Shown: one piece after another, positions 1 through 64,000 of the stretch
How the letters are laid out: the number at the start of each line of letters is the position of its first letter
How positions within the stretch are numbered: the stretch's first letter is position 1
Origin: Vulcanimicrobiota bacterium
GTDB lineage: Bacteria; Vulcanimicrobiota; Xenobia; Xenobiales; JADMJV01
DNA length: 64,000 nt
Assembly: GCA_050250895.1 (NCBI GenBank)
Contig: JBFWNU010000002.1
Span: 855,659 to 919,658, forward strand
Direction: 5' to 3'
The notes under the pieces: generated by a model
The model's database searches: none
Told to the model about the DNA's origin: nothing
The model's input: only the letters and a program-made list of their open reading frames with translations
Position numbers and translations under genes: made by a program

Positions 1-545
1 TCTTCAGCAAGGCCCGCACCTGTGTGATCGGCCCCGACGAAACGATTTTGTTGCCCGAGGGGCGCAAATACATCGATGTCGAGGTCGAGTTGGCGGCCGT
101 CATCGGGCGAGGCGGCTCGAACATCCCGCGCGAGCGGGCCCTCGAGCATGTCTTCGGTTTCACCATCATGAATGATGTCAGCGACCGCAAGGCGCAAAAG
201 GACGATCGCCAATACTATCGCGCCAAGTCGTTTCCCACCTTTGGTCCCTGCGGTCCCCTGGTCATCACTCCCGACGAGTTCGACCACCACCACGCCGATA
301 TTCGCCTGCGCCTCAATGACCGGGTCCAGCAAGAGTCCAATACCCGTTACATGATGTTCACGGTCGAGGTGCTCATCGAGCTGCTCTCGGGCTTTCAAGA
401 GCTAGAGCCCGGCGACATCCTGACCACCGGCACGCCGGGCGGGGTCGGGGTCTTTCGGGACCCGCCTGTCTATCTTCAGGACGGGGATGTGGTCGAGTGT
501 GAAATCTCGGGTCTGGGCAAATTGACCAACCCGGTCAAGCGTTAG
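1..545 (+). CDS. Fumarylacetoacetate hydrolase family protein (5' partial)
   Basis: Frame is open from the window start (FSKARTCVIGP...); motifs DVEVELAAVIG, NDVSDR, AKSFPTFGPCGP, GDILTTGTPGGVG. Confidence 0.93.
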   Translation, partial: FSKARTCVIGPDETILLPEGRKYIDVEVELAAVIGRGGSNIPRERALEHVFGFTIMNDVSDRKAQKDDRQYYRAKSFPTFGPCGPLVITPDEFDHHHADIRLRLNDRVQQESNTRYMMFTVEVLIELLSGFQELEPGDILTTGTPGGVGVFRDPPVYLQDGDVVECEISGLGKLTNPVKR

Positions 546-2404
546 AAATCGTGGCCGTCCCAGCCGTCACCCGGTAGAGCTTCGGCCGGCGTCTCTTCCT
601 CTTCATCGACTTCCACCCAGACATATTCGTATTCGTCGTCGTCGGGGTCGAGTTCGGTGTGAATCACCTCGCCGTCGGGTAGTTCGTCCTCGGGCGCTGG
701 CGGAGGAGGCGGCGGAGGGTGATAGGCGTTGACGTTATCCAGGGTGACTTCTTCGAACACCGTGCTCTCGTCGAGCAGATAGTCGTCATCGAATTCTTCG
801 TCCTCATCTACCTCGACCCATTCGAACTCCTCGTCGGGGCCGAACACGCCCGGGGGAAGCTCCAGGGGCACGGGGGCGGGAGCCTCGGGCTCGGCCTCGA
901 GGCGCTCGGTCAAAAGCTCGCGCACTTCCTTCTCGGCTTCGTTGCCGGCACCGAAGCTGGCCATCTCGGTCAACACCGAGTCGACCATCTCGAGGGGCAG
1001 TTTGGGTACCCCCGCCCGGGCTTCGTCCGTCCGCCCCAGGGCCGCCAGGCTGAGCAGGTTGTAGGCCAGAAAGAGCCTGTCTAGCGCGTTGTCGGCCCGG
1101 TCGAGTTCCTGACACTGGTCATAGCAATCCTGATAGCGCCCCTGAATGTAGTGGTCGGCTACCACCTCCCAGGGTTGAACCTCGGGGGCCTCCTCGGCGA
1201 ATTTCTCTTCGAGCAGCTTGCGAACTTTCGCTTCGGCCTCGCTGCCCGAGCCATGTTTGTCCATCTCACCCAGGGCCGCGATGGCCATTTCGAAGGGTAG
1301 CTCTTCGATGAAGTCCAGCGCTTCCTCTGGCTCGTCGAGAGCGGCGTGACAAAGCATGGTGAAGGTCGGGTAGAGGGTGGAAGGCATGTCGGGGTCATCG
1401 CGTAACTGCTCGGCCAGATCCAGAGCGTCGAGATAGCGCCCGGTAGCGTAGTAAGAAGCCACCAGTTCCCACCCCGTCATGGCGTCCTGGCTGGCCTCAT
1501 AGGCTTTAGCCAGGGGCCGCAGGACCTCTTCCACGTCGTCGGCCGCCAGCTCGGCCTGCAGTCTGAAAGCGCCGCCATGTCCGGGATCGATCTCGAGGAT
1601 CCGCTGGACCAATTCGGCCGTGCGCGGGTCTTCGCGGCGAAGATAGATGCAAGCGACCAGAAAGAGATAGGTGGTGTCATTGCCGGCCACCGCCATGCTC
1701 TTTTCAATCAGGGCATCGGCCTCCTCGGGTTTTCCGTCGAGGTCGAGCAGGGTCGCTTTCCAGCCGGCCACCCAGGGGTTCTCGGGATTGGATTCTTGCA
1801 GCAGTTCCCAGGCCCGGTCGGGCATCTGGCGTTGCAGGGCGCCCTCGACCGCTCGCCGCACCAACTCTTCTTCGTCGGGATTATAGGCAGCCCCGAGCTC
1901 GGCCACCTGAAAGGCCAGATCAGGTTTGTCGCACTCTTCCAGCAATTTGGCCGCGGTCAGCGCGAAGACAGGGTGCTCGGGCACCTTGTGAAAGGCTTTG
2001 CAGGCAAGCTTTTCGGCCTCTTCCTTCTCGCCTCGGGCCTGGAGGCGCACGGCCAACCCGTGGAGGGCTCCGGGATTCTCGTCATCGTATTTGAGAGCCT
2101 CGCGATAGGCATCCTCGGCTCCCTCGAGGTCGCCCGTCTTTTCCATGGTCATGCCGAAGGCCAGCAGCAGGGTGGCGTCTTCGGGGTTGTCGCCCAGTTT
2201 GTCGTTTAATAGATCCAATGACTCATCCTCACGGCCTTGAATGACCATGAGCACAGCCAAGCCTGCGGCGTATAGGTTTGAGCCTTCCCCGGCCAGCTCG
2301 TTGGCCTGCTCGAGCATCAGCTCGGCAGACGCGATTTCTCCGCGCAAGAGTGCCTGCTGAGCCGACTCGAAGAGAGACTGCGGGTCGCTGAGGTTCATCG
2401 ACAT
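542..2404 (-). CDS. Tetratricopeptide-repeat protein with acidic/Pro-rich C-terminal tail
   Basis: Repeated TPR-like helices (GDLEGAEDAYREALKYDDENP; RILEIDPGH); E/D-rich tail with duplicated EWVEVDE/VWVEVDE. Confidence 0.75.
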   Translation of the reverse strand: MSMNLSDPQSLFESAQQALLRGEIASAELMLEQANELAGEGSNLYAAGLAVLMVIQGREDESLDLLNDKLGDNPEDATLLLAFGMTMEKTGDLEGAEDAYREALKYDDENPGALHGLAVRLQARGEKEEAEKLACKAFHKVPEHPVFALTAAKLLEECDKPDLAFQVAELGAAYNPDEEELVRRAVEGALQRQMPDRAWELLQESNPENPWVAGWKATLLDLDGKPEEADALIEKSMAVAGNDTTYLFLVACIYLRREDPRTAELVQRILEIDPGHGGAFRLQAELAADDVEEVLRPLAKAYEASQDAMTGWELVASYYATGRYLDALDLAEQLRDDPDMPSTLYPTFTMLCHAALDEPEEALDFIEELPFEMAIAALGEMDKHGSGSEAEAKVRKLLEEKFAEEAPEVQPWEVVADHYIQGRYQDCYDQCQELDRADNALDRLFLAYNLLSLAALGRTDEARAGVPKLPLEMVDSVLTEMASFGAGNEAEKEVRELLTERLEAEPEAPAPVPLELPPGVFGPDEEFEWVEVDEDEEFDDDYLLDESTVFEEVTLDNVNAYHPPPPPPPAPEDELPDGEVIHTELDPDDDEYEYVWVEVDEEEETPAEALPGDGWDGHDF

Positions 2405-2461
2405 AGACGAAATCTTTGTTAGACGGGAGGATGTCGCTTCTGGGGTGCCTAACCCGCCTGT

Positions 2462-3079
2462 ATGCGACGGCCAGCCATCACGGTCCTATTCCTGCTGCTG
2501 ATGACATTTGCCTCCGGCTGCGGGCAGCAAGTTCACTATGAGAAGATTGACCCCAAGGGCCGCTTCGTCAGCGAACGCTATCAGTTTTGTTTGCAAACCC
2601 CCGAGGATTGGGAGGTTCGCGAACGGGTCCAGTCTAGTGAAGTGGTTTGCCTGAGCCGTCGTTCTGGGCCCAACGATCCCTTTCGCGAGAACCTGGTGGT
2701 CGGGGTCGAGCCCCTGACCGAGAGCCTGACCTCGGAGCAGTATGCCGAAAAGAAGCAGTCCGAGTTGGGCAGCCAGGCCGAGGTGGTCGACAGCCAGCTG
2801 AGCGGCGACCTGCCCCACCTGACCTATCGTCACTCGCTCGACGGTCAGCCCATCGAGGTGCTGGCTTATTTTCGTTCTCATCAGGTGGGGGGCGCTTATT
2901 ACGGGCTGAGCTTCCTCTTCAGTCAGAGGGCCGAGGACTTTGCCGAAAGTCGCCCCATTTTCGAAGAGGCGGCTTCGACCTTCAAGTTCGGCGATGCGGA
3001 GTGTGCCGAAATGAGAAAGCTCGGTTCTTATCCGGCCGACCTGCCGACCCCCGAAGTCACTCGTTCCCCGGCTCCGTAG
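2462..3079 (+). CDS. Lipoprotein, PsbP/DcrB-like fold probable
   Basis: Signal peptide with lipobox-like ASGC; 'FCLQTPEDWEV' and 'FRENLVVGVEPL' resemble DcrB/PsbP-like proteins. Confidence 0.6.
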   Translation: MRRPAITVLFLLLMTFASGCGQQVHYEKIDPKGRFVSERYQFCLQTPEDWEVRERVQSSEVVCLSRRSGPNDPFRENLVVGVEPLTESLTSEQYAEKKQSELGSQAEVVDSQLSGDLPHLTYRHSLDGQPIEVLAYFRSHQVGGAYYGLSFLFSQRAEDFAESRPIFEEAASTFKFGDAECAEMRKLGSYPADLPTPEVTRSPAP

Positions 3080-3641
3080 GTCCCTGCCAGGGGGCGTACA
3101 GATCGTGGCTGATCGAGAACTGCTCGAGAATGCGTCCGACCGTGTGATGAACGATGTCCATGACCGTTTTGGGCTGATGATAGAAGGCCACGATGGGGGG
3201 CAGCACGGTCGCACCCATCTCGGCCAGGGCCACCAGATTGCGCAGGTGACCCAGGTGAAAGGGTGTCTCGCGGGGCACCACCACCAGTCGCCGTCGCTCT
3301 TTGAGGGTGACATCGGCCGAACGGCTGATCAAGTTGTCTCCGAAACCGTGAGCCACGGCCGCCACCGTCTTCATGCTGGCGGGCACGATCACCATGCCCT
3401 CGACGGGATAGGTGCCTGACCCGATCGAGGCCGCCACATCGTTTTCTTTGTGATAGACATCGGCCAGTTCGCGCACTCGGTCCAGGCTCCACTCGGGGCA
3501 CTCCAGACGCAGAGTCACCCCGGCCGAACGGCTGATGAGCAGGTGGGTTTCGATGGCTGGCTCGGCCCTGAGCAACTCCAGCAGGCGAATGGCATAAATC
3601 GAGCCACTGGCGCCGGTCATGGCAAGGATGATACGTCTCAC
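3057..3641 (-). CDS. ubiX: Flavin prenyltransferase UbiX
   Basis: AMTGASGSIY, PASMKT, RSADVTLKERRRLVVVPRETP, AFYHQP motifs. Confidence 0.95.
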   Translation of the reverse strand: MRRIILAMTGASGSIYAIRLLELLRAEPAIETHLLISRSAGVTLRLECPEWSLDRVRELADVYHKENDVAASIGSGTYPVEGMVIVPASMKTVAAVAHGFGDNLISRSADVTLKERRRLVVVPRETPFHLGHLRNLVALAEMGATVLPPIVAFYHQPKTVMDIVHHTVGRILEQFSISHDLYAPWQGPTEPGNE

Positions 3642-3669
3642 GCCGGGCCTTTTGCCCTCGCCCGTCGCC

Positions 3670-4257
3670 TTACCTGTCGGGGCGGCCCAGCCAGAACTGC
3701 ATCGGTTTCGGGCTCTCGTGGTCCTCGTCGAGATCCTGCCAGCGATACTCGGTGGTGAGGCCGGGCTCGGCCCGATAGCCTCGGCCGTGCCAGAACGGCT
3801 CCAGGCTGCGATAGTCGTTCGGCCGGCGGGGATGGTCCTCGGGGCGGATCACGGCGCAAAAGCAGGTTCGTCTGAAACCGTGGCGGGCCGCGGCGGCCTC
3901 GCGCCGGTCGAAGAATTCGTGTCCCAGACCGCGCCCCCGATAGCTTGCCAGCAAGAGCGACTCGCCGAAGTAGTAGAACTCGTCGGGGTCGAGTCCGGCT
4001 TGCTGAAAGGGCCGTCGAAAGTCGTCTTCTTCGTCAGCCAGGGGCAGGGCAGTCGAGGCTCCTACCGCCTGACCCTGGTCGCGAACCACCACCAGCGCGC
4101 TGCGGGGCGAGCGGACCAGCGTCTGAAGATAGCGCAATTCATAGTCGAGATCGCCGTCGTAGAGGTAAGGGAACTCCCGAAAGATGGTGAGCCTGAGCTG
4201 GGCCAGTTCCGGCAGCAGGGCCTCGATGTCGGTTCCCGCGCACTCCACGATTTCCAT
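3670..4257 (-). CDS. GNAT family N-acetyltransferase
   Basis: FREFPYLYDG, YFGESLLLASYRGRGLG acetyl-CoA-binding motif. Confidence 0.9.
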   Translation of the reverse strand: MEIVECAGTDIEALLPELAQLRLTIFREFPYLYDGDLDYELRYLQTLVRSPRSALVVVRDQGQAVGASTALPLADEEDDFRRPFQQAGLDPDEFYYFGESLLLASYRGRGLGHEFFDRREAAAARHGFRRTCFCAVIRPEDHPRRPNDYRSLEPFWHGRGYRAEPGLTTEYRWQDLDEDHESPKPMQFWLGRPDR

Positions 4258-4337
4258 CCTGCCTCCTTCGTTTCACACTTTCAGAAAACTTTCACGGCTC
4301 GGACCTAAGCTGGCCAAAACACGAGAAAACCATCATG

Positions 4338-4653
4338 GCGATATCAACATCGCGCTCAACCAGGCCTTCGGTGGCTTCAACGTCCGCCCCACCAATCAGA
4401 CCCAGCGGGTCGGAACCTTCACCGTCACCGCCGGAGTGCGCTCGGATGGCGTCAAGCCAGCCGAGGTGCTGGTCTTCGAAAAAGGCGAGTTTCGCAATCG
4501 CAATCGCGGCTTCGGCTTTGGCAACTTCCAGTTCGACACGACCCTACCCAACGCTCGGGTGGGTAAGACCTATCAGGCCCAGATCTTCTGGGGACGCGCG
4601 ATGTCTTCATGGACGAGGCCAACGAGCGCGTCTTCATCAGCACCCTGTTTTGA
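4338..4653 (+). pseudogene. Probable gene remnant (no good start, internal frameshift)
   Basis: Coding-like frame GDINIALNQAFGG...YQAQIFWGR continues after a shift near 4597 as RDVFMDEANERVFISTLF*. Confidence 0.35.
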
Positions 4654-4779
4654 CAGGAGCCAATTGTTACGGAATGGTAATAAAGTTTTCCGTGCCTTAA
4701 CAACTTTTGTCCCTCGCTATGTTCTCTCTTGGCTAGACTGAGGTCTGGAGAGAGGAGCAAAGACGAAAGGACAACACCA

Positions 4780-5202
4780 ATGGCTCAACCTATCCGTGGC
4801 GGCGGAAGTGGCAAACACCGGAGCTTTGCTCCCAGAATCAAGCGACCCGTGAAGAAACCCACTCACTTTCCCCCCTCAGCGCCCAATCGCGGCACTCAGA
4901 AGCCCGACCCCTCTCTCAAACCCTCCGGCGGTGATAAAGGCTGGAAACACCTTCCCGGCAACTCGGGTCCTAAAGTCGACTCCGGCGGCAACGCTTCTGG
5001 CGGACTCAAGCACACCCCGCCCAGCCCTTCGGGGCCAAAGATCCCCAGCCACGACACCGACGTTCCCCCCACCAATGTCGATCCCAACTTGCGCCACGGA
5101 ACCCCGCCCTATCGGGGACCTCTCTATCTGGCCCAACCCTCGGCGGGCGGGCAGGCCGCTGCAGCCGGACTGGCTGACAACTACGCTAGCGCGTTCACCT
5201 AA
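4780..5202 (+). CDS. Hypothetical Pro/Gly-rich disordered protein
   Basis: ATG at 4780 preceded by GAAAGGA; followed directly by a terminator hairpin. Confidence 0.6.
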   Translation: MAQPIRGGGSGKHRSFAPRIKRPVKKPTHFPPSAPNRGTQKPDPSLKPSGGDKGWKHLPGNSGPKVDSGGNASGGLKHTPPSPSGPKIPSHDTDVPPTNVDPNLRHGTPPYRGPLYLAQPSAGGQAAAAGLADNYASAFT

Positions 5203-5236
5203 GAAAAGTGTCCCTCGAGGAGGGGCACTTTTCTTT
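5201..5236. terminator. Bidirectional intrinsic terminator
   Basis: AAGAAAAGTGTCCCTC-GAG-GAGGGGCACTTTTCTT inverted repeat between convergent genes. Confidence 0.8.
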
Positions 5237-5927
5237 AGATCCACTGGTAGGCCATCACTTTTTCTGGCTCGCCTTCGGGGACGGCGGTGAATTTCGATTC
5301 ATCCACGCTGGGACTGAGATTGACCTCGGTGCAGATGAAGTCTGAACCGAGGACCGCGTCTTTGCCTCCGCCCGAGTCTTCGCCCACGGCATCGGCTCGG
5401 CGCAGCAGCAGGTTGCGGTTGGGGTCGATCCAGAAGCGAAAGACCACTTCACCTCCCAGGGCGCTTTGTTGCCGGGAGATCAGCCGATTGCAGGTGACAC
5501 CCTCGACCGCTTCGGTGCCGTCCTCGGCGGTGGGCAGCGACTTGGGGATCTTCCAGAACAGGTTGTTCTTGAGAAAGTCAGGGTCGGGAGTATACTCGAC
5601 AAAGCCCTCTTCTTTAAAGACCTCGCCGGGATTGTCCTTGAGAGCCGAGGTTCGGTTGAACTCGCGCAGCTTTTCACCGTCAAAGACGACATCGGATTCG
5701 TGGATGGTCCACACGCCCAGGTCGGCGCTGAGAACCTTCTTGTGCAGATAGAACTTCTTGCCCTGGGTGGTGAGTTCGAACTCGCCGGTGGTGGCGGCGC
5801 CGCCGGTCAGTCCTCGATGGGTGACCTTCCACTTGGACGAATGAGTCTTGTCGGCGTTGACCTTGGCGATCGGGCCGCCGCAACCGGCCAGCAGCAGGCA
5901 CAAAATGGCCAGCATCGTGCGTTTCAT
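5235..5927 (-). CDS. Lipoprotein, possible LolA-like/MucB-RseB fold
   Basis: Lipobox LLAGC; GTEAVEGVTC, FWIDPNRNLLLR, NLSPSVDESKF. Confidence 0.55.
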   Translation of the reverse strand: MKRTMLAILCLLLAGCGGPIAKVNADKTHSSKWKVTHRGLTGGAATTGEFELTTQGKKFYLHKKVLSADLGVWTIHESDVVFDGEKLREFNRTSALKDNPGEVFKEEGFVEYTPDPDFLKNNLFWKIPKSLPTAEDGTEAVEGVTCNRLISRQQSALGGEVVFRFWIDPNRNLLLRRADAVGEDSGGGKDAVLGSDFICTEVNLSPSVDESKFTAVPEGEPEKVMAYQWI

Positions 5928-6367
5928 GGATTTTGCTCCTTCTTGAAGTTGTCAAAGTGTGTTCGCAGACAGGGGCCGATTCCTTCGAATTCGGCCAGGG
6001 ACGGCCCGAAGTCGATCTCGCTCCCGTCCTTGAGTAGTAAACTTGCGCCCAGAGAGTGCTCTACCACCCGCTTCACCTCGACCCATCCCAGACTGAGGTG
6101 GGCCAGGGGGCCGCGCGCGCTGACGCCGTCAGGCCCTATGCTCACCTGGGCATAGTAATCTTTGAGACCCACTCGAGCCAGGGCGCCGGCGCAAGCCAGC
6201 GCGAACAAGACCCCCAGCAAGACGCAGACCCGCTCATTGATCCCATGCATGGCCAGAGGGCCGTCGAGGGTGATGATGATGAGCCCGAGCACGGCTAGCA
6301 GGACCAGAAAGCCGGCCCCGCCCATGGGGACTGCCAGGCTCGAGGCTCGACCGTGAAAAGTCGTCAT
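5924..6367 (-). CDS. Hypothetical membrane protein (2 TM plus small C-terminal domain)
   Basis: Two hydrophobic segments; ATGA overlaps with both neighbours. Confidence 0.6.
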   Translation of the reverse strand: MTTFHGRASSLAVPMGGAGFLVLLAVLGLIIITLDGPLAMHGINERVCVLLGVLFALACAGALARVGLKDYYAQVSIGPDGVSARGPLAHLSLGWVEVKRVVEHSLGASLLLKDGSEIDFGPSLAEFEGIGPCLRTHFDNFKKEQNP

Positions 6368-6867
6368 TCTTCCTCTTCGGGCATCTCGAACGAGTTTATC
6401 TCGTCCCAACGTTTGCCCTCTTTGTTCTTGATGGTCTGGTCGGTGACCTTGGCCAGCTGCACCAGCACTGCACTCTGGTCCTCGCTCATGCGGCGAAGGA
6501 TGAGGAAGTTGGGATTCTCCTGAGCCATGTACTCATTGAGCAGAGTCGGCGAGACGGCGTAGTGTAGGGGAGTGTTGCCCAGGTTGTCGACCGCGTTCGG
6601 ATCGGCGCCCTCTTTGAGCAGCAGCATCGTCATCATGGGGTTGCAGTAGTCGGCGGCGATATGAAGTGGGGTTCTTCCCTGGCTATCGCGATAGTTGGCC
6701 AGTTCGGGATTCTCTTTGAGCGCTGACTGGGCCCGGATGGTAGCGTCTTCGGTGTGGGCGCTGATGAGCTTGGTGAAGCTCGCGCCGCTCGAGCAACCTA
6801 CTAGCAGCAAGAGCATGATAACTGTTGGTAGAACTGCTCCTTCTGTGCTTTTTTGCTTGGTGGACAT
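6364..6867 (-). CDS. Ankyrin-repeat lipoprotein
   Basis: LVGC lipobox; GRTPLHIAA, GADPNAVDNLGNTPLHYAV. Confidence 0.85.
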   Translation of the reverse strand: MSTKQKSTEGAVLPTVIMLLLLVGCSSGASFTKLISAHTEDATIRAQSALKENPELANYRDSQGRTPLHIAADYCNPMMTMLLLKEGADPNAVDNLGNTPLHYAVSPTLLNEYMAQENPNFLILRRMSEDQSAVLVQLAKVTDQTIKNKEGKRWDEINSFEMPEEEE

Positions 6868-6980
6868 GACTAGGATTCTATCATATGCAACACCATGCGG
6901 CCAGGTATTTGGATGGGATTTTTGGCGCGATGGGCCGGCACCCGTCGAGGCCCGCCCGGGCGAGCCAGGCGTTGCTCAGC

Positions 6981-9293
6981 CTACTCGAACTCCAGGCTCA
7001 GCTTACCGGGGGTGAAGGGCAGACGGGCCTCGAGGGTGCGAGTGGCGGGGTTATAGGTCGAGGGCACCGACTGGCCGTTCAGGCGCAGGGTCGACCGGTC
7101 CAGGTCGTGCCAGGTCAGGGTCAGCTCGCGAATCTGGCTGACCCGCGGCCCGGGCTGGCTGGTGATGGTCAGGGCCTGGCCCTGGACAAAGTGGATCTCT
7201 TCGGTGGGAGCGTCGATGGTCAGGCTGTCGTCGAGGATCAGGTCGGCCTCGCCCCGGCCACGCACCACCGAGAGCTGAAGGCTGGTGAGCGGGGTCTGGT
7301 CGACCCACTGGGTGGGTGGGCGGCGGCAGACGATCGAGCCGGCCCGCTGATAGAGGGGCAGCCGCTCGAGGGGCACTTCGGTGAGGATATCCCCCGCCAC
7401 GAGCTGGTTGGCGTCGAGGTCCCACCAGCCGCCCGGAGGCAGGTGGACCTTGCGAAAGCGCTGGGCATCGGCTACCACCGGGGCCACCAGCAGGGCCGGC
7501 CCGACCAGAAATTCGTCCTCCACCTGATAGGCCAGCTCGTCGTCAGGGAACTCGAGCCAGAGCGGGCGCAGGATGGGAGTGCCCGTGCGGTGGGCATGGT
7601 GCAATTGGCTGTAGAGATAGGGCATCAGCGCATAGCGCCGTTCGATGACGGCGCGGCTGATGTCCTCGACTTGCTCGCCCAGCGACCACGGCTCCTGGTC
7701 GGGGGTGTCGCGGGTGCTGTGGGTGCGCATGAACGGCATCATCGAACCCACCTGGATCCAGCGAATGTAGAGCTCGGGCGTTGGACGGCCGATGAAGCCG
7801 CCAATGTCGGGCCCCACGAAGGGAACACCCGACACGCCCAGGCCGATAGCCATGCGGATCGAGAGGGCCAGGTCGTCGAAGGTGGCCGAGTTGTCGCCGG
7901 TCCAGATGGCGGCGTACTTTTGCATGCCGGCATAAGAGGCGCGGCTCACGATAAAAGGCCGCAGCTTGGGATCGGCGGCCACCAGGCCTTCATAGGTCGC
8001 TCGAGCCATGAGATAGCCATACAGGTTGTGCAAGCGCTTGATGCCTTCGACCACGAACGGCATCTCGCGACCCCACAGGGCCGGCTCGTTCATGTCGTTC
8101 CAGAAGCCGGCCACGCCGCGGGCGCGGTGGTCGGCGTCGAGCCTGCCCCACCAGGCCCGGGTGGCCGGTTTGCGAAAGTCGGGAAAGTAGCACCAGCCCG
8201 GCCAGACCTGACCGCGAAAGGGTTTGCCGTCGAGATACTTGAGAAAATGGTCGCCGGCCAGGCCCGTGTCGTGCACGGCGTAGCCGGGTTCTACCTTGAC
8301 TCCGGGGTCGATGATGGTGACCACCTTGAAGCCCTGGCTCTTGAGTTCTTGTAACAGAGCCTCGGGAGCGGGAAAACGCTCGGCGTCCCAGGTGAAGACC
8401 TTGTAGGCGTCCATGAAGTGGATGTCGAGATAGAGGACGTCCGCGGGGATTTTGCGCTGGCGATAGTTGCGGGCCACATCGCGGATCTCGTAGTCGGGAT
8501 AGTAGCTCCAGCGGCACTGCTGATTGCCCAGGGCCCACTTGGGCGGCATGGCCATGCGTCCGGTCAGGCGGGTGTAAGAGTCAAGGATCCGCTTAGCGTC
8601 GGCACCTAGAAAGACATAATAATCGAGGCTTCCCCCCGCGGCGCCGAAGGAGAAGAGCCGATCATTACCGGCTCCTAGATTGAACGTCGAACGATAGGGA
8701 TTGTCGAAGAAGATCCCATAGGTCATGCGGTGGTGGCGGCCCAAAAAGAAGGGGATGGTGCCATAAATGGGGTCGGTTTCGTTGGTGTAGCCGGGAATGT
8801 CCGAGTTCCACATCGTCCAGAAACGCCCGGCCTTGTTGATCGGACCCGTCTTTTCGCCCAGGCCGAAGAACTGCTCTTTGGGCCAGAGCTTCTTCCAGGT
8901 GCGGATTTCCTTGCCGTCCCAGCCGTGGCCGAACGACTCGTCGTCGAGCAAGACCAGCGAGCCGTCGGAGCGCAAGAAGGACAGGCGCACCGGGTTCTTC
9001 TTGACCACTACCAGGGCATAACCACAATCGATGCTCAGGGCTTCGGGCCGGTCTTCGACCTTGAAGGTCGCCGGGGGCAACGGCTGCAGCACCGTTTCGG
9101 AGGGTTCAGCGTCAGGTCCGAGTTGCACGCGGATGACCTCGCCCTGATGAAAGGTTAGCGTCAGCGGGCGGTTCGAGGTGGTGATCTCGAGGCGGTTGTC
9201 GACCATCCGGTGAGAGCGATAATCACCCAGGAATTCGTAGTCGTCGGCCAGGGCCGGGGCAAGTAACAGCAGCAGCAGGAGTAGGCGTTTCAC
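6981..9293 (-). CDS. Secreted glycoside hydrolase family 31 (alpha-glucosidase)
   Basis: Signal peptide; YLDIHFMD, WNDMNEP nucleophile motif, WTGDN acid/base motif, GPDIGGF. Confidence 0.95.
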   Translation of the reverse strand: MKRLLLLLLLLAPALADDYEFLGDYRSHRMVDNRLEITTSNRPLTLTFHQGEVIRVQLGPDAEPSETVLQPLPPATFKVEDRPEALSIDCGYALVVVKKNPVRLSFLRSDGSLVLLDDESFGHGWDGKEIRTWKKLWPKEQFFGLGEKTGPINKAGRFWTMWNSDIPGYTNETDPIYGTIPFFLGRHHRMTYGIFFDNPYRSTFNLGAGNDRLFSFGAAGGSLDYYVFLGADAKRILDSYTRLTGRMAMPPKWALGNQQCRWSYYPDYEIRDVARNYRQRKIPADVLYLDIHFMDAYKVFTWDAERFPAPEALLQELKSQGFKVVTIIDPGVKVEPGYAVHDTGLAGDHFLKYLDGKPFRGQVWPGWCYFPDFRKPATRAWWGRLDADHRARGVAGFWNDMNEPALWGREMPFVVEGIKRLHNLYGYLMARATYEGLVAADPKLRPFIVSRASYAGMQKYAAIWTGDNSATFDDLALSIRMAIGLGVSGVPFVGPDIGGFIGRPTPELYIRWIQVGSMMPFMRTHSTRDTPDQEPWSLGEQVEDISRAVIERRYALMPYLYSQLHHAHRTGTPILRPLWLEFPDDELAYQVEDEFLVGPALLVAPVVADAQRFRKVHLPPGGWWDLDANQLVAGDILTEVPLERLPLYQRAGSIVCRRPPTQWVDQTPLTSLQLSVVRGRGEADLILDDSLTIDAPTEEIHFVQGQALTITSQPGPRVSQIRELTLTWHDLDRSTLRLNGQSVPSTYNPATRTLEARLPFTPGKLSLEFE

Positions 9294-9434
9294 CTCGGTC
9301 CCTTCGCGAAAGAGCGCGAACTCCTGTTGTCACAAACTTTTAACATTCCCTGGGAACCCTGGTTGGAACTCGGGCCATTGTGGCAGTCACAGGTCAGCCA
9401 CGACGGCTTCAATAGAATCACCAGGAGGTCCACT

Positions 9435-10457
9435 ATGAGAATCGCCGACATCCCCCGACTCCAATCGGTCTTTCAAACCCGCGCCGCTCGCACCGAGCCC
9501 ACCGGCAAGGTCGAAACCGAGCAGCAGCCCACGGAACGAGTGACCCTCAAGGGCCGCAGTGGCGAGTTTGCGCCTTTGCGCTCGCTGTCCGGCAAGAGTC
9601 TATTGGCGATGGCCAGCCAGACCGCTTTGCAGGCGGCCTCGGTGGCGGGTCTGCCGGCCGCCGTGACCAGCGCCTTCGCCCCGGCCGAGTTCCTGATGCT
9701 CAACTCGGGCGACTATCACAACGCTCAGCATCCGGTCAACGTGGGAGAGACGGTCAAGACCATCGCCGGCAACGCCGGTCGCTCGCCGGAGCGGGTCGAT
9801 TTTCTGGGCCAGGTCTCTCTCATCCACGACGCCGACGAGCGCATCCTGATGGATGGCCAGGGTGGCTACAGCTACAAAGAAGGCGCCGCTCCGGCCCGGG
9901 TGCCGGTGACGCTGGCCTGGATGGACCTCAACCAGGACGCCCTGCAAGACCGATTCGGCTGGAACGGCGGCCAGTTCGACGAAGCCAAAGCCTTGATCGC
10001 CGGCACCGAGCATCCTCTCAACGACAGGGTGGGTCCCAACCGCACCTACAACCTGCCGGAGTTTGACGGCAAGAGTTCTCAGGCCGTGCTGGCCGAGCAA
10101 CTTGCCGGCTTGCCCGAAGAGCGGCGGGCAGCCGTGCTCGAAGAGATCCAGATGCTGCGCTTTGCTGACCAGTCGGCCGAGTATCTCAACGGCAACGATC
10201 AGGCTCGCCAGGCCGTGGTGGGCCTCTCGAGCGAGATCGGCGTGCCGGCCGAGGCCCTGCTCAAGGGCACTCCGTCTTTCGTTGGCGGCCTGGGTCAGGA
10301 CAATGAAGCCTTCGGCGACCTGCCCATCGCCACCAGCCGCAACCTGGCCGCGGAGTTCAAGCTACAGGCTCACATCTATGAACCGGCCGAACTCCACGGC
10401 CTGCTCTCGCAACCTCAGCGAGCCGCTCTGGATGGGGTCAAGCTGGGTCTGGAATAG
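9435..10457 (+). CDS. Hypothetical protein
   Basis: AGGAGG RBS before ATG 9435 (MRIADIPRL); GC-rich third codon positions. Confidence 0.7.
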   Translation: MRIADIPRLQSVFQTRAARTEPTGKVETEQQPTERVTLKGRSGEFAPLRSLSGKSLLAMASQTALQAASVAGLPAAVTSAFAPAEFLMLNSGDYHNAQHPVNVGETVKTIAGNAGRSPERVDFLGQVSLIHDADERILMDGQGGYSYKEGAAPARVPVTLAWMDLNQDALQDRFGWNGGQFDEAKALIAGTEHPLNDRVGPNRTYNLPEFDGKSSQAVLAEQLAGLPEERRAAVLEEIQMLRFADQSAEYLNGNDQARQAVVGLSSEIGVPAEALLKGTPSFVGGLGQDNEAFGDLPIATSRNLAAEFKLQAHIYEPAELHGLLSQPQRAALDGVKLGLE

Positions 10458-13400
10458 AGTTCTACGATGCGCTCGTCGGCCTCATCGGCGAGGTGGTGCT
10501 CCTGGATAAAAGCGCTGGCCCGGCGCACGGCCTCGAGATTGACGGTCTGGCTGAACTCTTCGAAGCTTTCGAAGCTTCGACCGGTGTTGCGCAGGCCCGC
10601 CCACATCGAGCGCATGACGTCGGTGAAGAAGCTGTCGACGTTGGCCAGAAACTCTTCGCGAGCCATGCCGGGGTGGCGCTTTTTGAACTCTTCCGAGTCA
10701 AAGTGCTGGAGTAGTTCCAGGCGCATCTTGCCCATCAAGACCACGAAGGCGTCTTTCTTGAGGGTCCCGGCCGAGCGCCCGAAGCAGTGCAGCAGCCCGT
10801 CTTTTTCGAACTCCTGCAACTGCGTCTCGCACTGGGCGGCCGAGGCCCGGTTGTCGTAGAGTGACTGGCGGGCATGGAACAGGCTGCCCTTGAGGGTGGT
10901 GGCGTCGCGCGAGTGAAAGGCCAGGCCCAACTCGGCGAAAACGTTTACGATACTACCGTACTGCAGCCTCAGGCTGGCTTCGAGGTCGGTTTCGACGGCC
11001 GTGCGGGCGGTCTGGAAATACCATTGGTGCTTGGGCTCGGGGCTGAAGCAGTCGCTGACCAGGCTGCATAGCACCGCGGCGGCGCTGCGCTCGATGCCCT
11101 GGCCGTCGTGCATCAGGTGATCGGGGGTCGAAAGAGTGATGTCGAAACGCCCCGACACCTTGGCGCTGGCCTTGATATCGGCGTGGGTGAAGCCCTTCTG
11201 CAGGCGTTCGATGGCCGCCTTTTTCAGCTTGTCGGGGTCGGCCTTCAGCTGGTCGTAGTTGGGCAGCCGCTCGAGCAGATGGGGATTCATCTTGAGGATG
11301 CTCTCGTAGAGGTTGTCGAAAAAGGCCGTTTCAGGCGAGTCGAGCAAGCGCTCGATCTGCTGCTTGCTGGTCGATTTCGAGGCGATGAAGCTCAGGGTCA
11401 GGTCGGTTCCGTTTTCGGTCTGGTTGCGCGAACCGCGGATGTCGCAGGCCGACATCTCGACCCCGAAGTCGATGCCGCCCACCTTGATCTCCAGACCGCT
11501 CTTGTCGCTGACGGTATCGATGACGGTGTCTTCACGCTGGCCGCGAGGCAGCCAGGGCACCGGGTAAGAGACGCGGGTCTGACTCTCGTTGTGCTCCTGG
11601 GTGAGCTTGACCACGCCGCCGAGATCGAGCTCGCCTTCGAGCAAGACACCGTCCGAGAGAAAGCAGACAGGCTGGTCATAGCTGGGGTCCTCGTCGGTCA
11701 GCTGCAGCTTGTGCATGATCGACTGGATGAACTTGGCCGCTTCATCTTCATTGGCGAAGACGTAGCTGACCTTGGAGTATTTCGAGGCCTTGCCCTTGAT
11801 GCCGCTCTTGAGGGCGTCGCTATCGACCCCGGCGCCGGCCCCGATACGGGCGTCAAAGGAGACGGCCACCCCGCCTGACTCGGTCTTCTTGACCTCGATG
11901 ATACCTTTGCCCTCGACAAAGGCCTCGGCGTGAAGAAAGAAGGGGATGTCGACGGCTACACCGACCTCGGCGCTGACCGACAGGCGCATCTCGTCGCTGG
12001 GCGAGTCGATGGCCGCGTTGATCAAGCTGCGAATAGCCCGAAACGACATGCCGTCCTTGAGGGTCAGAGCCTCACGCAGCTGGGCTTCTTTCTCGGCTTT
12101 GGTCAGGTCGGTCCGGGCCATGACCTTTTTGGCCTCGAGGATTTGGCGGGCCGCTTCGAGTTCGCCGGCGGGTCCCCGGAATTGGCGATTCGCATCGATC
12201 GATGCGGGCAGCCCGTCGCGGTCCCGCCCGGCCTGGGCCAGCAGTTTGTCGAGCTCCTGCACCTGGGAGCGCAAGCCCCTGAGGTCGGTGGCCACCGTCT
12301 GGCGACCACGCCGCCCCGCCTGCTCTACCGTCACCCCGATGTTGACCAGCCTTTGCAGGTCGGACTCGGCCGGCTCGCGGCGCAGGGCCCCAAGCTCCTG
12401 GTCGTCCCACACGCCTTGCTTGAGGCGAGCCATGCGCTCGATGGCGGTGCCGCGGTATTGAGGGTCTTTGACGATGCGTTCGAGGATGCTATGGCGCGAG
12501 CCATAGGCGCTGTCGCCGCGCTCGCCGCGCAGGCGGTCCACCAGCGAGCACTTGCCTTCGCTGTCGACCAGCAAGGCTTGGGCCTGACCGTGACGGACCA
12601 GAAAATCGGCCATCACCAGCCCCTCGTCGGTATCCTGGTCGTAGGGGTCGAACAGGCCGCGCACCTCGCGTCCGGCCCGGTCTTGCAGGCGGCGCAGGGC
12701 CAGTTGGGTGAAGCCGTCGAGGAGATCGGCGGGGCTGCCGGCCCCGACCACCACCTTCTCGAGGTTCTTGGTGTCAAGCGAAGGAATGACCTCGAGCATA
12801 GCCTTGACATCGGCCGGTTGCAGACCGTCGCCGGCCAGGGCCAGCAGGCGATCGATGGCCCCGCGATTGTCGTCGCTGTAGGCTTTGCCAGCCAGCATCA
12901 GAAGGTTATCGAACTCTGCTGGCGACAACTTGTGTGCCTTGGCATAGGCGGCCAACTGGTCGAACCGGTCGCCCAGTTTTCGCGCCGCTTCGAAGCGGCC
13001 CAGCAGGCCCTCAGTAGCCCACTCGCGCCGCCGGCACTGGTCCAGATGCTGCTCGCGCACTTCGGGCCATTTTCGATCGCGGATGGCGTCGTCGAGGTCC
13101 CAGCGATTGTGCTGGTAGGCGCGGTTGATACCTTGCCGATGATAGTCCGAGCCGACCCGGTCGCCCAGGGGACGGTCGCGCCACTCGGTGCGGGGCAGGT
13201 CGCCCAGCAGCTCGACCAGCGCCTGGCGTCGCTCTGGCGAGAGGGCTTTGGCCGAGACCACGAAGTCGCGCACGTAAGACGAGTCCCAATCGCGATAGTT
13301 GGGGCTCCACAGCCGGCCCGTGTTGGACTCTGGAATATAGCTGCCGGCGGGCAGGCCGGCCACCTGGCGCACCAGTTCATTGAAGATGCGACGGATGCCG

Positions 13401-15079
13401 TCACTATCGGCGGACTGGTCGCGGCGGGCGTCGCTGTAGGCGTCCGACAGGTCGCGCAGCTGGGCTTCGCTGGCCTCGTCGAGTTGCTCGGGCAGGCTGG
13501 GCAGAGCGGCTTCGCACTTTTTGATGGTGGCATAGAGAGTTTTGAAGTCCTCGGTGGAGGCGCCGTAGCGCAGGCGGTTGGCCCCTTTGAGCAGGGCGGT
13601 CGAGGGGGTGAGTTTGGCCAGGGCTTCGGCCCACTCGGAGTCGACGGGGATCTTGTGGTTGCGCGGCACCTCACTGAGGCTATCGAGCACCCGGCGAGCC
13701 ACCGCCGCCGCCACCGGTTGGTCGGCATGCTTTGCGGCCAGCAGCAGCAAGCTGCGGCTGCCGGCCATGGCGGCGTCGGCGTAGCGACCGATGCCGTCTT
13801 CCTTCAGGCCGCGCTTGTCGGCCCAGGTGACGCGCTGGGCGATGGCGGTGGCCACCTTGCCGCTGGCATCGGGCCGGCTCAGCAAAGGCTCGAGAAAGCC
13901 GATGTCCTGGGTTTTTTCGTAGGCGTCGAGGGCAAAGCCGACCAGCCGGTGAGGCTCGACCTCGAGCTGATGGAGCTGGGCCAGAGCCGTCTTGTAGGTG
14001 GCCGGGCTGACCCGGTCGCCGCTCAAGCTGTCGAGCAGCCGCCAGGCCTTTTCCTGGTCGTTGGCCGGCTGGCTTGCATCGGCCGGTCCGCCGGGAACGA
14101 AGTGCCCATGCACGTCACGACCTCGGGTCTGGTCGCGCAGGTCCTCCTGTTGGTGCCGATGGAGGCTGGGATAGAGTTCGCGCACCAGGTGCAGCAGGCG
14201 TTCGCGAGCCGGGCCGCGGGCCTGGGCCAGAGCCAGGCCGATAGTTTCACAGTCGAGTTCGGCCACATAACGTGGGTCGTCTTTGTGCTTTGTGACGAGC
14301 TCGGTCAGCAGGTCGGCCCAGCGCTCGCCGCCAAAGTTGGGGTCGATCTTTTGCAAAGCCCGGCCGGCGTTGCTCAGATAGTCGAGGTCTTTGGGCTCGA
14401 GTCCCTCGAGGCGCTCACGGATCATCGAAGTGAGCACGGCCTTTTGCTGGTCATCAAACCGGGTGGGACCGGCTTCGCGCCGGCTGCGGTCGAGCACCGA
14501 CTCGATGTCGAACAGGCTCAGTTTGGGGTCCTGCAGGTCTTCGGTGATCACCTCCGGGTCGTCGCGGCGCAGATAGCGGCGGTATCCGTCGAGTCCCTTT
14601 TCGAGAATGGCGGCATGTTGGTCGACATCGTCGGTCTGACGAAGGGCGTCGTTGGTGTCCACCGCCAGCCGAGCCAGGCGACTGTCGAAGCCCGTGCTGC
14701 CCATGCCGGGGGTATGGACGCGCCGCTCGATCAGCGCGAAGGCCTGGCGCAGCAGGCGCGCTCGGGTGGCCGGGTTGTTAACCGTGCCGGGGGTTACCAG
14801 GTCGTTGAGCAGTCCGTTGACCAACTCGACCTTGACCTGATCGGGCAGTCCTTCGAGGAAGTCAAACTGGCCTTCGAGCAACAGCTCTCGCGCCCCGGGG
14901 GGCACCAGCACCGGCAGCTGCAGCTGGCGTAGCCTGGTGATATCCTGGCCGGCCTGACCGGCGTAGCCAGGTGGGGGAGGGGTGGCCGGAGCCCAGCCCG
15001 TGTTCGGGTCTTGGGGGCGAGTGAGGGTAGGGGTGGGATAGTTGGGATTCAAGGGTGTGGGTGAGATTGAGCTGGCCAT
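10415..15079 (-). CDS. Large hypothetical protein (1554 aa)
   Basis: Long ORF with host-like codon bias; Pro-rich N-terminus, helical middle, beta-rich region near aa 1040-1230. Confidence 0.75.
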   Translation of the reverse strand: MASSISPTPLNPNYPTPTLTRPQDPNTGWAPATPPPPGYAGQAGQDITRLRQLQLPVLVPPGARELLLEGQFDFLEGLPDQVKVELVNGLLNDLVTPGTVNNPATRARLLRQAFALIERRVHTPGMGSTGFDSRLARLAVDTNDALRQTDDVDQHAAILEKGLDGYRRYLRRDDPEVITEDLQDPKLSLFDIESVLDRSRREAGPTRFDDQQKAVLTSMIRERLEGLEPKDLDYLSNAGRALQKIDPNFGGERWADLLTELVTKHKDDPRYVAELDCETIGLALAQARGPARERLLHLVRELYPSLHRHQQEDLRDQTRGRDVHGHFVPGGPADASQPANDQEKAWRLLDSLSGDRVSPATYKTALAQLHQLEVEPHRLVGFALDAYEKTQDIGFLEPLLSRPDASGKVATAIAQRVTWADKRGLKEDGIGRYADAAMAGSRSLLLLAAKHADQPVAAAVARRVLDSLSEVPRNHKIPVDSEWAEALAKLTPSTALLKGANRLRYGASTEDFKTLYATIKKCEAALPSLPEQLDEASEAQLRDLSDAYSDARRDQSADSDGIRRIFNELVRQVAGLPAGSYIPESNTGRLWSPNYRDWDSSYVRDFVVSAKALSPERRQALVELLGDLPRTEWRDRPLGDRVGSDYHRQGINRAYQHNRWDLDDAIRDRKWPEVREQHLDQCRRREWATEGLLGRFEAARKLGDRFDQLAAYAKAHKLSPAEFDNLLMLAGKAYSDDNRGAIDRLLALAGDGLQPADVKAMLEVIPSLDTKNLEKVVVGAGSPADLLDGFTQLALRRLQDRAGREVRGLFDPYDQDTDEGLVMADFLVRHGQAQALLVDSEGKCSLVDRLRGERGDSAYGSRHSILERIVKDPQYRGTAIERMARLKQGVWDDQELGALRREPAESDLQRLVNIGVTVEQAGRRGRQTVATDLRGLRSQVQELDKLLAQAGRDRDGLPASIDANRQFRGPAGELEAARQILEAKKVMARTDLTKAEKEAQLREALTLKDGMSFRAIRSLINAAIDSPSDEMRLSVSAEVGVAVDIPFFLHAEAFVEGKGIIEVKKTESGGVAVSFDARIGAGAGVDSDALKSGIKGKASKYSKVSYVFANEDEAAKFIQSIMHKLQLTDEDPSYDQPVCFLSDGVLLEGELDLGGVVKLTQEHNESQTRVSYPVPWLPRGQREDTVIDTVSDKSGLEIKVGGIDFGVEMSACDIRGSRNQTENGTDLTLSFIASKSTSKQQIERLLDSPETAFFDNLYESILKMNPHLLERLPNYDQLKADPDKLKKAAIERLQKGFTHADIKASAKVSGRFDITLSTPDHLMHDGQGIERSAAAVLCSLVSDCFSPEPKHQWYFQTARTAVETDLEASLRLQYGSIVNVFAELGLAFHSRDATTLKGSLFHARQSLYDNRASAAQCETQLQEFEKDGLLHCFGRSAGTLKKDAFVVLMGKMRLELLQHFDSEEFKKRHPGMAREEFLANVDSFFTDVMRSMWAGLRNTGRSFESFEEFSQTVNLEAVRRASAFIQEHHLADEADERIVELYSRPSLTPSRAAR

Positions 15080-15347
15080 ACTTTCATTGTCGTGCCCAGG
15101 CTAGCTACCAACAAGTGGGGCATCCATTACGATTCTGTTTCTCGCGTTAACTTTTTCCTCCAAGTTGTTTCCTTTTGGGTTTTCGAGTCTTTAAAGATGG
15201 AATTCTCGTGTTTTAACAGGCACTTCGAGGTGTCTGTGTCGCGCAGAAAGCTGTTACATTGTTTACTCTGAGTTCATAAGTTTTACCGAATCGACACCTG
15301 TCATCGCCGGGCCCTTTCCTTAGTCTTAAGGAGAGAGGTAGTGAGCA

Positions 15348-16556
15348 ATGGCAGCAGCACCCGTGGGCAAGGCAGCCCCCAAGAAACCCCCGACCCCGGT
15401 CCGTAACCCCCGGAGGGCGGCGCCGGCGGCCAGAGCTGGTAAGCCCCAGAAGCCGCAAACGCAAGCCGGCCCCGCGGCCAGGACCCCCGCCGCCGAGGCC
15501 AAAGAGAAGCCTTCAGGCTCGGGCCAGACCCTCTTCGGACGCATCAAGGATTGGTGGAGCGGTGGCTCTTCATCCGAACCGGCCAAGTCCGGTCAAGCCG
15601 GCAAAGCCGACCAGCCCGGCAAAGCAGACCAGCCCGGCAAAGCCGAGCAGCCCGGCAAGGTCGACCCCTCCGGTAATGCGGACGCGCCCGGCCAGAGCGA
15701 GCGGCCTGCCAAGGCCGAGCAACCCAAGCTTGAACTCGACCAGGGCCAGACCCTGCGCAGTGGCGACGAGGGTCCGAAAATCAAGCAACTGCAAGAGATC
15801 CTCAATCGCGGCGGAGCCAAGCTCGACCCCGATGGCAAGTTCGGAAGGGACACCCGCGACGCCCTCGAGAAATTCCAGCGGGATCACAAGCTCGAGAGTG
15901 TCGATGGAGTGGTCGGTCCCAACACCCTGGCCAGGCTCAACGAGGTGGGAGCGACCGCGCACGGTCAACCGGCCAAAGAGAGCGAACCCGTCAAGCCCGT
16001 TGACAAGCCGGGTCGCCAGGGCGATCTGGGCAGCGCCGTGCGCGATGGGCGAGCCGGCAAGAAGACCGACCTGGGCAACCTGCGGACCCTGGCCGACGCC
16101 CGTAGGACCGACCAGGGTCTCTATTTTCGGGCTGGGGCCGCCATCGATACCGACGGTTCGGGGCCGTCCCACGGCGACCGGTACCATCAGAGCAAGACCT
16201 CTTTGAAGACTCGCGACAAGGGATATGTCAACGCCGACAAGACCCCCTATTTCGTGTTGCCGCCTCAGGTGGCTCGTCAGGTCGGAGCCCGACCCGGCGA
16301 TCTGGGCCTCATCAAGCGAGGCGACAAGACCATTCCGGCGGTGTTTGCCGATGTGGGCCCGCCCAACAAGATCGGAGAGATTTCTTATAACGCGGCCCAG
16401 CAGCTCGGCGTCAATCCGAACCCCAATACCGGTGGCACCCAGCGCCCCGAGGTGGAATACATGGTTTTTCCCGGCTCGGGCACGCGCAATCCTCGGGCCG
16501 CCGACCTGACTCCCGAAGCCCTCGACGCCCGGGTGCGCCAACTGCTCGGCCGGTGA
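15348..16556 (+). CDS. Peptidoglycan-binding domain plus GH75 (chitosanase-like) domain protein
   Basis: PG_binding_1-like LRSGDEGPKIKQLQ...DGKFG...T..AL..FQ...DGVVGPNT; GH75-like IDTDG, NADKTPYFVLP, FADVGP..KIGEIS. Confidence 0.8.
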   Translation: MAAAPVGKAAPKKPPTPVRNPRRAAPAARAGKPQKPQTQAGPAARTPAAEAKEKPSGSGQTLFGRIKDWWSGGSSSEPAKSGQAGKADQPGKADQPGKAEQPGKVDPSGNADAPGQSERPAKAEQPKLELDQGQTLRSGDEGPKIKQLQEILNRGGAKLDPDGKFGRDTRDALEKFQRDHKLESVDGVVGPNTLARLNEVGATAHGQPAKESEPVKPVDKPGRQGDLGSAVRDGRAGKKTDLGNLRTLADARRTDQGLYFRAGAAIDTDGSGPSHGDRYHQSKTSLKTRDKGYVNADKTPYFVLPPQVARQVGARPGDLGLIKRGDKTIPAVFADVGPPNKIGEISYNAAQQLGVNPNPNTGGTQRPEVEYMVFPGSGTRNPRAADLTPEALDARVRQLLGR

Positions 16557-16710
16557 CGGATGCGCGGGGGTTGAAAACCGCCGAGACGCAAAGGTTCGGA
16601 GGGGGCGGTGGTTTTCGGAGGCTCGGCTCTCGGTCGTGCTTTTTGGTTAGCGGACCGAAACTGGGACTGGGACGTAGGGGGCTACTGCCGTGCGGCCCTG
16701 ATGTCGTCTC

Positions 16711-16744
16711 AGAAACAAAAAAGGAAGCCCGCCGGAGCGGGCTT
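16711..16744 (-). terminator. Intrinsic terminator for a minus-strand transcript
   Basis: AAGCCCGC-TCCG-GCGGGCTT stem followed by CCTTTTTTGTTTCT on the minus strand. Confidence 0.7.
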
Positions 16745-16777
16745 GATGAGCGGGTACAGGTTACAGAGTCCAGGAGA

Positions 16778-16969
16778 TTACAGGGTCGGATAGCGATTGC
16801 AGTAGGCGTGGCGCACGAGCGGCCAACCGCTGGACCAGTCCTCGTCATGCGGAGGCTGGTCGCGACTGGCGCGCTCGCCACGCCTGAAGTCCTTCGATTC
16901 TTGACAGCCAGCCTGGCTGGAGAGTTGGGCGCCACCCGCGCCCGTTTCGGCTCGCTGTCGAGTTTCCAT
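16778..16969 (-). CDS. Possible small protein (63 aa) or part of an ncRNA
   Basis: ORF ends about 35 nt upstream of the terminator; no recognisable motif. Confidence 0.3.
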   Translation of the reverse strand: METRQRAETGAGGAQLSSQAGCQESKDFRRGERASRDQPPHDEDWSSGWPLVRHAYCNRYPTL

Positions 16970-17573
16970 AGCCAGAGAATAGCCCGGTCTTAGCGGACCG
17001 CCCTCCCCCGCTGGGAGCCTAAACCCCTATCCCAAGGGATCCAAATTTGAGCGGGTCACCTCAAGGTCGGCGCAGATTTTACCGCTTGAGAGTGGTCTCA
17101 CCTCGTTCGATGTGGCAAAACCCTAGCCAGCGAGCCCACTCCAGCCTGCGCGCACGTGTCAAGAGAAGGCCGACGCACGGCTCCGGTGACCCCTCGGTAT
17201 CTCGGCGGTTTCAACGTCGGCGCTCGCTCGATGTAAAAACCGCGGAGGACGCAGAGTTCGCGAAGGTGTGGCCGAGGCTTCAGGGGCGGTGTCTCTGGAG
17301 GTCAGTGGCCCGTCTTGGAAGGTTAAGAGATTGGGGTGGAGGAGCCAGAGGCGACCAGGTGAGCGCTCGTTCGATGGGGGGGCTGACCACCGAGGTGGTG
17401 GGCAATCCCAAAAAGAAATCCGGTCGAGAGCCAACCCTTCCAGATGCACGGCCCTCCCCGCGCCCCCCGCGGAGCCCCGCGGTTTCCCATTTTCGAGCGC
17501 TCACGCCTCCAGAGGCCCTAACCTCCTCCGCGCCCCCCCGCGGAACTCCGCGGTTTCACCAACGCGCGCCCAC

Positions 17574-18380
17574 CTAGAGCTTCTGGAACGACAGCAGGGC
17601 GATCACCAGGCAGCCCAGGGCCACGCGCCAATATCCGAAGAGGGCCATGCCTTTGGATTTGATCCAGTTGACCATCCACTTGACCGCCACGAAGGCCGAC
17701 AACCAGCTGGCGGCAAAACCGATGAGGATGACGCTGGGCCCATAGCTCTGGATCATCGCGTCACCGTGCTTGAGGCCGGCGTAGCAGGTGGCCGCACCCA
17801 GGGTGATCACGCCCAGCAGAAACGAGAACTCTACCGCCGCTGACAGAGAGAGGCCCACCAGCACTCCGCCCAGGATAGTGACCAGGCTGCGACTGGTGCC
17901 GGGCCACATGGCCAGGCACTGGATCAGGCCGATGCCCAGCGCCGCGCGCCAGTGCAGGGCGCTGAGGCCTTTGCCTTCCTTCTTGTCGTCGAGGGGAAAG
18001 GCCAGAATGACCAGTCCGCCCACCAACCAGGCCACCGCGATGGGCCACAAGCCGAAGAGATACTTTTCGACCTTGTCATCGAAGAGCAGGCCCACCACGG
18101 CCGCCGGCAAGAAAGCCGTGATCAAGCAGATGCCCAGGGTCTTACCCTCGGGGTTTTTGCCCATGAAGCCTTCCAGCACTTGTTTGACCCGACCCCAATA
18201 GAGGCGCAAAACGGCCAGAATAGCGCCGGCCTGAATGGCGATGGCGTAAGCGTTAGCCGCCTCGCTCTCGGGAATGCCCAGCAGGCGCTGGGTCAGCAGC
18301 AGATGGCCGGTCGAACTGACGGGCAGGTATTCGGTGATCCCCTCGACCACCCCGAGGATGAGTGCCTGAAAGATGTCCAC
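17574..18380 (-). CDS. uppP: Undecaprenyl-diphosphate phosphatase
   Basis: GVVEGITEYLPVSSTGH, IQAGAILAV, PGTSRS, EFSFLL motifs. Confidence 0.96.
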   Translation of the reverse strand: MDIFQALILGVVEGITEYLPVSSTGHLLLTQRLLGIPESEAANAYAIAIQAGAILAVLRLYWGRVKQVLEGFMGKNPEGKTLGICLITAFLPAAVVGLLFDDKVEKYLFGLWPIAVAWLVGGLVILAFPLDDKKEGKGLSALHWRAALGIGLIQCLAMWPGTSRSLVTILGGVLVGLSLSAAVEFSFLLGVITLGAATCYAGLKHGDAMIQSYGPSVILIGFAASWLSAFVAVKWMVNWIKSKGMALFGYWRVALGCLVIALLSFQKL

Positions 18381-18434
18381 GGCCCGAATTTTCGCGGGTT
18401 TGGGCCGCCTCCCTCGTGAGAAAGGAAGGTCGCG

Positions 18435-19361
18435 TCAGCGAAACGAGCTGAAAAAGATCCAGATCTCGTCCGCCGCATTGAGGTCGCGACTGACTTCTCC
18501 TACCATCGAGACCGGCAGATACTGCGGGCCCGAGGGCCATGTGTGGCCGCCGTTCTTGATCTCGTAGAGCACGACCGGAGCTCCTTTGGATGAAGGCCAA
18601 CTGGTGCGGGTGACCGAGGTGTTATCGCCGGGAGCGTCGATGGCCCGCACCGAATCGGGTGACTGCGAACAGCCGTTGCGACGGCGGAAGATGGCCAGGG
18701 TTTTCTCGGTCGAGAGCACGGCGTCGCGATCTCGGCCCAAGATGCGAATCATGCCGCCCTGATAGGGCACCAGCGGGTCCCCCGTGCCGTTGAAGACGGC
18801 CAGCCCCACCGGGGGGCCGTCGGTGCAGTCGTCTTCGAGATAGCCAGGCAAAGGCATGGTGACCGGTGCCACCGCGCGAAAGACGCCCGGCAGCTTGCCC
18901 ACCAGGAAGTAGCAGGCCTGTCCACCGCGCGAGATGCCAGTGGCAAAGATCCGACGCGAGTCGATAGGAGCCACACTCTGGACTTGTTCGAGCACCGTCT
19001 TGAAATAGGCCAGGTCATCGTTGGGATTCTCGATGCTGGCCGAGATTTCGCCCTCGCCGAAGTTCCAGAGTTTCTCGCCCCCGGCCTCGGGATAGACCAC
19101 GTAGAAACCGTGCTGGTCAGCCAGCTGGTTGAAGCGATGCCCGGTCATGCGGACCATCTGGCGAGCCGTGCCCGAGCCTCCATGGATGACAAAAACTAGA
19201 GGTCGTGCCCCTTCCAGGGCGGCGGTCTGTTTCGGGGTGTAGAGCAGGTAGCGCCGGGTCACCCCAGCCTGGTCGAAGGTCTTTTCGTGCAGCCCCGGCC
19301 GGGCCGCCGCCAGCCCGCTGGCCAGTAGCAGCCAGGCCAGCAACCATCTACCAGATGGCAT
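18435..19361 (-). CDS. Secreted alpha/beta-hydrolase, PHB depolymerase/LpqC-like esterase
   Basis: Signal peptide; IHGG, GISRGG nucleophile elbow, GTGDPLVP, GGHTWP. Confidence 0.88.
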   Translation of the reverse strand: MPSGRWLLAWLLLASGLAAARPGLHEKTFDQAGVTRRYLLYTPKQTAALEGARPLVFVIHGGSGTARQMVRMTGHRFNQLADQHGFYVVYPEAGGEKLWNFGEGEISASIENPNDDLAYFKTVLEQVQSVAPIDSRRIFATGISRGGQACYFLVGKLPGVFRAVAPVTMPLPGYLEDDCTDGPPVGLAVFNGTGDPLVPYQGGMIRILGRDRDAVLSTEKTLAIFRRRNGCSQSPDSVRAIDAPGDNTSVTRTSWPSSKGAPVVLYEIKNGGHTWPSGPQYLPVSMVGEVSRDLNAADEIWIFFSSFR

Positions 19362-21357
19362 TGCGGCGCTCGCCCTCGCGTAGCATCGGGCTGCCGGGCG
19401 GGATCTTGAAGGCCTGCTCGAATTCGGGCAGGTTCGACAGCGGTCCGTTGACCCGATAGCGAGGGTGGGGATGGGGGTCGGTGTTGACCTGCAGGCGCTC
19501 GTATTCGGGGCGCATGTTCATAGCCCAGACGCGGGCGTAGGCCAGGAAGAATCGCTGCTCGGGATTGAACTTGCCGCTGCGATCGGGAGGGTTTTTCTGC
19601 CAGGCCTTCTGCAGGGCGCGATAGGCCAGCTTGAGTCCGCCCAGGTCGGCGATGCTCTCGCCCACCACCAGTTTGCCGTTGATGTGCAGGTTATCGGCCA
19701 CGGTGTATTCGTCGAACTGCTTGACGATGCGTTCGGCCAGACCTTCGAAGCGCAACTTGTCGTCGTCGGTCCACCAGTTTTCCAGGTTGCCTTTGGCGTC
19801 GTACTTGGAGCCCTGGTCGTCAAAACCGTGAGTTAACTCATGGCCGATGACCATGCCCAGGGCCCCGTAGTTAAGGGCGTCGTCGTAGTCGTTCGAGAAG
19901 AAGGGAGGCTGGAGAATGCCGGCCGGGAACACGATCTCGTTAGAGGAGGGGTCGTAGTAGGCGTTGACCGTCTGGGGGGTCATATACCACTCGTTGGGGT
20001 CGACCGGTTTGCCGATCTTGGCCAGGTCGCGAGCCACCTCGAAGGCCTGGGCGGCCAGAGCGTTCTCGGCATAGGCCCCGGGCTTGATGGTCAGGCTGGA
20101 ATAGTCGCGCCACTGATCGGGGTAGCCGATCTTCTGGCGGATGGCCTGGAGCTTCTCGACCGCCTTGAGGCGGGTAGCCGGGCTCATCCACTCGAGGGTT
20201 TCGAGGTCTTCGCGTAGGGCCGCCCGCAGGTTGGCGATCAGCTCTTCGACGCGGACTTTGGCTTCGGGGGGGAACTTGCGGGCCACGAACTTTTTGCCCA
20301 AAGCCATGCCGATGGCGCCATCGGTGGCTGCCACCACCCGCTTCCAGCGCGGTTGCATCTTCTCGGCGCCGGTCAGGGCCTTGCCGTAGAAGTTGAAGGT
20401 CGCTGTCTCGAACGGCTCGGCCAGGCTGGGCGCTTGACTGTGGACCAGGTGCCAGCGCAGGTAGGTCTTATGGGTCTCGATGGGAGTCTGGGTCAGGGCT
20501 GCGTCGAGCGCCTTGAAGAAGTCGGGGGTGGCCACGTTGAGCCACTCGATTTCGACGCCCATCCGTTGAAAATAGGTGGCCCAGTCGAAATGGGGGCTGA
20601 CTGCCTTCAGTTCGGCCAGGGTCTTGGGGTTGTAGGTCGCTTCGGGGTCGCGCAGGGCCACCCGTGTCATCGAGTCTTTGGCCAGTTTGCTTTCGAAATC
20701 ATAGACATAAGAGCTGTCGTGGGCCGAGCCCTGGGCCGAAGGACCCATCAGATTGAACATAGTGACCAGGTGGCCCTGATAACCCGAGCGGATCTTCCGG
20801 GACGCCTCATCGTCGCGAAAGTAGTAATCGCGATCAGGCAGTCCCAGCCCGCCTTGCGAAAGTTGGCCGATGACTTTCGAGCTGTCTTTCGAGTCTTGCA
20901 CGGCGCCGAAGTTGAAATAAACCCATACGCCCATCGAGTGGAGGCGGGCGACCTCGGCTTGCAGACTCGCCTGGTCGGTGATGGCCTCGATGCGAGCCAA
21001 CTCGTCGGCCAGCGGCTTGAGGCCGGCGGCGTTGATGGCTTTGGTGTCCATCCCCGAGGCGTAGAAATCGGCCAGTTTCTGCTCTTCTGAGCCCGGGGCG
21101 GGATTTTGCCTTCCGAGTTCTTCGAGAATCTCGCGACAGACCGCTTGATTGTTCTCGGCCAGCACGTTGAAAGTGCCCCAGCGGGGGCGGTCCGAGGGAA
21201 TCGGATTGCGCTTCATCCAGCCGCCGTTGGCGTACAGATAGAAATTCTCGGCCGGCGACACGGTAGTGTCCATGTCGGCCGGGTCGAGCCCGGTGGGTGG
21301 GGCTGCCCAGGCGGGCAGACAGCAAAGAATGGCCAGGGCCAGGAACAGTCGTTTCAT
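19348..21357 (-). CDS. M13 family zinc metalloendopeptidase (PepO/neprilysin-like), secreted
   Basis: Signal peptide; VNAYY, GHELTHGFDD, GESIADLGG, DPHP...RVN. Confidence 0.96.
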   Translation of the reverse strand: MKRLFLALAILCCLPAWAAPPTGLDPADMDTTVSPAENFYLYANGGWMKRNPIPSDRPRWGTFNVLAENNQAVCREILEELGRQNPAPGSEEQKLADFYASGMDTKAINAAGLKPLADELARIEAITDQASLQAEVARLHSMGVWVYFNFGAVQDSKDSSKVIGQLSQGGLGLPDRDYYFRDDEASRKIRSGYQGHLVTMFNLMGPSAQGSAHDSSYVYDFESKLAKDSMTRVALRDPEATYNPKTLAELKAVSPHFDWATYFQRMGVEIEWLNVATPDFFKALDAALTQTPIETHKTYLRWHLVHSQAPSLAEPFETATFNFYGKALTGAEKMQPRWKRVVAATDGAIGMALGKKFVARKFPPEAKVRVEELIANLRAALREDLETLEWMSPATRLKAVEKLQAIRQKIGYPDQWRDYSSLTIKPGAYAENALAAQAFEVARDLAKIGKPVDPNEWYMTPQTVNAYYDPSSNEIVFPAGILQPPFFSNDYDDALNYGALGMVIGHELTHGFDDQGSKYDAKGNLENWWTDDDKLRFEGLAERIVKQFDEYTVADNLHINGKLVVGESIADLGGLKLAYRALQKAWQKNPPDRSGKFNPEQRFFLAYARVWAMNMRPEYERLQVNTDPHPHPRYRVNGPLSNLPEFEQAFKIPPGSPMLREGERRNAIW

Positions 21358-21404
21358 GATGGATCTCCCGTTCGCCCTTGAACCGGCCGGGCCCCTTTGA
21401 GTTG

Positions 21405-21602
21405 CTAGTCAGACCATCCCAGAGGCTGGCCTCGATGGCCCGGCCGTTCGACAGCCACGGCCGTGGGGGGCTGTGGCGCCGGGGCCCGTCGCGACAACAA
21501 GACGGTCAGGGGCGGGGCGGCGGGTGGACCGCTGACCAGCGGTGGCGAGGCCAGGGCTAGCAGGGTCAACAAGGTAAGAAGCCAGGCGGCGCGCTGTTTC
21601 AT
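21405..21602 (-). CDS. Small hypothetical protein with hydrophobic N-terminus
   Basis: ATGA overlap with the upstream gene's stop; signal-like segment. Confidence 0.4.
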   Translation of the reverse strand: MKQRAAWLLTLLTLLALASPPLVSGPPAAPPLTVLLSRRAPAPQPPTAVAVERPGHRGQPLGWSD

Positions 21603-22903
21603 GGAGTGAGGTCTCCGGCCAGCACGCCATGCGGGGTGCCGATGAGGAACTGGCCACTGTCGTTGAGGGCCAGCACTTCGTCGGGTCGCAGCACGCGATT
21701 ACCCGCTTTGAGCACGAAAGCGCTGCCGTCGTTGACGTTACCGGTGACCACCCCCGACGAGGTGCCGATTAGGAAGGTTCCGTCTTCGCGCAGCACGGCG
21801 CTGATGTTCTGGATGTGGCCGTCGCCGGGCATGTCGTCATAGCCGTCTTCGTCCACGCCATTGTTGGCATAAAGCTTGTGACCGTCGAGCTTGACCAGGG
21901 TCACCTCGTCACGCGAGGCGTCACCGCGCACCACCCCTGAGAGAGTGCCGGCCACGAACTGGCCGTTCTCGTTGAGGTCCATTCCTTCGTCGGCTCGCAC
22001 CGTCTTGCCGTCAAGCTTCACCAGGCTGGTCTGGCCACCCACCTCGCCGCGAATCAGGCCGGGGCCGGTGCCGGCGATGAACTGGCCTTGATTGTTGAGC
22101 TGTACTTCATCGTCAGCCCAGACCTTGCGGCCATCAAGTTGAACCAGCCTGGTCCCACCGTCGATATGGCCCTCGACCAGGCCGCGGGTGGTGCCAGCCA
22201 CGAACTGGCCGCGGTCGTTCAAGTCCAGACCATCGTCGACCTTGAGCGTCTTGCCGTCGAGGGTCACCAGGTGGGCCTCGCCCTGGGCCACCTGGCCGGT
22301 GACCAGACCCTGCAGCGCGCCCGCCAGGAAATGGCCCGAATCGTTGACGTCAAAGCCCTCGTCGGCGAAGGCCGTCCGCCCGTCGAGCTTGAGAAAGCGG
22401 GCCTGGCCGGTAGTGAGGTCGCCCACCACGATGCCGCGGTTGGTGCCCACGATGAACTGGCCCTTCTCGTTGATGGCCGAGCCGCCGTCCGAGCGAAGGT
22501 CCTTGCCCTCGACCCGCAACAGATGCTGGCTGCCGGCCTGGTTGAGGTTGCCGACCACGATGCCCTGAATGGTGCCGACCACGAACTGGCCTTGGGAGTT
22601 GACGGCCCCTCCTTCATTGGCGAACAGCTTGTGCCCGTCAAGCTCGAGAAAGTGCCCGGTGGCCGTGCCTTCGGGAGCTTCCGGCAGGGCGATCTGGATC
22701 GAGGGCTGGTTGCTGGCGGTGCACCCGGCCACTGAAGTCACCGCTACCAGCCCCAGCAACGCCGCTCCCCACAACGACTTGGGGGAATGGGCGGGGGTCG
22801 GGTCCTGGGTGAAGTTGTCCAGCGAGGGAGCTTCTTCGGTTGGGACGGTGGCGGAGCGAACTCCGGGAGGGGCGGCATGGCGGACGGAACTCAACTTCTG
22901 CAT
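21599..22903 (-). CDS. Repeat protein, probable 8-bladed beta-propeller
   Basis: Eight ~41-aa repeats LxLDGxxxxADEGxxxNxxGQFxxGTxxGxxxG after a hydrophobic segment ending VAGC. Confidence 0.75.
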   Translation of the reverse strand: MQKLSSVRHAAPPGVRSATVPTEEAPSLDNFTQDPTPAHSPKSLWGAALLGLVAVTSVAGCTASNQPSIQIALPEAPEGTATGHFLELDGHKLFANEGGAVNSQGQFVVGTIQGIVVGNLNQAGSQHLLRVEGKDLRSDGGSAINEKGQFIVGTNRGIVVGDLTTGQARFLKLDGRTAFADEGFDVNDSGHFLAGALQGLVTGQVAQGEAHLVTLDGKTLKVDDGLDLNDRGQFVAGTTRGLVEGHIDGGTRLVQLDGRKVWADDEVQLNNQGQFIAGTGPGLIRGEVGGQTSLVKLDGKTVRADEGMDLNENGQFVAGTLSGVVRGDASRDEVTLVKLDGHKLYANNGVDEDGYDDMPGDGHIQNISAVLREDGTFLIGTSSGVVTGNVNDGSAFVLKAGNRVLRPDEVLALNDSGQFLIGTPHGVLAGDLTP

Positions 22904-23056
22904 GTCCCCAGTGTAACGTCTTGATGTTTCTAAACTGTTTCCAAAATGTATCCGGGTTTCTATTCCTTCACGTGCAACAACTTCCGTCTCTAAGTGGACA
23001 CTTTTCGCTGTCGATTTCTACCGTCTACCGACTTCCGTCTGATCCTACCGTCTGAT

Positions 23057-23971
23057 CTACCACGCGTGCCCGGCCATCAGCATCGAGGCCAGGGCTTCGC
23101 TGATCGGTTGTCCGGTTCGGTTTTCATACCAGCCGTAGGCCGGGGAGGGGTTGACCTCAAAGCAGCACACCTCGCCCTCGGGAGTGAAGCGAAGGTCGAG
23201 CCCGGCCAACGGCAACTCGAGGCGTCGGGCCAGGTTCTGGCAGCGTTCAGCCAGCTCGGCGGGAAGGTCCCAGGCCACGATCTCGGACTCTTTGTCATAG
23301 CGATAATCACTCTTCTGCGACTCGATCCGCGAGGCGAAGACACCGTGGTTGCCGACCACATGGACCCGCACGTCAAAGCCCGGCACATAGCTCTGCAGCT
23401 GCAAAGGGCAGTATTGCAGTTGCTCGAGTCGATCCAGATCTTGTTCTTGCAGCTTCTGCACGATCGAGCGCTGGTAGCTGATCGATTTGAAGATGACCTC
23501 GCCCTCTTGCTCTTCGTAAAAGAAGCGAGCCTGCTGGTCGCGGTTGGTCACCACCGTGGCGGGCACAGCCAGGCCCGCTTCGGCGATGAGGCGAATCTGA
23601 TAAGGCTTGCTGGCGTTGGAACTGGCCGCCCGCGGCCGGTTGACCACCAGACCCGGAAAGTTGTTGAGCCAGCCCACCAGGGCCGACTGGCACTGATGGT
23701 TGACGTGCACGACCTCCTCGTCGCTGTACTCTTCATAGACTTGAAAGTTCGAGAAGCCGACGCGATGATAGATAGCCCGAATGCGGCTGCACGCGATCCG
23801 CTCGCCACCCAGCAGAAAGGCATCCTGTTCAGGCGTCGAGCCGAAAGCGAGACGAATCTCGCCGGGGATGTCGTGCACCGAAAAGAACATCGATTCTGCC
23901 CCGGCCGCCGACAAGGCCTCGGCGATGCCGACACCCATCGGGTCTTCGGGCGAAGAGATGACCAGGATCAC
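23057..23971 (-). CDS. ATP-grasp ligase, RimK/MvdC-MvdD (graspetide synthetase)-like
   Basis: GTG start overlapping the upstream TGA; NRP..SNASKPYQ...GLAVPATVVTN, VIFKS, LQSYVPGFDVRVHVVG, GLDL...FEVNPSP. Confidence 0.88.
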   Translation of the reverse strand: MILVISSPEDPMGVGIAEALSAAGAESMFFSVHDIPGEIRLAFGSTPEQDAFLLGGERIACSRIRAIYHRVGFSNFQVYEEYSDEEVVHVNHQCQSALVGWLNNFPGLVVNRPRAASSNASKPYQIRLIAEAGLAVPATVVTNRDQQARFFYEEQEGEVIFKSISYQRSIVQKLQEQDLDRLEQLQYCPLQLQSYVPGFDVRVHVVGNHGVFASRIESQKSDYRYDKESEIVAWDLPAELAERCQNLARRLELPLAGLDLRFTPEGEVCCFEVNPSPAYGWYENRTGQPISEALASMLMAGHAW

Positions 23972-24837
23972 GGCTTGCCCTCCAACAACTCGGCCACGGC
24001 CGAGCGCACCGTCTCGTGAGATAGGGCCGCCAGGCTGGGAAAGCTCTGCAGCGAGCCCACCTGCCACTGCCCGTCGTGACCCCGTCGCAGGTTGAATTCG
24101 CCCAGATTCAGCTCGAGACTGCGGGCTAGGTCAAGACAGGCCTCTTGCAGTTGCGCGGGTGGCTCGGCTTCGCCTACGAACAAGCCTTCTTCACCCACCA
24201 CACACAGGGCGCCGGCCCCCGGCCACGGCTCGGCCTCGAAATGAATCGGGGCCAGCGGCAACCGCTCGAGCAGCTCGAGTTGGTCCTCTTCCATGGCCGT
24301 GAAGTGGCTGCCGGGGTCGCCCACCTGGCGATAGATGATGCGCCCCTGGTGGTGCCGATGAAAGTCGCGAGCCGCCTCAGGATCCGAGGTCACCAGCATC
24401 TCGGGCACCGGCAACCCGGCCGCGCTGACCGTGCGCATGGTCGACCAGCGCGTTCCCCAGGTATCAGGCCGGCGAAAAAAGTTGGCCATCAGGGCCGTGT
24501 CCGACAGTTGGTCGAACATGGCGATGAGGGTGGCCCACTCTTCGAGCTGAATGTAACCGCGATCTTGCTCTGAAAAGCCCTCCAGGCTTTCGGGGGGCAC
24601 AAAGAAATGGTCCATGCAAACCGCCGACACTGTCGAGAAAGGCAGCACGCCCCCATCGGGCAGATAGACCAGGCTCGTGCCCGGGTCGGGCCCAAGATAG
24701 AGCGAGCATTCCGAGAAAAACTGCTCTTGAGTAAAGAACGCCACCGGTCGCCGTTGGCGATTGAGCAGCGTCTCGTAAAGAATGGCCAGACCCGGATGTT
24801 GAAGGGTCCCGTAGAACAGGACGCACGATTCTTGCAT
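23968..24837 (-). CDS. Degenerate ATP-grasp-fold protein
   Basis: AGLPVPEMLVTSDPEAARDF...GRIIY aligns by eye with the neighbouring ligase, but the conserved Lys residues and ExN motif are absent. Confidence 0.7.
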   Translation of the reverse strand: MQESCVLFYGTLQHPGLAILYETLLNRQRRPVAFFTQEQFFSECSLYLGPDPGTSLVYLPDGGVLPFSTVSAVCMDHFFVPPESLEGFSEQDRGYIQLEEWATLIAMFDQLSDTALMANFFRRPDTWGTRWSTMRTVSAAGLPVPEMLVTSDPEAARDFHRHHQGRIIYRQVGDPGSHFTAMEEDQLELLERLPLAPIHFEAEPWPGAGALCVVGEEGLFVGEAEPPAQLQEACLDLARSLELNLGEFNLRRGHDGQWQVGSLQSFPSLAALSHETVRSAVAELLEGKP

Positions 24838-24844
24838 TCAGAGG

Positions 24845-25780
24845 CTAGGCGAAGAAGCGGTTCGAGAGCGTCGTGACCGTCGGCTGCACGCGATTGAACA
24901 CTTCCAGGTCCTTTTCGCCGAGCTTCTCGTTTTCGATTTTGAAGGACTCTTTGGCCTCGAGGGATTTCTCGATATTGAGTTTCTCGGGATTCTTGTCGCC
25001 GAGCTTTTCATTCTCGGCTTTGAAGCTCTGCTTCTCGGCCTGCTTGTCGAGCAACTTATCGTTCTGGATAGCCTTCTCGTTGTATGACTTGTCACCGAGC
25101 TTCTCGTTTTCGGCCTTGAAGCTCTGCTTTTCGGCCTGCTTGTCGAGCAACTTATCGTTTTGGATAGCCTTTTCGTTGTATGACTTGTCACCGAGCTTTT
25201 CGTTTTCGGCCTTGAAGGTCTGCTTCTCGGCCTGCTTCTCGAGCAACTTATCGTTTTGGATAGCCTTTTCGTTGTATGACTTGTCACCGAGCTTTTCGTT
25301 TTCGGCCTTGAAGGTCTGCTTCTCGGCCTGTTTGTCACCCAGCTTCTCGTTGGTGACGGCCTTTTCATTGTAGGACTTGTCACCGAGTTTCTCGTTCTCG
25401 GCTTTGAAGGTCTGCTTTTCGATGCTCTGCTTTTCGATGGGCCCTTTTTCGAAGGACTGCTTATCGGCTTGCTTCTCGCCGAGCTTTTCGTTCTCGGCTT
25501 TGAACGAGAGCTTCTCGATATTCTTCTCTTGTCCCAATTTCTCGGGAGCGAACTTCTCGTGGGTGCCCTTCTCGGGTTGGCCCTTCTCGTAACCGAGCTT
25601 TTCGCTGGCGAATTTCTCAGGCTGCTTCTCGCTGCCGTGCTTGCAGAACGACTGCTGGAAGCCCGGCCCCTCGGTCGGCTTTCCGGCGGGTGCGGGGGCC
25701 GGTCCGCCGAGCGAGCGGATTGGGCCCTGGTGGGTGGTTAGCGCGGGACGAAACTGTGACGAGATGAACGGTTCTTTCAA
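24845..25780 (-). CDS. Glu/Asp-Lys-rich tandem-repeat protein; candidate RiPP (graspetide) precursor
   Basis: GGAGGAG RBS 8 nt before TTG 25780; N-terminal KEPFISSQF; seven FK(A/I)ENEKLG units at mostly 32-aa period; 7 nt from the ATP-grasp genes. Confidence 0.7.
   Translation of the reverse strand: MKEPFISSQFRPALTTHQGPIRSLGGPAPAPAGKPTEGPGFQQSFCKHGSEKQPEKFASEKLGYEKGQPEKGTHEKFAPEKLGQEKNIEKLSFKAENEKLGEKQADKQSFEKGPIEKQSIEKQTFKAENEKLGDKSYNEKAVTNEKLGDKQAEKQTFKAENEKLGDKSYNEKAIQNDKLLEKQAEKQTFKAENEKLGDKSYNEKAIQNDKLLDKQAEKQSFKAENEKLGDKSYNEKAIQNDKLLDKQAEKQSFKAENEKLGDKNPEKLNIEKSLEAKESFKIENEKLGEKDLEVFNRVQPTVTTLSNRFFA
24915..25505 (-). repeat. Coding tandem repeat, 96-bp (32-codon) period
   Basis: Near-identical copies of FKAENEKLGDKSYNEKAIQNDKLLDKQAEKQ(S/T), differing largely at synonymous positions. 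Confidence 0.9.
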
Positions 25781-25849
25781 AGTCGAAACTCCTCCGAATA
25801 CCAAATTGTATCACGACCCCACCCGGTTTGGTCTAGAGGTTGGCCAAAA

Positions 25850-26227
25850 TCAGTGGCGCACCCCGCTAAGGTAGGTCTCGGCCAGCACTCGCTGGTCCTG
25901 GCCGCGCACCTGCCACGAAACCACGACCTGGGCGCTTTTCAACAGGCGGGGATCTCGTCCGGCCAGCTCAGCGATCTCTTGCCGGATGGCAAAACGCTGC
26001 CCTTCCACCGTGATGTCCTCGGTGTAGATGCCGACCTCGAGTTGCTCGAAGCTGGTGTGCTGCAGTCTGGCCAACCGGTCCTGGGCCAGGTTATTGGCCA
26101 CCAGGCGCGCTTCGGTCCGAGCAATCGCAAGCAGCGAGGTGGGGAAGAGGTTGAGCACGAGAATGCCGATCACAAAGGCCACGGCCGCGGCGAAGACCAC
26201 TTCTGCCAGGCTCAATCCCCGTCGCAT
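25850..26227 (-). CDS. Prepilin-type N-terminal cleavage/methylation protein (minor pilin)
   Basis: RRG|LSLAEVV class III signal peptide. Confidence 0.8.
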   Translation of the reverse strand: MRRGLSLAEVVFAAAVAFVIGILVLNLFPTSLLAIARTEARLVANNLAQDRLARLQHTSFEQLEVGIYTEDITVEGQRFAIRQEIAELAGRDPRLLKSAQVVVSWQVRGQDQRVLAETYLSGVRH

Positions 26228-26277
26228 CCCGCATGCTTCCGCGAGGACCGCGCTGCAACCTGCGAGAAAGCCTGGTA

Positions 26278-26919
26278 ATGGACCCCGGGAAAAGGCGCTT
26301 CAAGACCGGCGTGACGCTGATCGAGCTCATTATCTACGCCGGCTTGAGCTTGCTGTTGCTGGGTCTGCTGTTTTATCTCTTGTGGCCCAGCGCCCGGGCC
26401 TCGGGGGTCGCCACCGCCAAGGTGCGCCTTCACCAGATGGCCACCAACGTCTTGACCAAGCTGGGCCGCGACCTGGCTACCAGCAATGCCTCGGCCGTTT
26501 CTTTGCTCGATTCGGCCGCGGCCCCCCAGCCCAATGGCCTGGCTCTGGTGCAAGCTCGGGGCCTGACGGCCAGTGGCCAGACCAGCTGGCAGACCGAAGC
26601 CATCTGCTATCTGTTCTTGCCGGAGCAGGGCCGCGTGGTGCGCCAACTTTGCCCCCCCGAGCCGCCCTCGGTCGTTTTTCTGGCCTCGCGGCCGGCGCTG
26701 CTCTCGGCCTCTGACCTGCTGGCGGTGGCCCAAAACTCCAACCAGACCCGCCGCACGTTGGCCCAGCAGGTTACCCGCTTCGAGGTCTTTCACGAGGGCG
26801 ACACCCGAGCCAGGGTGGTCTCGCCCCTGCGGGTGCGCATTCGCCTCGAAGCCGATGTGCCCGGCCGCACCGCCCCGGAGGTTTTCGAACTGGAGCGAAC
26901 CTTTGCGCTGCGCGATTAA
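26278..26919 (+). CDS. Prepilin-type N-terminal cleavage/methylation protein
   Basis: KTG|VTLIELIIY followed by a hydrophobic helix. Confidence 0.8.
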   Translation: MDPGKRRFKTGVTLIELIIYAGLSLLLLGLLFYLLWPSARASGVATAKVRLHQMATNVLTKLGRDLATSNASAVSLLDSAAAPQPNGLALVQARGLTASGQTSWQTEAICYLFLPEQGRVVRQLCPPEPPSVVFLASRPALLSASDLLAVAQNSNQTRRTLAQQVTRFEVFHEGDTRARVVSPLRVRIRLEADVPGRTAPEVFELERTFALRD

Positions 26920-28468
26920 GATTGTCTTGCTGATGGGACTGCTCTGGGCGGGGGCCACCGCCGAGGTTCGCGACCTGATGATCGTGGCTGTCGACACCCA
27001 GGGCAAGAACTTGCGCGCCGAGCTCTATCTCAAGGCCGAGGGCTTCGAGTTGCTCGGTCCCAGCGGGCGGGCCTATGCGGTCGAGATGGACCCGTTCACT
27101 CTCAAGAATGGACAGGTTCGCCTGCGGGTGGGCCTGATCCATCCAGACTACATCGGTCTCTATGAAGAGATCGACTTTCGTCGCGGGGTGCCCGTCAAGC
27201 TCAAGATGGTGCCGCGCATTCGCCGTTTCGAGTTGCAGACCGATCCCCCCGATGCCCGGGTTCGCTCCCAACAGGGCTTTCTCGAGCGGCAGCCGGATGG
27301 CTCGCTGGAGCTCGACCCGGCCGCTTACCTTCCCCTGGCCGGGCGGGCCGGTGGCGAGCCTGTCTATCAACGCGCCCCCGCCGAGTTGACCCTCGAGGCC
27401 GACGGCTACGAACCGACCAGCCTGATCATCGAGCCCGAGCAGTGGGCCACCGGTCAGCTGGGCTCGGTGGCCCTACCCGCCGCCCGCGGTCTGGGGCCCT
27501 TCCTGACCCGCCTGCGTCACTCTCCTGGCCCGCTGCTGCTGGTGTTGACCTTGCTTGGGCTGGGCGCTCTCAAAGCTCGTCAGCTGGCCGCCAGGGCGCG
27601 TCTGGCCGAGCAACTCGAGAGCCTGCGCGCCGATGGTAGCGATCCCCTGGCCGGAGCCGAACTCGGTGGCTATCGGCTGGCCGAGCAGTTGGGCCAGGGG
27701 GGCGCGGCTGCCGTCTATCTAGGCTATCCGGCCGCCAGCCTTGACCTGAGCAAGCCCGTGGCCGTCAAGGTCGTGCACCGCCAGTTGGCCCAGGATCCCG
27801 ATTTTCTCCAGCGCTTCTATCGCGAGGTCGAGGTGAGCGGTTCGCTGGTCCACGCCAACATCGTCGAACTCAAAGACTATGGCAACCAGGACGGGCAACT
27901 CTATCTGGTGTTGGAATACCTCAAAGGTACTTCCCTGCGGGATAAGGTTCGGGCCGGCCTGCCCCTCGCCCAGGTGATGGACTACCTTCGTCCGGTGGCC
28001 AAAGCCCTGATTTACGCCCACCAGCAAGGCGTGACCCATCGCGACCTCAAGCCCGAGAACATCATGGTGACCGAGCACGGTCTCAAAGTGATGGATTTCG
28101 GCTTTGCCAAGAAGCACAACGCCTCGACCATTACGGCCACCGGATTCATCTTCGGCACCCCGGCCTATCTGCCACCCGAGCAGGCCCGAGGCGAGGTCTG
28201 TGCGGCCACCGACCAGTATGCCTTCGGAGTGCTGGCCTTCGAGCTGTTCACCGGTCGCTTGCCCTTTGAAGCCGAAGAACCGTTGGCTCTGGTGATGCAG
28301 CACATGAGCGACCCGCCGCCCAGCCCGCGCGACTTTCGCCCCGACCTCTCGATCGAAGTCGAGGCCGTCGTGCTCAAACTGCTGGCCAAAGACCCCGAAG
28401 ACCGTTATCCCTCGATGAGCCAGGCCTGGCAGGCGCTCGAAGAGGCTAGTGGGCTTTCCACAGCCTGA
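26903..28468 (+). CDS. Membrane Ser/Thr protein kinase with N-terminal extracytoplasmic (PEGA-like) region
   Basis: Signal-like N-terminus, TM helix, GQGGAAAVY, VAVK, HRDLKPEN, DFG, GTPAYLPPE; start estimated. Confidence 0.9.
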   Translation: MRCAIKIVLLMGLLWAGATAEVRDLMIVAVDTQGKNLRAELYLKAEGFELLGPSGRAYAVEMDPFTLKNGQVRLRVGLIHPDYIGLYEEIDFRRGVPVKLKMVPRIRRFELQTDPPDARVRSQQGFLERQPDGSLELDPAAYLPLAGRAGGEPVYQRAPAELTLEADGYEPTSLIIEPEQWATGQLGSVALPAARGLGPFLTRLRHSPGPLLLVLTLLGLGALKARQLAARARLAEQLESLRADGSDPLAGAELGGYRLAEQLGQGGAAAVYLGYPAASLDLSKPVAVKVVHRQLAQDPDFLQRFYREVEVSGSLVHANIVELKDYGNQDGQLYLVLEYLKGTSLRDKVRAGLPLAQVMDYLRPVAKALIYAHQQGVTHRDLKPENIMVTEHGLKVMDFGFAKKHNASTITATGFIFGTPAYLPPEQARGEVCAATDQYAFGVLAFELFTGRLPFEAEEPLALVMQHMSDPPPSPRDFRPDLSIEVEAVVLKLLAKDPEDRYPSMSQAWQALEEASGLSTA

Positions 28469-30065
28469 GCCGGATACGGTCGGCCTGGCTAAGATACTCG
28501 TTGAGCCCAAAGTGAAAGATCGAGGTCTCGGCTGTCACCTGGGTCTGGGTGCCGCCGGTGGGACTAAAACCCTGACCGACCAGGGCATTGACCACCATGT
28601 CGAGAGGGTTGACGCCTTCTTCTGGACCGTCCATGTTCTGTTCGTCGAACTCCATTCCGGGCGGTCCGCTGATATTGGCGTCGAGCAACAGCCGCTTGAT
28701 TTGATGCCGGGGAGTGTTGTCGCGGTCGTTGCTTTGGAGCCGAAAGATGAGGGTGTGCAATTGGCTGATCTGTTCGGGTGTGAAATCGACGGTGAAGTTG
28801 ACCACCTGATCTCCCACCGGAAAAAGGTCATTGTCACGCACATTGTTGCGGAAACTGAAGCTGACGTGGGAGCGGTTGACGATAAAGTCGGCCGCCTCAG
28901 GCACCGACACCAACCCGACGTTGTCGAGGGTCACGTGGCTGCCGGGGTTGATCGCCTCTTCGGGATGATTGGCCAGAAAGGCGCCCACCAGGGTGATGTC
29001 CGAGGCGACCAGATCCCCTTCGGTGTAGATGATGCCTTGAAAATAGGAGCCGTCGGGCGAGCCCGAGATGGTGACCGTATCCTGGGCGATCAAAGCCACT
29101 TCATTGGCGGCCGCCAGGGCCACCCCCGAGTTGAGGGTGACTTTGCCTCGGGCCACAATCGCCCCACGCCCCACCACCGGCCCGTCGACGATCAGGTCGC
29201 CGTTGACCAGCAACACCCCCTCGTCGAGGCGCAGTTGCGACAACCTGGTCACATGCTCAGACGACTCGCGCACTCCGGCCACCAGCGTCTCGCCCCCGAG
29301 CAGCGGCCGCCCGCCTTTTTCGAAGTAGCGTTCGACCTCCAGAGGCGGCAGATCGACCTGGCCGGCAAAAGGACGCAACTCCCCGTCGACGGTGACTCCG
29401 TCGCTCACCATGATCGACCCCTTCGCCTCGAGATTGCCGGACACTCTGGTGTCGGTCCCGTCAAGTTCGACGGCTAACCCGGCGGCGTTGGAGCGCAAGT
29501 CGGCCCGGCTCAGGTCCTCGAGCTCAAAGCCGTCGACCGCCTCTTCGACACTGTCGAGGGCGCCCACCACCAGCCTGCCACTGGAGTGGACCGGCCCCGA
29601 CGAGGCCAGGGCATAAGGAAAGCCCGGCACGTGATAGATGGCTTCGACGGTCCGCTTGACCCCGCCCGACTCGCCCACGGCCACCACCTGAATGGCATCG
29701 ACCGGCAGCGAGCGCCCGTTCCAGCCCTCGACAGCCGCGGCCGCACCACGATTGTCGTGAGACTCGGGAATACCCCAGTCGGCGGCCTGCTGCTGGCTAA
29801 AGGCCACCCGCCCGACCGAGTCGGTCAGCTTCACTTCGACCGACTGGCTGGGGTCGTCGGTTTTGCCGAAGCCTGGCTCGGTCAGCAGCCGCTCCACCGC
29901 CTGGGCGATGGCCGCATCGGCGGCGTTGGTGGCCTGGTCGCCGTGGCCGGCCCTCAGGCCGAAGTTGAGGTGGAAGATGCCGGTGCTGGCCGCCGTGAGC
30001 CCCAGCAGCAAGATCAAGGTGCCCACCAGCAACGTGGTGGCCAGCGTATTGCCCCGAGTCTTCAC
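28446..30065 (-). CDS. PilX-like pilus-associated protein
   Basis: KTRG|NTLATTLLVG N-terminus; A..AADAAIAQA; beta-rich C-terminal part. Confidence 0.65.
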   Translation of the reverse strand: MKTRGNTLATTLLVGTLILLLGLTAASTGIFHLNFGLRAGHGDQATNAADAAIAQAVERLLTEPGFGKTDDPSQSVEVKLTDSVGRVAFSQQQAADWGIPESHDNRGAAAAVEGWNGRSLPVDAIQVVAVGESGGVKRTVEAIYHVPGFPYALASSGPVHSSGRLVVGALDSVEEAVDGFELEDLSRADLRSNAAGLAVELDGTDTRVSGNLEAKGSIMVSDGVTVDGELRPFAGQVDLPPLEVERYFEKGGRPLLGGETLVAGVRESSEHVTRLSQLRLDEGVLLVNGDLIVDGPVVGRGAIVARGKVTLNSGVALAAANEVALIAQDTVTISGSPDGSYFQGIIYTEGDLVASDITLVGAFLANHPEEAINPGSHVTLDNVGLVSVPEAADFIVNRSHVSFSFRNNVRDNDLFPVGDQVVNFTVDFTPEQISQLHTLIFRLQSNDRDNTPRHQIKRLLLDANISGPPGMEFDEQNMDGPEEGVNPLDMVVNALVGQGFSPTGGTQTQVTAETSIFHFGLNEYLSQADRIRLRLWKAH

Positions 30066-30109
30066 CTGGACTCTTTCGACCCGCGCTCGCCGGTCGCCTG
30101 GGCCGAGCC

Positions 30110-30430
30110 TCACGGGGCGGGAGGCGGCCGGCGGCTGAACTGAGAGTTCTGCCAGATGATCCGAGCCCGCTCGCCCACCATCTGGCAGGTAACCGGTCGA
30201 ACCGGGACGGAAAACTGTCGTGCAAACACAGAAGCTACCTCGTCGGCAAGCCCCTCCCAGTTCGAAAGGCCGGCTAGCATCACCATGAGAGCGTCGGCTT
30301 CAGGGCTGTACTCATCGGGTGGTCCGCCAATCGACATCGGATCGAGAGAAGCTAGCATCTTCTGCAGCTCGAGTCGAACTCGTAGATACTCCCTTTTCTT
30401 GCCATGGCTACTAGGGTCAGCCTTCAGCAC
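30110..30430 (-). CDS. Small hypothetical protein (DUF1871-like)
   Basis: LDPMSIGGPPDEYSPEA motif; start uncertain. Confidence 0.45.
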   Translation of the reverse strand: MLKADPSSHGKKREYLRVRLELQKMLASLDPMSIGGPPDEYSPEADALMVMLAGLSNWEGLADEVASVFARQFSVPVRPVTCQMVGERARIIWQNSQFSRRPPPAP

Positions 30431-30570
30431 GTCGACACCATGAAGCAGTCGCCCCTCCCTGACGGCCGCGGATTTCGTCGAGGTGCTCGTAATAGTAGAC
30501 GAGCGCGGCGTGAACTTCGGCCAGGGAGAGATGGAACTCGCGGGCGATCTGGACGTAGGCGGTGCCTGAA
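30417..30570 (-). pseudogene. DUF433 antitoxin C-terminal fragment
   Basis: QIAREFHLSLAEVHAALVYYYEHLDEI matches the DUF433 C-terminus; no N-terminal half. Confidence 0.55.
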
Positions 30571-30587
30571 GCGCGTCTGTCGTGGCG

Positions 30588-30978
30588 GCGCGGCGCGTGG
30601 TCGAAGCACAGGTCGGTGCGGCTCGCCAGTGGGGCGCCTGAGACATCGCGGAGATCAGGAGGGCACGGAGAGGGTTGTGGGGGGCGTGGGGTGAGCGTCC
30701 TGGCGACCACCTGGTGCCGCACCGCCGCCGTCAGCCTGGGTGGCTCGACCACGGTCGCGGGGCAAGCCGACCTCCGCACGGAAGAGCAACCTCGGCCGAG
30801 TACGGCGCTACCACGTGCCGAATCCGGCACCACCTGGTGCCGTACCGCCGCCGGCCAGCCTGGGTAGCTCGGCCACGGTCGCGGGCAAGTCGAGTTCCGC
30901 ACGGAAGAGGCGCGGCGCGTGGTCGAAGCACAAGCACAGGTCGGTGTGGCTCGCCAGTGGGGTGCCTGGGAGATATAT
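30588..30978. repeat. Interleaved imperfect duplications (two ~60-80 bp units, each twice)
   Basis: GCGCGGCGCGTGGTCGAAGCAC... near 30588 and 30910; ACCACCTGGTGCCG...CCGCACGGAAGAG near 30706 and 30829. Confidence 0.7.
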
Positions 30979-31449
30979 GCAGAAAGCATCAGGTCCATTG
31001 TAGCACGATGGGGGAGAGCCTCCCGAGTAGAGCGCTCGCAATATTTCCGCGGCGGCGGTTGGAAAGCGCTTCGCTTTTTGGTTGGCACTAGACGCAGCCG
31101 CCCACAGCCGCGGACCCCAGCCCGGATAACGGCCCGGCGATTTGGCAACCTACACTGCCGAATTCGGCGTACCAGACTGCCGAATGAAGGTGCGGCGACG
31201 GAGAAGTGACCCCCGCTGGTTAGGCCTTCTCTCGCGGAGGGGGTCGCTGAGCCGTCGCCCCCGGCGCGCTCCTCTCGCGCAGTTCTATCAGGTTCAACGT
31301 GGTCTGAGAACTGCGCCCGCGCGCCTTTCAGCCACGGTCACGCCCTTCTCCGTTGCAGTCTTGCTCACGTCCCGCGGCGCTGGCGAGCGCCCTTTGGGCA
31401 AAGGGCGCGCCAGCGCCGCGGTGGCGTTTCAGTTTCAGATTTCGAGCGG

Positions 31450-32076
31450 CTATGGTTGCAGCGGGCGAAATCTGGCCTGCTCTTCGCTCCAAACTCGCAA
31501 TCGTGGTAAGAAAACGCCTTTACCAAAAGAGTCGTTCGGATCTTCTCGCTGATCCCGAACGGAGAATTCCGATACGCCGTCGTGATCGCTGTCGGTTACA
31601 TCTATCGCAATCCCGTATGGGGAATCGAGCCTCCCAAGCTCTTTCAGTTCATCTGACGAGTCGAACAGCAACATTGAAATTTGGCCATGGCTGCCACCCC
31701 ACTGGTGGAAGAGCAACAAACCACGTTTGCCCGTGCTGTAAACACAAGCGCCTCCGATCCAAAAGTTTCGACCATATATTCGATAAGGCTTATCGGTTCT
31801 TTCGCCACGCCTAGTAATGGTTGCACGAGCAATCCTTCCAAAACTTAAGGACGTTGCCCTTTCACACAAGACCTCGAAAGCTCCGATGTCGCGCTTCTCT
31901 ACGATAGACCAATTTCTAACATCTGGGAAATCCCGTCGCGCCCCGAAAGCCTCGCCGGGCTTGGCCGCAGAACGTATGATGTAGCAGCGATTCACCTCCT
32001 CGGAGCTACCCATCAATGCTACCAAGCCAACGATTGCGACGATCACGAGCAGTCCAATGTTTCCTTTATGTCTCAT
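31450..32076 (-). CDS. Putative immunity protein for the Rhs toxin (membrane-anchored)
   Basis: 4 nt downstream of the Rhs stop; lower GC than host; N-terminal hydrophobic anchor. Confidence 0.6.
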   Translation of the reverse strand: MRHKGNIGLLVIVAIVGLVALMGSSEEVNRCYIIRSAAKPGEAFGARRDFPDVRNWSIVEKRDIGAFEVLCERATSLSFGRIARATITRRGERTDKPYRIYGRNFWIGGACVYSTGKRGLLLFHQWGGSHGQISMLLFDSSDELKELGRLDSPYGIAIDVTDSDHDGVSEFSVRDQREDPNDSFGKGVFLPRLRVWSEEQARFRPLQP

Positions 32077-32080
32077 TGCC

Positions 32081-34095
32081 TTACCCCAATAGCGATTTTA
32101 TGCACTGATTGAAGTGCTGGTTTTCTCCATTGCAGGAATGGTATGCCTTGGTGAGAGTATAGTAGGTGGACGGATCATCCGGTTCAACCCGTTTATTGTC
32201 ATAGTTTCTCACCCACCCAACTTCTTGGGCGAGAACTCTAACACCGATATCTATCTGGACGTCTGGATAAATGACGGAACCTACGTTCTCAGGCTTCTCG
32301 AGCTTCTTGCTCGCTTCTATAATCCAGCCGCGGTGCGCGACAATATCAATTTGAAAGAGCCCGACCATGGCTCTTCCCATTTTGAGGTCTTGGTTGTTGA
32401 CAATATCCGTGTACCAGAACTTGAGTAGCGACTCGGGCCCCCAGGGCACCAATCGCCCGACGCGGTCGTAGTTTACCTCGGGCGTCGTGCGTGGATCGTT
32501 GTAGCGGAAAGAAAAGTTGTCATCCCCTCCTTCAGCATAAATGAGACACCGAATGAACTTTGCCCAGGATTCTTCCTTGCCTTTGAAGACATCGTACTTG
32601 CCGATCTCATCTCGGATCATTTTTGCCCAAGCATCGGGCAATGCTGGGACCGCTGAGAGACCAATGGGATCAAATAGACTTACCGGGTCGTTCGATGCGT
32701 ATGCGAAGAAATTCGTTCCACCACGAAAACCGGCCGGGTCGCTAGAAATGTACCGTCCCAATGAGGTATCGTAATGACGCCTACGCATATAGAGCAGGTT
32801 GGTGAGTGCCGAATCATCGTGAACGCCCAGTCCACCAACGAAGGTCTTCGGACTAGAGCCCGAACCAGTCTTGGTCTGCTCACCGAACTCGAGATATTCG
32901 TATGCCGCCACTTCGTCGCCGCTGGCGTCCACCACCACCCGAACCGAAGACAAGCCGTCGGTCAGCAGGTAGAAGAAGTCGCCACCGCTCTCGAAGCCCA
33001 TCAACTGGTGGCCCATCAGGTAGTTGAACTCCACGGGTGAGCCAACCGTAGGCGTCTCCACCTCGTTCAATGTCGGCAAGCCCGAGTAGAAGCTCTCGGC
33101 CACCGTCTCGTCGTCGAGGATCTTGGCCTTGCGGATACCGCCGGCATCGTAGGTGTGCAGCACCTTGGTGTCGGCAGGAGAAAACGCCACCCGAATCAGG
33201 TTGTCCTGGTCGTCCCAACGATAGGCGATGGTGTCGCTGGTGGCCGCGTCGGTCCGCAGCGTCATGTTGCCATCTAGGTCATGGTCGAACGTCTCCTGGT
33301 CGGAGAAGTCGCCCGGGGTGCGCGATTGGAAGGTCGAGGTCACCTGGACCTTGGTGATCTGGTCGGCCGCATCGTAGAGATAACGGTAGGTCTTGGAGTT
33401 GACGTGGTCGTCCATGAACGTGCGGTTGTCGGACTCGTCATACTCGTAGACGCGCTGGGTCAAGAGACTGCCGGCGCCGATCTTCTTCTTGACCGTGGTC
33501 AGCCGGTTGAGCCAGTCATAGTCGTATTCCCAGCGCACCGGGTCAGCCGTGCCGGAGGTCGAAATCATGGCGGTGCGGTTGCCCGCATCGTCATACTCGT
33601 ATTCCAGCTCGAGCACGTTGTCGAAGCCGCTCATGCCGTCGTCTTTGAGATAGCGCAGGTTGGTCAGCTGGCCGTTGGCGTTCCAGCCGGCCCCCGTCGG
33701 CCCAGCGGCGCCGACGCGCAGCGTCGGAAGGGATGATGGGAACGACGCCTTCCGTCCAGTTTCGCGTCGTGGCCATGCGTTCTCATCATTCCGTAGAGCC
33801 GCGACCGGGTCGACGGTCATCAGGTTGGGAGTCATGGCACCGTCGTCGAACCTGGCCTCGATACCCGTCGAACTGGGATAGACGATCTTCTCGAGGCGGC
33901 CGCCGGCATCGTAAGTATAAGTGAACACCCGGTCGGCCTGGCTGGGCCGCTTGACGGTCACTTCGTAGAGCCGATTGTCGTTGTAGTAGCTATACTCCGT
34001 CACGTTACCCTGAATCGGTCACACACGTGAGGTTGCCCTCGTCATCGTAGTCGTAAGAGATATTCTCCCCGTTGGGGAAGATAACCTGGGTCGAG
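32081..34095 (-). pseudogene. Orphan/truncated Rhs (YD-repeat) protein with C-terminal toxin domain
   Basis: YD repeats (YTYDAGGRL, YEYDDAGNRT), core end YMRRRHYDTSLGRYISSDP...YASNDPVSLFDPIGL; upstream YDYDDEGNL lies in a different frame (frameshift near 34010); N-terminus missing. Confidence 0.85.
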
Positions 34096-34129
34096 CGCGG
34101 CTCGGCAGAACCTCATCGCATTTTGGCCG

Positions 34130-34460
34130 TCAATCCTCGAACTGGCGACCCTCGCGGTCCCGGAAAGTCAGGTCATGGGGAGCCGTTCCTTCGATGAAGA
34201 GAAAGCCGTCGTGGACGTTGCGGTGGCAGCCCGTGCAGAGGAAGATCAGGTTGGCCGGCACCGTCAGGCCGCCCAGGGCGAAGAATCGGATATGGTGGGA
34301 TTGTAGCCAGATATGGTTGGGGCAGGCCTTCGAGTTGGCGGGCCACGCGGCAACAGGCATTGGCCTCTTTCTTGGTCACTCCCAGCAGGCGGATAGCATA
34401 GTGGATGGGGCCACTGCAGCCAAAGTCTTGAAACGAACGCCAGATTTTTTGAGAAAGGCC
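34130..34460 (-). pseudogene. HNH endonuclease (DUF222-associated type) remnant
   Basis: CPNHIWLQSHHIRFFALGGLTVPANLIFLCTGCHRNVHDG; upstream piece FGCSGPIHYA...VARQLEGLP in another frame. Confidence 0.7.
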
Positions 34461-35011
34461 GCCTCCGGGGCTCTGAGCGGCCTTTTTGGCGATGTTTCGG
34501 AGCGATGTCGTGGGTTCGGGTTCTGGACGCACAAGCGGAAATTCTTTGAGAAAGTCCCTTGGGGACGAATCGAGCCTGTCACGCCCGACTTCTTTCGCGC
34601 TCTTGGGTTCGACGTGGTCTGGGGGCGTGGCCGAGCGGTCGCTCCCGAGTGCGTTTGAGTCACGCCCACCCCTTCGCGTTACAGTCCTTGCTCACGTCCC
34701 ACGCCGCGCGAAGCGCGGTCGTCGCAAGCCACCAGATCACCAGCCTGGCCACTCTCTGGCCACCGGTCTGGGGAGCGTATACGTTGAAGCCCAAGTCTCG
34801 GCCTCCGGCTGAGACTTGGACCCCGGGATGGGGCCGGCGCTAGCCACGCTCGTGGGGCCCCCTGCGCTGGCGAGCGCGCTTCGCTGGGCAAAGAACTGCT
34901 CTCGGTAGTTCAGCTACCCCTTCTTCTAGGACTGTGCGCTCCAATCGTTGTCTTCTTCACTGGTTGCTGAAGCACGAGCGAGTCTTCGTCCACCGAAACC
35001 TGGGACCCTGG

Positions 35012-36397
35012 TCAGGCACGCACTAGCAAGAAGCGCTCGAGTTCGTCCAGCGAGGTCTCGCCCTGAGCGGCTAGCGCGAGGGTCTGGGTCTCGAGGTCAG
35101 AGGGCTCGAATTCGCCCTCGAAGACCCGAGCAGTGAAAGGCAGCGACTCGGCCAGCAACACGCGGCCGCGATAGCCGCTCTGCTGGCAACGGTCGCAGCC
35201 CACGGCCCGGCGAAATTCGCGAGGCAGGGAGAAGTCTACCCGTGCCTGCAAGCTCTCGAACTCGGCCTCGGACAAAGGCTGGGGCTGGCTACAATGGGGA
35301 CACAGCTTGCGCACGAGTCGCTGCACCAGGATGAGTTCCACGGTCTGGGCCAGGGCGCGCGCCGAGCCAGCCAGCACCGACAGGCGAGAGAAGACGTCGC
35401 GGCAGTCGCGGCCGGCCATGCCGGCCACCACCAGGGCGCCGCGCAGCGCGGCCGTTTGAGCGGCCTCGAAGGCCTCGGGGTCGGGCAAGGCGGCTAGACC
35501 GATCACGTCGGGGTCGCTGCGCATCAGGGCTCGAAGGGCCGAGGCTTGGCTGCGGTTGGCTCCGGTCACGCTGGCCAGACTCACCTGGGTGGCCCAGGGT
35601 AGGGTCAACCAGGCCGGGTTCTCGATGGTCATCAGCTTAAGGTTGGGGCCGGCCACTTCGCCCAGGCAGGCGGCCAGCAACGAGTCGCGGCTCTCGTCGC
35701 CGGCGATGATGACCAGGCGGGCTCGCTTGCGCAGAGCCTGGCGCAAGCGAGCCAGGTCGACCTGGCGCAGGCCGAAGGTGGAAAGATCGGGCTGGCTCTG
35801 GTCGCGGTTCTGGAGCTTGACCGTCAGCGTTTCGCCCTGGGCGGACGGCAAGAACGACACGCGCAGGTCGAGTAGACCGCGGTCGGTCTCGACCAGGATG
35901 CGTCCGTCCTGGGGCAGGCTGGTTTCACGCACATCGCAGGCGGCGGCCCGCTTCCACTGTTCAACTAAGGGTGCCAGCAAGCGGTTGTCGAGGCGCGCTA
36001 GCAACTGCAGTTCGCCATCGACGCGGCCGCGTAGCCAGCACTGGCGCTCGGGACCCTGGCCGGTGTAGCAGCGGCCAAGATGAAGACTGTCGGCCTGGCG
36101 CTCGAGGGCCACTTTGAGCATGCGGTTGAAGGCGTCGAGCAGGGGGTCGGCCGTCCGTGGGGGCGGCCCGGCCAGGAGCGACTCGAGCTGGTCGAGGAAG
36201 GGACCAGGGTCGGCCAGCAGGTCGATGTGGGGCGCTTGGCCGCGCAGGAAGCGGTCGAGTTCTGCTCGCTCGAAACGCCACTGGCGCCCGATCTTGCGAG
36301 CCGACAGCCGGCCTTCTCGCAGCCAGCGATAGAGGGTGTTACGGGTAGTGTTGAGGGCCTCGGCGGCCTCGGCCATGGTGAGCAGATCCTCTTTCAT
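35012..36397 (-). CDS. Excisionase-type HTH fused to a degenerate GspE/PilB-family ATPase
   Basis: LLTMAEAAEALN..RNTLYRWLREGRL.ARKIGRQWRF; RVDGEL, PQDGR, LRSDPD-like MRSDPDVI, QRLVRKLCPHC, GCDRC..GYRGR. Confidence 0.85.
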   Translation of the reverse strand: MKEDLLTMAEAAEALNTTRNTLYRWLREGRLSARKIGRQWRFERAELDRFLRGQAPHIDLLADPGPFLDQLESLLAGPPPRTADPLLDAFNRMLKVALERQADSLHLGRCYTGQGPERQCWLRGRVDGELQLLARLDNRLLAPLVEQWKRAAACDVRETSLPQDGRILVETDRGLLDLRVSFLPSAQGETLTVKLQNRDQSQPDLSTFGLRQVDLARLRQALRKRARLVIIAGDESRDSLLAACLGEVAGPNLKLMTIENPAWLTLPWATQVSLASVTGANRSQASALRALMRSDPDVIGLAALPDPEAFEAAQTAALRGALVVAGMAGRDCRDVFSRLSVLAGSARALAQTVELILVQRLVRKLCPHCSQPQPLSEAEFESLQARVDFSLPREFRRAVGCDRCQQSGYRGRVLLAESLPFTARVFEGEFEPSDLETQTLALAAQGETSLDELERFLLVRA

Positions 36398-36668
36398 GTG
36401 CATAGTGTATCATAGTTATATTGATGCGCTAAGTGATATTTGGACTAGGGCCAGTCCCCCGGTCCGCTCGTCGACAAACCCGATTCCAGGCCGCCGCCAA
36501 AGACATTCCGGGCCAGCTTCAGCCTTTCAGAGTTTTTTCCGGGGGCGCGAATAGACTCTTCCACAGGTGAAAGAAGCGCGGGCCATGCGTTTTCAGGATC
36601 CTTTAATTCGATTCAGATAAATGTTTCAAACGAGAGTGCCACAACTCGTTAACTGTAGGAGGACTTGG

Positions 36669-39605
36669 ATGGATACCATCAACGCTCACGGCAACAACTG
36701 GAATATCAGAGGAACCTTCCCGAAAGCGGCGCCGGCGGCTTCTAAAGCCGTTTCCACGGTTCCGGGTGATCAGGTGTTCTTGAACTCGAACACCCACGCG
36801 GCCGCCTTGAGCATCCCCACCACCTTGCCCGTGACCAGCAAAGCTGCTGTAGTGGCGGCCCCGGTCGCACCCGCCGGTCCTCCGGTCAACACGGCTGCCC
36901 CCATCACGATGGTGGTAGAAGGCCCGACGGCGCCAACCAATAGCGCCGCCATGTCGGCCCCGGCCCCGGTGCTGCGCGCCGCGGCCACCCAGTTTGATGC
37001 CGTCGAGATCATCGATGCCGAGAGCGATGACGATTCGGTCTGGATTCCCTCCGCCTCCGCCACTCTGGTGAACACCGCCAACACCCTCGAGAATCTGAGC
37101 AAGCTGGCCGCCGCGGTCAACTCGAAAGAGTTCACCCTGCTCACCGGCGAAACCGGCGCCGGTAAGACCGCGCTGGTCAAATACCTGGCCCACATGACCC
37201 GCAACCGTCTGCGTCAGGTCAACATGCACGACCAGACCGACGAGGTCGAACTCTTCGGCGGTTATAAGCCGGCTCCCGATGGTGGCTTCGTGTGGCGCGA
37301 CGGCACCATTACCTCGGCCGTCCGCAACGGTCACTGGCTGCTGCTCGACGAGATCAACCTGGCCGACCAGGCGGTGCTCGAGCGCATGAACCCGCTGCTC
37401 GACGGTGAGGGCCACATCGTGCTCACCGAGAAAGAAGACAAAGAGCGGGTCAAAGTTCATGGTCGCACCCGCGTCTTCGCCACCGAGAACCCGGCCAGCT
37501 ACGCCGGCCGTAAAGAGCTGTCGGCGGCGATGTTCGACCGCTTCCAGCGCAAGATTTACATGCGGCGTCTGCCCGACACCGAACTCAACGAAGTGCTCAA
37601 GAAGGACTTCTCGGCCTCCCTGATCGTGGGCAAACTGGGCGAAAGCTTCCCTGACCTCGACAAAGAAACCAAGTCGGTTCTGCGCGGCAACGTGCTCAAC
37701 AGCCCCGAAGCCGTCACCCCCACCTCGGTGGTGGCCCTCGAAGCCGCTTTCGGTAACAGTGACAAGAACGCTCTCAAAGAGCTGCACCGCCAGTTCGCCG
37801 CCAATCCGAGCCTGGATGCGATGCCCATCGCTCCTAAAGCCAAACAGGTGCTGGAAGCCTTCCAGGGTATCCTGGCCAAGCCGCCGGCTCCCGTCATTAA
37901 CGACAAAGTCTTGTTGCAGATGTCGATTCTGCACAACGAGATGGTCAAAGCCTCCGAAGGCCGCGTAGTCGGTAAGAAGGGCGGTCCTTACCCATTCACC
38001 TTGCGCGACCTGCTCAAGCTGGCCAAGCGCATCAAACACTACAGCGAGGTGAGCCCCGAGCTCAACCAGTTCCAACTGGCCTGGCAGCAGGCCCGCGACA
38101 TCTATCGCGAGCGTTTCATGGAAGAGGCCGACCAGCAGACCGTCGAGCACTTCTTCCAGCTTTCGTTTGGTGACCCCAGGGTCAACCGTGACGGCGCTCC
38201 GCCCGAAACCAACGCCTCCATCACGATGGAGAGAATTGGCAACAAGATTCGTATCGGCGATACCAGCCTCGAGATCAATCCCCACGGCGGCGATTATGTC
38301 CCCGATGCCAGCGCCAAGCTGATTTCTACCCCCGGTACGGTCAAGAAGCTGACCCGTCTGGCCCGCGCTGCTGCCCTCGACGAGCCGGTGCTGCTGGTGG
38401 GACCGACGGCTGCTGGTAAGACCTCACTGGTTCGCTGGCTGGCCCACGAGACCAATAACGAGTTCCGCCGCGTCAACCTGAGTAACCACACCGATACCAG
38501 CGAGCTGATCGGCGGCTACTTCCCGGCTGTCGAAGTCGACTTCGACAAAGCCAACACGGCCATCAAAGCCATCGAAGGCAACGCCGATTTGAGCAAGCGC
38601 TTCCAGGCCACCCTGGACAAGATGGGCGACGAGGTCAAGAAAGGCGTCGAGATTCTCAAGAGCAATCCGAGCCTCGAGGGCGACGCTGCCAAAGAAGCTC
38701 AGAAGACGGTCCGCGACGCCCTCGGCCGTATCCTCGGCGACGACCAGTTGCGGGTAGCCTTCGAAGACCTCGAAGACACGGGCGCCGAGTTGCGCAACGG
38801 TCTGGAAGGTTCGTTCCGCACCGTGCCCGGTAAATTCGAGTGGCGCGACGGTATCATCATCGAAGCCATGAAGAAGGGTCAATGGATCGTCCTCGACGAG
38901 ATCAACCTGGCCGAGCCGGCTGTGCTCGAGCGCCTCAACTCGCTGCTCGACAGCGACCGCGCCGTGGTGCTCACCGAGCACCTGGGCGAGCGCATTAAAG
39001 CCGACTCGCGTTTCCGAGTCTTTGCCACCATGAACCCGGCTACCAACGACTACGGCGGACGTAAAGAACTCTCGCCGGCGATGCGCAACCGCTTTACCGA
39101 GCAGTGGTTCCCAGACATCAACGACCGCTCCGAGATTCTCCATATCGCCAATTCCTGGGTGGAAGACTTCAAGAGCGACGCTCAAGAGTATCTCAAAGGC
39201 TTCGATGCCAACACCGCCAGTCGGGAAGACAAGCTCAAAGCCCTGTCCGCTCAAGCCTTCTTGAAAGAAGACACCAGCCGGCTGGCCGAAGCCGTTACCG
39301 ACTTCCAGATCACCATCCGGGCCAAGGCCAAGCGGCAGAACGGGCAGACTCCCGAGTTGCCCACCGCCAAAAAGGACGGTTATCACTACACCTTGCGAGG
39401 AATGCGGGCCTGGCTGAAGTATATCAAGAATAACGTGGGACGCCCGATGCAGAACCCCGACGACCCGAAAGACCGTTCGCTGCGCAAAGACCTGAAAACG
39501 GTTTTCAACGAAGGCGTCGAAGGTTACTACGTGGACGGCCTATCGCGAGCTGAAGATCAGCAGACCGTGAAGTCCCTGGGCGAAAGCCTGGCCAACCGAC
39601 TGTAG
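36669..39605 (+). CDS. Tandem AAA+ ATPase (two MoxR/dynein-related AAA_5 modules), midasin-like
   Basis: AGGAGGA RBS; GETGAGKT and GPTAAGKT Walker A; LLLDEINLA and IVLDEINLA Walker B; FATENP/FATMNP sensor 1; arginine fingers FDRF/RNRF. Confidence 0.9.
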   Translation: MDTINAHGNNWNIRGTFPKAAPAASKAVSTVPGDQVFLNSNTHAAALSIPTTLPVTSKAAVVAAPVAPAGPPVNTAAPITMVVEGPTAPTNSAAMSAPAPVLRAAATQFDAVEIIDAESDDDSVWIPSASATLVNTANTLENLSKLAAAVNSKEFTLLTGETGAGKTALVKYLAHMTRNRLRQVNMHDQTDEVELFGGYKPAPDGGFVWRDGTITSAVRNGHWLLLDEINLADQAVLERMNPLLDGEGHIVLTEKEDKERVKVHGRTRVFATENPASYAGRKELSAAMFDRFQRKIYMRRLPDTELNEVLKKDFSASLIVGKLGESFPDLDKETKSVLRGNVLNSPEAVTPTSVVALEAAFGNSDKNALKELHRQFAANPSLDAMPIAPKAKQVLEAFQGILAKPPAPVINDKVLLQMSILHNEMVKASEGRVVGKKGGPYPFTLRDLLKLAKRIKHYSEVSPELNQFQLAWQQARDIYRERFMEEADQQTVEHFFQLSFGDPRVNRDGAPPETNASITMERIGNKIRIGDTSLEINPHGGDYVPDASAKLISTPGTVKKLTRLARAAALDEPVLLVGPTAAGKTSLVRWLAHETNNEFRRVNLSNHTDTSELIGGYFPAVEVDFDKANTAIKAIEGNADLSKRFQATLDKMGDEVKKGVEILKSNPSLEGDAAKEAQKTVRDALGRILGDDQLRVAFEDLEDTGAELRNGLEGSFRTVPGKFEWRDGIIIEAMKKGQWIVLDEINLAEPAVLERLNSLLDSDRAVVLTEHLGERIKADSRFRVFATMNPATNDYGGRKELSPAMRNRFTEQWFPDINDRSEILHIANSWVEDFKSDAQEYLKGFDANTASREDKLKALSAQAFLKEDTSRLAEAVTDFQITIRAKAKRQNGQTPELPTAKKDGYHYTLRGMRAWLKYIKNNVGRPMQNPDDPKDRSLRKDLKTVFNEGVEGYYVDGLSRAEDQQTVKSLGESLANRL

Positions 39606-39621
39606 GGCCTTGGAGGCATCG

Positions 39622-42600
39622 ATGAATAACATCTCCGCGAATACACCCCAACCGCCCCAGCGGCGGGCGGCCATCGGCTCGGTCACGGCCAACCTCAACA
39701 AATCGGGCGCGACCAGCCCGGGCCAGACCGACACCGTTCACCTGGCCGGTAGCTGGTGGAACAAGATCTTCGGCAAGGAAGAGCAACCGGCTCAGCCGGC
39801 CCCTCCGGCCCAGAACAATACCCCGGCTCCCGCCGGTCCGGCCCAACCGGCTCCGGCTCAGCCGGCACCTGCTCCCATTCCCACCCCGCCCAAGGGCGGC
39901 GCCAAGCCGACCGACGCCGAGGTGACCAAGCAGGTGCGCGACCGCTTGCAGCAGATCGAGGCCGTGGCCAAGACCATCGGCGGCGACATGGGGACCACCG
40001 TGACCGCCGGCGACGAGTGGAAGCACACCTTCCATCCCGACGGCTCGCACGAGATCACCATCCGCCAGCAAGACCTGGTGGACAAGAGCGAAAACTACGC
40101 CATCGGCAAGGTGCTGGGCGAGGCTGCCAAAGCTCGCTACTCGCACTGGTCGGTGGACCAGCAGCACGCCCAGGACGAAGGCTACATGTACCTGCAGAAC
40201 TCGGTGGAGACGGCTCGCACCGGCGAGATCCTCTCCAGCCGCCTGCCAGGTGCTCCCACCTTCATGGACGATGTCTACGAGCAAGACCTCAAGCACCCCA
40301 CCGAGTGGTATCAAGAGCGCATCGCCGACAAGTTGATGCGCGAGGCCGAAGGCAAGCTCACCCGTGAACAGGCCGAAGCAGTGGCCGCCCAGGTCGGTTC
40401 TAAAGTTCCCAAGCACGTCCAATACGGCAACGGCGTCATGCACAACTGGTTCTATGGCGAGAAAGATCCCGCCATGGATGCCGATGTGGCTAACGCTTTC
40501 GACCGCACCAAGGGTGATATCGAGCAAGCCTACAAGATCAAGCGTTCGGCCCTCGAGCGCGACCTGACCCCGGTCGAGATCAAAGAGCAGGCCGAAGAGT
40601 CCTCGAAGATCGTGCGGGAGAAGCTGTGGCCCGAGTACCAACGTCTGGTCGAACAAGACATCGCCGATTTGTCCAAGGCCCTCCAGGGCGAGCAGAGCCC
40701 CGAGCAGCAGGCCAACCAGAATCAGCAGTCGGGTCAGTCGGGTCAATCCGGCCAGTCCGGGCAGTCGGGCGAGATGAGCCCCGAGCAGATGGCCAAACAG
40801 CAGCAGATGCAGCAGCAGAAGCAGCAGGACGCCAATCAGAATCTTTCCCAGGCTGGCCAGCAGATGCAAAAAGCCGGCCAGAAAATGCAGCAGAGCCAAC
40901 AGCAGAACGGCCAGCAGGCCGGTCAGCAGATGGAGCAGGCGGGCCAGCAGATGCAGCAGGCCGGCCAGCAGCAGGGCAAACCTGACGCCAACTCTCTGCA
41001 GCAGGCCGCTCAAAATATGGAGCAGGCCGCTAACCAGATGCAGCAGATGGGTCAGCAGCAACAGCAGATGACCCCCGAGCAGATGCAGCAGATGGCCGAT
41101 CAGATGAAGGCCCAGCAGGGGATGCAGAATGCCGCCCAGCAGGCCATGCAGCAGAACCCCGGCGCCGTCGAGCAGGCCGCCAATCAGGCTCTCGACCAGA
41201 TGAAGAATAATCCTGACATGGCTCGCTCGATGCAGCAGTCGATGACTCAGGAAATGCAAGATGCGATGCGCAACAACCCCGAGATGGTCGAGCGCGCCAT
41301 GGAACAGCTCCAGCAGAACCCCGAGCTGATGAAGAAGGCCATGGAGCAGATGCAGCAGATGCAGCAGGATAATCCTGAGATGCAAAAGCAGATGCAAGAG
41401 CTCCAGCAGCAGATGCAAAAGGACCCGGCCAAGGCCCAGGAGCAGATGCAGAAAATGGCCGAGCAGATGCAGCAGAACGCTCAGATGAAAGAGCAGATGC
41501 AGCAGATGCAAAACCAGATGGCCAACGATCCGCAGAAGGCCGCCGAGCAGATGCAGCAGCTGGCCGACCAGATGCAGCAGAATCCCGCCATGAAGGACCA
41601 GATGCAAAAGCTCGCCGAGCAGATGCAGAAGGACCCTCAGGCGGCTCAGCAGCAGATGCAACAGCTGCAAGAGCAGATGCAGCAGAACCCGCAGATGGCC
41701 GAGCAGATGCAAAAGCTGGCCGAGCAGATGCAGAAAGATCCGCAGGCCGCCCAGCAGCAGATGCAGCAGATGCAGGATCAGATGCAGCAGAACGCTCAGA
41801 CCAAAGAGCAGATGCAGCAGCTGCAAGAGCAGATGCAAAAAGATCCGGCCAAGGCTCAAGAAGCCATGCAAGAGCTCGGCAAGCAGATGGAGCAGAACCC
41901 CGAGCTCAAGAAGCAGATGCAGCAAGCCATGTCCGAGGCTCTCCAGAAAGATCCTCAGGCTGCCCAGCAGGCCGCCGAGAAGATGATGGACGACCCGGCC
42001 ATGCAGCAAGCCATGCAGAACGCCATGAAGAACAATCCGGCGATGCAGCAGGCGATGCAGGATGCTTTAAAAGACAACAAGCAACTGCAAGACGCGATGA
42101 GCCAGCAGATGCAGAACAACCCCGACCTGATGAAACAGGCCGCGGAGCAGATGCAGAAGGATCCCGCCGCCGCCCAGCAGGCCATGGACCAGCTCAAGGA
42201 CCAGATGACCCCCGAGCAGCAGCAGGCCATGCAGCAGGCGATGGAACAGGCCAAGCAAGACCCGGCCAAAGCCGCCGAGGCGATGCAGCAGGCCATGGAG
42301 CAGAACCCCGAGCTCAAAGAGAAGATGCAGCAGCAGATGCAGCAGCAGATGCAGCAGCAGCTCAAAGACAATCCCGAGCTCGCCAAGCAGGCCATGGAGC
42401 AGCTCAAAGACAACCCGGCCATGCAGAAGGCGATGCAAGAAGCTCTGCAGGACGAGCTCAAGAAGAATCCCGAGGCCCTCAAGAAAGCCGCCGAAGAACT
42501 CGAGAAGAACCCCGAGGCCAAGAAAGCCGCCGAGGAGGCTCTCGAAAAGCAGCTCAAAGAGAATGGTCAGCCCGAAGAAGCCAAGCAGGGCAAAGCCGGC

Positions 42601-44217
42601 GAGCAGTCTGAAGAAGACAAAGCCAAAGAAGGCGGCAAGGGCCCCAAGATGCCCAACATGCCGAACATCCCCGGCATGCCTCCGATGGGCCAGAACGACA
42701 ACAAGGACGCCAAAGAAGCTGGCGACAAGATGAAAGAAGCGGCCGACGCGATGAAAGAGGCCGCCCAGAATCCCGACAAAGCCGGCGAGAAGATGCAAGA
42801 AGCCGGCAAAAAGATGCAAGAAGCCGGCAAGAAGCTCGAAGAGATGGGCAAACAGTCCGGCGACAAAGAGATGGAGCAGGCCGGCAAAGACATGCAGCAG
42901 GCCGGCCAGGAGATGCAAGAGGCTGGCGAAAACCAGCAGCAAGCCGATGGCCAGCAAGGCGAAGGCCAGCAGGGTGAGGGCCAGGAAGGTCAGCAGGGTC
43001 AGCAGTCGGGCAAGCCCGGTCAGCAGTCCGGCAAACCTGGTCAGCCCGGTCAGCCCGGTCAGCAGGGTGGCGAGCAGGGCGGGGAAGGTCAGCAGTCTCA
43101 GGGTGCTGAGCAGACCGGCCAGAACCCGCCTGCCAAAGACCTGCCCAAGATGAGCGAAAAAGAGGCCAAAGAGCTGGCTGAGAAGATCATGCAAGAGCTC
43201 GACAAAGACCTCAACGAAAAGCTCGAGACCGAACAGAAAGACGCCCGCCGCGAAGAAGGCGAGAAGGCTCAGGACCAGCGCGACATCCAGAAATCGCAGG
43301 CCCAGCCTCCCCGCGAAGACATCGGCAACCAGCGCACCAACGGCCAGTCTCAGGGCGGCTCGACCTCAGAGATCGACCTGGCCGACCTGGAAGATTTGGT
43401 CCGTCAGAAGCAAGACCTGGCTGCCAAGTTCGAGGCCATTCAGACCGATTACGACAAGTATCATATGAACGTGGCTCCGATGGCCGACGAACTGGCCGGC
43501 GAGCTCTCTAACTTCCTCAACGAGAACACCCGGCCCAAGTATGAGCACACCACTCACAAGACCGGCAAGAAGTTGAGCATCAAAGCGGCCATGCGCAGCG
43601 AAGCCAACTATGAGCGCACGGGCGTGTGGGACCCGGACGTGTGGTTGCGTCGTACCAACCCCAGCAAGCGCGGCCACAAGTTCATGTTCGTGATGGACGA
43701 GTCGGGCTCGATGGGCTCGAAGGGCGACCCTAAGTGGGACAACTCCATCAACGGCCTGATCATGGGCGGCGAGGCCCTCGAGTCGCTCGACATCGAGTTC
43801 GGCATCGTCGGCTTCTCGGACCGGCCCCTGGTTCACAAAGAACTGCACGACAAATATCCCGAGAAGCGCCAGGCGATTCTGGCCGACATCGAGCGGGCCC
43901 CTCACGGCTCGACCAACGACTCGGCTGGTATCCGCACCGCGATGGAGATGATCGAAAAAGGCGCCGACCCTGAAGATGAAAAGGTCATCATCGTGCTCAC
44001 CGACGGTGAGGGCGATACGGCCGGCGTCAAGAAACTGCTCGAGGAGGCCCGCGAGAAGAAGATCCACATTATCGGCGTGGGCATCGGCCCCGGCACCGAC
44101 TTCGTCAAGCAGGTCTATGAGCACCACATCGTGGTCGAGAAGCTCGAGAACCTGCCCATCGAACTGGCCGAGCTGATTCAAGAGCGCATCGAAGGCGAAT
44201 CGAGCGAGTTCTACTAG
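39622..44217 (+). CDS. Large Gln/Met-rich repeat protein with C-terminal VWA (MIDAS) domain
   Basis: GGAGG RBS; central Q/M-rich repeats; DESGS, GSTND and LTDGE MIDAS motifs. Confidence 0.9.
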   Translation: MNNISANTPQPPQRRAAIGSVTANLNKSGATSPGQTDTVHLAGSWWNKIFGKEEQPAQPAPPAQNNTPAPAGPAQPAPAQPAPAPIPTPPKGGAKPTDAEVTKQVRDRLQQIEAVAKTIGGDMGTTVTAGDEWKHTFHPDGSHEITIRQQDLVDKSENYAIGKVLGEAAKARYSHWSVDQQHAQDEGYMYLQNSVETARTGEILSSRLPGAPTFMDDVYEQDLKHPTEWYQERIADKLMREAEGKLTREQAEAVAAQVGSKVPKHVQYGNGVMHNWFYGEKDPAMDADVANAFDRTKGDIEQAYKIKRSALERDLTPVEIKEQAEESSKIVREKLWPEYQRLVEQDIADLSKALQGEQSPEQQANQNQQSGQSGQSGQSGQSGEMSPEQMAKQQQMQQQKQQDANQNLSQAGQQMQKAGQKMQQSQQQNGQQAGQQMEQAGQQMQQAGQQQGKPDANSLQQAAQNMEQAANQMQQMGQQQQQMTPEQMQQMADQMKAQQGMQNAAQQAMQQNPGAVEQAANQALDQMKNNPDMARSMQQSMTQEMQDAMRNNPEMVERAMEQLQQNPELMKKAMEQMQQMQQDNPEMQKQMQELQQQMQKDPAKAQEQMQKMAEQMQQNAQMKEQMQQMQNQMANDPQKAAEQMQQLADQMQQNPAMKDQMQKLAEQMQKDPQAAQQQMQQLQEQMQQNPQMAEQMQKLAEQMQKDPQAAQQQMQQMQDQMQQNAQTKEQMQQLQEQMQKDPAKAQEAMQELGKQMEQNPELKKQMQQAMSEALQKDPQAAQQAAEKMMDDPAMQQAMQNAMKNNPAMQQAMQDALKDNKQLQDAMSQQMQNNPDLMKQAAEQMQKDPAAAQQAMDQLKDQMTPEQQQAMQQAMEQAKQDPAKAAEAMQQAMEQNPELKEKMQQQMQQQMQQQLKDNPELAKQAMEQLKDNPAMQKAMQEALQDELKKNPEALKKAAEELEKNPEAKKAAEEALEKQLKENGQPEEAKQGKAGEQSEEDKAKEGGKGPKMPNMPNIPGMPPMGQNDNKDAKEAGDKMKEAADAMKEAAQNPDKAGEKMQEAGKKMQEAGKKLEEMGKQSGDKEMEQAGKDMQQAGQEMQEAGENQQQADGQQGEGQQGEGQEGQQGQQSGKPGQQSGKPGQPGQPGQQGGEQGGEGQQSQGAEQTGQNPPAKDLPKMSEKEAKELAEKIMQELDKDLNEKLETEQKDARREEGEKAQDQRDIQKSQAQPPREDIGNQRTNGQSQGGSTSEIDLADLEDLVRQKQDLAAKFEAIQTDYDKYHMNVAPMADELAGELSNFLNENTRPKYEHTTHKTGKKLSIKAAMRSEANYERTGVWDPDVWLRRTNPSKRGHKFMFVMDESGSMGSKGDPKWDNSINGLIMGGEALESLDIEFGIVGFSDRPLVHKELHDKYPEKRQAILADIERAPHGSTNDSAGIRTAMEMIEKGADPEDEKVIIVLTDGEGDTAGVKKLLEEAREKKIHIIGVGIGPGTDFVKQVYEHHIVVEKLENLPIELAELIQERIEGESSEFY

Positions 44218-44218
44218 G

Positions 44219-44665
44219 ATGACGCGGGATCTTCCGGCGCTGCGCAAGCAGCTCGAGGAGTTTCTGCGGCGCTACGGCAACGACGGTGAACCCGTCGCTC
44301 TGCTGGGCGGCGAGTCTCTGCCTGACACGCTTGCTTTCGAAGCCGTGGTGATGGCCTATCCCAAGCGTCGGGTGGTGCACCTCGACGGCACCCTCAGTCT
44401 CGACGAGGATGCCGTGCGAGATGGACTGGTGAAGGCCTTCGAGAAGAACCATATCTTGCTGGTCACGCTGACCCGCAAGGTGGGGCTCGAGGTCTTCAAG
44501 CCCCTCGAGAAGTTCCTGGCCGAAGGCAAGCTCGACGTGCTCAAGCCCTGGGGCTGGACCACCGCCGAGCCCTCCGACGATTTTCGCTTGATCATCCACT
44601 CGCGCCCAGGCTCGTTTCCTTTCGACGAGAACGTCAGCCTGAAGTTCAACCTCGACACCCAGTAG
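44219..44665 (+). CDS. Small protein resembling a degenerate AAA_5 module
   Basis: 1 nt after the VWA gene stop; EPVALLG, RDGLVKAFEKNHILLV, DDFRLII parallel the AAA motifs of the upstream ATPase. Confidence 0.6.
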   Translation: MTRDLPALRKQLEEFLRRYGNDGEPVALLGGESLPDTLAFEAVVMAYPKRRVVHLDGTLSLDEDAVRDGLVKAFEKNHILLVTLTRKVGLEVFKPLEKFLAEGKLDVLKPWGWTTAEPSDDFRLIIHSRPGSFPFDENVSLKFNLDTQ

Positions 44666-44668
44666 CTT

Positions 44669-45945
44669 CCGGGTTTGCTCCAGGATTTCGCGGGAGCACG
44701 TCCCCCCGGCCGGTCAGGCCGGGTTTGCTCCGAGTTTTCGCGGGAGCATGCTCCGGCTTTTCGCGGGAGCACCGTCCTCGGGCCGGTCAGGCCGGGTTTG
44801 CTCCGAGTTTTCGTGGGAGCACGCTCCGGCTTTTCGTGGGAGCACCGCCCGCGGGCCGGTCAGGCCGGGTTTGCTCCAGGATTTCGCGGGAGCACCGCTC
44901 GCGGCCGGTCAGGCCGGGTTTGCTCCGAGTTTTCGCGGGAGCATGCTCCGGCTTTTCGCGGGAGCACCGCCCCGGGCCGGTCAGGCCGGGTTTGCTCCGA
45001 GTTTTCGCGGGAGCATGCTCCGGCTTTTCGCGGGAGCACCGCCCTCGGGCCGGTCAGGCCGGGCTTGCTCCGAGTTTTCGTGGGAGCACGCTCCGGCTTT
45101 TCGTGGGAGCGCCGCCCTCGGGCCGGTCAGGCCGGGCTTGCTCCGAGTTTTCGTGGGAGCACGCTCCCGCTTTTCGTGGGAGCAACGCCCGCGGGCCGGT
45201 CAGGCCGGGTTTGCTCCAGGATTTCGCGGGAGCACCGCCCCCGGCCCGGTCAGGCCGGGTTTGCTCCGAGTTTTCGCGGGAGCATGCTCCGGCTTTTCGC
45301 GGGAGCACCGCCCTCGGGCCGGTCAGGCCGGGCTTGCTCCGAGTTTTCGTGGGAGCATGCTCCCGCTTTTCGTGGGAGCAACGCCCGCGGGCCGGTCAGG
45401 CCGGGCTTGCTCCGGCTTTTCGCGGGAGCACCGCCCCGGGCCGGTCAGGCCGGGTTTGCTCCGAGTTTTCGCGGGAGCATGCTCCGGCTTTTCGCGGGAG
45501 CACGTCCCCCCGGCCGGTCAGGCCGGGTTTGCTCCAGGATTTCGCGGGAGCACCGCCCTCGGGCCGGTCAGGCCGGGCTTGCTCCGAGTTTTCGTGGGAG
45601 CACGCTCCGGCTTTTCGTGGGAGCGCCGCCCTCGGGCCGGTCAGGCCGGGCTTGCTCCGAGTTTTCGTGGGAGCACGCTCCCGCTTTTCGTGGGAGCAAC
45701 GCCCGCGGGCCGGTCAGGCCGGGTTTGCTCCAGGATTTCGCGGGAGCACCGCTCGCGGCCGGTCAGGCCGGGTTTGCTCCGAGTTTTCGCGGGAGCGCTC
45801 CGGCTTTTCGCGGGAGCACCGCCCCCGGCCGGTCAGGCCGGGTTTGCTCCGAGTTTTCGCGGGAGCATGCTCCGGCTTTTCGCGGGAGCACGTCCCCCCG
45901 CCCGGTCAGGCCGGGCTTGCTCCGAGTTTTCGTGGGAGCACCGCC
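44669..45945. repeat. Modular tandem hairpin repeat array (19 copies of CCGGTCAGGCCGGG; units of about 50 or 73 bp)
   Basis: Each unit is CCGGTCAGGCCGGG(T/C)TT plus one or two GCTCC-N-GGAGC hairpins plus a ~10-nt GC linker. Confidence 0.92.
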
Positions 45946-46021
45946 CGGCGAGCCCGGGCCACGGCCGGCCCACGACCGAAGCGAAAGAAGACTGAACGGC
46001 GCCAACAGAGAAGAGGCGGCC

Positions 46022-46468
46022 ATGAAACCCGTTATCAATCTTGACGAACTCGAGATGGTCCACGAAGACAGCGGCCAGAGCTATGGCATCATCTCGGACA
46101 ACATCGGAGCCAAGAAGCTGGGCTACAACCTGTCGGTGTTGCCCAAAGGGGCTGACTCGGTGTATTTTCACAATCATCACGTGGCCGAGGAGATGTTCTT
46201 CATCCTCGAGGGTGAAGGGATTCTGCGCTTTGGCGACCAGGAATACCCGCTGCGCCCTAACGACGTGATCGCCTGCCCGCCGGGGGGTAAAGAAGTCGCT
46301 CACCAGATTCGCTGCACCAGTGATACACCCTTGAAGTTTCTGGCGCTGGGCACTCGCGAGACCAGCGAAATCGTGGAGTATCCCGATGTCGGTCGCGTGA
46401 TGGTCGCCTCGGGTCCCGAATTCCACCGCAACTTGCGTCTGGTCTTTCAGGCCGACAGCGCTCTTTAG
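46022..46468 (+). CDS. Cupin domain protein
   Basis: FHNHHVAEEMFFILEGEG and AHQI cupin motifs; GAGG upstream of ATG 46022. Confidence 0.9.
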   Translation: MKPVINLDELEMVHEDSGQSYGIISDNIGAKKLGYNLSVLPKGADSVYFHNHHVAEEMFFILEGEGILRFGDQEYPLRPNDVIACPPGGKEVAHQIRCTSDTPLKFLALGTRETSEIVEYPDVGRVMVASGPEFHRNLRLVFQADSAL

Positions 46469-46556
46469 GCCTGGCCGCGGCCGTGGCCGTGCTCTTCGGA
46501 CGCCGCGATTCGGGATGGAGCGGCGCCTCAGGGTGGGGACGAATTTGCCGGCTGCA

Positions 46557-47309
46557 CTAGAGCCCGGGCGGCATCTCGACTTCGATGCGCCACTTGTGCG
46601 GCTGGGTGGTCTGGCCTATCTCGAGGGCTCCGGGGCCGGGCACCTCGACCGTGGCGGTGAAGGCGCCGCTGCCATCGGCTTTCCAGTCGGCCAGTTTGCG
46701 ACCCTGATAGAGCAAAGCCCCTTCGCGCGGTCCGGTATGGACCTGGCAGTGCACGGTCACTTCATAGCCGCTGCCTTTTGGACGCACGGTCCGGTCGACC
46801 ACCTCGACGGTCAAGAACGAGAAGCACTGCGTGAAGAGATAAGTATCGCCTTCGCCGACCACGCCCACCCCGATGCGATTGAAGCTGGAATTGAGCAGGT
46901 TCTTGCGGTGGACGGGGCTGCGAATCCAAGCTTCGACCGCCTTCTGGGCCAACTCGGGCACTTCGTAGCCGCGGCATTTATAGATATTCTCGCCGATGGT
47001 CAGGTCGTAGTAGCTAACCAGCACCAGCCTGTCTTTGAGGTGTTCGCAGGCCTGGTTGGGTGAGGTATGGGCGAAATAGCCCAGTTCGAGCATCTCGGCC
47101 GAGTGCCCGCGGGCGGCTTTGCTCAGTTTCTGATGCTCTTCGAAGGGAGGCAGGCCGTTCTGAACCCGATACTCGTTACACTGCTTGATGATCTCGAGTT
47201 CGACCGCGCGCAGCGGGTCGGTTTGGGCCCGGCCCTGAGTCGGCACCAACAAATAAGCGCACGTGAGTGCGACAATGAGCGGAAACAATCGCAGGGCCGA
47301 TCTCAGCAT
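46557..47309 (-). CDS. CAP (SCP/Tpx-1/Ag5/PR-1) domain secreted protein
   Basis: NEYRVQNGL, AARGHSAEM...YFAH, GENI, WIRSPVHRKNLL. Confidence 0.9.
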   Translation of the reverse strand: MLRSALRLFPLIVALTCAYLLVPTQGRAQTDPLRAVELEIIKQCNEYRVQNGLPPFEEHQKLSKAARGHSAEMLELGYFAHTSPNQACEHLKDRLVLVSYYDLTIGENIYKCRGYEVPELAQKAVEAWIRSPVHRKNLLNSSFNRIGVGVVGEGDTYLFTQCFSFLTVEVVDRTVRPKGSGYEVTVHCQVHTGPREGALLYQGRKLADWKADGSGAFTATVEVPGPGALEIGQTTQPHKWRIEVEMPPGL

Positions 47310-47351
47310 CTTGGTAAGGAGGGTATTCTGACCTGGAGTTGGGTTTTCCCT

Positions 47352-48695
47352 CTAGGGAGCTATGGCGGTCCAGAGGGCTGGGCCGTTTTCTCGCCACAGT
47401 GTGGCGTCGTCACTTTCGGGCAGTTCGAGGGTGATGGTCGGGATGTTGCGCTCGCGACCCATGTAGGTGCCGAACGAACCCGGAGTAGGGTAGCCGATGT
47501 CTTCGCTGATTGGGTAGCCATTGTGGACGGCCATGGCTTTGGCCAGTTCGGCGGCCGGTCCGTCGAAGTTGACCGTCTTGAAGGGCAGATGAATCGAAAC
47601 GATTCGGCTGGGGGGAAGATTAGCATAGAGTTCGAGCACGGCTTGAGTCTCGGGCTCGGAGGCGGCGTTCGGGCCGCCCCAGGTGTCGGGGGTTTCCTTT
47701 TTGCCCGTCCAGTTCTTGGCTGGATAGTTGCGGTTGAGGTCGACCCCGTTGGCGTTGACGCGCTGGCCCAGGTGGAGCCCGTCCGGGTTGACCATCGGCA
47801 CGATGATGACCCGCTGGCTGCGAGTCCAGGGCAGCTGCGACTTGAGTTCCTCGAGAAAACGCTGCAGCAGGCGAGTGCTCTCGGGCTCGTCTCCGTGAAA
47901 ACCGGCCAGCAACCAGACTGTTTCGGGGCCTCGTCCTACCCGCCAGGAGGGAATGGGGCGGCCCTCCACCGAGCGCCCCAGCTCCTCTTCCACCAGTCCG
48001 CCGGGAGCGAGTTGGGCCAAGACTTCTTCGGCCCCACGGGCGTCGGCCATGATGAGCGTTCCGCCCAGCCAGGGCAGGCTGAGGCTGGTCTCGGTCAGAT
48101 GGGCATGGTGGCCACCCAGGGTGAGCCGACGGCCCTGTTCGTCAACCTCGTGGCTAATGGTCACCAGGCTTTGGCCGCGGCCGAACCGGCCGTCGACCAG
48201 GCGAGCGTAGCCCGATTGCTCGAGTTCACGAAAGGGGGATTGGCTGGCCACATGGCCATAATAGGCATCCAGGCGCCCGGCCTGGCGCAGCTGGTCGTAG
48301 GCGGCCAGACTATAGCCGGCCAGCAGTTGCAGCTCGGCCGCCTCGAGCAAGAGTTCGCGGTCGGGCAACTCCAGGGTGCGTCCGAGTTCGTCGGCGGCCG
48401 CTACCAGCTGGCCGTCCCGGCGCAACTGTCGGCACTTTTGCAGGTGGAGTGGTCGAGAATCAGGATACTTCGCCAGTTGAGCTTCCAGCCATTCGGGATC
48501 GGTCTGGCTCTGGGCCAGGGCCGCATCGGGAGTAAGAAACAGGTTGGGGTCGCCCTCTAACCCATAGCGCGGGAAGAGTTGGCCCGGACCAGGACCGTAT
48601 TCGAGCACCTCCTGAGCCAGGGCCGGCGCCAGGAGCAGCAACCACAGGCAGATCAGGCGGCGAAGAAGGCCTGGATTTCGTCTTTGCGGGCCCAT
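47352..48695 (-). CDS. M14 zinc carboxypeptidase (MpaA-like) with N-terminal extension
   Basis: GRSVEGRPI, HGDE, NPDG, GVDLNRNYP, SEPET, SIH, TLELP; signal-like segment; start uncertain. Confidence 0.85.
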   Translation of the reverse strand: MGPQRRNPGLLRRLICLWLLLLAPALAQEVLEYGPGPGQLFPRYGLEGDPNLFLTPDAALAQSQTDPEWLEAQLAKYPDSRPLHLQKCRQLRRDGQLVAAADELGRTLELPDRELLLEAAELQLLAGYSLAAYDQLRQAGRLDAYYGHVASQSPFRELEQSGYARLVDGRFGRGQSLVTISHEVDEQGRRLTLGGHHAHLTETSLSLPWLGGTLIMADARGAEEVLAQLAPGGLVEEELGRSVEGRPIPSWRVGRGPETVWLLAGFHGDEPESTRLLQRFLEELKSQLPWTRSQRVIIVPMVNPDGLHLGQRVNANGVDLNRNYPAKNWTGKKETPDTWGGPNAASEPETQAVLELYANLPPSRIVSIHLPFKTVNFDGPAAELAKAMAVHNGYPISEDIGYPTPGSFGTYMGRERNIPTITLELPESDDATLWRENGPALWTAIAP

Positions 48696-49762
48696 ACGTC
48701 CTCTCTTCCGAAGCCGATGAGGGCCTGACAATAGAGCGGGTCAAAGAGCAGATAGCTGGCCAGTTCGGCGGTAGAGTATTCGCCGCCCAGACCGCCCAGG
48801 AAGTAGCGCAGCAGGCGGGGCACCCGGTCGCGCAGCTGGTGGGCCAGCACGGCGAAACTGCGACTCGGCCGAATCCACAGCACGTCGATCGGCCGGAAGG
48901 GCCCGGAGGGCCGCCCGGCCAGGCTCTGGTTGACGCGGCGGCAGTGCTCCACGTCGACTTCGATGGCATCCATCATCACGGCGTCGAGCAGCGCCCCGGC
49001 CAGCTCACCCGGGGTCGGTCGACCCAGTCGGGGCAGACTGGTGGCGCGGGGTTCGCGCACACCCACGGCCAGGATCCGCTCGGCTCCCAGGTGGATGGCC
49101 GGAGCCAGGGGGTGGTTGTTGCGAAGGCAGCCGTCGCCGAAGTGGTGGCCGGCGATTTCGATGGTGGGGAAGAAGAACGGGATAGCGCTCGAGGCCATCA
49201 GGTGGGGGACTCCGATGAGAGCTTTCTCTACCTTGTAGTGGACCCTCTCCCAGGTGGGAATTTCGGGTTGGCCTTCAACGAAAAGCACGCTGGTGGAGTC
49301 GCGATAGTCGGTGGCGGCCACGGCCAGGGCATGGAGGTGGCCCGAGGCAAGGCTGCGCGAGATGCGCGAGAACGGGATGCGGCTGAGCATCGTCTGGAGG
49401 GGGGTGGTGTCGAGCAAAGCCTTGGGCGCCACCTGGCCCACCAGCCCCCCGAAGGTCAGGTCGCGGACCCAGCGTAGGGCGATACGTCCCATCGAGGCCG
49501 GATCGGTGCGAAAAACCCGCGAAGGCTTGAGTTGCTCCCAGGTGCCCAGCAGTTCCGCCAGGCCCCGCTCGAAGCGGTCAGCATTGGCGGCCAGCATGGT
49601 GGCGGTGAGCGAGCCGGCCGACGTGCCGACCAGGATCGAGAAAGGACACTCGGGTCCCTTCACCACGCCAATCTCGATCAAGCCGCGCAACACGCCGGCT
49701 TGGTAGGCTCCCCGTGCTCCCCCTCCTGACAGCACGAGCGCGGTGTGGCCTTGCTGTTTCAT
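48653..49762 (-). CDS. Patatin-like phospholipase
   Basis: LSGGGARGAYQAG, GTSAG, DG(C) motifs. Confidence 0.93.
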   Translation of the reverse strand: MKQQGHTALVLSGGGARGAYQAGVLRGLIEIGVVKGPECPFSILVGTSAGSLTATMLAANADRFERGLAELLGTWEQLKPSRVFRTDPASMGRIALRWVRDLTFGGLVGQVAPKALLDTTPLQTMLSRIPFSRISRSLASGHLHALAVAATDYRDSTSVLFVEGQPEIPTWERVHYKVEKALIGVPHLMASSAIPFFFPTIEIAGHHFGDGCLRNNHPLAPAIHLGAERILAVGVREPRATSLPRLGRPTPGELAGALLDAVMMDAIEVDVEHCRRVNQSLAGRPSGPFRPIDVLWIRPSRSFAVLAHQLRDRVPRLLRYFLGGLGGEYSTAELASYLLFDPLYCQALIGFGREDVWARKDEIQAFFAA

Positions 49763-49843
49763 CCCGCCGCACCATTCGCTCAAGCTGGCACGGTCCCTTC
49801 GCCCCGGACAGGAGGCTCGAGTGGGGGGGCCAAAAGCAGCTTC

Positions 49844-50419
49844 GTGAAGGAACGCTTGCGTCGCTACCTACTCCGCCTGGGGCTCGGTCTGGGCCTGTGG
49901 TTCGTGGGGCATGTGCTGGTCACGGTGGTGAGCGGACTGCGCGATGACCTGCGCCCGGTCGACCTGATCGTGGTGCTGGGCAATGAGGTGTATCAGGATG
50001 GAACGGTTTCGCCGCGGTTGGCGGCCCGTCTCGAGCGCGCCGCCGAACTCTACCGGGTGGGTCTGAGCCAGAGGGTCCTGGTAAGTGGAGGTATCGACCC
50101 TCGAGGCAACAACGAGGCCGAGGTCATGCGCGATTGGTTGGTTGCGGCCGGAGTGCCGAGCGAGTCGATCTGGCTGGATCCCGACGGCTGGACCACCAGG
50201 CACACCGCCCGCAACACGGCCCGGCTATTGAAAGAACACGGCTGGAGTTCGGTGTTGGTGGTGAGTCACTACTATCACATTAGTCGCTGTCGACTGGCCA
50301 TGCGGCAGGCCGGTATCCAGACCGTGGCGAGTGCCCACGCCACCAGTCTAGAATGGCGAGAACCCTACGGGATCAGCCGCGAATTCATCGGCTACTACGC
50401 TTATCTGTTGGGCCGCTAG
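49844..50419 (+). CDS. YdcF/ElyC/SanA family (DUF218) protein
   Basis: IVVLG, RLERAAELY, VSGG, EAEVM, VSHYYHISR, RE motifs. Confidence 0.9.
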   Translation: MKERLRRYLLRLGLGLGLWFVGHVLVTVVSGLRDDLRPVDLIVVLGNEVYQDGTVSPRLAARLERAAELYRVGLSQRVLVSGGIDPRGNNEAEVMRDWLVAAGVPSESIWLDPDGWTTRHTARNTARLLKEHGWSSVLVVSHYYHISRCRLAMRQAGIQTVASAHATSLEWREPYGISREFIGYYAYLLGR

Positions 50420-51420
50420 CGGCGGGCGTCTTTTTTCAAGCTCTGCGAGAGCAGGCCGGGTAGTTCGCTGGGGTCAACGCTGTGGGCCTCGAGGTCCATG
50501 TCGAGCACCGCCCGGGGCATGGTGTCGGCCTCGGCCGTGTCGGGGTCTTGCACCAGCACTACGCCGCCGGCCCCGGCCAGACGAGCCGCTCCCAGAGCAC
50601 CATCGCAGCCGATGCCCGAGAAGACGATGCCGATACAGCGTTCACCCACCGTGCCGGCGGCGGAACGGAAGAGCACATCCACCGAAGGCCGCATGAAGTT
50701 CTCGGGGGGAGCGTCGCTAAAATCGATGCGGGTCGGCTCGGGCGAGAGCACCAGGTGATGCTCGCCGTGAGCCAGATAGATGCGGCCGGCCCGGGGCCGG
50801 TCACCGGGTTCAGCCAGGTGAACATCGAGGCCGTGTTCTTCGCACAGGCGGTTGGCCAGATCATAGAGCAGCCAGTCGGGTCCGTGCTGAACCACCATAA
50901 AATAGGCGTTCTCGAAGCAGGTTTGGCTGAGATTAGTGAACAGGTTGCCCAAGAGCTCAGGCCCCCCGGTGCCGGCGCCGATGACCACCGCCACCGGTTC
51001 GTCGCTGGGGCCGCTGACCAGGTTTCCGATAGGACCCGTCTTGTCGGGCTTGACCTGGACGCGCCGCGCCAGCAGGGTGCGCACCGCCGAGAGCAACTCT
51101 TCGAGCATGTAGGGCTTGCCGATGAATTCGTCGGCTCCGGCCAAGAACGCGTGGGCCCGGGCTTCGGGGTTGGTGATCACGGTCAGCATGGCGATGGCCG
51201 GCACCGGGTCAAGGCTCTGACGGGCCCACCGAATCAGGGTCAAGCCGTCGATTTCGGGCATCATCCAATCGGTGAGGAGCAGGTCGAAGGCTTCGCGCTT
51301 GAGCCGATCCTGGGCCAGGCGACCGTTCTGGCAAACGGCGACCTCATAACCCTCTTTAGCCAGAGCCTTCTCGAGGACCAGAGCACTGGCGAAATCATCT
51401 TCGGCTACCAGAATTTTCAT
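50416..51420 (-). CDS. Response regulator receiver plus CheB methylesterase-like domain
   Basis: ILVAEDD, LLTDWMMP, KP; CheB-like GAGTGG, VQH, RPSVDVLF, SGIGCDGA. Confidence 0.85.
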   Translation of the reverse strand: MKILVAEDDFASALVLEKALAKEGYEVAVCQNGRLAQDRLKREAFDLLLTDWMMPEIDGLTLIRWARQSLDPVPAIAMLTVITNPEARAHAFLAGADEFIGKPYMLEELLSAVRTLLARRVQVKPDKTGPIGNLVSGPSDEPVAVVIGAGTGGPELLGNLFTNLSQTCFENAYFMVVQHGPDWLLYDLANRLCEEHGLDVHLAEPGDRPRAGRIYLAHGEHHLVLSPEPTRIDFSDAPPENFMRPSVDVLFRSAAGTVGERCIGIVFSGIGCDGALGAARLAGAGGVVLVQDPDTAEADTMPRAVLDMDLEAHSVDPSELPGLLSQSLKKDARR

Positions 51421-53399
51421 TGGCCCTCCGCCTTCTTCAAGGCGACGAGTTGCTCCTGTAGTTGACCCAGGGCCAGGCGGTATTCGCGCTCGACCCTCTC
51501 CACCAACTTGTCCGAGCTAGCCAGTTCGTCGTTACGGGCGGCACTCTCTAGCTTTTGACAGGCTTCCACCAGGCGGACCGCGCCCAGGGTAGCGGCCGTC
51601 GACTTGAGTCCGTGAGCGGCAATCGACAGGGCCGGACCCTTGGATTGAGACGACAACCTGTGGAGCGTCTGGATCTCTTGCTGGCCTTTCTGGTCGAAGA
51701 GTCCCACCAGATTGGCGAAGAGACTGTCGCTGCCGGGCTCAGAGAGTTCGAGCAGGCCGCTGATGACTTCGGGGTCGAGGGCAGACTCGACGGCCGGCGC
51801 GGCCGTCGAGCGGGAGGAAAGACCCTGCGTAAGCAGTCGCTCCAGGTCGGTGCGCCGGACGGGCTTGGAAAGATAGTCGTTCATCCCGGCCTCAAGACAG
51901 GCTCGCTGGTCGCCCTCGAGGGTGTTGGCGGTCAGGGCGACGATCGGCACGTCGCGGGCCGGGGAGGGGAGGGTTCGAATGGCTCGGGTGGCCTCGAAGC
52001 CGTTCATCTCGGGCATCTGGCAGTCCATCAGAATGAGGTCCCAGGTTCCCTCGCGAGCCGCTGCCACGGCCTCGACGCCGTTGCGCGCCCGTCCCACCGT
52101 GTGCCCCATGCGCTCGAGCAGGCGACTCACCACGGCCTGGATGCCGGGGTTGTCCTCAACGATCAAGATGCGCTTACGGTGGCGGCGCAGCGAGGCTTTG
52201 AGCAATTGCTCGGCCTCGGCGGCCAGTCGGGAGGGAAGCACGCCGGGAGAGGCCAATTCGAGTTCGGGGCCGGTGCCGACCAGCACTTCCCAGCTGGCCA
52301 GCCAGCGGCGGGCATTCTCGAGCCGGGCCGGGTGGGTCCCGGTCAAGGTGAGACTGGCCCCGGCCAGGGTCTCGGGTCGAAAGTAGTTGCTGCCCATTTG
52401 GAGCGGGAAGTCGCACCAGAAAAGGCTGCCTCCCTCGGGTCGATTCTCGGCTCCCAGTTCGGCTCCTAGCAGGCGGGCAAAGCCCATGCAGACAGCCAAT
52501 CCCAGCCCCAATCCCCCGTGGCGACGACGGGGAGAAGGATCCCCCTGCTGAAAGAGTTCGAAAACGCGCCGGGTGTCAGGGCCCAGGCCGGGGCCGGTAT
52601 CGAGAACCTCGACCCGCAGCCCCAGCGGTGAGGGAGCGGCCCGGAGGGTGACTTCGCCCTGGGAAGTAAACTTGACCGCGTTGTCCAGCAGGTTGGCCAC
52701 GATCTGTTCGATGCGCCGGCGGTCCCCGAAGGCTTGCTGGGGCAAGTCCGGGTGGAGACGGACCACCAGTTCCAGGCGGCTGGCTTCGGCCTCGGGAGCA
52801 AAAGCGGTGGCCAATCGCTCCAGCACGGTCAGGGGGTCAAAGTGGGCTGCCTCGCGGTGCAACCGGCCCATCTCGAGATGCGAGTAGTCGAGCAGGTTGT
52901 CGAGCAGGCGAAGCAGTCGCTCGTTGCAGCGAAGGATGGTGCGGGCATACAGCTGTTTGTCGACGTCGAGGTCGGATTCAAGCAAGAGCTGGGCCATGCC
53001 GATGGCCCCGGTCATCGGGGTGCGAAATTCGTGGCTGAGGTTGCGCAGAAAGTCGGTCTGACCGTTGCGGCCTGAGTCTTGCAGCCAGAACCCGACAAAG
53101 CCTCGCTCTTCGCGCCGCACATGGTCTGTCACCCAGAGATAGCCTCCCCGTCCCAGCACGCGATAGCTCAAGACCGCCTCCTGACCGGGCGCAAGCTCGT
53201 CGAGCCGCTTTTGGATGAAGGCTCGCTCGTCGGGGTGCTGACGCTCGACCCATTCCGTGTTGGGAGCCAGCAACTGATCAGGGGAAACTCCCAGGAAGCC
53301 GGTTACGCCGGGGCTGACCAGGGTGGGCAGAAGGCACGCCTCGTCGAGGCGGTAGGCGACGATCTGGTCGCTTGCCAGCAAGTGTTCGACGGGCTCCAT
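51417..53399 (-). CDS. Hybrid sensor histidine kinase (PAS-HisKA-HATPase-REC-Hpt)
   Basis: SHEFRTPM, NLLDNAVKFT, DTGPG, GLGLG, LMDCQMP, AHGLKS. Confidence 0.93.
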   Translation of the reverse strand: MEPVEHLLASDQIVAYRLDEACLLPTLVSPGVTGFLGVSPDQLLAPNTEWVERQHPDERAFIQKRLDELAPGQEAVLSYRVLGRGGYLWVTDHVRREERGFVGFWLQDSGRNGQTDFLRNLSHEFRTPMTGAIGMAQLLLESDLDVDKQLYARTILRCNERLLRLLDNLLDYSHLEMGRLHREAAHFDPLTVLERLATAFAPEAEASRLELVVRLHPDLPQQAFGDRRRIEQIVANLLDNAVKFTSQGEVTLRAAPSPLGLRVEVLDTGPGLGPDTRRVFELFQQGDPSPRRRHGGLGLGLAVCMGFARLLGAELGAENRPEGGSLFWCDFPLQMGSNYFRPETLAGASLTLTGTHPARLENARRWLASWEVLVGTGPELELASPGVLPSRLAAEAEQLLKASLRRHRKRILIVEDNPGIQAVVSRLLERMGHTVGRARNGVEAVAAAREGTWDLILMDCQMPEMNGFEATRAIRTLPSPARDVPIVALTANTLEGDQRACLEAGMNDYLSKPVRRTDLERLLTQGLSSRSTAAPAVESALDPEVISGLLELSEPGSDSLFANLVGLFDQKGQQEIQTLHRLSSQSKGPALSIAAHGLKSTAATLGAVRLVEACQKLESAARNDELASSDKLVERVEREYRLALGQLQEQLVALKKAEGQ

Positions 53400-53457
53400 T
53401 CAGGGAGAATTTCACCCCCGGCAAGGGGGGTCCTGTTGGGTCGTAGAATTCGCCCCG

Positions 53458-53898
53458 ATGGATCCCCAGCAGATACTCCAGGTAGCCCAGGGTTGGGTGG
53501 GTCGCGACTTTCGCCCGGGAGAGCTCGAGCAGTGCGCCAATTTCGTTCGCCATGTCTTTCAAGAGGCCGGGGTCGAGCTGCCGGTGGCGGCCCGTCCGGT
53601 CGACTGGGAGTGGACCGGCCACCTTCCGCAGGGGGCCGACTACGCCAATAGTTTCTTCTCGGACGAGGTGGGTTGTCACATCGACTTGGAGCAGTTGCAA
53701 CCCGGCGATCTACTGGCTTTTCGAGACACCTATCCGGGGGATTTTCCGCCCCAGTCGATTACCCATGTGGGTATCTACGCTGGCGGTGGAACGATGATCG
53801 ACCGTTCCACCGCCGGTGAACCGGTGCGTCGTATTCCGCTCGATCCATGGTGGCGCGAGCGCTTCGTCGAGGCACGACGGCCGTATCTCTACGGCTAG
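53458..53898 (+). CDS. NlpC/P60 (C40) family cysteine hydrolase
   Basis: QCANFVRHVF, PGDLLAF, THVGIYAGGG. Confidence 0.85.
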   Translation: MDPQQILQVAQGWVGRDFRPGELEQCANFVRHVFQEAGVELPVAARPVDWEWTGHLPQGADYANSFFSDEVGCHIDLEQLQPGDLLAFRDTYPGDFPPQSITHVGIYAGGGTMIDRSTAGEPVRRIPLDPWWRERFVEARRPYLYG

Positions 53899-53988
53899 CC
53901 GGCCGTTCGGCAGGCGAGTCCCACCACGCGACGAAGTTATCCGGGTGAGGGAATTTTATCGTCGGGAGCTTCTGAGAAAGAACAAGCA

Positions 53989-55230
53989 ATGGATTCCAGC
54001 CAACGTTTCTCGCTAGAACAGCTTCCTAAACCGTGGGACCAGGTGGTCAAATGGACCCTGGTCGGGTTGATTCTAATCGTCTTCTTCAAATTGATCGGCC
54101 ACATCCTCAAGTTTTCGGTGATGCTGGCCGTAGCCGCAGCCATCGGCGCCGCGGCCAACCAGATTGTCCCTCGCAAGATCCCCTATGGCTGGGCGGGGGC
54201 CACCTGTGCCGGGCTGCTCGGGGCCTTTCTCGGTTCGCTCATTCTGGGCGACTGGGGACCCTCTATTCAGGGCATCGCCCTGGTGCCTGGCATTCTCGGG
54301 GCCAGCGCCATCGCCGGCGGCATCCACTACAAGGCTGTCTATGACCGCGGCAAGATGCTCGAGCAACTGCAGGCCAAAGCCGATACCACCGACCCGCTTC
54401 TGCTGAAGCTCGTGGGGGAGTGGCGCCTGGTAGAAATGCTCGGCAAAGGGGCTAATGCCAGGGTGTATAAGGCCCTTCCCAACCGCTCGTTGGACCCGGC
54501 CGAAGCCGTGGCCATCAAAGTCCTCAACCCTGACTCCATCCAGGACGAAGAGTTCATGGTTCGTTACCAGCGCGAGATAGAAATCTCCAAGAACCTCGAT
54601 AACCCCTACATCGTCAAGTTGCTCGGTTCGGGCGAGCAAGAGGGCCTGCACTACATCACGATGGAACTGGTGCCGGGCGACACCTTGCGCTCGAAGATCA
54701 CCGAAGATGGCCTGCCCATCGTCGAAGCAGCCAGCCTGATGACCCAGCTGATGATCGCCGTCGAGCACGCCCACGCCCACAACATCATTCACCGCGACAT
54801 CAAGCCCGACAACATTCTGATGAGTGGCAACAAGATTAAAGTCAGCGACTTTGGACTGGGCCGGGGCGTCGATGACGTCTCGCTTACCAAGACCGGGACG
54901 GCCCTGGGCACGCCGGCCTACATGGCCCCCGAACAGATCGAAGGTGCCGACGTCAGCCCCTCTTGCGACCAGTACGCGGTCGGCGTGGTGGCCTATGAAT
55001 TGTTCACCGGCGAGAAGCCCTTCAACGACCGCGAGCCCATGCGGGTGCTCTATAAGCACCTGCATGAACCGCCGGCTTCGCCCAAAGAGCTGCGGCCCGA
55101 TATGCCCGAATCACTGGCCCAGATCGTCCTGCGGATGCTCGAAAAGACCGAAGAAGAGCGTTTTCCTACCATCAAGGACGCGCTCGAAGAGACCAAGAAG
55201 GCCATGGCCAACTATAAGCCGACGGCTTAA
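53989..55230 (+). CDS. Ser/Thr kinase with N-terminal GlsB/YeaQ/YmgE-like membrane domain
   Basis: AGLLGAFLGSLILGDWGP..ILGA membrane motif; GKGANARVY, HRDIKPDN, DFG, GTPAYMAPE. Confidence 0.9.
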   Translation: MDSSQRFSLEQLPKPWDQVVKWTLVGLILIVFFKLIGHILKFSVMLAVAAAIGAAANQIVPRKIPYGWAGATCAGLLGAFLGSLILGDWGPSIQGIALVPGILGASAIAGGIHYKAVYDRGKMLEQLQAKADTTDPLLLKLVGEWRLVEMLGKGANARVYKALPNRSLDPAEAVAIKVLNPDSIQDEEFMVRYQREIEISKNLDNPYIVKLLGSGEQEGLHYITMELVPGDTLRSKITEDGLPIVEAASLMTQLMIAVEHAHAHNIIHRDIKPDNILMSGNKIKVSDFGLGRGVDDVSLTKTGTALGTPAYMAPEQIEGADVSPSCDQYAVGVVAYELFTGEKPFNDREPMRVLYKHLHEPPASPKELRPDMPESLAQIVLRMLEKTEEERFPTIKDALEETKKAMANYKPTA

Positions 55231-56306
55231 TCGGTCAATTTGGCCTGGACATTGCCCAGTCGGTCGCGGGTCTTGCGGGTGATGGGGTGCTCTTCGCCCA
55301 ACGACTTGGCCGCAATTTCGTTGGCCCGAGCATAGAGCGTCTCGGCCCGTCTGGCCTGAATGTCACCCAGGTGGGTTAAGGCGGGTGAGAGCATCTTGTG
55401 ATAGGGGTCTTCGGCGGTCCACAACTCGACGGCCTTGCGATAGAGTTCCTCGGCCTTGTCCCACTGTGAATCCGTGAAGTAGCCGCCGGCCAGGGTGTTC
55501 AGGCAACGAGCGACATCCAGGGGGCGGCCCTGCTTTTCGAAGATTTCGGCAGCGCGTTCGAGCACCTCGCGGCATTCGTCGAGGCGATGCTGAACGCGGT
55601 AGACCTTGGCCATCGAGCGCAGCGTCTTGGCCTCGGCCAGAGTGTTTTCGCCGCCTTTGCGGGCGGCCTTCAAGGCTGATTTGAGCTGGCGTTCGGCTTT
55701 GCCCACCTGGCCTATCTTGAGCAGCTTGTGGCCCAGGCGACGAAAGGTGTCCCAATCGGCTGCACTGTCACTCTCTCCCGAGGTCTCGCCCGAGGGGGGG
55801 CCTTCCTCTTCGGCCTGGGGCAGGGGTGTGTTACCGGCCAGCACGTCGAGTTGGCGACGGATCTTGTCGGCCAGTTCGAGCAGCCAGGCCAGGTTGTCTT
55901 CGAGAAAGGCCGAACGGCGCACCCGGTCGTCGGCATAGACCAGACCTGCGACCTGGTCTGAACGGTCTTTCCAGGCCACACAGATGACCGAGCGAACGCC
56001 CGACAGATTGACGCTCATGCGACCGGAATACTCCGGGTCTTCGCGAGCATCGAGCAGCATCACCGGCTCGCCGTCGGCCAGCACGTGGCGCAGGGGCTGC
56101 AGGCTGATTTCACCCGAGACCAGCACCCGATCTCCGTCAAGACCGTGGCTGGCCTGGGTTTTCCAGGTTCCGTTGTCGCGTTGGCCGTAGAGGATAAAGG
56201 CACGCTCGGGTCCGAGATCGGTGAGAATGCTCTCCATCGCCTTGGCAAAGAGTTCGTCGATGGTAGAAGTCGATTCCAAGGAAATCATGGGCGGCCAATT
56301 GGGCAC
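55227..56306 (-). CDS. GAF domain plus TPR protein
   Basis: RSVICVA...GLVYAD GAF motif; kinesin-light-chain-type TPRs (VARCLNTLA, AEELYRKA, LGEEHP). Confidence 0.8.
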   Translation of the reverse strand: MPNWPPMISLESTSTIDELFAKAMESILTDLGPERAFILYGQRDNGTWKTQASHGLDGDRVLVSGEISLQPLRHVLADGEPVMLLDAREDPEYSGRMSVNLSGVRSVICVAWKDRSDQVAGLVYADDRVRRSAFLEDNLAWLLELADKIRRQLDVLAGNTPLPQAEEEGPPSGETSGESDSAADWDTFRRLGHKLLKIGQVGKAERQLKSALKAARKGGENTLAEAKTLRSMAKVYRVQHRLDECREVLERAAEIFEKQGRPLDVARCLNTLAGGYFTDSQWDKAEELYRKAVELWTAEDPYHKMLSPALTHLGDIQARRAETLYARANEIAAKSLGEEHPITRKTRDRLGNVQAKLTD

Positions 56307-56321
56307 CCGGGTAGCGAACTC

Positions 56322-56477
56322 CTACCTTCTCTGCTCGGCCTTTGCGGCCCGACGTCCGGGCAGAAAGAAACCGGCCCGGCTCGCGATGAGAGCCAGGCCC
56401 GTAACGACTAGAGAGACGGCGATCAAGGTGGAAGGAGAAGGCCGCGAGGACTTGCGGTCGGTCTTGATGTTCGACAC
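56322..56477 (-). CDS. Putative small membrane protein (51 aa), not in the ORF track
   Basis: GGAGGAGG at the 5' end; reads VSNIKTDRKSSRPSPSTLIAVSLVVTGLALIASRAGFFLPGRRAAKAEQRR*; stop overlaps the next gene's AGGAG. Confidence 0.45.
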   Translation of the reverse strand: MSNIKTDRKSSRPSPSTLIAVSLVVTGLALIASRAGFFLPGRRAAKAEQRR

Positions 56478-56583
56478 CTCCTCCCTGAGTGAATCTGACT
56501 CTTCTAGAATACAACATCTGGCCCGTCAATTCTAGACTTTTTCCCGTTTCTGAGGGGGTTTTGCAGGCAGGTTTTCGAATTAT

Positions 56584-57951
56584 GTGGGTGTGTTTTGCGT
56601 GACTTGCGACGAGACGTTTAGTTCGGTCCACAATCGGTGTCCTAAGTGCGGGGCCTGGTTGCGGACCAGCAAGCCGCAGGTCGAGGTCATTGCCGAGGTC
56701 GAGAACGGCTCGACCGTGGCCGTGGCCAAGTCGGGCAAAGGCAAGAAAGTGGTGGCTCGCATCGAACCGTCACCCGCGTTGACCGACCCCCAGTGGGGTG
56801 CCCCAGGGCCTGACTGGGCCGGGGCGCCTAAAGTCAAAACGCCGGTGGGACAGAGCTGGTTGGGCGACGAGCCGGATACCGAATGGGGCAAACCCAATCC
56901 AAGAATCCGCATTCCGGACGATCCCGACTCGCTCGACGAAAGCTGGGTCGACGACGAGGTCAACCGGCCCGATTCTGACGAGTCCGAGCGCACGGTCACG
57001 GCCGAGGCCATCGCCAGCGATCCCCAGGCCACCTGGCTGGTAGCTTTACTGCTGGCCCTGGTCGCTATCGGAGGCTTCTATCTTTTGCGACCTTCACGCC
57101 ATCAGCCGGTGGCCCAGGTCGATCAGAGCGCCACTACACGTGAGCATTTCGACTTCTTGATGTCCAAGGCTCACGAGGCGGCCGGCAGGGGAGAGTACGA
57201 GGTGGCCGCCCTGCAGGCGGCCTCGGCTCTCGAGGGCTATCAGGGTGACGATGCGCAGAAGGCGCGAGCCGAGATGGCCGGCTACTTTGCTAAAGCCGGG
57301 CAGTCCGAGCGGGCTCTGGCCGAGTTCGAGCGGTTGGCCGCGCTCGATCCCAGCTATGCCACCCAGGTCGCGGCCCTCAAACAAGAGAGGGCTCGGGCGG
57401 GGCGCGTGGCTGCCAACGAACTGCTCAAGCAGAGCGAGCAGGCCTTTAAGACCAGGGACTATGGCACGGCCATCTCGCACGCTGAGCGGGCCCTCAAGCT
57501 CTATCGCGACAATCAGGGGACCAAACAGCAGATGAGTCAAGCCCTGGGGTTGATGGGGTTGGGTCTGGCTCGTTTTGACGACCTGGGCCGGGCCCGTGAC
57601 TGTTTGAGCGAGGCGCAGCGACTGGCGCCCCAGGAACGATTCCGGCAAGAGTTGGCTCGGGTCGAGCGCGACCTCAATCCGGCTCGACCCAACCGGCCTC
57701 GCCCGTCACCCACCAGGACGGTGGTGGTCCGACCGACCGGCTATCCCAAGAAGCCGGCCGAGCCGACTCCACCCCTGCCCGACATCGACTTTGAAGAGCA
57801 GCCCGAGGAGCAACCGATCGAGTTGCCTAACTTGCCTGAACAGCCCCCCGCTGAGGTGAGCTTTCCGGATGAGGAACGCCAGCCCACCCCCACCCCCAGT
57901 GCTCATCCCCGACCCGACCCCTGGAAGAAGCTCGAGGCCGTGGTCAAGTGA
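56584..57951 (+). CDS. Zinc-ribbon/TM/TPR protein with Pro-rich tail
   Basis: CVTC..CPKCG, one TM helix, TPR-like helices. Confidence 0.7.
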   Translation: MGVFCVTCDETFSSVHNRCPKCGAWLRTSKPQVEVIAEVENGSTVAVAKSGKGKKVVARIEPSPALTDPQWGAPGPDWAGAPKVKTPVGQSWLGDEPDTEWGKPNPRIRIPDDPDSLDESWVDDEVNRPDSDESERTVTAEAIASDPQATWLVALLLALVAIGGFYLLRPSRHQPVAQVDQSATTREHFDFLMSKAHEAAGRGEYEVAALQAASALEGYQGDDAQKARAEMAGYFAKAGQSERALAEFERLAALDPSYATQVAALKQERARAGRVAANELLKQSEQAFKTRDYGTAISHAERALKLYRDNQGTKQQMSQALGLMGLGLARFDDLGRARDCLSEAQRLAPQERFRQELARVERDLNPARPNRPRPSPTRTVVVRPTGYPKKPAEPTPPLPDIDFEEQPEEQPIELPNLPEQPPAEVSFPDEERQPTPTPSAHPRPDPWKKLEAVVK

Positions 57952-58088
57952 ATCGAATTGGACGATTGCTGGATTTCTCCACGACTTCTTGCCGGTCTTT
58001 TGCTGGAAAGTAAAGTTTCTGGTTACGGTTGGTTGTAGGTCCTTGTTTTAAGTTTTCTTTCGGTTCGCTCTTCCATGATGGTCATACA

Positions 58089-58916
58089 ATGCGAATCTCG
58101 AACCACCACACCCAAACCCCTCGCCCCCGTCGGGCAGCCACTAGCGGGACCCCCGCCGAATCACCTCAGACTGAGGACGGCAACAAGAAGAAGATCGAGG
58201 TCGTCTCGAAAGTGCTGGGAGCGGCCTGCGTCGCCTCAGGCGCCATCACCGCCGGCCGGATCGTGGCCGACGTCGCCTCGACCCCAGGACTGGCTGGCAA
58301 AGTAGCTCTCGGGGCTGGGGCCGTGGCGGCAGCCGCAGCCGGACTGGTGGCCGCCGATTTTGCCAGTGGGGTCTTTCACTGGACCATCGACAACTATCCC
58401 GACCAGGACACTCCCATCGTGGGTAGGCTGGCTGAGGACTTTCAGAACCATCACCAGGCTTCGGGAATGGACCATGTCAGCGTGTGGGAAAACATCGCCC
58501 CCGCCGCCGGAGCATTTGTCTTGCCCCTGGCGGGACTGGCCGCTTTTACGCCTCACCCCATCCTGGCGGCGGCGGGTCTGACCTTCACCGGTGGAGCGGT
58601 GCTGGCCCAGGCTTCTCACCGCTGGTCGCATATGACCAGTCCTCCCACGGTGGCTCGCTTTCTGCAGAAACTTCACATCAGCCAGTCGGCTGAGAACCAC
58701 GCGCGCCATCACGAGGATCCTTACGACGAGAACTATTGCATCGTCAACGGCAGCCTCAATGGCGTGCTGGCCCGGACCAATTTCTGGCGTAAGATGGAAC
58801 ACGGTGTCTTCAAGCTGACCGGCGCCGAGCCCAACTCCTGGAAAGACCCTAAGGTCAAAGCCCTGGCCCTGGGCCAGACTACCAAAGCTGAACTCGAACA
58901 AGGGACCCGGTCTTAA
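58089..58916 (+). CDS. CarF/TMEM189/FAD4-family membrane lipid desaturase
   Basis: ADFASGVFHW..DNY, FQNHH, HRWSH, HARHH..PY..NYCIVNG His-box set. Confidence 0.88.
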   Translation: MRISNHHTQTPRPRRAATSGTPAESPQTEDGNKKKIEVVSKVLGAACVASGAITAGRIVADVASTPGLAGKVALGAGAVAAAAAGLVAADFASGVFHWTIDNYPDQDTPIVGRLAEDFQNHHQASGMDHVSVWENIAPAAGAFVLPLAGLAAFTPHPILAAAGLTFTGGAVLAQASHRWSHMTSPPTVARFLQKLHISQSAENHARHHEDPYDENYCIVNGSLNGVLARTNFWRKMEHGVFKLTGAEPNSWKDPKVKALALGQTTKAELEQGTRS

Positions 58917-58955
58917 CTCGAAGCCCTGTTCTGCCGATAGCCTTTCCGAGGCGAA

Positions 58956-59429
58956 ATGGGTAGAGCAGACGCAACAAGAGGACTTTCTCTGGCCGAAGTG
59001 ATGGTGGCCATCTTCGTCGCTTCCATCGGACTGCTGGGCACGGCCTCGGTGCTGTGGTATTCGCTCAAAGCCGAAAAGGGGGCCGAGCAAAGGCTCCAGG
59101 GTGTATTCTGGAGCCGCGAGATGCTCAACACCATCCGGGCACGCAATCTGCCTTTTCAACCGGACATTCCTTCGGTTCCCAACCCGCTCAACGACGGCAG
59201 CTATGATGACCCCAGCGACGATACGGGTCCTCGCCGAGCCTTCAATGCCGCGCCTTTCGCCGAAGACTTTCCCGATCTCAACTTCCAGCGAAGAATCGAG
59301 ATGAAACGGCTGTCCAACGACCCGCTCAGCCACCTCTATAGCGTGGCCGTCATCAAGGTCACCCTGTTCTGGAACGAGGGGGAGCGGACGAGGAGCGTGA
59401 CGCTATGCGGTTATCATCGTCGCCCCTGA
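58956..59429 (+). CDS. PilV-like minor pilin
   Basis: RG|LSLAEVMVAIFV. Confidence 0.82.
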   Translation: MGRADATRGLSLAEVMVAIFVASIGLLGTASVLWYSLKAEKGAEQRLQGVFWSREMLNTIRARNLPFQPDIPSVPNPLNDGSYDDPSDDTGPRRAFNAAPFAEDFPDLNFQRRIEMKRLSNDPLSHLYSVAVIKVTLFWNEGERTRSVTLCGYHRRP

Positions 59430-60067
59430 GAGCCTTCACGCTGGCCGAACTGCTGGTGGCCATGGCCATCTCGAGCCTGATCCTTTTGGCTATCATGTCG
59501 CTCTATCAAGCCGGAGTGTGGGAGTTCACTCGCTCCTCGGGCCGTATCGAGATGGTGCGGCGCGGCCGCAATCTGCTCGACCGCATCCAGCCTTTGCTGG
59601 GGACGGCCATCAAGCTTAACCCCACCGGTGCCCAGGAGGCGATCTATTTTCCCGACCAGGTCCTCGACGATTTTTCTCAGCCGGGCGAGACCCGCGTTCT
59701 CTTCTCGACTCCTGTCGACTTTCTCGGCAACAACCCCCTGCCGTCGGCGCGCGAGTTGCGGCTAAAACCGACGTTCTACCTCTATGAGATCGCCATGGTT
59801 CCGGGAGAGGGTCGGGGTCAGGACGTGGTGCTGAGAAGGCGACGGGACCCGATGACCCCGGATCTTAGCGTCGAGCCGCGGGTGCTCGGGCGCGATGTGG
59901 ACGACTTTCGGGTCAAGTATCTGCGCCCCGGGGCGCTCGAGATCGAGGTGGTGCTCTCGGTCGACGCGATTTCGGACGAGTTGATCCGACACAAGCTCGA
60001 AGGGCGGGGAATGCAGCGCATCAGGCTGTCCACCATCATCGGTATTCCTTACTACAATCAGTCTTAG
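59405..60067 (+). CDS. PilW-like minor pilin
   Basis: RA|FTLAELLVAMAI. Confidence 0.82.
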   Translation: MRLSSSPLRAFTLAELLVAMAISSLILLAIMSLYQAGVWEFTRSSGRIEMVRRGRNLLDRIQPLLGTAIKLNPTGAQEAIYFPDQVLDDFSQPGETRVLFSTPVDFLGNNPLPSARELRLKPTFYLYEIAMVPGEGRGQDVVLRRRRDPMTPDLSVEPRVLGRDVDDFRVKYLRPGALEIEVVLSVDAISDELIRHKLEGRGMQRIRLSTIIGIPYYNQS

Positions 60068-60075
60068 GAGCGGTT

Positions 60076-61902
60076 ATGAAACGACAGGGTTCGATCTTGA
60101 TGCTGGCCATCATCTATCTCTTTCTACTGCAGATCCTGGCCGTCGCGTTCGTCCGCATCCTGCCGGTGGAATCGCGCGCAGCCCTGCGCTCGGAAGAGTC
60201 GGTGACGGCCTCGCTGGTGGCCGAAGCGGGGGTGACCGAAGCCCTGGCCTGGCTGCGGGCCCAACTCGAACCTCCCGATGGCTCGGCTTCGCGCGAGCCT
60301 CTCCATGCCGCCGTCTATCCATCCCAAACCAGGCGAACGGTGGCCCTCAATAGCGAGTGGTCTTATCGCTGGTCTCTGAGCGCTGATGCCGAGACGTACC
60401 CCAACGGCAGCGTGCCTATCCGTGGCTACACCATAGTGGCTCGCGCCTATCACCAGCGGGCCGTCTGTCGCGAGGCGCGGGCTCAGGTGATTCAGGAAGC
60501 CCTCACCAAATACGCTGCTCTCTACGACCAGTGGCCCGACAATCTGGTGATGGGCATCGAGAGCACGGACGCTCCGCAGGGTGGCCCCGTGCACGTCAAC
60601 GACGTCACCAGACTGTGGATCAAGGACGGCGCTTCCTATTGGACCTCGTCGGGCCAGCCCTTCTTTAGCCATGGGCTCACCGCTTCGGGTGTCTATAGCG
60701 CTGTCGGACCCGGCCAGGACGGCTTCGCCTACTACCAGGGCAACTGGAGCGGCAACGACTCTGCTCGCATTCCCTATTCACCCTATGGCGGCCCCATCGC
60801 TTCGCGCTACAATCGCCTGGTGGCCGGAGGTCGGGACAACATCGTGGCCGGCGTGCAGAAGGTCAAGCTGCCCGAAAATACCTTCAGCCTGCGCGACGCT
60901 GCCTGGGGGTTCTCTTCCACCGCCAGCCGTCCCAGCACCGACGGGCTCTATCTCAACTCCAGCGGCGGCAAGCTTTTGGGTGGTATCTATATCCGCGGAA
61001 CCGTGGAGGAAATGCAACTCGGTTTCGGGGGCAGTCAGACGGCCGGCTCGTCTACCGTAAGTTACGCTACCAATAGCTGGGTCAAGGTCGAACAGTACCG
61101 CACGGGGGTGCGCAGCATCGACTCGAACCAGTGTTACACGGTGGTCACCGTAGAGGATAGCTCGGTGGTGTTGCCAGCCTCGGCCACGGTCAATGGAACC
61201 AAGCTCAAGGCGCCCCTGACCGTGCCGGTCGGCAACACCATCCTGCGCCAGCCCGATGGCACGTTCATGACCTATCAGGGTCTGAGCAATGGAGTGGTGT
61301 ATGCCACCAACGATGTCGACAATCTGTGGGGCACCAACAAAGGGCGGCGCACGATCGTCTCCGAGCAGAACAAGTCGACCAGCAGCTTCGGCACCATTCG
61401 CATCGGAGGTTGGGAGAACGACTCGAGCGGGAATGTCAGCAAAACGGCGGGTCAGAAGGGATTGCTGGCCTACGGCGCGAGCGACGCCAACCACGACGGC
61501 GTGCTGGATTCACCCGCCACGGCCGCTAACGCACTCGGATTGGTGGCCTACGACGTGACCGTTTCGTCGGCTCTTAAGGGCAGCAGCTGGTCGTCGAGTC
61601 ACCCTTCCAACAACCCGCTCTACCTCTATTGCTCGGTGGTGGCCGGGATGTCTGGTCGGGGCGGCAGCTATGCAGTCGAGTCCTACACTTCGGGTGGTGC
61701 CGGCTATGCCTATCGTTACGGCAGCCGGATTCAGGTCGACGCCGGGGCCTGGGGAACGACCTCAGGCCAGGGTCTGATCATGGGCACCAGCTATTTCGAT
61801 GAGGCCAGCGCTGCCTCTCCGCCGCCGTACTTTCCGGCCCTGCCCACCTTTTCGGTGGTGACCTACGAAGACACCCCGGTCTTTGACGGAGATCACTTGT
61901 AG
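60076..61902 (+). CDS. PilX-like pilus assembly protein with large C-terminal domain
   Basis: KRQG|SILMLAII, AEAGVTEA, GPVHVN, PPPYFP. Confidence 0.75.
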   Translation: MKRQGSILMLAIIYLFLLQILAVAFVRILPVESRAALRSEESVTASLVAEAGVTEALAWLRAQLEPPDGSASREPLHAAVYPSQTRRTVALNSEWSYRWSLSADAETYPNGSVPIRGYTIVARAYHQRAVCREARAQVIQEALTKYAALYDQWPDNLVMGIESTDAPQGGPVHVNDVTRLWIKDGASYWTSSGQPFFSHGLTASGVYSAVGPGQDGFAYYQGNWSGNDSARIPYSPYGGPIASRYNRLVAGGRDNIVAGVQKVKLPENTFSLRDAAWGFSSTASRPSTDGLYLNSSGGKLLGGIYIRGTVEEMQLGFGGSQTAGSSTVSYATNSWVKVEQYRTGVRSIDSNQCYTVVTVEDSSVVLPASATVNGTKLKAPLTVPVGNTILRQPDGTFMTYQGLSNGVVYATNDVDNLWGTNKGRRTIVSEQNKSTSSFGTIRIGGWENDSSGNVSKTAGQKGLLAYGASDANHDGVLDSPATAANALGLVAYDVTVSSALKGSSWSSSHPSNNPLYLYCSVVAGMSGRGGSYAVESYTSGGAGYAYRYGSRIQVDAGAWGTTSGQGLIMGTSYFDEASAASPPPYFPALPTFSVVTYEDTPVFDGDHL

Positions 61903-63119
61903 TGCATGTCTTTTGCTTCAAAGCGATCGACTCGGCCGACCAGCTGGTCTGCGGCCAGTTCTCGGCGCCCAGCCTGGACTTCGCCCAGCAACGCTTGCGC
62001 GAGGTCTATCGCACCATTCTGGTGCTCGAACCGCGCAGCTCTCGGGCGGGGTTGCGCGGGCCCTCGACTCCCAAGGTCAAAAAGGCCAGCCTCTCGATCT
62101 ACTGTCGCCAGCTGGCTGCCATGGTCAACGCCGGCATCTCGATCAACCGCGCCTTTCGCTTTTGCGCCAACGGTGACGATGCGCGCCTCAACGTGGTCAT
62201 GCAAAAGGTGGCCGGCGACATCGAGTCGGGAATGAGTGTGGCCCGAGCCCTCAACGAGCAGCCCCATGTTTTCGGGCAGACCTTCGTGTCGCTGGTCGCG
62301 GCCGGCGAAGAGTCGGGAACCATGGACAGCACCCTGAAGAAGCTGGCCGACCTGCTCGAGCAACAAGTCGGGCTCGAAAAGCGAGTGCAGTCGACCATGG
62401 CCTATCCGGCCGTCATCGCGGTAGTGGCCGTGACGGTGGTCGCCTTTTTCATCTTCTACATCCTGCCCATGATGTTGCCGGTCTTCACCGAGATGTCGAT
62501 GGAACTTCCCTGGCCCACGCGGATGTTGGTCAAGGTCACGGCCCTGGCCCGCAATCCGTTCTTGATGATTCCGCTGGGTGTTGTCCTCTTCGCCGGCCTG
62601 TTCGGCATCTCGCGAGTGCTGGCCGACATCGAGAGTTATCCCCAGGTGCGTCGCAAGTTCGACGAACTGATCCTCAAGCTACCCCTCATCGGCAAGCTTT
62701 ATCGACTCAACGGTCAGGCGCGCGTGTTGTTCACCCTGGGCACCATGCTCGATGCCGGGGTGCCTTTGCTCAAGTGCCTGGAAGTGGTCGAGAAAGTGGC
62801 TACCAACGTGGTTTTGGCCGAGGGTCTGCACAAGACTCGGCGGGCGCTGCTCAACGGTCGTAGCTTCTATGACGCCCTGAGAACCCATGGAGTGCTCTCG
62901 AAGATCGCTCTGCAGATGATCAAGGTCGGGCAAGAGACGGGGACTCTGTCGGATATGGTGCTGCGGGTCGGGGCTCTCTATGACGACCAGTTGGCCCACC
63001 AACTCGAGCTCATCGCCGGCATGATCGAGCCGCTGATGATGGCCTTCATCGGCGGCGTCGTCGGCTTCATCACCCTGGCCTCTTTTCTACCGATGGTGAG
63101 CTTGCTCAACAATCTTTAG
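61902..63119 (+). CDS. Type II secretion system F family / PilC platform protein
   Basis: RQLAAMVNAGI, AGEESGTM, YP, GQETGTL, IEP motifs. Confidence 0.93.
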   Translation: MHVFCFKAIDSADQLVCGQFSAPSLDFAQQRLREVYRTILVLEPRSSRAGLRGPSTPKVKKASLSIYCRQLAAMVNAGISINRAFRFCANGDDARLNVVMQKVAGDIESGMSVARALNEQPHVFGQTFVSLVAAGEESGTMDSTLKKLADLLEQQVGLEKRVQSTMAYPAVIAVVAVTVVAFFIFYILPMMLPVFTEMSMELPWPTRMLVKVTALARNPFLMIPLGVVLFAGLFGISRVLADIESYPQVRRKFDELILKLPLIGKLYRLNGQARVLFTLGTMLDAGVPLLKCLEVVEKVATNVVLAEGLHKTRRALLNGRSFYDALRTHGVLSKIALQMIKVGQETGTLSDMVLRVGALYDDQLAHQLELIAGMIEPLMMAFIGGVVGFITLASFLPMVSLLNNL

Positions 63120-63736
63120 GGCTCGTGGTGAGAGCCGAGCGGGGCGCCGCAGCCAGCGCAGGCGCGGGCGTCGAACTCGTTGGGCGAGTTGCAGAACTTG
63201 CACACGATGCGCTTGGCCTGGCGTTCGCGGCGGGCTTTCCACAAAGAAGCGGCTTTGTGCAACTCGCCACGGTCGAGCCAGACACCTTTGCAGAACTTGC
63301 ATACGTCGAGGCTGATGCCGTCGAGGTCGTCGACCTCCATCTTGTCGCGACACTTGGGACACAGCCGCTGGCCCTCGGGGTTTTTATAGAAGGCCACTTT
63401 CATTACGCGCGGGTTGACCAGTTCATCGGGAAGCTCCTGGTAGCTACCCAGGGCGTCAAGGGCTTCTTCCTTGAGGTAGATGCCGCGACACTTGCCGCAA
63501 TCGAAATACTGGATGCCTTCGAATTCGGTCTCGCGCATCTGATCGCGGCAGCTGGGACAGGGTGCCTGAGCGCTGTCTTGCTCCTGGGCATGGCGGTTAT
63601 AGAACTTAGCCTTGTTTCGCTCATAGGGAGTGAGCTCGGCTTCGGTTTTGACCGACAGATCGACATCGCCCGACTTGAGGCCGAAAATGCTCAGCAGACA
63701 ACCCAGTGGTCCACATCCCTTTTGGTTACCCATCAC
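63116..63736 (-). CDS. Protein with two TFIIB-type zinc ribbons and a C-terminal zinc ribbon
   Basis: CPSC..CGKCRGIYL; CPKC..CKFCKGVWLDRGEL; CKFC..CAGCG. Confidence 0.85.
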   Translation of the reverse strand: MMGNQKGCGPLGCLLSIFGLKSGDVDLSVKTEAELTPYERNKAKFYNRHAQEQDSAQAPCPSCRDQMRETEFEGIQYFDCGKCRGIYLKEEALDALGSYQELPDELVNPRVMKVAFYKNPEGQRLCPKCRDKMEVDDLDGISLDVCKFCKGVWLDRGELHKAASLWKARRERQAKRIVCKFCNSPNEFDARACAGCGAPLGSHHEP

Positions 63737-63787
63737 AATCTAGTTAGGGAAAGGGTGGTGGATCCCTTTTGCGCGAAAGAGGAGCCC

Positions 63788-64000
63788 ATGCGCGTGGCCG
63801 CAGTGCAGTTCAAAGCCCGCAAAGGCGACTTCGAGGGGTCGATGGCGGCCCTTTGCCAACTGGCCGAGTTGGCCACTCAAGAGGCCGATCTGGTGGTGTT
63901 GCCCGAGATGGCCGTGACCGGCTACGTGTTTTTCTCGCCCGAACACGCCCGCACCGTGGCCGAAGAGCCCGAAGGGCCAACCTTCGCCCGGTTGAGCCCG
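63788..64000 (+). CDS. Carbon-nitrogen hydrolase/nitrilase family protein (3' partial)
   Basis: GAGGAG RBS; MRVAAVQF...ADLVVLPEMAVTGY. Confidence 0.88.
   Translation, partial: MRVAAVQFKARKGDFEGSMAALCQLAELATQEADLVVLPEMAVTGYVFFSPEHARTVAEEPEGPTFARLSP

Follow-up and report, generated by a model that had tools for sequence, protein, structure and literature searches.

The operon described here is best compared with several described ATP-grasp systems. In the microviridin system (MdnA/MdnB/MdnC) two paralogous ATP-grasp genes, both encoding active enzymes, lie beside a precursor with a hydrophobic leader motif; the core reads TxKxPSDx(D/E)(D/E) and the links include a Lys-Glu lactam. In the plesiocin system one ligase, PsnB, serves several repeated cores (TTxxxxEE) after leader docking, and we know of no dead paralogue that acts as its partner. 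Many graspetide clusters also contain a leader protease or an exporter, and graspetides are defined as leader-released peptides. The ATP-grasp fold is also found in the RimK/LysX alpha-L-glutamate ligases, and tubulin glutamylases are ATP-grasp-type enzymes as well.

Small lactams between Lys and acidic residues have been described in two systems. According to the available text of PMC13097080, corallotide (graspetide group 15, Carter et al. 2026) is confined to Corallococcus and, despite a precursor of ~22 kDa (CorA), is still counted as a graspetide; the TIGR04187 enzyme CorB forms lactams between Lys(i) and Asp(i+4) within five KxxxD motifs and requires a partner protein, a 2OG/Fe(II) oxygenase by which the product is also hydroxylated. 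Myxomiditides, as presented in the available text of PMC12848669, belong to the microviridin class, being short peptides whose core is TxKxPSD; their tandem lactams join Lys(i) to Glu(i+3) at (KxxE)n and are made processively by MyxF. MyxF, MyxD1 and MyxD2 are cooperating ATP-grasp paralogues, and MyxD2, which is still catalytic, is inactive without the others. Finally, Makarova et al. 2022 (PMC8939145, available text) describe a branch 8 in which an inactive truncated ATP-grasp protein lies beside an active one, with neighboring peptidases from a number of unrelated families and without a precursor that could be predicted.

The locus analyzed here resembles CorA/CorB in having a large precursor, a TIGR04187-type ATP-grasp ligase (grA, likened to CorB by description only) and a co-encoded partner protein, and it resembles the myxomiditide system in its pair of ATP-grasp paralogues and in the tandem small Lys-acid lactams that we propose. 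It differs from the published description of corallotide in carrying ~45 [ED]K units rather than five KxxxD motifs, and in that its partner is a dead ATP-grasp protein (grB) rather than an oxygenase. We think that the operon probably cross-links side chains of one large disordered protein, with grA forming numerous small lactams between Lys and Glu/Asp like those of corallotide (KxxxD) and myxomiditide (KxxE), and that the system most likely represents graspetide biosynthesis in a giant variant form.

A conserved three-gene operon

Three genes lie in series on the minus strand of the window, which is the whole 64,000-nt stretch of DNA analyzed. The first is an EK/DK-repeat gene for the candidate precursor or substrate (24845-25780; 311 aa, TTG start, beginning MKEPFISSQF), followed by grB (23968-24837; 289 aa, ATG start) and grA (23057-23971; 304 aa, GTG start). 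A 7-nt gap (CCTCTGA) separates the repeat-protein gene from grB, and the grB stop overlaps the grA GTG start in the 4-nt sequence GTGA, which is the tightly coupled arrangement that an earlier note on this DNA had described. Judged from this layout the three genes are translationally coupled and form a single operon. Since orthologues have a Met directly ahead of the N-terminal tag discussed below, we favor the TTG start at 25780 over a TTG at 25804; grA homologues begin at MILV in the alignment of relatives. A GGAGGAG ribosome-binding site (25789-25795, minus strand) 8 nt ahead of the TTG start and an extended -10-like element, TGATACAAT (25805-25813, minus strand), upstream of the operon are both in place as the earlier note had read them from the sequence. 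The promoter itself is putative, as a sigma-70 consensus scan of the minus strand over 22700-26300 called none. When sequencing runs were searched with 23057-25804, one DNA run was found, with 0.05 of words matching, and no RNA run was listed, which bears on neither expression nor habitat.

To assess neighborhood conservation we surveyed 20 loci from 16 related genomes. grB adjoins grA in 19 of the 20. Of the 17 loci having DNA upstream of grB, 16 contain an EK-repeat gene bearing the tag, the RFF end described below, or both. The earlier note would have counted as refuting a ligase that groups with RimK/LysX/GshB enzymes whose neighbors lack repeat genes; the neighbors of these relatives do carry them, so its idea passes that check. 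No further neighbor is conserved with the trio among the 20 loci, neither a leader protease nor an exporter of the kind found in many graspetide clusters. There is also no conserved fourth gene resembling the corallotide-type set with its oxygenase and beta-lactamase-fold gene, and the scanned neighbors (434-aa and 125-aa proteins) contain no oxygenase or beta-lactamase domain. An M13 peptidase gene (19348-21357), a gene for a 434-aa repeat lipoprotein (21599-22903) and a pseudopilin-like gene (25850-26227) were weighed as further members of the operon and rejected, as none of them recurs beside the trio in the 20 related loci. The same genome has a separate and far more microviridin-like locus (L002), whose ATP-grasp protein scores 390 on TIGR04184.

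The repeat protein pairs lysines with acidic residues at short, regular spacing

The repeat region proper (residues 51-290; 24911-25630, minus strand) bears out the repeat of more than 200 residues noticed earlier. The protein contains 45 [ED]K dipeptides, compared with 10.5 +/- 2.7 in 500 composition-preserving shuffles, and the 44 intervals between these units are mostly of 4 (19) or 5 residues (14), with the rest being of 6 (4), 9 (6) and 14 residues (1). Within this region Tandem Repeats Finder detects a 96-nt (32-aa) tandem DNA repeat of 4.5 copies with 90% matches (24992-25421), which on the DNA evidence is recent. Among the 56 lysines, 45 are directly preceded by Glu or Asp and 44 have Glu or Asp at +3 or +4, with K..[ED] and K...[ED] each occurring 22 times. 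In the repeat proteins of two relatives an acidic residue at +3/+4 follows 45 of 45 lysines (L031) and 78 of 79 (L024). Across 15 family members the [ED]K interval is 4 or 5 residues in 648 of 717 cases, while the intervening residues vary by species. The patterning of Asp/Glu versus Lys/Ser/Thr required of donors and acceptors in a graspetide core is thus present in the window protein and in the 15 members.

Lys and acidic residues are near-equimolar in the window protein (56 K, 58 E+D) and together make up 37% of it; a polyampholyte this highly charged could serve without any cross-link. Its predicted structure has a mean pLDDT of 0.42, indicating a protein that is predicted to be disordered. 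Neither Pfam nor NCBIfam has a family for it, and a Ribosomal_L27 match (21.2 and 16.8 bits in Pfam and NCBIfam, respectively) was dismissed as compositional since no stretch passed. A whole-protein search recovered at least one homologue (P0121) among 8000 scored candidates, a number that is no evidence of rarity because low-complexity words crowd the candidate list. In a protein-atlas search the best feature score was 0.80 against a bar of 0.9, the matches being other repeat proteins, and the structural matches were all without a family name, so we draw nothing further from it. The motifs T.K.PSD, PSD and TT....EE have no match in the window protein, so that neither the microviridin and myxomiditide core nor the plesiocin core is present, as had been noted. 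Such a Lys-dominated core, which the earlier note thought might mark a new group, has more precedent than was assumed there, now that small KxxxD and KxxE lactams have been described (PMC13097080 and PMC12848669, available text).

The same composition bears on the type of bond. Plesiocin-like omega-esters from Ser/Thr to Glu/Asp would be in keeping with the 9% Ser+Thr of the window protein and with PsnB, an ester-forming enzyme, being the best PDB match of grA. However, Ser+Thr falls to 3–6% in most family members and lacks periodicity, whereas Lys is periodic, and the NCBIfam and PDB scores of grA do not separate amide- from ester-forming ligases. We therefore regard esters as highly improbable and amides as the expected linkage.

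grA is a graspetide-type ligase

Full-length NCBIfam matches of grA are led by three maturase models, all with scores under the curated cut-offs: TIGR04187 (SAV_5884-type maturase; 150.1 bits, cut-off 350), TIGR04185 (MvdC; 116.2 bits, cut-off 425) and TIGR04184 (MvdD; 107.4 bits, cut-off 475). These scores are 2.5–3.5 times that of rimK_fam (42.8 bits, cut-off 143.4). Other RimK-type models match more weakly still: Pfam RimK at 24.1 bits, LysX_arch with an E-value of 0.067 and the S6-glutamate ligase model at 16 bits against a cut-off of 331. In a PDB search the top match is PsnB (1.8e-28, residues 2-300; PsnB/PsnA2 structures 7drm-7drp), the six best matches are all graspetide synthetases (PsnB, AMdnB, MdnB, MdnC, CdnC and 9bou, which the Foldseek listing gives as PruB), and RimK is the weakest (E 0.0095). 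Residues invariant in 32 aligned relatives are all retained by grA, namely K122, K162, R168, Q191/Q193, R202/H204, D222-Y-R224, D259, E272 and N274. By these comparisons grA is an intact graspetide-type ATP-grasp ligase and not a RimK/LysX/GshB enzyme, in agreement with the earlier assignment, and a ligase of the MvdC/MvdD/PsnB lineage is therefore encoded beside a candidate substrate.

The RimK matches raise the question of whether grA instead adds a free amine or amino acid to Glu/Asp side chains or to the C-terminus, in the style of RimK or the tubulin glutamylases. We consider this unlikely. The maturase models score well above rimK_fam, RimK is the weakest PDB match, and the lysines are co-conserved with the acidic residues at a fixed spacing that decoration would not require. 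A conserved C-terminal end motif in the family (see below) would suit modification of that end, but a free C-terminus is not fixed, since 0-4 residues follow RFF in the relatives. The setting, too, is unlike that of RimK and LysX: no S6 or LysW-type partner is seen, and repeat proteins are the neighbors.

grB is a catalytically dead paralogue

The earlier note counted two ATP-grasp genes. The shared fold holds for both: grB is 25% identical to grA (BLASTP, E 6e-18), and an AF2 model of grB (pLDDT 88.6) has PsnB as its best Foldseek match (TM 0.78), so that by this model grB carries the PsnB/MdnC fold and PsnB is the nearest match of both proteins, by sequence for grA and by fold for grB. The two are not equivalent. 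In 19 of 19 members of the grB family K122 is replaced by Arg and the DYRY loop is deleted, and alignment with grA places other residues at the D259, E272 and N274 positions, with loss of the Mg ligands. By alignment, grB is thus a catalytically dead paralogue rather than a second ligase, unlike both microviridin enzymes and unlike MyxD2 as described. We infer that it serves as a non-catalytic partner, either by docking the substrate, by activating grA, or in both ways.

Conserved motifs at both ends of the repeat protein

The first 12 residues of the repeat protein (MKEPFISSQFRP; 25745-25780, minus strand) form a tag with the family consensus M-x-D-L-F-I-x3-[F/L]-R-P, in which all 15 of the 15 aligned members share M1, F5, I6, R11 and P12. 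Such conservation fits a recognition tag. The element proposed earlier as the recognition motif, PFISSQF, thus lies in a conserved N-terminal stretch, whose conserved form is FIxxx[F/L]RP rather than PFxxxF. A second conserved motif, which the earlier note lacked, is R-F-F-A at the C-terminal end (24848-24859, minus strand), where R is invariant and each of the two F residues is retained in at least 90% of 17 sequences; relatives have 0-4 extra residues after RFF. The tag (FIxxxFRP) and the RFF end may be docking sites. Complex prediction with grA, grB and the N-terminal 45 residues of the substrate scored 0.02 against a mark of 0.32, which speaks neither for nor against binding.

These motifs also bear on whether the EK protein is a substrate at all. 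It could be a structural, regulatory or chaperone-like polyampholyte with the ligase target encoded elsewhere, and Makarova et al. (PMC8939145, available text) suggested that ATP-grasp branches 7 and 8, which lack a precursor, act on substrates encoded outside the locus; the assignment of the EK protein as substrate is made from sequence. We judge a target encoded elsewhere to be very unlikely. The conserved tag sits at the very N-terminus, distant relatives carry a homologous tag on the adjacent gene (see below), the tag occurs on only one gene in the 9.5-Mb genome, the one adjoining the ligase, and the three genes appear translationally coupled. Moreover, the screen of Makarova et al. would miss substrates such as these because, by the available text, only candidates of ≤150 aa were considered.

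A proposed ladder of lactam rings

Taking the EK protein as the substrate of grA, we propose that grA would activate Glu/Asp side-chain carboxylates with ATP to give acyl phosphates, which would be attacked by the epsilon-amine of a nearby Lys. The ring-forming region would be the stretch between the tag and the RFF end motif. Given an [E/D]K unit every 4-5 residues, Lys(i) would most naturally pair with Glu/Asp(i+3 or i+4), and the outcome would be up to ~45 small macrolactam rings in series, giving a poly-cyclic, largely charge-neutralized, trypsin-resistant protein. As neither a protease nor an exporter accompanies the operon as a conserved gene, the product is predicted not to be a small exported peptide; with a 311-aa substrate (188-561 aa in relatives) it would depart from the leader-released peptide of the graspetide definition. 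Tag binding, the grA-grB complex, amide over ester bonds, ring register and biological role are what we infer, with bond type and register drawn from spacing and analogy only. If correct, the product would be cross-linked far more heavily than any other known ribosomal product, a single chain of 30-60 kDa holding tens of isopeptide rings, with all cross-linking done by a single ligase with a pseudoenzyme partner, and the operon would offer a simple three-gene system for placing lactam staples in a genetically programmable repeat.

Distant relatives carry the tag at the C-terminus of whole proteins

Ligase relatives in many other phyla have the same tag at the C-terminus of Lys/Glu-rich neighboring proteins. 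A profile-profile comparison of the N-terminal and C-terminal tags gives a probability of 90.6% (E 1.3e-6, 14 columns), by which the two are homologous, and a C-tag profile search over 5.8 billion proteins returned at least 24 matches. Among 50 tagged proteins from distant relatives 13 are S8 and 4 are M6 peptidases. A grB-like ORF is present in 60 of 65 distant loci, mostly without profile positions ~160-210. Together with the dead grB of the window clade this is the inactive paralogue beside an active enzyme reported for branch 8, and the branch 8 description (available text of PMC8939145) matches the distant relatives, a likeness by description and not by tree placement. The window clade differs from that description in that its partner is full length (289 aa) and its neighbor is an EK-repeat protein rather than a peptidase. 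In the ligase tree, built by quick search only and covering grA's relatives, the window clade has a support of 88 (SH-aLRT) and the base is unresolved; we therefore make no claim as to whether the N- or C-terminal tag position is ancestral. The charged pair varies in its order, with K-E in place of E-K in L040 and L041 (phylum-level relatives) and in most C-tag relatives, and hence no single ring register applies to the whole clade.

From these sequences, tags for cross-linking seem to sit on whole proteins across the wider family, among them proteases. It is conceivable, though we advance it only tentatively, that the operon is an extreme form of a widespread protein-level modification, in which a portable tag of ~12-35 residues (hFIxxxLRPDLxxGAL) marks whole proteins (S8/M6 peptidases, DUF6519 proteins) for the ligase and its dead partner, and the ligase cross-links the K/E-rich segment beside the tag. 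In the window clade the tag would have moved to the N-terminus, the globular domain would have been dropped and the K/E segment would have grown to 200-500 residues, the product being a poly-isopeptide protein that the enzymes have 'cured' into a ladder of some 45-100 lactam rings or into a covalent network. If so, it would be no peptide natural product but a protein material of a kind new to bacteria.

That the same enzymes might form their Lys-Glu/Asp amides between chains, curing the EK protein into a covalent polymer or matrix or coupling it to other proteins, has several points in its favor. The substrate is long (197-561 aa in the family) and predicted to be disordered (pLDDT 0.42), its Lys and acidic residues are near-equimolar, no protease or exporter is conserved, and attachment of the tagged K/E segment to whole enzymes in distant relatives would suit anchoring. 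We nevertheless hold it to be unlikely, as the characterized graspetide ligases of PMC13097080 and PMC12848669 all act within one chain in the available text, the strict spacing of 4-5 residues is needed by a local ring but not by random links, and the tag-first N-terminus of the window protein has no signal peptide as judged by reading the sequence. Ring formation within one chain is the reading that we retain.

Since the conserved tag adjoins a Lys/Glu-rich stretch, the large proteins neighboring the distant ligases are obvious candidate substrates, and if they are indeed modified this would address the missing precursors of the Makarova et al. (2022) branches with an inactive paralogue and peptidases (PMC8939145, available text). 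It would also mean that a recognition tag can naturally function at either end of a substrate; repositioning of the leader by engineering is the subject of 'Repositioning the Leader Peptide in Graspetide Biosynthesis' (2026; PMC13003496, available text). Culturable relatives are found in Streptomyces, Archangium and Roseobacteraceae.

Organization of the trio

The window carries three closely packed minus-strand genes that, as judged from sequence, most likely subject a giant multi-repeat protein to graspetide-type chemistry, the ligase having a dead paralogue as partner. The first gene (25780..24845) begins with a TTG codon preceded 8 nt earlier by GGAGGAG, and encodes a 311-aa protein of Glu-Lys and Asp-Lys ([ED]K) units, here called the EK-repeat protein. 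After a 7-nt gap follows grB (24837..23968, 289 aa), whose stop codon is overlapped by the GTG start (GTGA) of grA (23971..23057, 304 aa). These positions agree exactly with those in an earlier note on this DNA. A longer first ORF is possible from a TTG at 25804; we favor 25780 because orthologues have Met immediately before the conserved N-terminal motif. The element TGATACAAT lies at 25813-25805, and since a consensus scan calls no promoter on the minus strand here, its assignment as a promoter is a guess.

We found no Pfam or NCBIfam family for the EK-repeat protein; its sole family match, ribosomal L27, was without a passing stretch and was rejected. The Atlas model has a pLDDT of 0.42. 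Lys, Glu and Asp make up 37% of the residues (56 K, 45 E, 13 D), and [ED]K dipeptides occur 45 times compared with 10.5 ± 2.7 in shuffled sequences. Thirty-three of the 44 intervals between these dipeptides are 4 or 5 residues long, and 44 of the 56 Lys residues have an acid at +3 or +4. Part of the repeat region consists of a young 96-nt repeat, and the ends of the protein are non-repetitive (residues 1–12, MKEPFISSQFRP; last four residues, RFFA). A composition so rich in Lys and acid might also suit intermolecular curing of the protein into a polymer; beside the short-range placement of acids around Lys, we hold this to be unlikely and prefer ring closure within the chain.

One ligase and one pseudoenzyme

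grA aligns end to end with three NCBIfam models of ATP-grasp ribosomal-peptide maturases and falls below the curated cut-off of each, scoring 150 bits on TIGR04187 (cut-off 350), 116 on the MvdC model (425) and 107 on the MvdD model (475). It scores 43 bits on rimK_fam (143.4), and its LysX match is marginal. Among solved structures seven chains matched, the six best being graspetide synthetases, with PsnB first (1.8e-28) followed by AMdnB, MdnB, MdnC, CdnC and 9bou (PruB); the weakest was RimK (0.0095). Aligned with 32 relatives, grA also keeps every residue that never varies among them (K122, K162, R168, Q191/Q193, R202/H204, D222-Y-R224, D259, E272 and N274, among others). Collectively, the model matches, solved relatives and retained residues place grA in the graspetide lineage as an intact ligase with its own clade, and not among the RimK/LysX/GshB enzymes without neighboring repeat genes that the earlier note had weighed.

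grB and grA are paralogues (25% identity across 243 residues, E 6e-18). We compared catalytic residues in an alignment of 19 grB sequences with 137 active sequences, comprising 20 grA of the window's family and 117 database homologues (280-345 aa). In all 19 grB sequences the position of grA K122 is Arg and the D-Y-R-Y loop is deleted; other residues occupy the positions equivalent to D259, E272 and N274, and at the K162 position 10 have Lys and 9 have Arg. A confident AlphaFold2 model of grB, built from 21 sequences (pLDDT 88.6, pTM 0.86), matched PsnB best (TM 0.78) and also MdnC, AMdnB, CdnC and PruB, with RimK and LysX clearly lower (TM about 0.58–0.61). grB is thus a predicted pseudoenzyme, and because it has invariant residues of its own (D92, Y95, E99, N119, R130, G141) it appears to be under selection for a non-catalytic role. 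The two ATP-grasp ligases of the earlier note therefore reduce to one, its partner having lost the catalytic residues in 19/19 sequences.

Conservation within the phylum

We searched 61 genomes of the phylum, including the window's own, and found grA relatives (E ≤ 1e-30) in 17. With the own genome left out, positive genomes by family were 6/15 in f1, 5/5 in f2, 2/3 in f4, 1/1 in f5 and 2/2 in f12, and none in the 19 genomes of f3, all of which are small. We then compared neighborhoods at 20 loci from 16 other genomes. grB lies directly upstream of grA at 19 of these, the exception being L043, and 16 have an EK-rich gene that bears the N-terminal tag, the RFF end motif or both, in line with the repeat genes that the earlier note expected beside ligase homologues. 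At L031 this gene is on the opposite strand. The remaining four loci are L033 and L036, where the contig ends before the position, the degraded L043, and L035. Upstream of grB, L035 has a divergent ORF (3503-4651, plus strand) that combines (G)(R/H/Q)EKG-type repeats with a Pro-rich tail; it lacks the N-terminal tag and is truncated where the contig stops. The EK-repeat gene of L028 (genome G016) is split by an in-frame stop (7177/7178), and L043 (genome G005) has grA broken over two frames (4892-5835) with neither grB nor a repeat gene; these could be signs of decay or assembly errors. Clustering of all locus ORFs revealed no fourth gene common to loci beyond close relatives.

Three loci (L045, L047, L056) whose contig records are titled 'uncultured Burkholderiales bacterium' lie on the very contigs of genomes G022, G024 and G004. 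Genome search assigns these three genomes to the order or family of the window, next to relatives with the record titles Xenobia or Vulcanimicrobiota, and the Burkholderiales labels look wrong.

Substrates of the family range from 188 to 561 aa. In a set of 15, the [ED]K interval is 4 or 5 residues in 648 of 717 cases, and the residues between the units vary by lineage (GPV/QNV/FAP units in L024 compared with the window's own units); conservation lies in acid/Lys spacing and not in a fold. Alongside this spacing, decoration of the protein with a free amine seems to us a poor candidate, somewhat less probable than polymer curing, and lactam formation remains the reading we prefer.

At the N-terminus M1, F5, I6, R11 and P12 are invariant in 15/15 family members, and at the C-terminus 17 sequences share an invariant Arg, with each of the two Phe at least 90% conserved. 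The PFxxxF motif of the earlier note is accordingly a genuine conserved N-terminal tag, its form corrected to FIxxx[F/L]RP, and is joined by a second conserved end motif (RFF). A tag profile run against the own 9.5-Mb genome matched the EK-repeat gene only (4.1e-13), the next matches having E ≥ 0.47. That some protein other than the EK-repeat protein is the substrate is, alongside this match and the conserved tag, very improbable in our estimation; we continue with the EK-repeat protein as substrate.

Proposed mechanism

We consider it reasonably probable that grA, probably complexed with grB, docks on the FIxxxFRP tag, perhaps also on the RFF end, and forms Lys-Glu/Asp lactams along the repeats. 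The docked enzyme would then move along the repeats, ATP would phosphorylate each Glu or Asp carboxylate, and the amine of a Lys 3-4 residues upstream would capture the activated acid, closing a small lactam. Modification of 45 units would remove about 90 charges and all trypsin sites, turning a polyampholyte coil into a chain of rings. The sequences themselves establish the enzyme family, the dead partner, the tag and the spacing, while bond type, ring register, the grA–grB complex and biological role are parts of this scheme that we infer. The register cannot be uniform, because the order is K-E rather than E-K in L040/L041 and in most relatives with a C-terminal tag.

Precedents are described in the consulted parts of two reports. 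CorB, a TIGR04187 enzyme activated by a partner protein, acts on the ~22 kDa CorA, closing Lys-Asp(i+4) lactams at its five KxxxD motifs (PMC13097080). MyxF acts on (KxxE)n and installs Lys(i)-Glu(i+3) lactams in tandem; MyxD2 is active only alongside partner ATP-grasps (PMC12848669). With such small Lys lactams known, the Lys-dominated core is less exceptional than the earlier note had supposed; the note's interpretation otherwise largely holds, apart from the number of ligases and the form and number of end motifs. Ester links instead of amides would be surprising in the extreme.

In the parts consulted, the updated survey of Carter et al. 2026 has 19 new graspetide groups, among them group 32 with neighboring proteases of diverse families and groups 27 and 42 of candidate-phyla origin (PMC13097080). 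The window's family may already be among these groups, which bears directly on its novelty. The graspetide and ATP-grasp literature searched, insofar as its text was available, yielded no description of the EK-repeat substrate, the tag or a dead full-length partner, and no graspetide paper on Eremiobacterota was found.

A wider family with the tag at the C-terminus

A one-genome-per-species scan for grA gave 344 confirmed loci, of which the best 80 were kept. Fifteen of these are phylum loci again and are not independent, because they lie on the same contigs. The other 65 (of the best 80 of 344) share 36-52% identity with grA over the best aligned segment, or 36-47% for alignments of 200 or more query residues. 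Their sources span Actinomycetota (many Streptomyces), Acidobacteriota, Chloroflexota, Pseudomonadota, Myxococcota, Gemmatimonadota, Nitrospirota, Cyanobacteriota and others.

At 50 of these 65 loci a same-strand ORF upstream of grA, ending about 0.7-1 kb before it, carries a conserved C-terminal element (C-tag) with the consensus RLxxLExxVxxLxHFIxxxLRPDLxxGALxxExD, in which F, I, R and P are invariant in 50/50. Profile-profile comparison aligned the N-terminal tag of the window's family, LFIxxefRP, with hFIxxelRPDL of the C-tag (probability 90.6%, E 1.3e-6, 14 columns). In 36 of the 50 ORFs the 150 residues before the C-tag hold at least 15 Lys, as KE/KD/EK runs, and this Lys-rich stretch is present even in high-GC actinomycetes. 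Pfam searches of the 50 ORFs as stop-to-stop translations gave Peptidase_S8 in 13, DUF6519 in 5, Peptidase_M6 in 4 and an Ig-like ASH-type domain in 1, with no match in most of the remainder. Those C-tag proteins that come with a source name (at least 24 matches in all) are labelled 'hypothetical protein', save one automatic JGI name, and among the matches listed (at least 24) none has a Pfam domain over the tag. The matches include Streptomyces proteins of ~328 aa, and a C-tag trio is also present in Archangium minus (L066).

Between the C-tag gene and grA, 60 of the 65 loci have a grB-like ORF; two of the five loci without one are at contig edges. Since these ORFs usually match only grB profile positions ~5-155 and ~210-290, we regard them as a shortened form. 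A grB profile search of 1.84 billion representatives gave 6452 proteins with E ≤ 1e-3, of which 44 reach E ≤ 1e-30. Twenty-nine of them, scoring ≥186 bits, are of the full-length type, and the matches listed include many short-type proteins of ~240-255 aa with two matching stretches. Full-length grB-like partners occur in a separate clade of three loci (L076, L086, L089; record labels Cyanobacteriota, Melainabacteria and one Gammaproteobacteria). In this clade the EK-rich genes encode N-termini of PFI or LFI type, and at two of the loci the C-terminus reads NPFF(I/V)R. In a quick ligase tree a single branch (SH-aLRT 88) unites the 20 rows of the window's clade, with C-tag clades at 98 and 97, the cyanobacterial-type clade at 100 and a Nitrospiraceae pair. 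Its base is unresolved, so we leave the order of the N- and C-terminal arrangements unassigned.

Makarova et al. 2022, in the parts consulted, took only proteins of ≤150 aa as candidate precursors. For their branches 7 and 8 no precursor was predictable and peptidases of several unrelated families were linked, and branch 8 loci encode a truncated, inactive ATP-grasp (PMC8939145). This description fits the wide C-tag clade, which we infer, by likeness of description only, to be branch 8. The 'precursor-less', peptidase-linked ATP-grasp clade appears to carry its putative recognition tag on large neighboring proteins, and this is the point most worth testing.

Other features of the window and genome

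The M13 (neprilysin-type) peptidase at 19348-21357 (minus strand), with a signal-peptide-like start, draws attention because peptidases are linked to the wider ATP-grasp clade, but is not conserved with the trio. The gene at 21599-22903 (minus strand), which lies 153 nt downstream of grA, encodes a 434-aa protein whose N-terminus resembles that of a lipoprotein (…VAGC). This protein contains about ten repeats of ~40 aa (…GQFV.GT..G.V.G…) and has no Pfam or NCBIfam match; its gene is absent beside the trio in related loci. The operon is flanked by small proteins whose hydrophobic N-termini are of the prepilin type, at 25850-26227 (minus strand; weak GspI and 'Verru_Chthon cassette protein B' matches) and 26233-26919 (plus strand), and a Ser/Thr-kinase-like ORF spans 26573-28468. 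The peptidase, repeat lipoprotein and pseudopilin-like genes do not recur in related loci and were rejected as operon members.

The same genome has a second, canonical-looking graspetide locus (L002, contig C13, about 31.6-35.5 kb; ORFs at locus positions 1486-2478, plus, and 3211-3855, minus). Against the MvdD model TIGR04184 (cut-off 475) its ATP-grasp reaches 390 bits. A nearby 214-aa ORF has five or more repeats that end in YPSDSD, a multi-core arrangement like that of microviridins.

Elsewhere in the window, 36621-39605 (plus strand) encodes a protein of 994 aa in which two regions are AAA-type ATPases (GvpN/CobS-like matches). It is followed at 39610-44217 (plus strand) by a 1535-aa protein that consists mostly of low-complexity sequence rich in Gln, Met, Glu and Lys. 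The C-terminal part of this second protein is cobaltochelatase-like (VWA-type), and its gene accounts for the AT skew of 0.43-0.49 at 40-44 kb. The GC-rich repeat at 44675-46100 (plus strand) is open in three forward frames, each giving units such as SGRVCSEFSREHAPAFRGST, and seems to be a tandem DNA repeat, not a gene.

Follow-up and report, generated by a model that had tools for sequence, protein, structure and literature searches.

A Bacterial Three-Gene Operon Encoding a Midasin-Like Double-AAA ATPase and a Separate MIDAS Arm Protein

Organization and conservation of the locus

The window—that is, the whole stretch of 64,000 nucleotides that was analyzed—belongs to an uncultured soil/sludge-type bacterium in which a midasin-like motor ring and a metal-dependent gripper are encoded separately by a set of three genes. 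The features of that set are as follows:

36669..39605, + strand: gene 1, double-AAA ATPase, 978 aa counted from the conserved Met17
37038..37625, + strand: gene 1 AAA module 1, residues 140–335 (Walker A GETGAGKT, Walker B LLLDE, sensor-1 N, GRKEL arginine)
37929..38171, + strand: gene 1 midasin-type AAA lid, PF17867, residues 437–517 (Pfam)
38286..39215, + strand: gene 1 AAA module 2, residues 556–865 (Walker A GPTAAGKT, Walker B IVLDE)
39622..44217, + strand: gene 2, arm protein, probable ATG at 39622
39895..40689, + strand: gene 2 N-domain, residues 96–360, predicted zincin-like fold (AF2 model, VIA)
40690..43329, + strand: gene 2 low-complexity tether (composition)
43330..44214, + strand: gene 2 MIDAS region, pre-beta1 extension plus VWA (TGKKLSIK...WLRRTNPSKR; DESGSM, GSTND, TDG)
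43684–44094, + strand: gene 2 VWA domain, residues 1359–1495 (Pfam)
44219..44665, + strand: gene 3, stand-alone AAA+ alpha/beta-like domain, 148 aa

The open reading frame of gene 1 extends from 36621 to 39605 (994 aa), and its conserved start, Met17, lies at 36669, which position the first-pass annotation of this DNA had already chosen; the motifs that the annotation quoted for genes 1 and 2 could likewise all be located in the translations. The frame of gene 2 (39610–44217, 1535 aa) opens at the TTG at 39610. The stop of gene 1 is separated from the start of gene 2 by 16 nt, and the stop of gene 2 from the start of gene 3 by 1 nt. Gene 3, which the annotation missed, sits within the interval treated there and was left undescribed.

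As judged from sequence comparison, genes 1, 2, and 3 constitute a conserved operon that is kept together across relatives. The AAA gene was followed by the gene 2 N-domain at 12 of 12 genome loci and at 11 of 12 metagenome loci—the remaining metagenome locus beginning within gene 2—which constancy upholds genes 1 and 2 as a conserved pair; gene 3 was present at 7 of the 12 genome loci and 8 of the 12 metagenome loci. Within the phylum the operon is patchily distributed, occurring in 13 of 401 genomes and in 9 of 116 genera; it is kept across several families there and also in Armatimonadota-labelled and other MAGs. Gene 1 occurs as one copy in the genome, and the GC content of the operon is that of the rest of the window. 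The neighbors are a T2SSE-type ATPase, an RHS protein, a cupin protein, and a patatin; neighboring genes vary from locus to locus, and no effector gene conserved beside the operon was found at the loci compared. Contigs from three RNA libraries of one study, in which kind of library DNA may also occur, match portions of the operon, together with the two gene junctions, with 95–100% identity. The names carried by family members are "AAA family ATPase", "MoxR-like ATPase", and "midasin", the last of these coming from one automatic pipeline.

The double-AAA ATPase and its relation to midasin

The product of gene 1 begins with some 120 Ala/Pro-rich residues of low complexity, after which come the two complete AAA modules that the first-pass annotation had described: Pfam AAA_5 matches in three stretches (2.5e-51), and both Walker A/Walker B sets are intact. 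In the translation, FVWRDGTITSAVRNGHWLLLDEINLADQAVLERMNPLLD is found in module 1, and both FEWRDGIIIEAMKKGQWIVLDEINLAEPAVLERLNSLLD and FATMNPATNDYGGRKELSPAMRNRFTEQW in module 2, while GGPYPFTLRDLLK lies between the modules within the midasin AAA lid PF17867, which scored 37.7 bits against a cut-off of 22.7. An insert of about 86 residues (about 38544–38801), absent from the shorter relatives P0011, P0012, and P0019, separates the Walker A and Walker B halves of module 2. Because the Walker A GK and the Walker B DE are kept in every row of the family—44 of 44 for module 1 and 46 of 46 for module 2—the modules are not a product of chance, and both are predicted to be catalytically competent. All 34 aligned family members carry two modules per chain.

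In phmmer searches of the PDB, the midasins ranked first with gene 1 (E 4.7e-160 to 8.9e-152). Module 1 matched Mdn1 modules with 107.5 and 104.7 bits and the C-terminal half of module 2 matched Mdn1 with 93.8 bits, as against 41.6 bits for NorQ and 37 bits for CbbQ. A careful tree was then calculated with IQ-TREE under LG+C20+F+G4 from 75 module rows and 189 columns, among them four MoxR and three single AAA_5 proteins from the same genome. All bacterial and eukaryotic midasin-type modules formed one clade (100/99), with MoxR and the single AAA_5 proteins standing apart; within it the first and the second operon module and the six eukaryotic modules were each monophyletic (at least 99/94), and both operon modules fell outside each of the six eukaryotic module clades. 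When NorQ rows were added, NorQ remained outside the midasin-type clade. The specific midasin affinity proposed earlier for the ATPase modules is thus borne out by the scores (94–108 bits versus 42 bits for NorQ and 37 bits for CbbQ) and by the clade, and in the trees the modules did not branch with NorQ or MoxR.

The nearest outgroup consists of single-module CobS-like ATPases of phages and plasmids; the branch that excludes these had a support of only 14 in a quick mixture tree, and a quick LG+G4 tree placed two of them inside the midasin-type clade, so that their exclusion is weakly supported. CobS itself was considered as an identity for gene 1 and rejected, since TIGR01650 gave 30.7 bits against a cut-off of 558.55; a search of the whole genome, the operon included, with TIGR01650 (CobS) and PF06213 (CobT) yielded zero matches.

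The best tree also nested the bacterial modules among the eukaryotic ones, as sister to the even modules, which topology raises the question of whether we are dealing with a piece of a eukaryotic midasin, obtained through horizontal transfer or present as a contaminant, without any bacterial past. For a bacterial protein, the likeness to midasin is indeed very high, and an ancient stem-eukaryote donor would be compatible with the data, the constraint that keeps all the eukaryotic modules together not being rejected (p-AU 0.205). Nevertheless, we hold such an origin to be very improbable: the operon modules stand outside all six eukaryotic module clades, the operon is retained in several families of the phylum and in MAGs beyond it, its GC content fits the rest of the window, and gene 2 contains a domain that was not detected in eukaryotic midasins.

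The N-domain of the arm protein

That domain, of 265 residues, was modeled by AF2 with a pLDDT of 91.9, and the predicted fold comprises a three-stranded sheet, a helix at the HExxH position, and a Glu helix. The twelve best rows in VIA were all zinc metallopeptidases or DUFs of that fold—BepA with a Z of 5.6 (rmsd 3.4, 126 aligned), Ste24 with 5.6, and minigluzincins with 4.7–4.9, where a Z below 8 may reflect a common arrangement. Foldseek gave zero matches at E <= 0.001, Pfam, PHROG, and NCBIfam gave zero family matches, and the first 397 residues of gene 2 had no sequence match in the PDB. On the strength of the model, with its middling Z scores, the domain is provisionally assigned a zincin-like metallopeptidase fold. 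The first-pass annotation had missed it. When its profile was compared with 120 long proteins, the one match was P0070, which is not a midasin, and no eukaryotic midasin among them matched.

Of 150 representatives of the N-domain family, 131 have the motif HExxH with the downstream Glu. In the window copy the position reads GEAAK (LGEAAKA), so that both His are lost, whereas the downstream Glu (NSVE) is kept; both His are also lost in the nearest relatives (L003, L048, L049, and L058–L060). The window copy therefore cannot work as a zinc protease, yet it is still under selection, as indicated by the invariance of the ATPase motifs and the MIDAS site.

These observations bear on the possibility that the operon is an ATP-dependent proteolytic or conflict (defense-type) module in which the ring would feed VWA-held targets to the HExxH peptidase, the window copy being decayed or repurposed. 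Passages from the Aravind group have proposed MoxR-vWA-peptidase degradation systems (PMC3495828), and a part of a further article MoxR-vWA ternary conflict systems (PMC7159879); the prevalence of HExxH plus Glu, the patchy spread, and the variable neighbors with an RHS protein and a patatin close by would agree with such a function. We nonetheless regard it as unlikely, in that PADLOC produced no match for genes 2 and 3 and only weak generic AAA matches for gene 1, no conserved effector gene was found beside the operon, and the window copy together with the six His-less relatives retains invariant ATPase and MIDAS motifs.

The tether and the MIDAS domain

Between the HMM domain ends, the tether counts 774 residues (Q 25%, A 13%, M 11%, E 11%, K 10%) with a net charge of -42, and its Q-rich stretch is the cause of the AT skew of 0.43–0.49 in that part of the window. 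The long low-complexity linker that had been noted before the MIDAS domain is accordingly present, but it is not the midasin linker, since a predicted zincin-like domain and a Q-rich tether occupy that place.

Gene 2 ends, as had been proposed, in a VWA domain (Pfam, 2.1e-14) with an intact MIDAS, the translated motifs being KTGKKLSIK...VWLRRTNPSKR...MDESGSM; all 15 relatives compared keep the D-x-S-x-S, T, and D of the MIDAS without exception. A profile built from 15 relatives, the alignment taking in about 70 residues before beta-1, matched best with Mdn1 (7.9e-21, 77.5 bits), Rea1 (1.5e-17), and the Chaetomium MIDAS (1.4e-16), followed by a mussel VWA protein (3.4e-12), integrin I domains (about 1e-9), and CobT (8.6e-6); no NorD was among the 60 matches listed. 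By its sequence, then, the C-terminal domain is a MIDAS domain of the midasin type.

A different assignment, to which we give a low probability, would liken genes 1 and 2 to the CobS/CobT or NorQ/NorD pairs, as a chaperone of the chelatase or cofactor-insertion type that loads a metal center into a specific enzyme instead of extracting proteins in the manner of midasin. CobT and BchD share a layout of N-domain, acidic tether, and VWA. The VWA domains of the relatives pass or approach VWA_CoxE and CobT_C; the gene 1 protein (P0001) matches PHROG 249, "porphyrin biosynthesis" (1.3e-66), and its best phage matches are cyanophage CobS (27–33% identity, 60–72 bits); the nearest outgroup is CobS-like; and the Atlas puts the N-domain near a cluster in which CobT PF06213 occurs in 53% of the members (score 0.94, no more than a lead). 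Against these points, the scores of midasin modules are two to three times those of NorQ or CobS-like proteins, the MIDAS profile places CobT far under midasin, with NorD missing from the matches listed, TIGR01650 remains far below its cut-off and, like PF06213, is absent genome-wide, and the genes beside the operon in the window are not cob, nor, cbb, or cox genes, the neighbors also varying from locus to locus.

Gene 3, a stand-alone AAA-like domain

The AF2 model of gene 3 (pLDDT 88.8) exhibited an AAA+ alpha/beta fold in Foldseek, with RuvB (3e-6) ahead of MCM, NorQ, CbbQ, and dynein AAA domains (probability 1.0, TM 0.58–0.66). The protein lacks the Walker A Lys, the Walker B acids, and the lid, the 148-aa chain stopping past the core sheet, and a 25-sequence alignment contained no conserved GK[ST] or DE. 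From the model, gene 3 is a dead, lid-less AAA-like domain.

The prediction of a complex between gene 3 and residues 145–994 of gene 1 scored 0.60, as against 0.00 for the best of three controls, with contact agreement of at least 84% between runs and a partner pLDDT of at least 79; in the calibration of that score, 58 of 80 solved complexes came up to the mark, as did 2 of 110 mismatched pairs, and only 7 of the 80 did so at 0.60 or under. This result lends weak support to the predicted contact, which could reflect a general AAA–AAA likeness to solved rings.

A probable remodelling machine

Several relatives combine the same domains in one chain. Six AAA modules followed by the N-domain and the MIDAS were found in the metagenome proteins P0070, P0225, and P0245 and at the Omnitrophota locus L006, two AAA modules followed by the N-domain and the MIDAS in P0250, P0259, P0296, and P0331, and the reverse domain order in P0255 and P0287. 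These fusions lend indirect support to the trimer of double-AAA chains that the first-pass annotation had proposed, a six-module ring (3 × 2) that would work with a MIDAS arm, the stoichiometry being taken from the fused relatives only.

We consider it probable, at roughly 0.6, that the three genes specify a midasin-type AAA+/MIDAS remodelling machine of bacteria, the parts of which are supplied as separate chains. Three gene 1 chains would together make a closed ring of six modules, on the pattern of the relatives that carry all six in a single chain. The gene 2 protein would serve as the substrate arm: with the metal site of its MIDAS domain it would grip a client protein at an acidic residue, and this domain would dock onto the ring, whereupon ATP hydrolysis would pull or twist the client—by analogy with what is proposed for Rea1/Mdn1 and NorQ–NorD—and so remodel or extract it. 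In most relatives the client would then be cut by the zincin domain, which in the lineage of the window would probably only bind it. Gene 3 would bind the ATPase, acting either as a regulator or as an additional, inactive member of the ring.

Implications for the origin of midasin

In the published view, as expressed in parts of two articles (PMC3495828; PMC7159879), the single-module MoxR ATPases are the closest prokaryotic relatives of midasin and dynein, and the chain of six modules is an early development of eukaryotes. Differing from that view, bacteria hold, by sequence, midasin-type modules in two- and six-module chains that are already coupled to a midasin-type MIDAS. We tentatively suggest, as a possibility short of an even chance, that a two-module ATPase with a separate zincin-tether-MIDAS arm is the surviving prokaryotic building block of midasin, such a pair having been fused and triplicated in eukaryotic midasin and, independently, in the Omnitrophota-type giants; if this reading were true, the concatenated six-AAA ring would be no eukaryotic invention, and in the operon form the gene 3 protein may complete or regulate a mixed ring. 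The operon makes the origin of midasin testable by phylogeny plus structure, and offers a small system—three genes, the products of which count 978, about 1530, and 148 residues—for studying the force of a midasin-type ring on a tethered MIDAS. In the article passages that our literature search covered, no description of this operon family was found.

Comparison with known systems

With the M48 and minigluzincin peptidases (BepA, Ste24, selecase), the N-domain of gene 2 shares the predicted fold and, in most relatives, the HExxH...E; it differs in having no sequence-family match, Z values of only 4.7–5.6, and GEAAK in place of HExxH.

The MoxR-class pairs (NorQ–NorD, CbbQ–CbbO, RavA–ViaA, CobS–CobT) resemble the operon in that an AAA+ gene adjoins a VWA/MIDAS gene, in the CoxE/CobT_C-like extension of the VWA, and in a likely finger-in-pore coupling; according to a NorQD article (PMC13036017), a finger of the VWA lies in the AAA pore, and the article refers in this connection to the Rea1 MIDAS loop at the center of the ring. 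Their ATPases, in contrast, have one module and form homohexamers, whereas gene 1 has two modules per chain; MoxR-class and phage CobS-like ATPases match the gene 1 protein with 37–72 bits, compared with 94–108 bits for midasin modules; and their VWA partners, by Pfam, have no zincin-like N-domain.

The six-AAA giants match the operon in their three domain types and in the order of these, and their odd and even modules share a 93–100% supported cluster with the operon modules. Unlike the operon, they are fused and triplicated in one chain within far larger proteins, which have HEAT repeats and other parts besides. A separate domain resembling gene 3 was not found in these giants, the matches of the gene 3 profile (A3) overlapping AAA modules only.

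Eukaryotic midasin (Rea1/Mdn1/MDN1) is an AAA+ protein that remodels pre-60S ribosomal particles, on which it acts through the UBL domains of Ytm1 and Rsa4. It contains six modules in one polypeptide, of which modules 1 and 6 lack the Walker B DE, whereas gene 1 has two per chain, both intact; its MIDAS belongs to the same chain as the ring, whereas the MIDAS arm of the operon is a separate protein. The helical linker of about 1700 residues has no homologue in the operon, where a zincin-like domain stands at that place, the tether is D/E-rich in midasin but dominated by Q, A, and M in the operon, and the operon has in addition the dead AAA-like subunit of gene 3. What the two systems share is the AAA_5 module sequence type and the midasin AAA lid in gene 1, the C-terminal MIDAS with its pre-beta1 extension and intact DxSxS-T-D in gene 2, and the order in which an ATPase is followed by a long, low-complexity, acidic-leaning tether and then by the MIDAS.

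Organization of the operon and of its surroundings

The AAA+/MIDAS system of this bacterial locus is real and conserved, and consists of three parts, whose genes are arranged head to tail on the + strand with the following open reading frames:

36621-39605, + strand, gene 1, the double-AAA ATPase (P0001), 994 aa
39610-44217, + strand, gene 2, the arm protein (N-domain, tether, and C-terminal MIDAS domain), 1535 aa
44219-44665, + strand, gene 3, 148 aa

The motifs that the first-pass annotation had quoted in support of a split midasin-like operon were all recovered in the translations of genes 1 and 2, and the start proposed there, at 36669, is Met17 of the gene 1 frame, the residue at which the alignment of the close relatives begins and where Met is nearly invariant. 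The proposed operon span also covered the coordinates of gene 3, which gene itself went unmentioned. For gene 2 the probable start codon is the ATG at 39622, in agreement with a 55%-identical relative, and gene 3 starts one base past the gene 2 stop. The Pfam scan returned AAA_5 in three stretches of gene 1 (2.5e-51), the midasin AAA lid PF17867 (37.7 bits versus a cut-off of 22.7), and VWA over residues 1359-1495 of gene 2, with no domain in gene 3.

Three metatranscriptome libraries, all of one study, contained contigs that matched pieces of genes 1-3 at 95-100% identity and spanned both gene junctions (39465-39654 and 44057-44259), which is a hint of transcription, DNA being possible in such libraries. 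The promoter/terminator scan gave no promoter-like site on the + strand, and all the terminator-like sites were on the - strand. Among sequencing runs, the best holders shared 0.07-0.22 of the sampled words, a proportion too low for a habitat claim.

The operon is flanked by the following features:

32081-34003 and 28446-31148, - strand, an RHS neighbourhood, with a 640-aa RHS-repeat protein beside several ORFs lacking a Pfam match
35012-36403, - strand, divergent from the operon, a 463-aa protein with an N-terminal HTH_17 domain (excisionase-type) and a T2SSE ATPase domain (type II/IV secretion)
44675-46468, + strand, downstream, a 597-aa ORF with a C-terminal cupin as its only domain
48653-49783, - strand, downstream, a patatin-like phospholipase

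The RHS neighbourhood may be a polymorphic-toxin one; in the relatives, the flanking genes vary from locus to locus.

Affinity of the ATPase modules

When gene 1 was compared with all PDB chains by phmmer, five midasin sequences headed the matches (E from 4.7e-160 to 8.9e-152). Module 1 matched two S. pombe Mdn1 modules at 107.5 and 104.7 bits, and the C-terminal half of module 2 matched Mdn1 of the same yeast at 93.8 bits; the scores of gene 1 against NorQ, CbbQ, and dynein were 41.6, 37, and about 30 bits, respectively. In tblastn searches with module 1, the top plasmid match was an unannotated Burkholderia gene (86 bits), with a NorQ at 57 bits, while the phage matches, mostly cyanophage 'CobS', scored 60-72 bits. 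The CobS model TIGR01650 gave 30.7 bits on gene 1 for a cut-off of 558, and in whole-genome searches neither that model nor CobT PF06213 had a match anywhere in the genome. The search for CbbQ_C PF08406 found it in 0 of 151 genomes of the phylum, but also in 0 of 14 control genomes, and is therefore uninformative. PADLOC assigned no defence family.

The modules were excised with a 196-position profile, the insert columns were removed, and the 186 unique rows were reduced to 106 for a quick tree and to 75 for a careful one (189 columns, LG+C20+F+G4). The latter included 10 operon proteins, two six-module giants, 6 eukaryotic midasins (from a yeast-like fungus, Erinaceus, Momordica, Hyaloraphidium, Umbelopsis, and one EukProt entry), and, from the same genome as the operon, 4 MoxR and 3 single AAA_5 proteins; P0046 and the ORFs of L005 were omitted for their long or partial rows. 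Certain metagenome proteins of ~2300-2800 aa were candidates for bacterial six-module chains, but because their module spacing is identical to that of yeast-type midasin we read them as eukaryotic fragments and kept them out of the trees, as we likewise did, for the same reason, with the proteins P0049, P0054, P0055, P0064, P0065, and P0068.

The careful tree united all the bacterial and eukaryotic midasin-type modules in one clade (100/99). Monophyly was recovered for operon module 1 (100/98), for operon module 2 (99/95), and separately for every one of the six modules of the eukaryotes (at least 99/94), and the bacterial modules therefore lie inside no single eukaryotic module. In the best tree the bacterial modules formed one group (86/82) that had the even-numbered eukaryotic modules 2, 4, and 6 as its sister (92/76), and a branch of 100/99 separated this assemblage from the odd-numbered ones (1, 3, and 5). 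An odd/even partition, which would pair operon module 1 with the odd eukaryotic modules and operon module 2 with the even ones, was absent from the best tree yet not rejected (p-AU 0.196), nor was a single group of all eukaryotic modules (p-AU 0.205). The Walker A motif is GETGxGKT in bacterial module 1, as in eukaryotic modules 2 and 4, and GPTxxGKTS in bacterial module 2, as in eukaryotic module 3, which signatures suggest a shifted register between the bacterial and eukaryotic modules; the long insert of module 2, however, resembles those of the eukaryotic even modules.

Two further quick trees also contained a pair of NorQ-type proteins, a phage CobS, a CbbQ-like protein from an IncC plasmid, and a Burkholderia single AAA_5 protein. 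In both, the added NorQ fell outside the midasin-type rows; the other three were the nearest neighbours, joined to those rows at 91. The branch excluding these three had a support of only 14, and the LG+G4 tree placed two of them inside. Neither the scores nor the trees placed the operon domains within ordinary CbbQ, NorQ, or CobST clades devoid of midasin affinity, the outcome that the first-pass annotation had named as refuting its reading; single-module ATPases of the CobS type are, however, close cousins.

Occurrence and fused forms

Matches to gene 1 at E <= 1e-30 were present in 13 of 401 genomes of the phylum, representing 9 of its 116 genera, and the names given by the sources of the relatives indicate Eremiobacterota and synonyms. 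The ATPase gene preceded the arm-protein gene in 12 of 12 genome loci and in 11 of 12 metagenome loci, the twelfth beginning within gene 2. Gene 3 was present in 7/12 and 8/12 of those loci, respectively, with one subgroup encoding it on the opposite strand; several of the loci without it end at contig edges. The orthologous set L050/L062 is shorter than that of the window, with chains of 749, 755, and 148 aa. A 77%-identical relative (L003) is labelled as an uncultured Burkholderiales MAG, the other close relatives bearing Eremiobacterota-type names; that label may have arisen from a mistake in binning or labelling. In the loci L049 (6052-6059) and L057 (5850-6256), gene 2 appears as two overlapping ORFs, one with the N-domain and tether and the other with the MIDAS domain, which division could be either a real split or an assembly frameshift.

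Six modules followed by the N-domain and the MIDAS domain occur in one chain in P0070 (4835 aa), P0225 (7557 aa), P0245 (4471 aa), and the Omnitrophota locus L006 (>7442 aa); two modules are followed by the same domains in P0250, P0259, P0296, and P0331, and the fusion has the reverse order in P0255 and P0287. The case for genes 1 and 2 acting as one machine, whose working ring would have six modules, is made mainly by these fused chains. The giant open frames of the Omnitrophota MAG loci L005 (>3170 aa) and L006 run off the loci. On the Burkholderia arboris plasmid (L071, 3575-6485), the single-module AAA_5 gene that was the top plasmid match is followed by a 567-aa protein whose VWA domain (DCSGSM) matches the operon MIDAS profile at 9e-11; that protein has no HExxH.

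The arm protein

In the MIDAS domain, D-E-S-G-S-M, G-T-N-D, and T-D-G were invariant in 15 of 15 relatives. Its profile matched, within the PDB, Mdn1 (7.9e-21), Rea1 (1.5e-17), and the isolated Chaetomium MIDAS domain (1.4e-16), followed at lower rank by a mussel VWA protein (3.4e-12), integrin I domains (about 1e-9), and CobT (8.6e-6); NorD was absent among the best 60 matches. The alignment with midasin begins about 70 residues ahead of beta-1 and spans the TGK-L-I/WLRR-PSKR element, so that the likeness to midasin pointed out there by the first-pass annotation lies inside it. Taken together, the ATPase modules and the MIDAS domain are of the midasin type.

A conserved globular domain at residues 96-360 of gene 2, the N-domain, had gone unnoticed. 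When its profile was run against 1.84 billion representative proteins, 609 relatives passed E <= 0.001, and 217 passed E <= 1e-10; they are typically of 650-850 aa, and 7 of the 9 scanned carried a C-terminal VWA, CobT_C, or CoxE domain. Most have an HExxH (131 of the 150 listed), and then NAVED about 26 residues on. The AF2 model (pLDDT 91.9) has a three-stranded sheet, a motif helix, and a Glu helix; with it, Foldseek gave no match at E <= 0.001, the weak rows being MATCAP, selecase, and other zinc peptidases, and the best twelve rows of the VIA wide search were all zinc peptidases or same-fold domains of unknown function, with middling Z values (BepA 5.6, Ste24 5.6, ZMPSTE24 5.5, minigluzincins 4.7-4.9). 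The domain of the window has LGEAAKA at the position of LHEGSHR in others, and both zinc-binding His are therefore gone; the HExxH is likewise lost in L003, L048, L049, L055, L058-L060, L068, and L069. We read the N-domain, on motifs and model, as a zincin-like peptidase domain that would be inactive in the lineage of the window. A search of 120 long proteins with its profile found no trace of it in the eukaryotic midasins among them.

The tether of gene 2, for its part, has 774 residues (Q 25%, net charge -42); those of the relatives are Q/G-rich and of 69 to 923 residues. Where HExxH is lost (L048, L058-L060), the tether is mostly very long and Q/A/M-rich (470-923 aa), and where it is intact (among L050-L057 and L061-L067), short and G/Q-rich (69-205 aa); L055 and L068 are exceptions, with a lost HExxH and a short tether. 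At 40001-44000 the AT skew reaches 0.43-0.49 with GC near 0.60, and because this segment coincides with the Q/K/E/M-rich tether, we consider the skew an effect of coding composition and not a foreign island.

The third gene

In total, 25 relatives of gene 3 were found, none of them named or assigned to a Pfam family. Its AF2 model (pLDDT 88.8) resembles the AAA+ alpha/beta fold (RuvB at 3e-6, then MCM, NorQ, CbbQ, and dynein), and lacks the Walker A Lys, the Walker B acid pair, and the lid; the gene 3 profile matched the ATPases of the operon weakly (4.6e-5). The Atlas neighbours were dynein AAA_9 fragments at a score of 0.89, under the trust level advised for the tool. The predicted complex of gene 3 with residues 145-994 of gene 1 scored 0.60, versus 0.00 for the best of three controls, and supports the pairing weakly: among reference pairs, 58 of 80 solved complexes and 2 of 110 mismatches reached this mark, but only 7 of the 80 solved ones did so with a score of 0.60 or under. 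Between runs at least 84% of the contacts agreed, with a partner pLDDT of at least 79. This pass may also owe to the resemblance with solved AAA rings.

Comparison with known systems

In the literature searched, we found no description of bacterial midasin-type chains. Two papers, in the portions available, regard MoxR as the closest homologue among prokaryotes and trace the six-module chain to an origin early in eukaryotes (PMC3495828, PMC7159879), and in the accessible part of a preprint on giant genes AAA_5 is named in a figure legend only. A further paper, in the portion available, terms the MoxR-like ATPases strictly prokaryotic and describes, in NorQD, a VWA finger within the AAA pore (PMC13036017).

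In contrast to midasin, the operon chain has two modules instead of six, there is no midasin linker, and the arm protein is separate, for which reasons the operon stands outside the strict midasin family. By analogy, its mode of action is most likely that of midasin or NorQD: a ring would pull on a client that the tethered metal-site domain holds.
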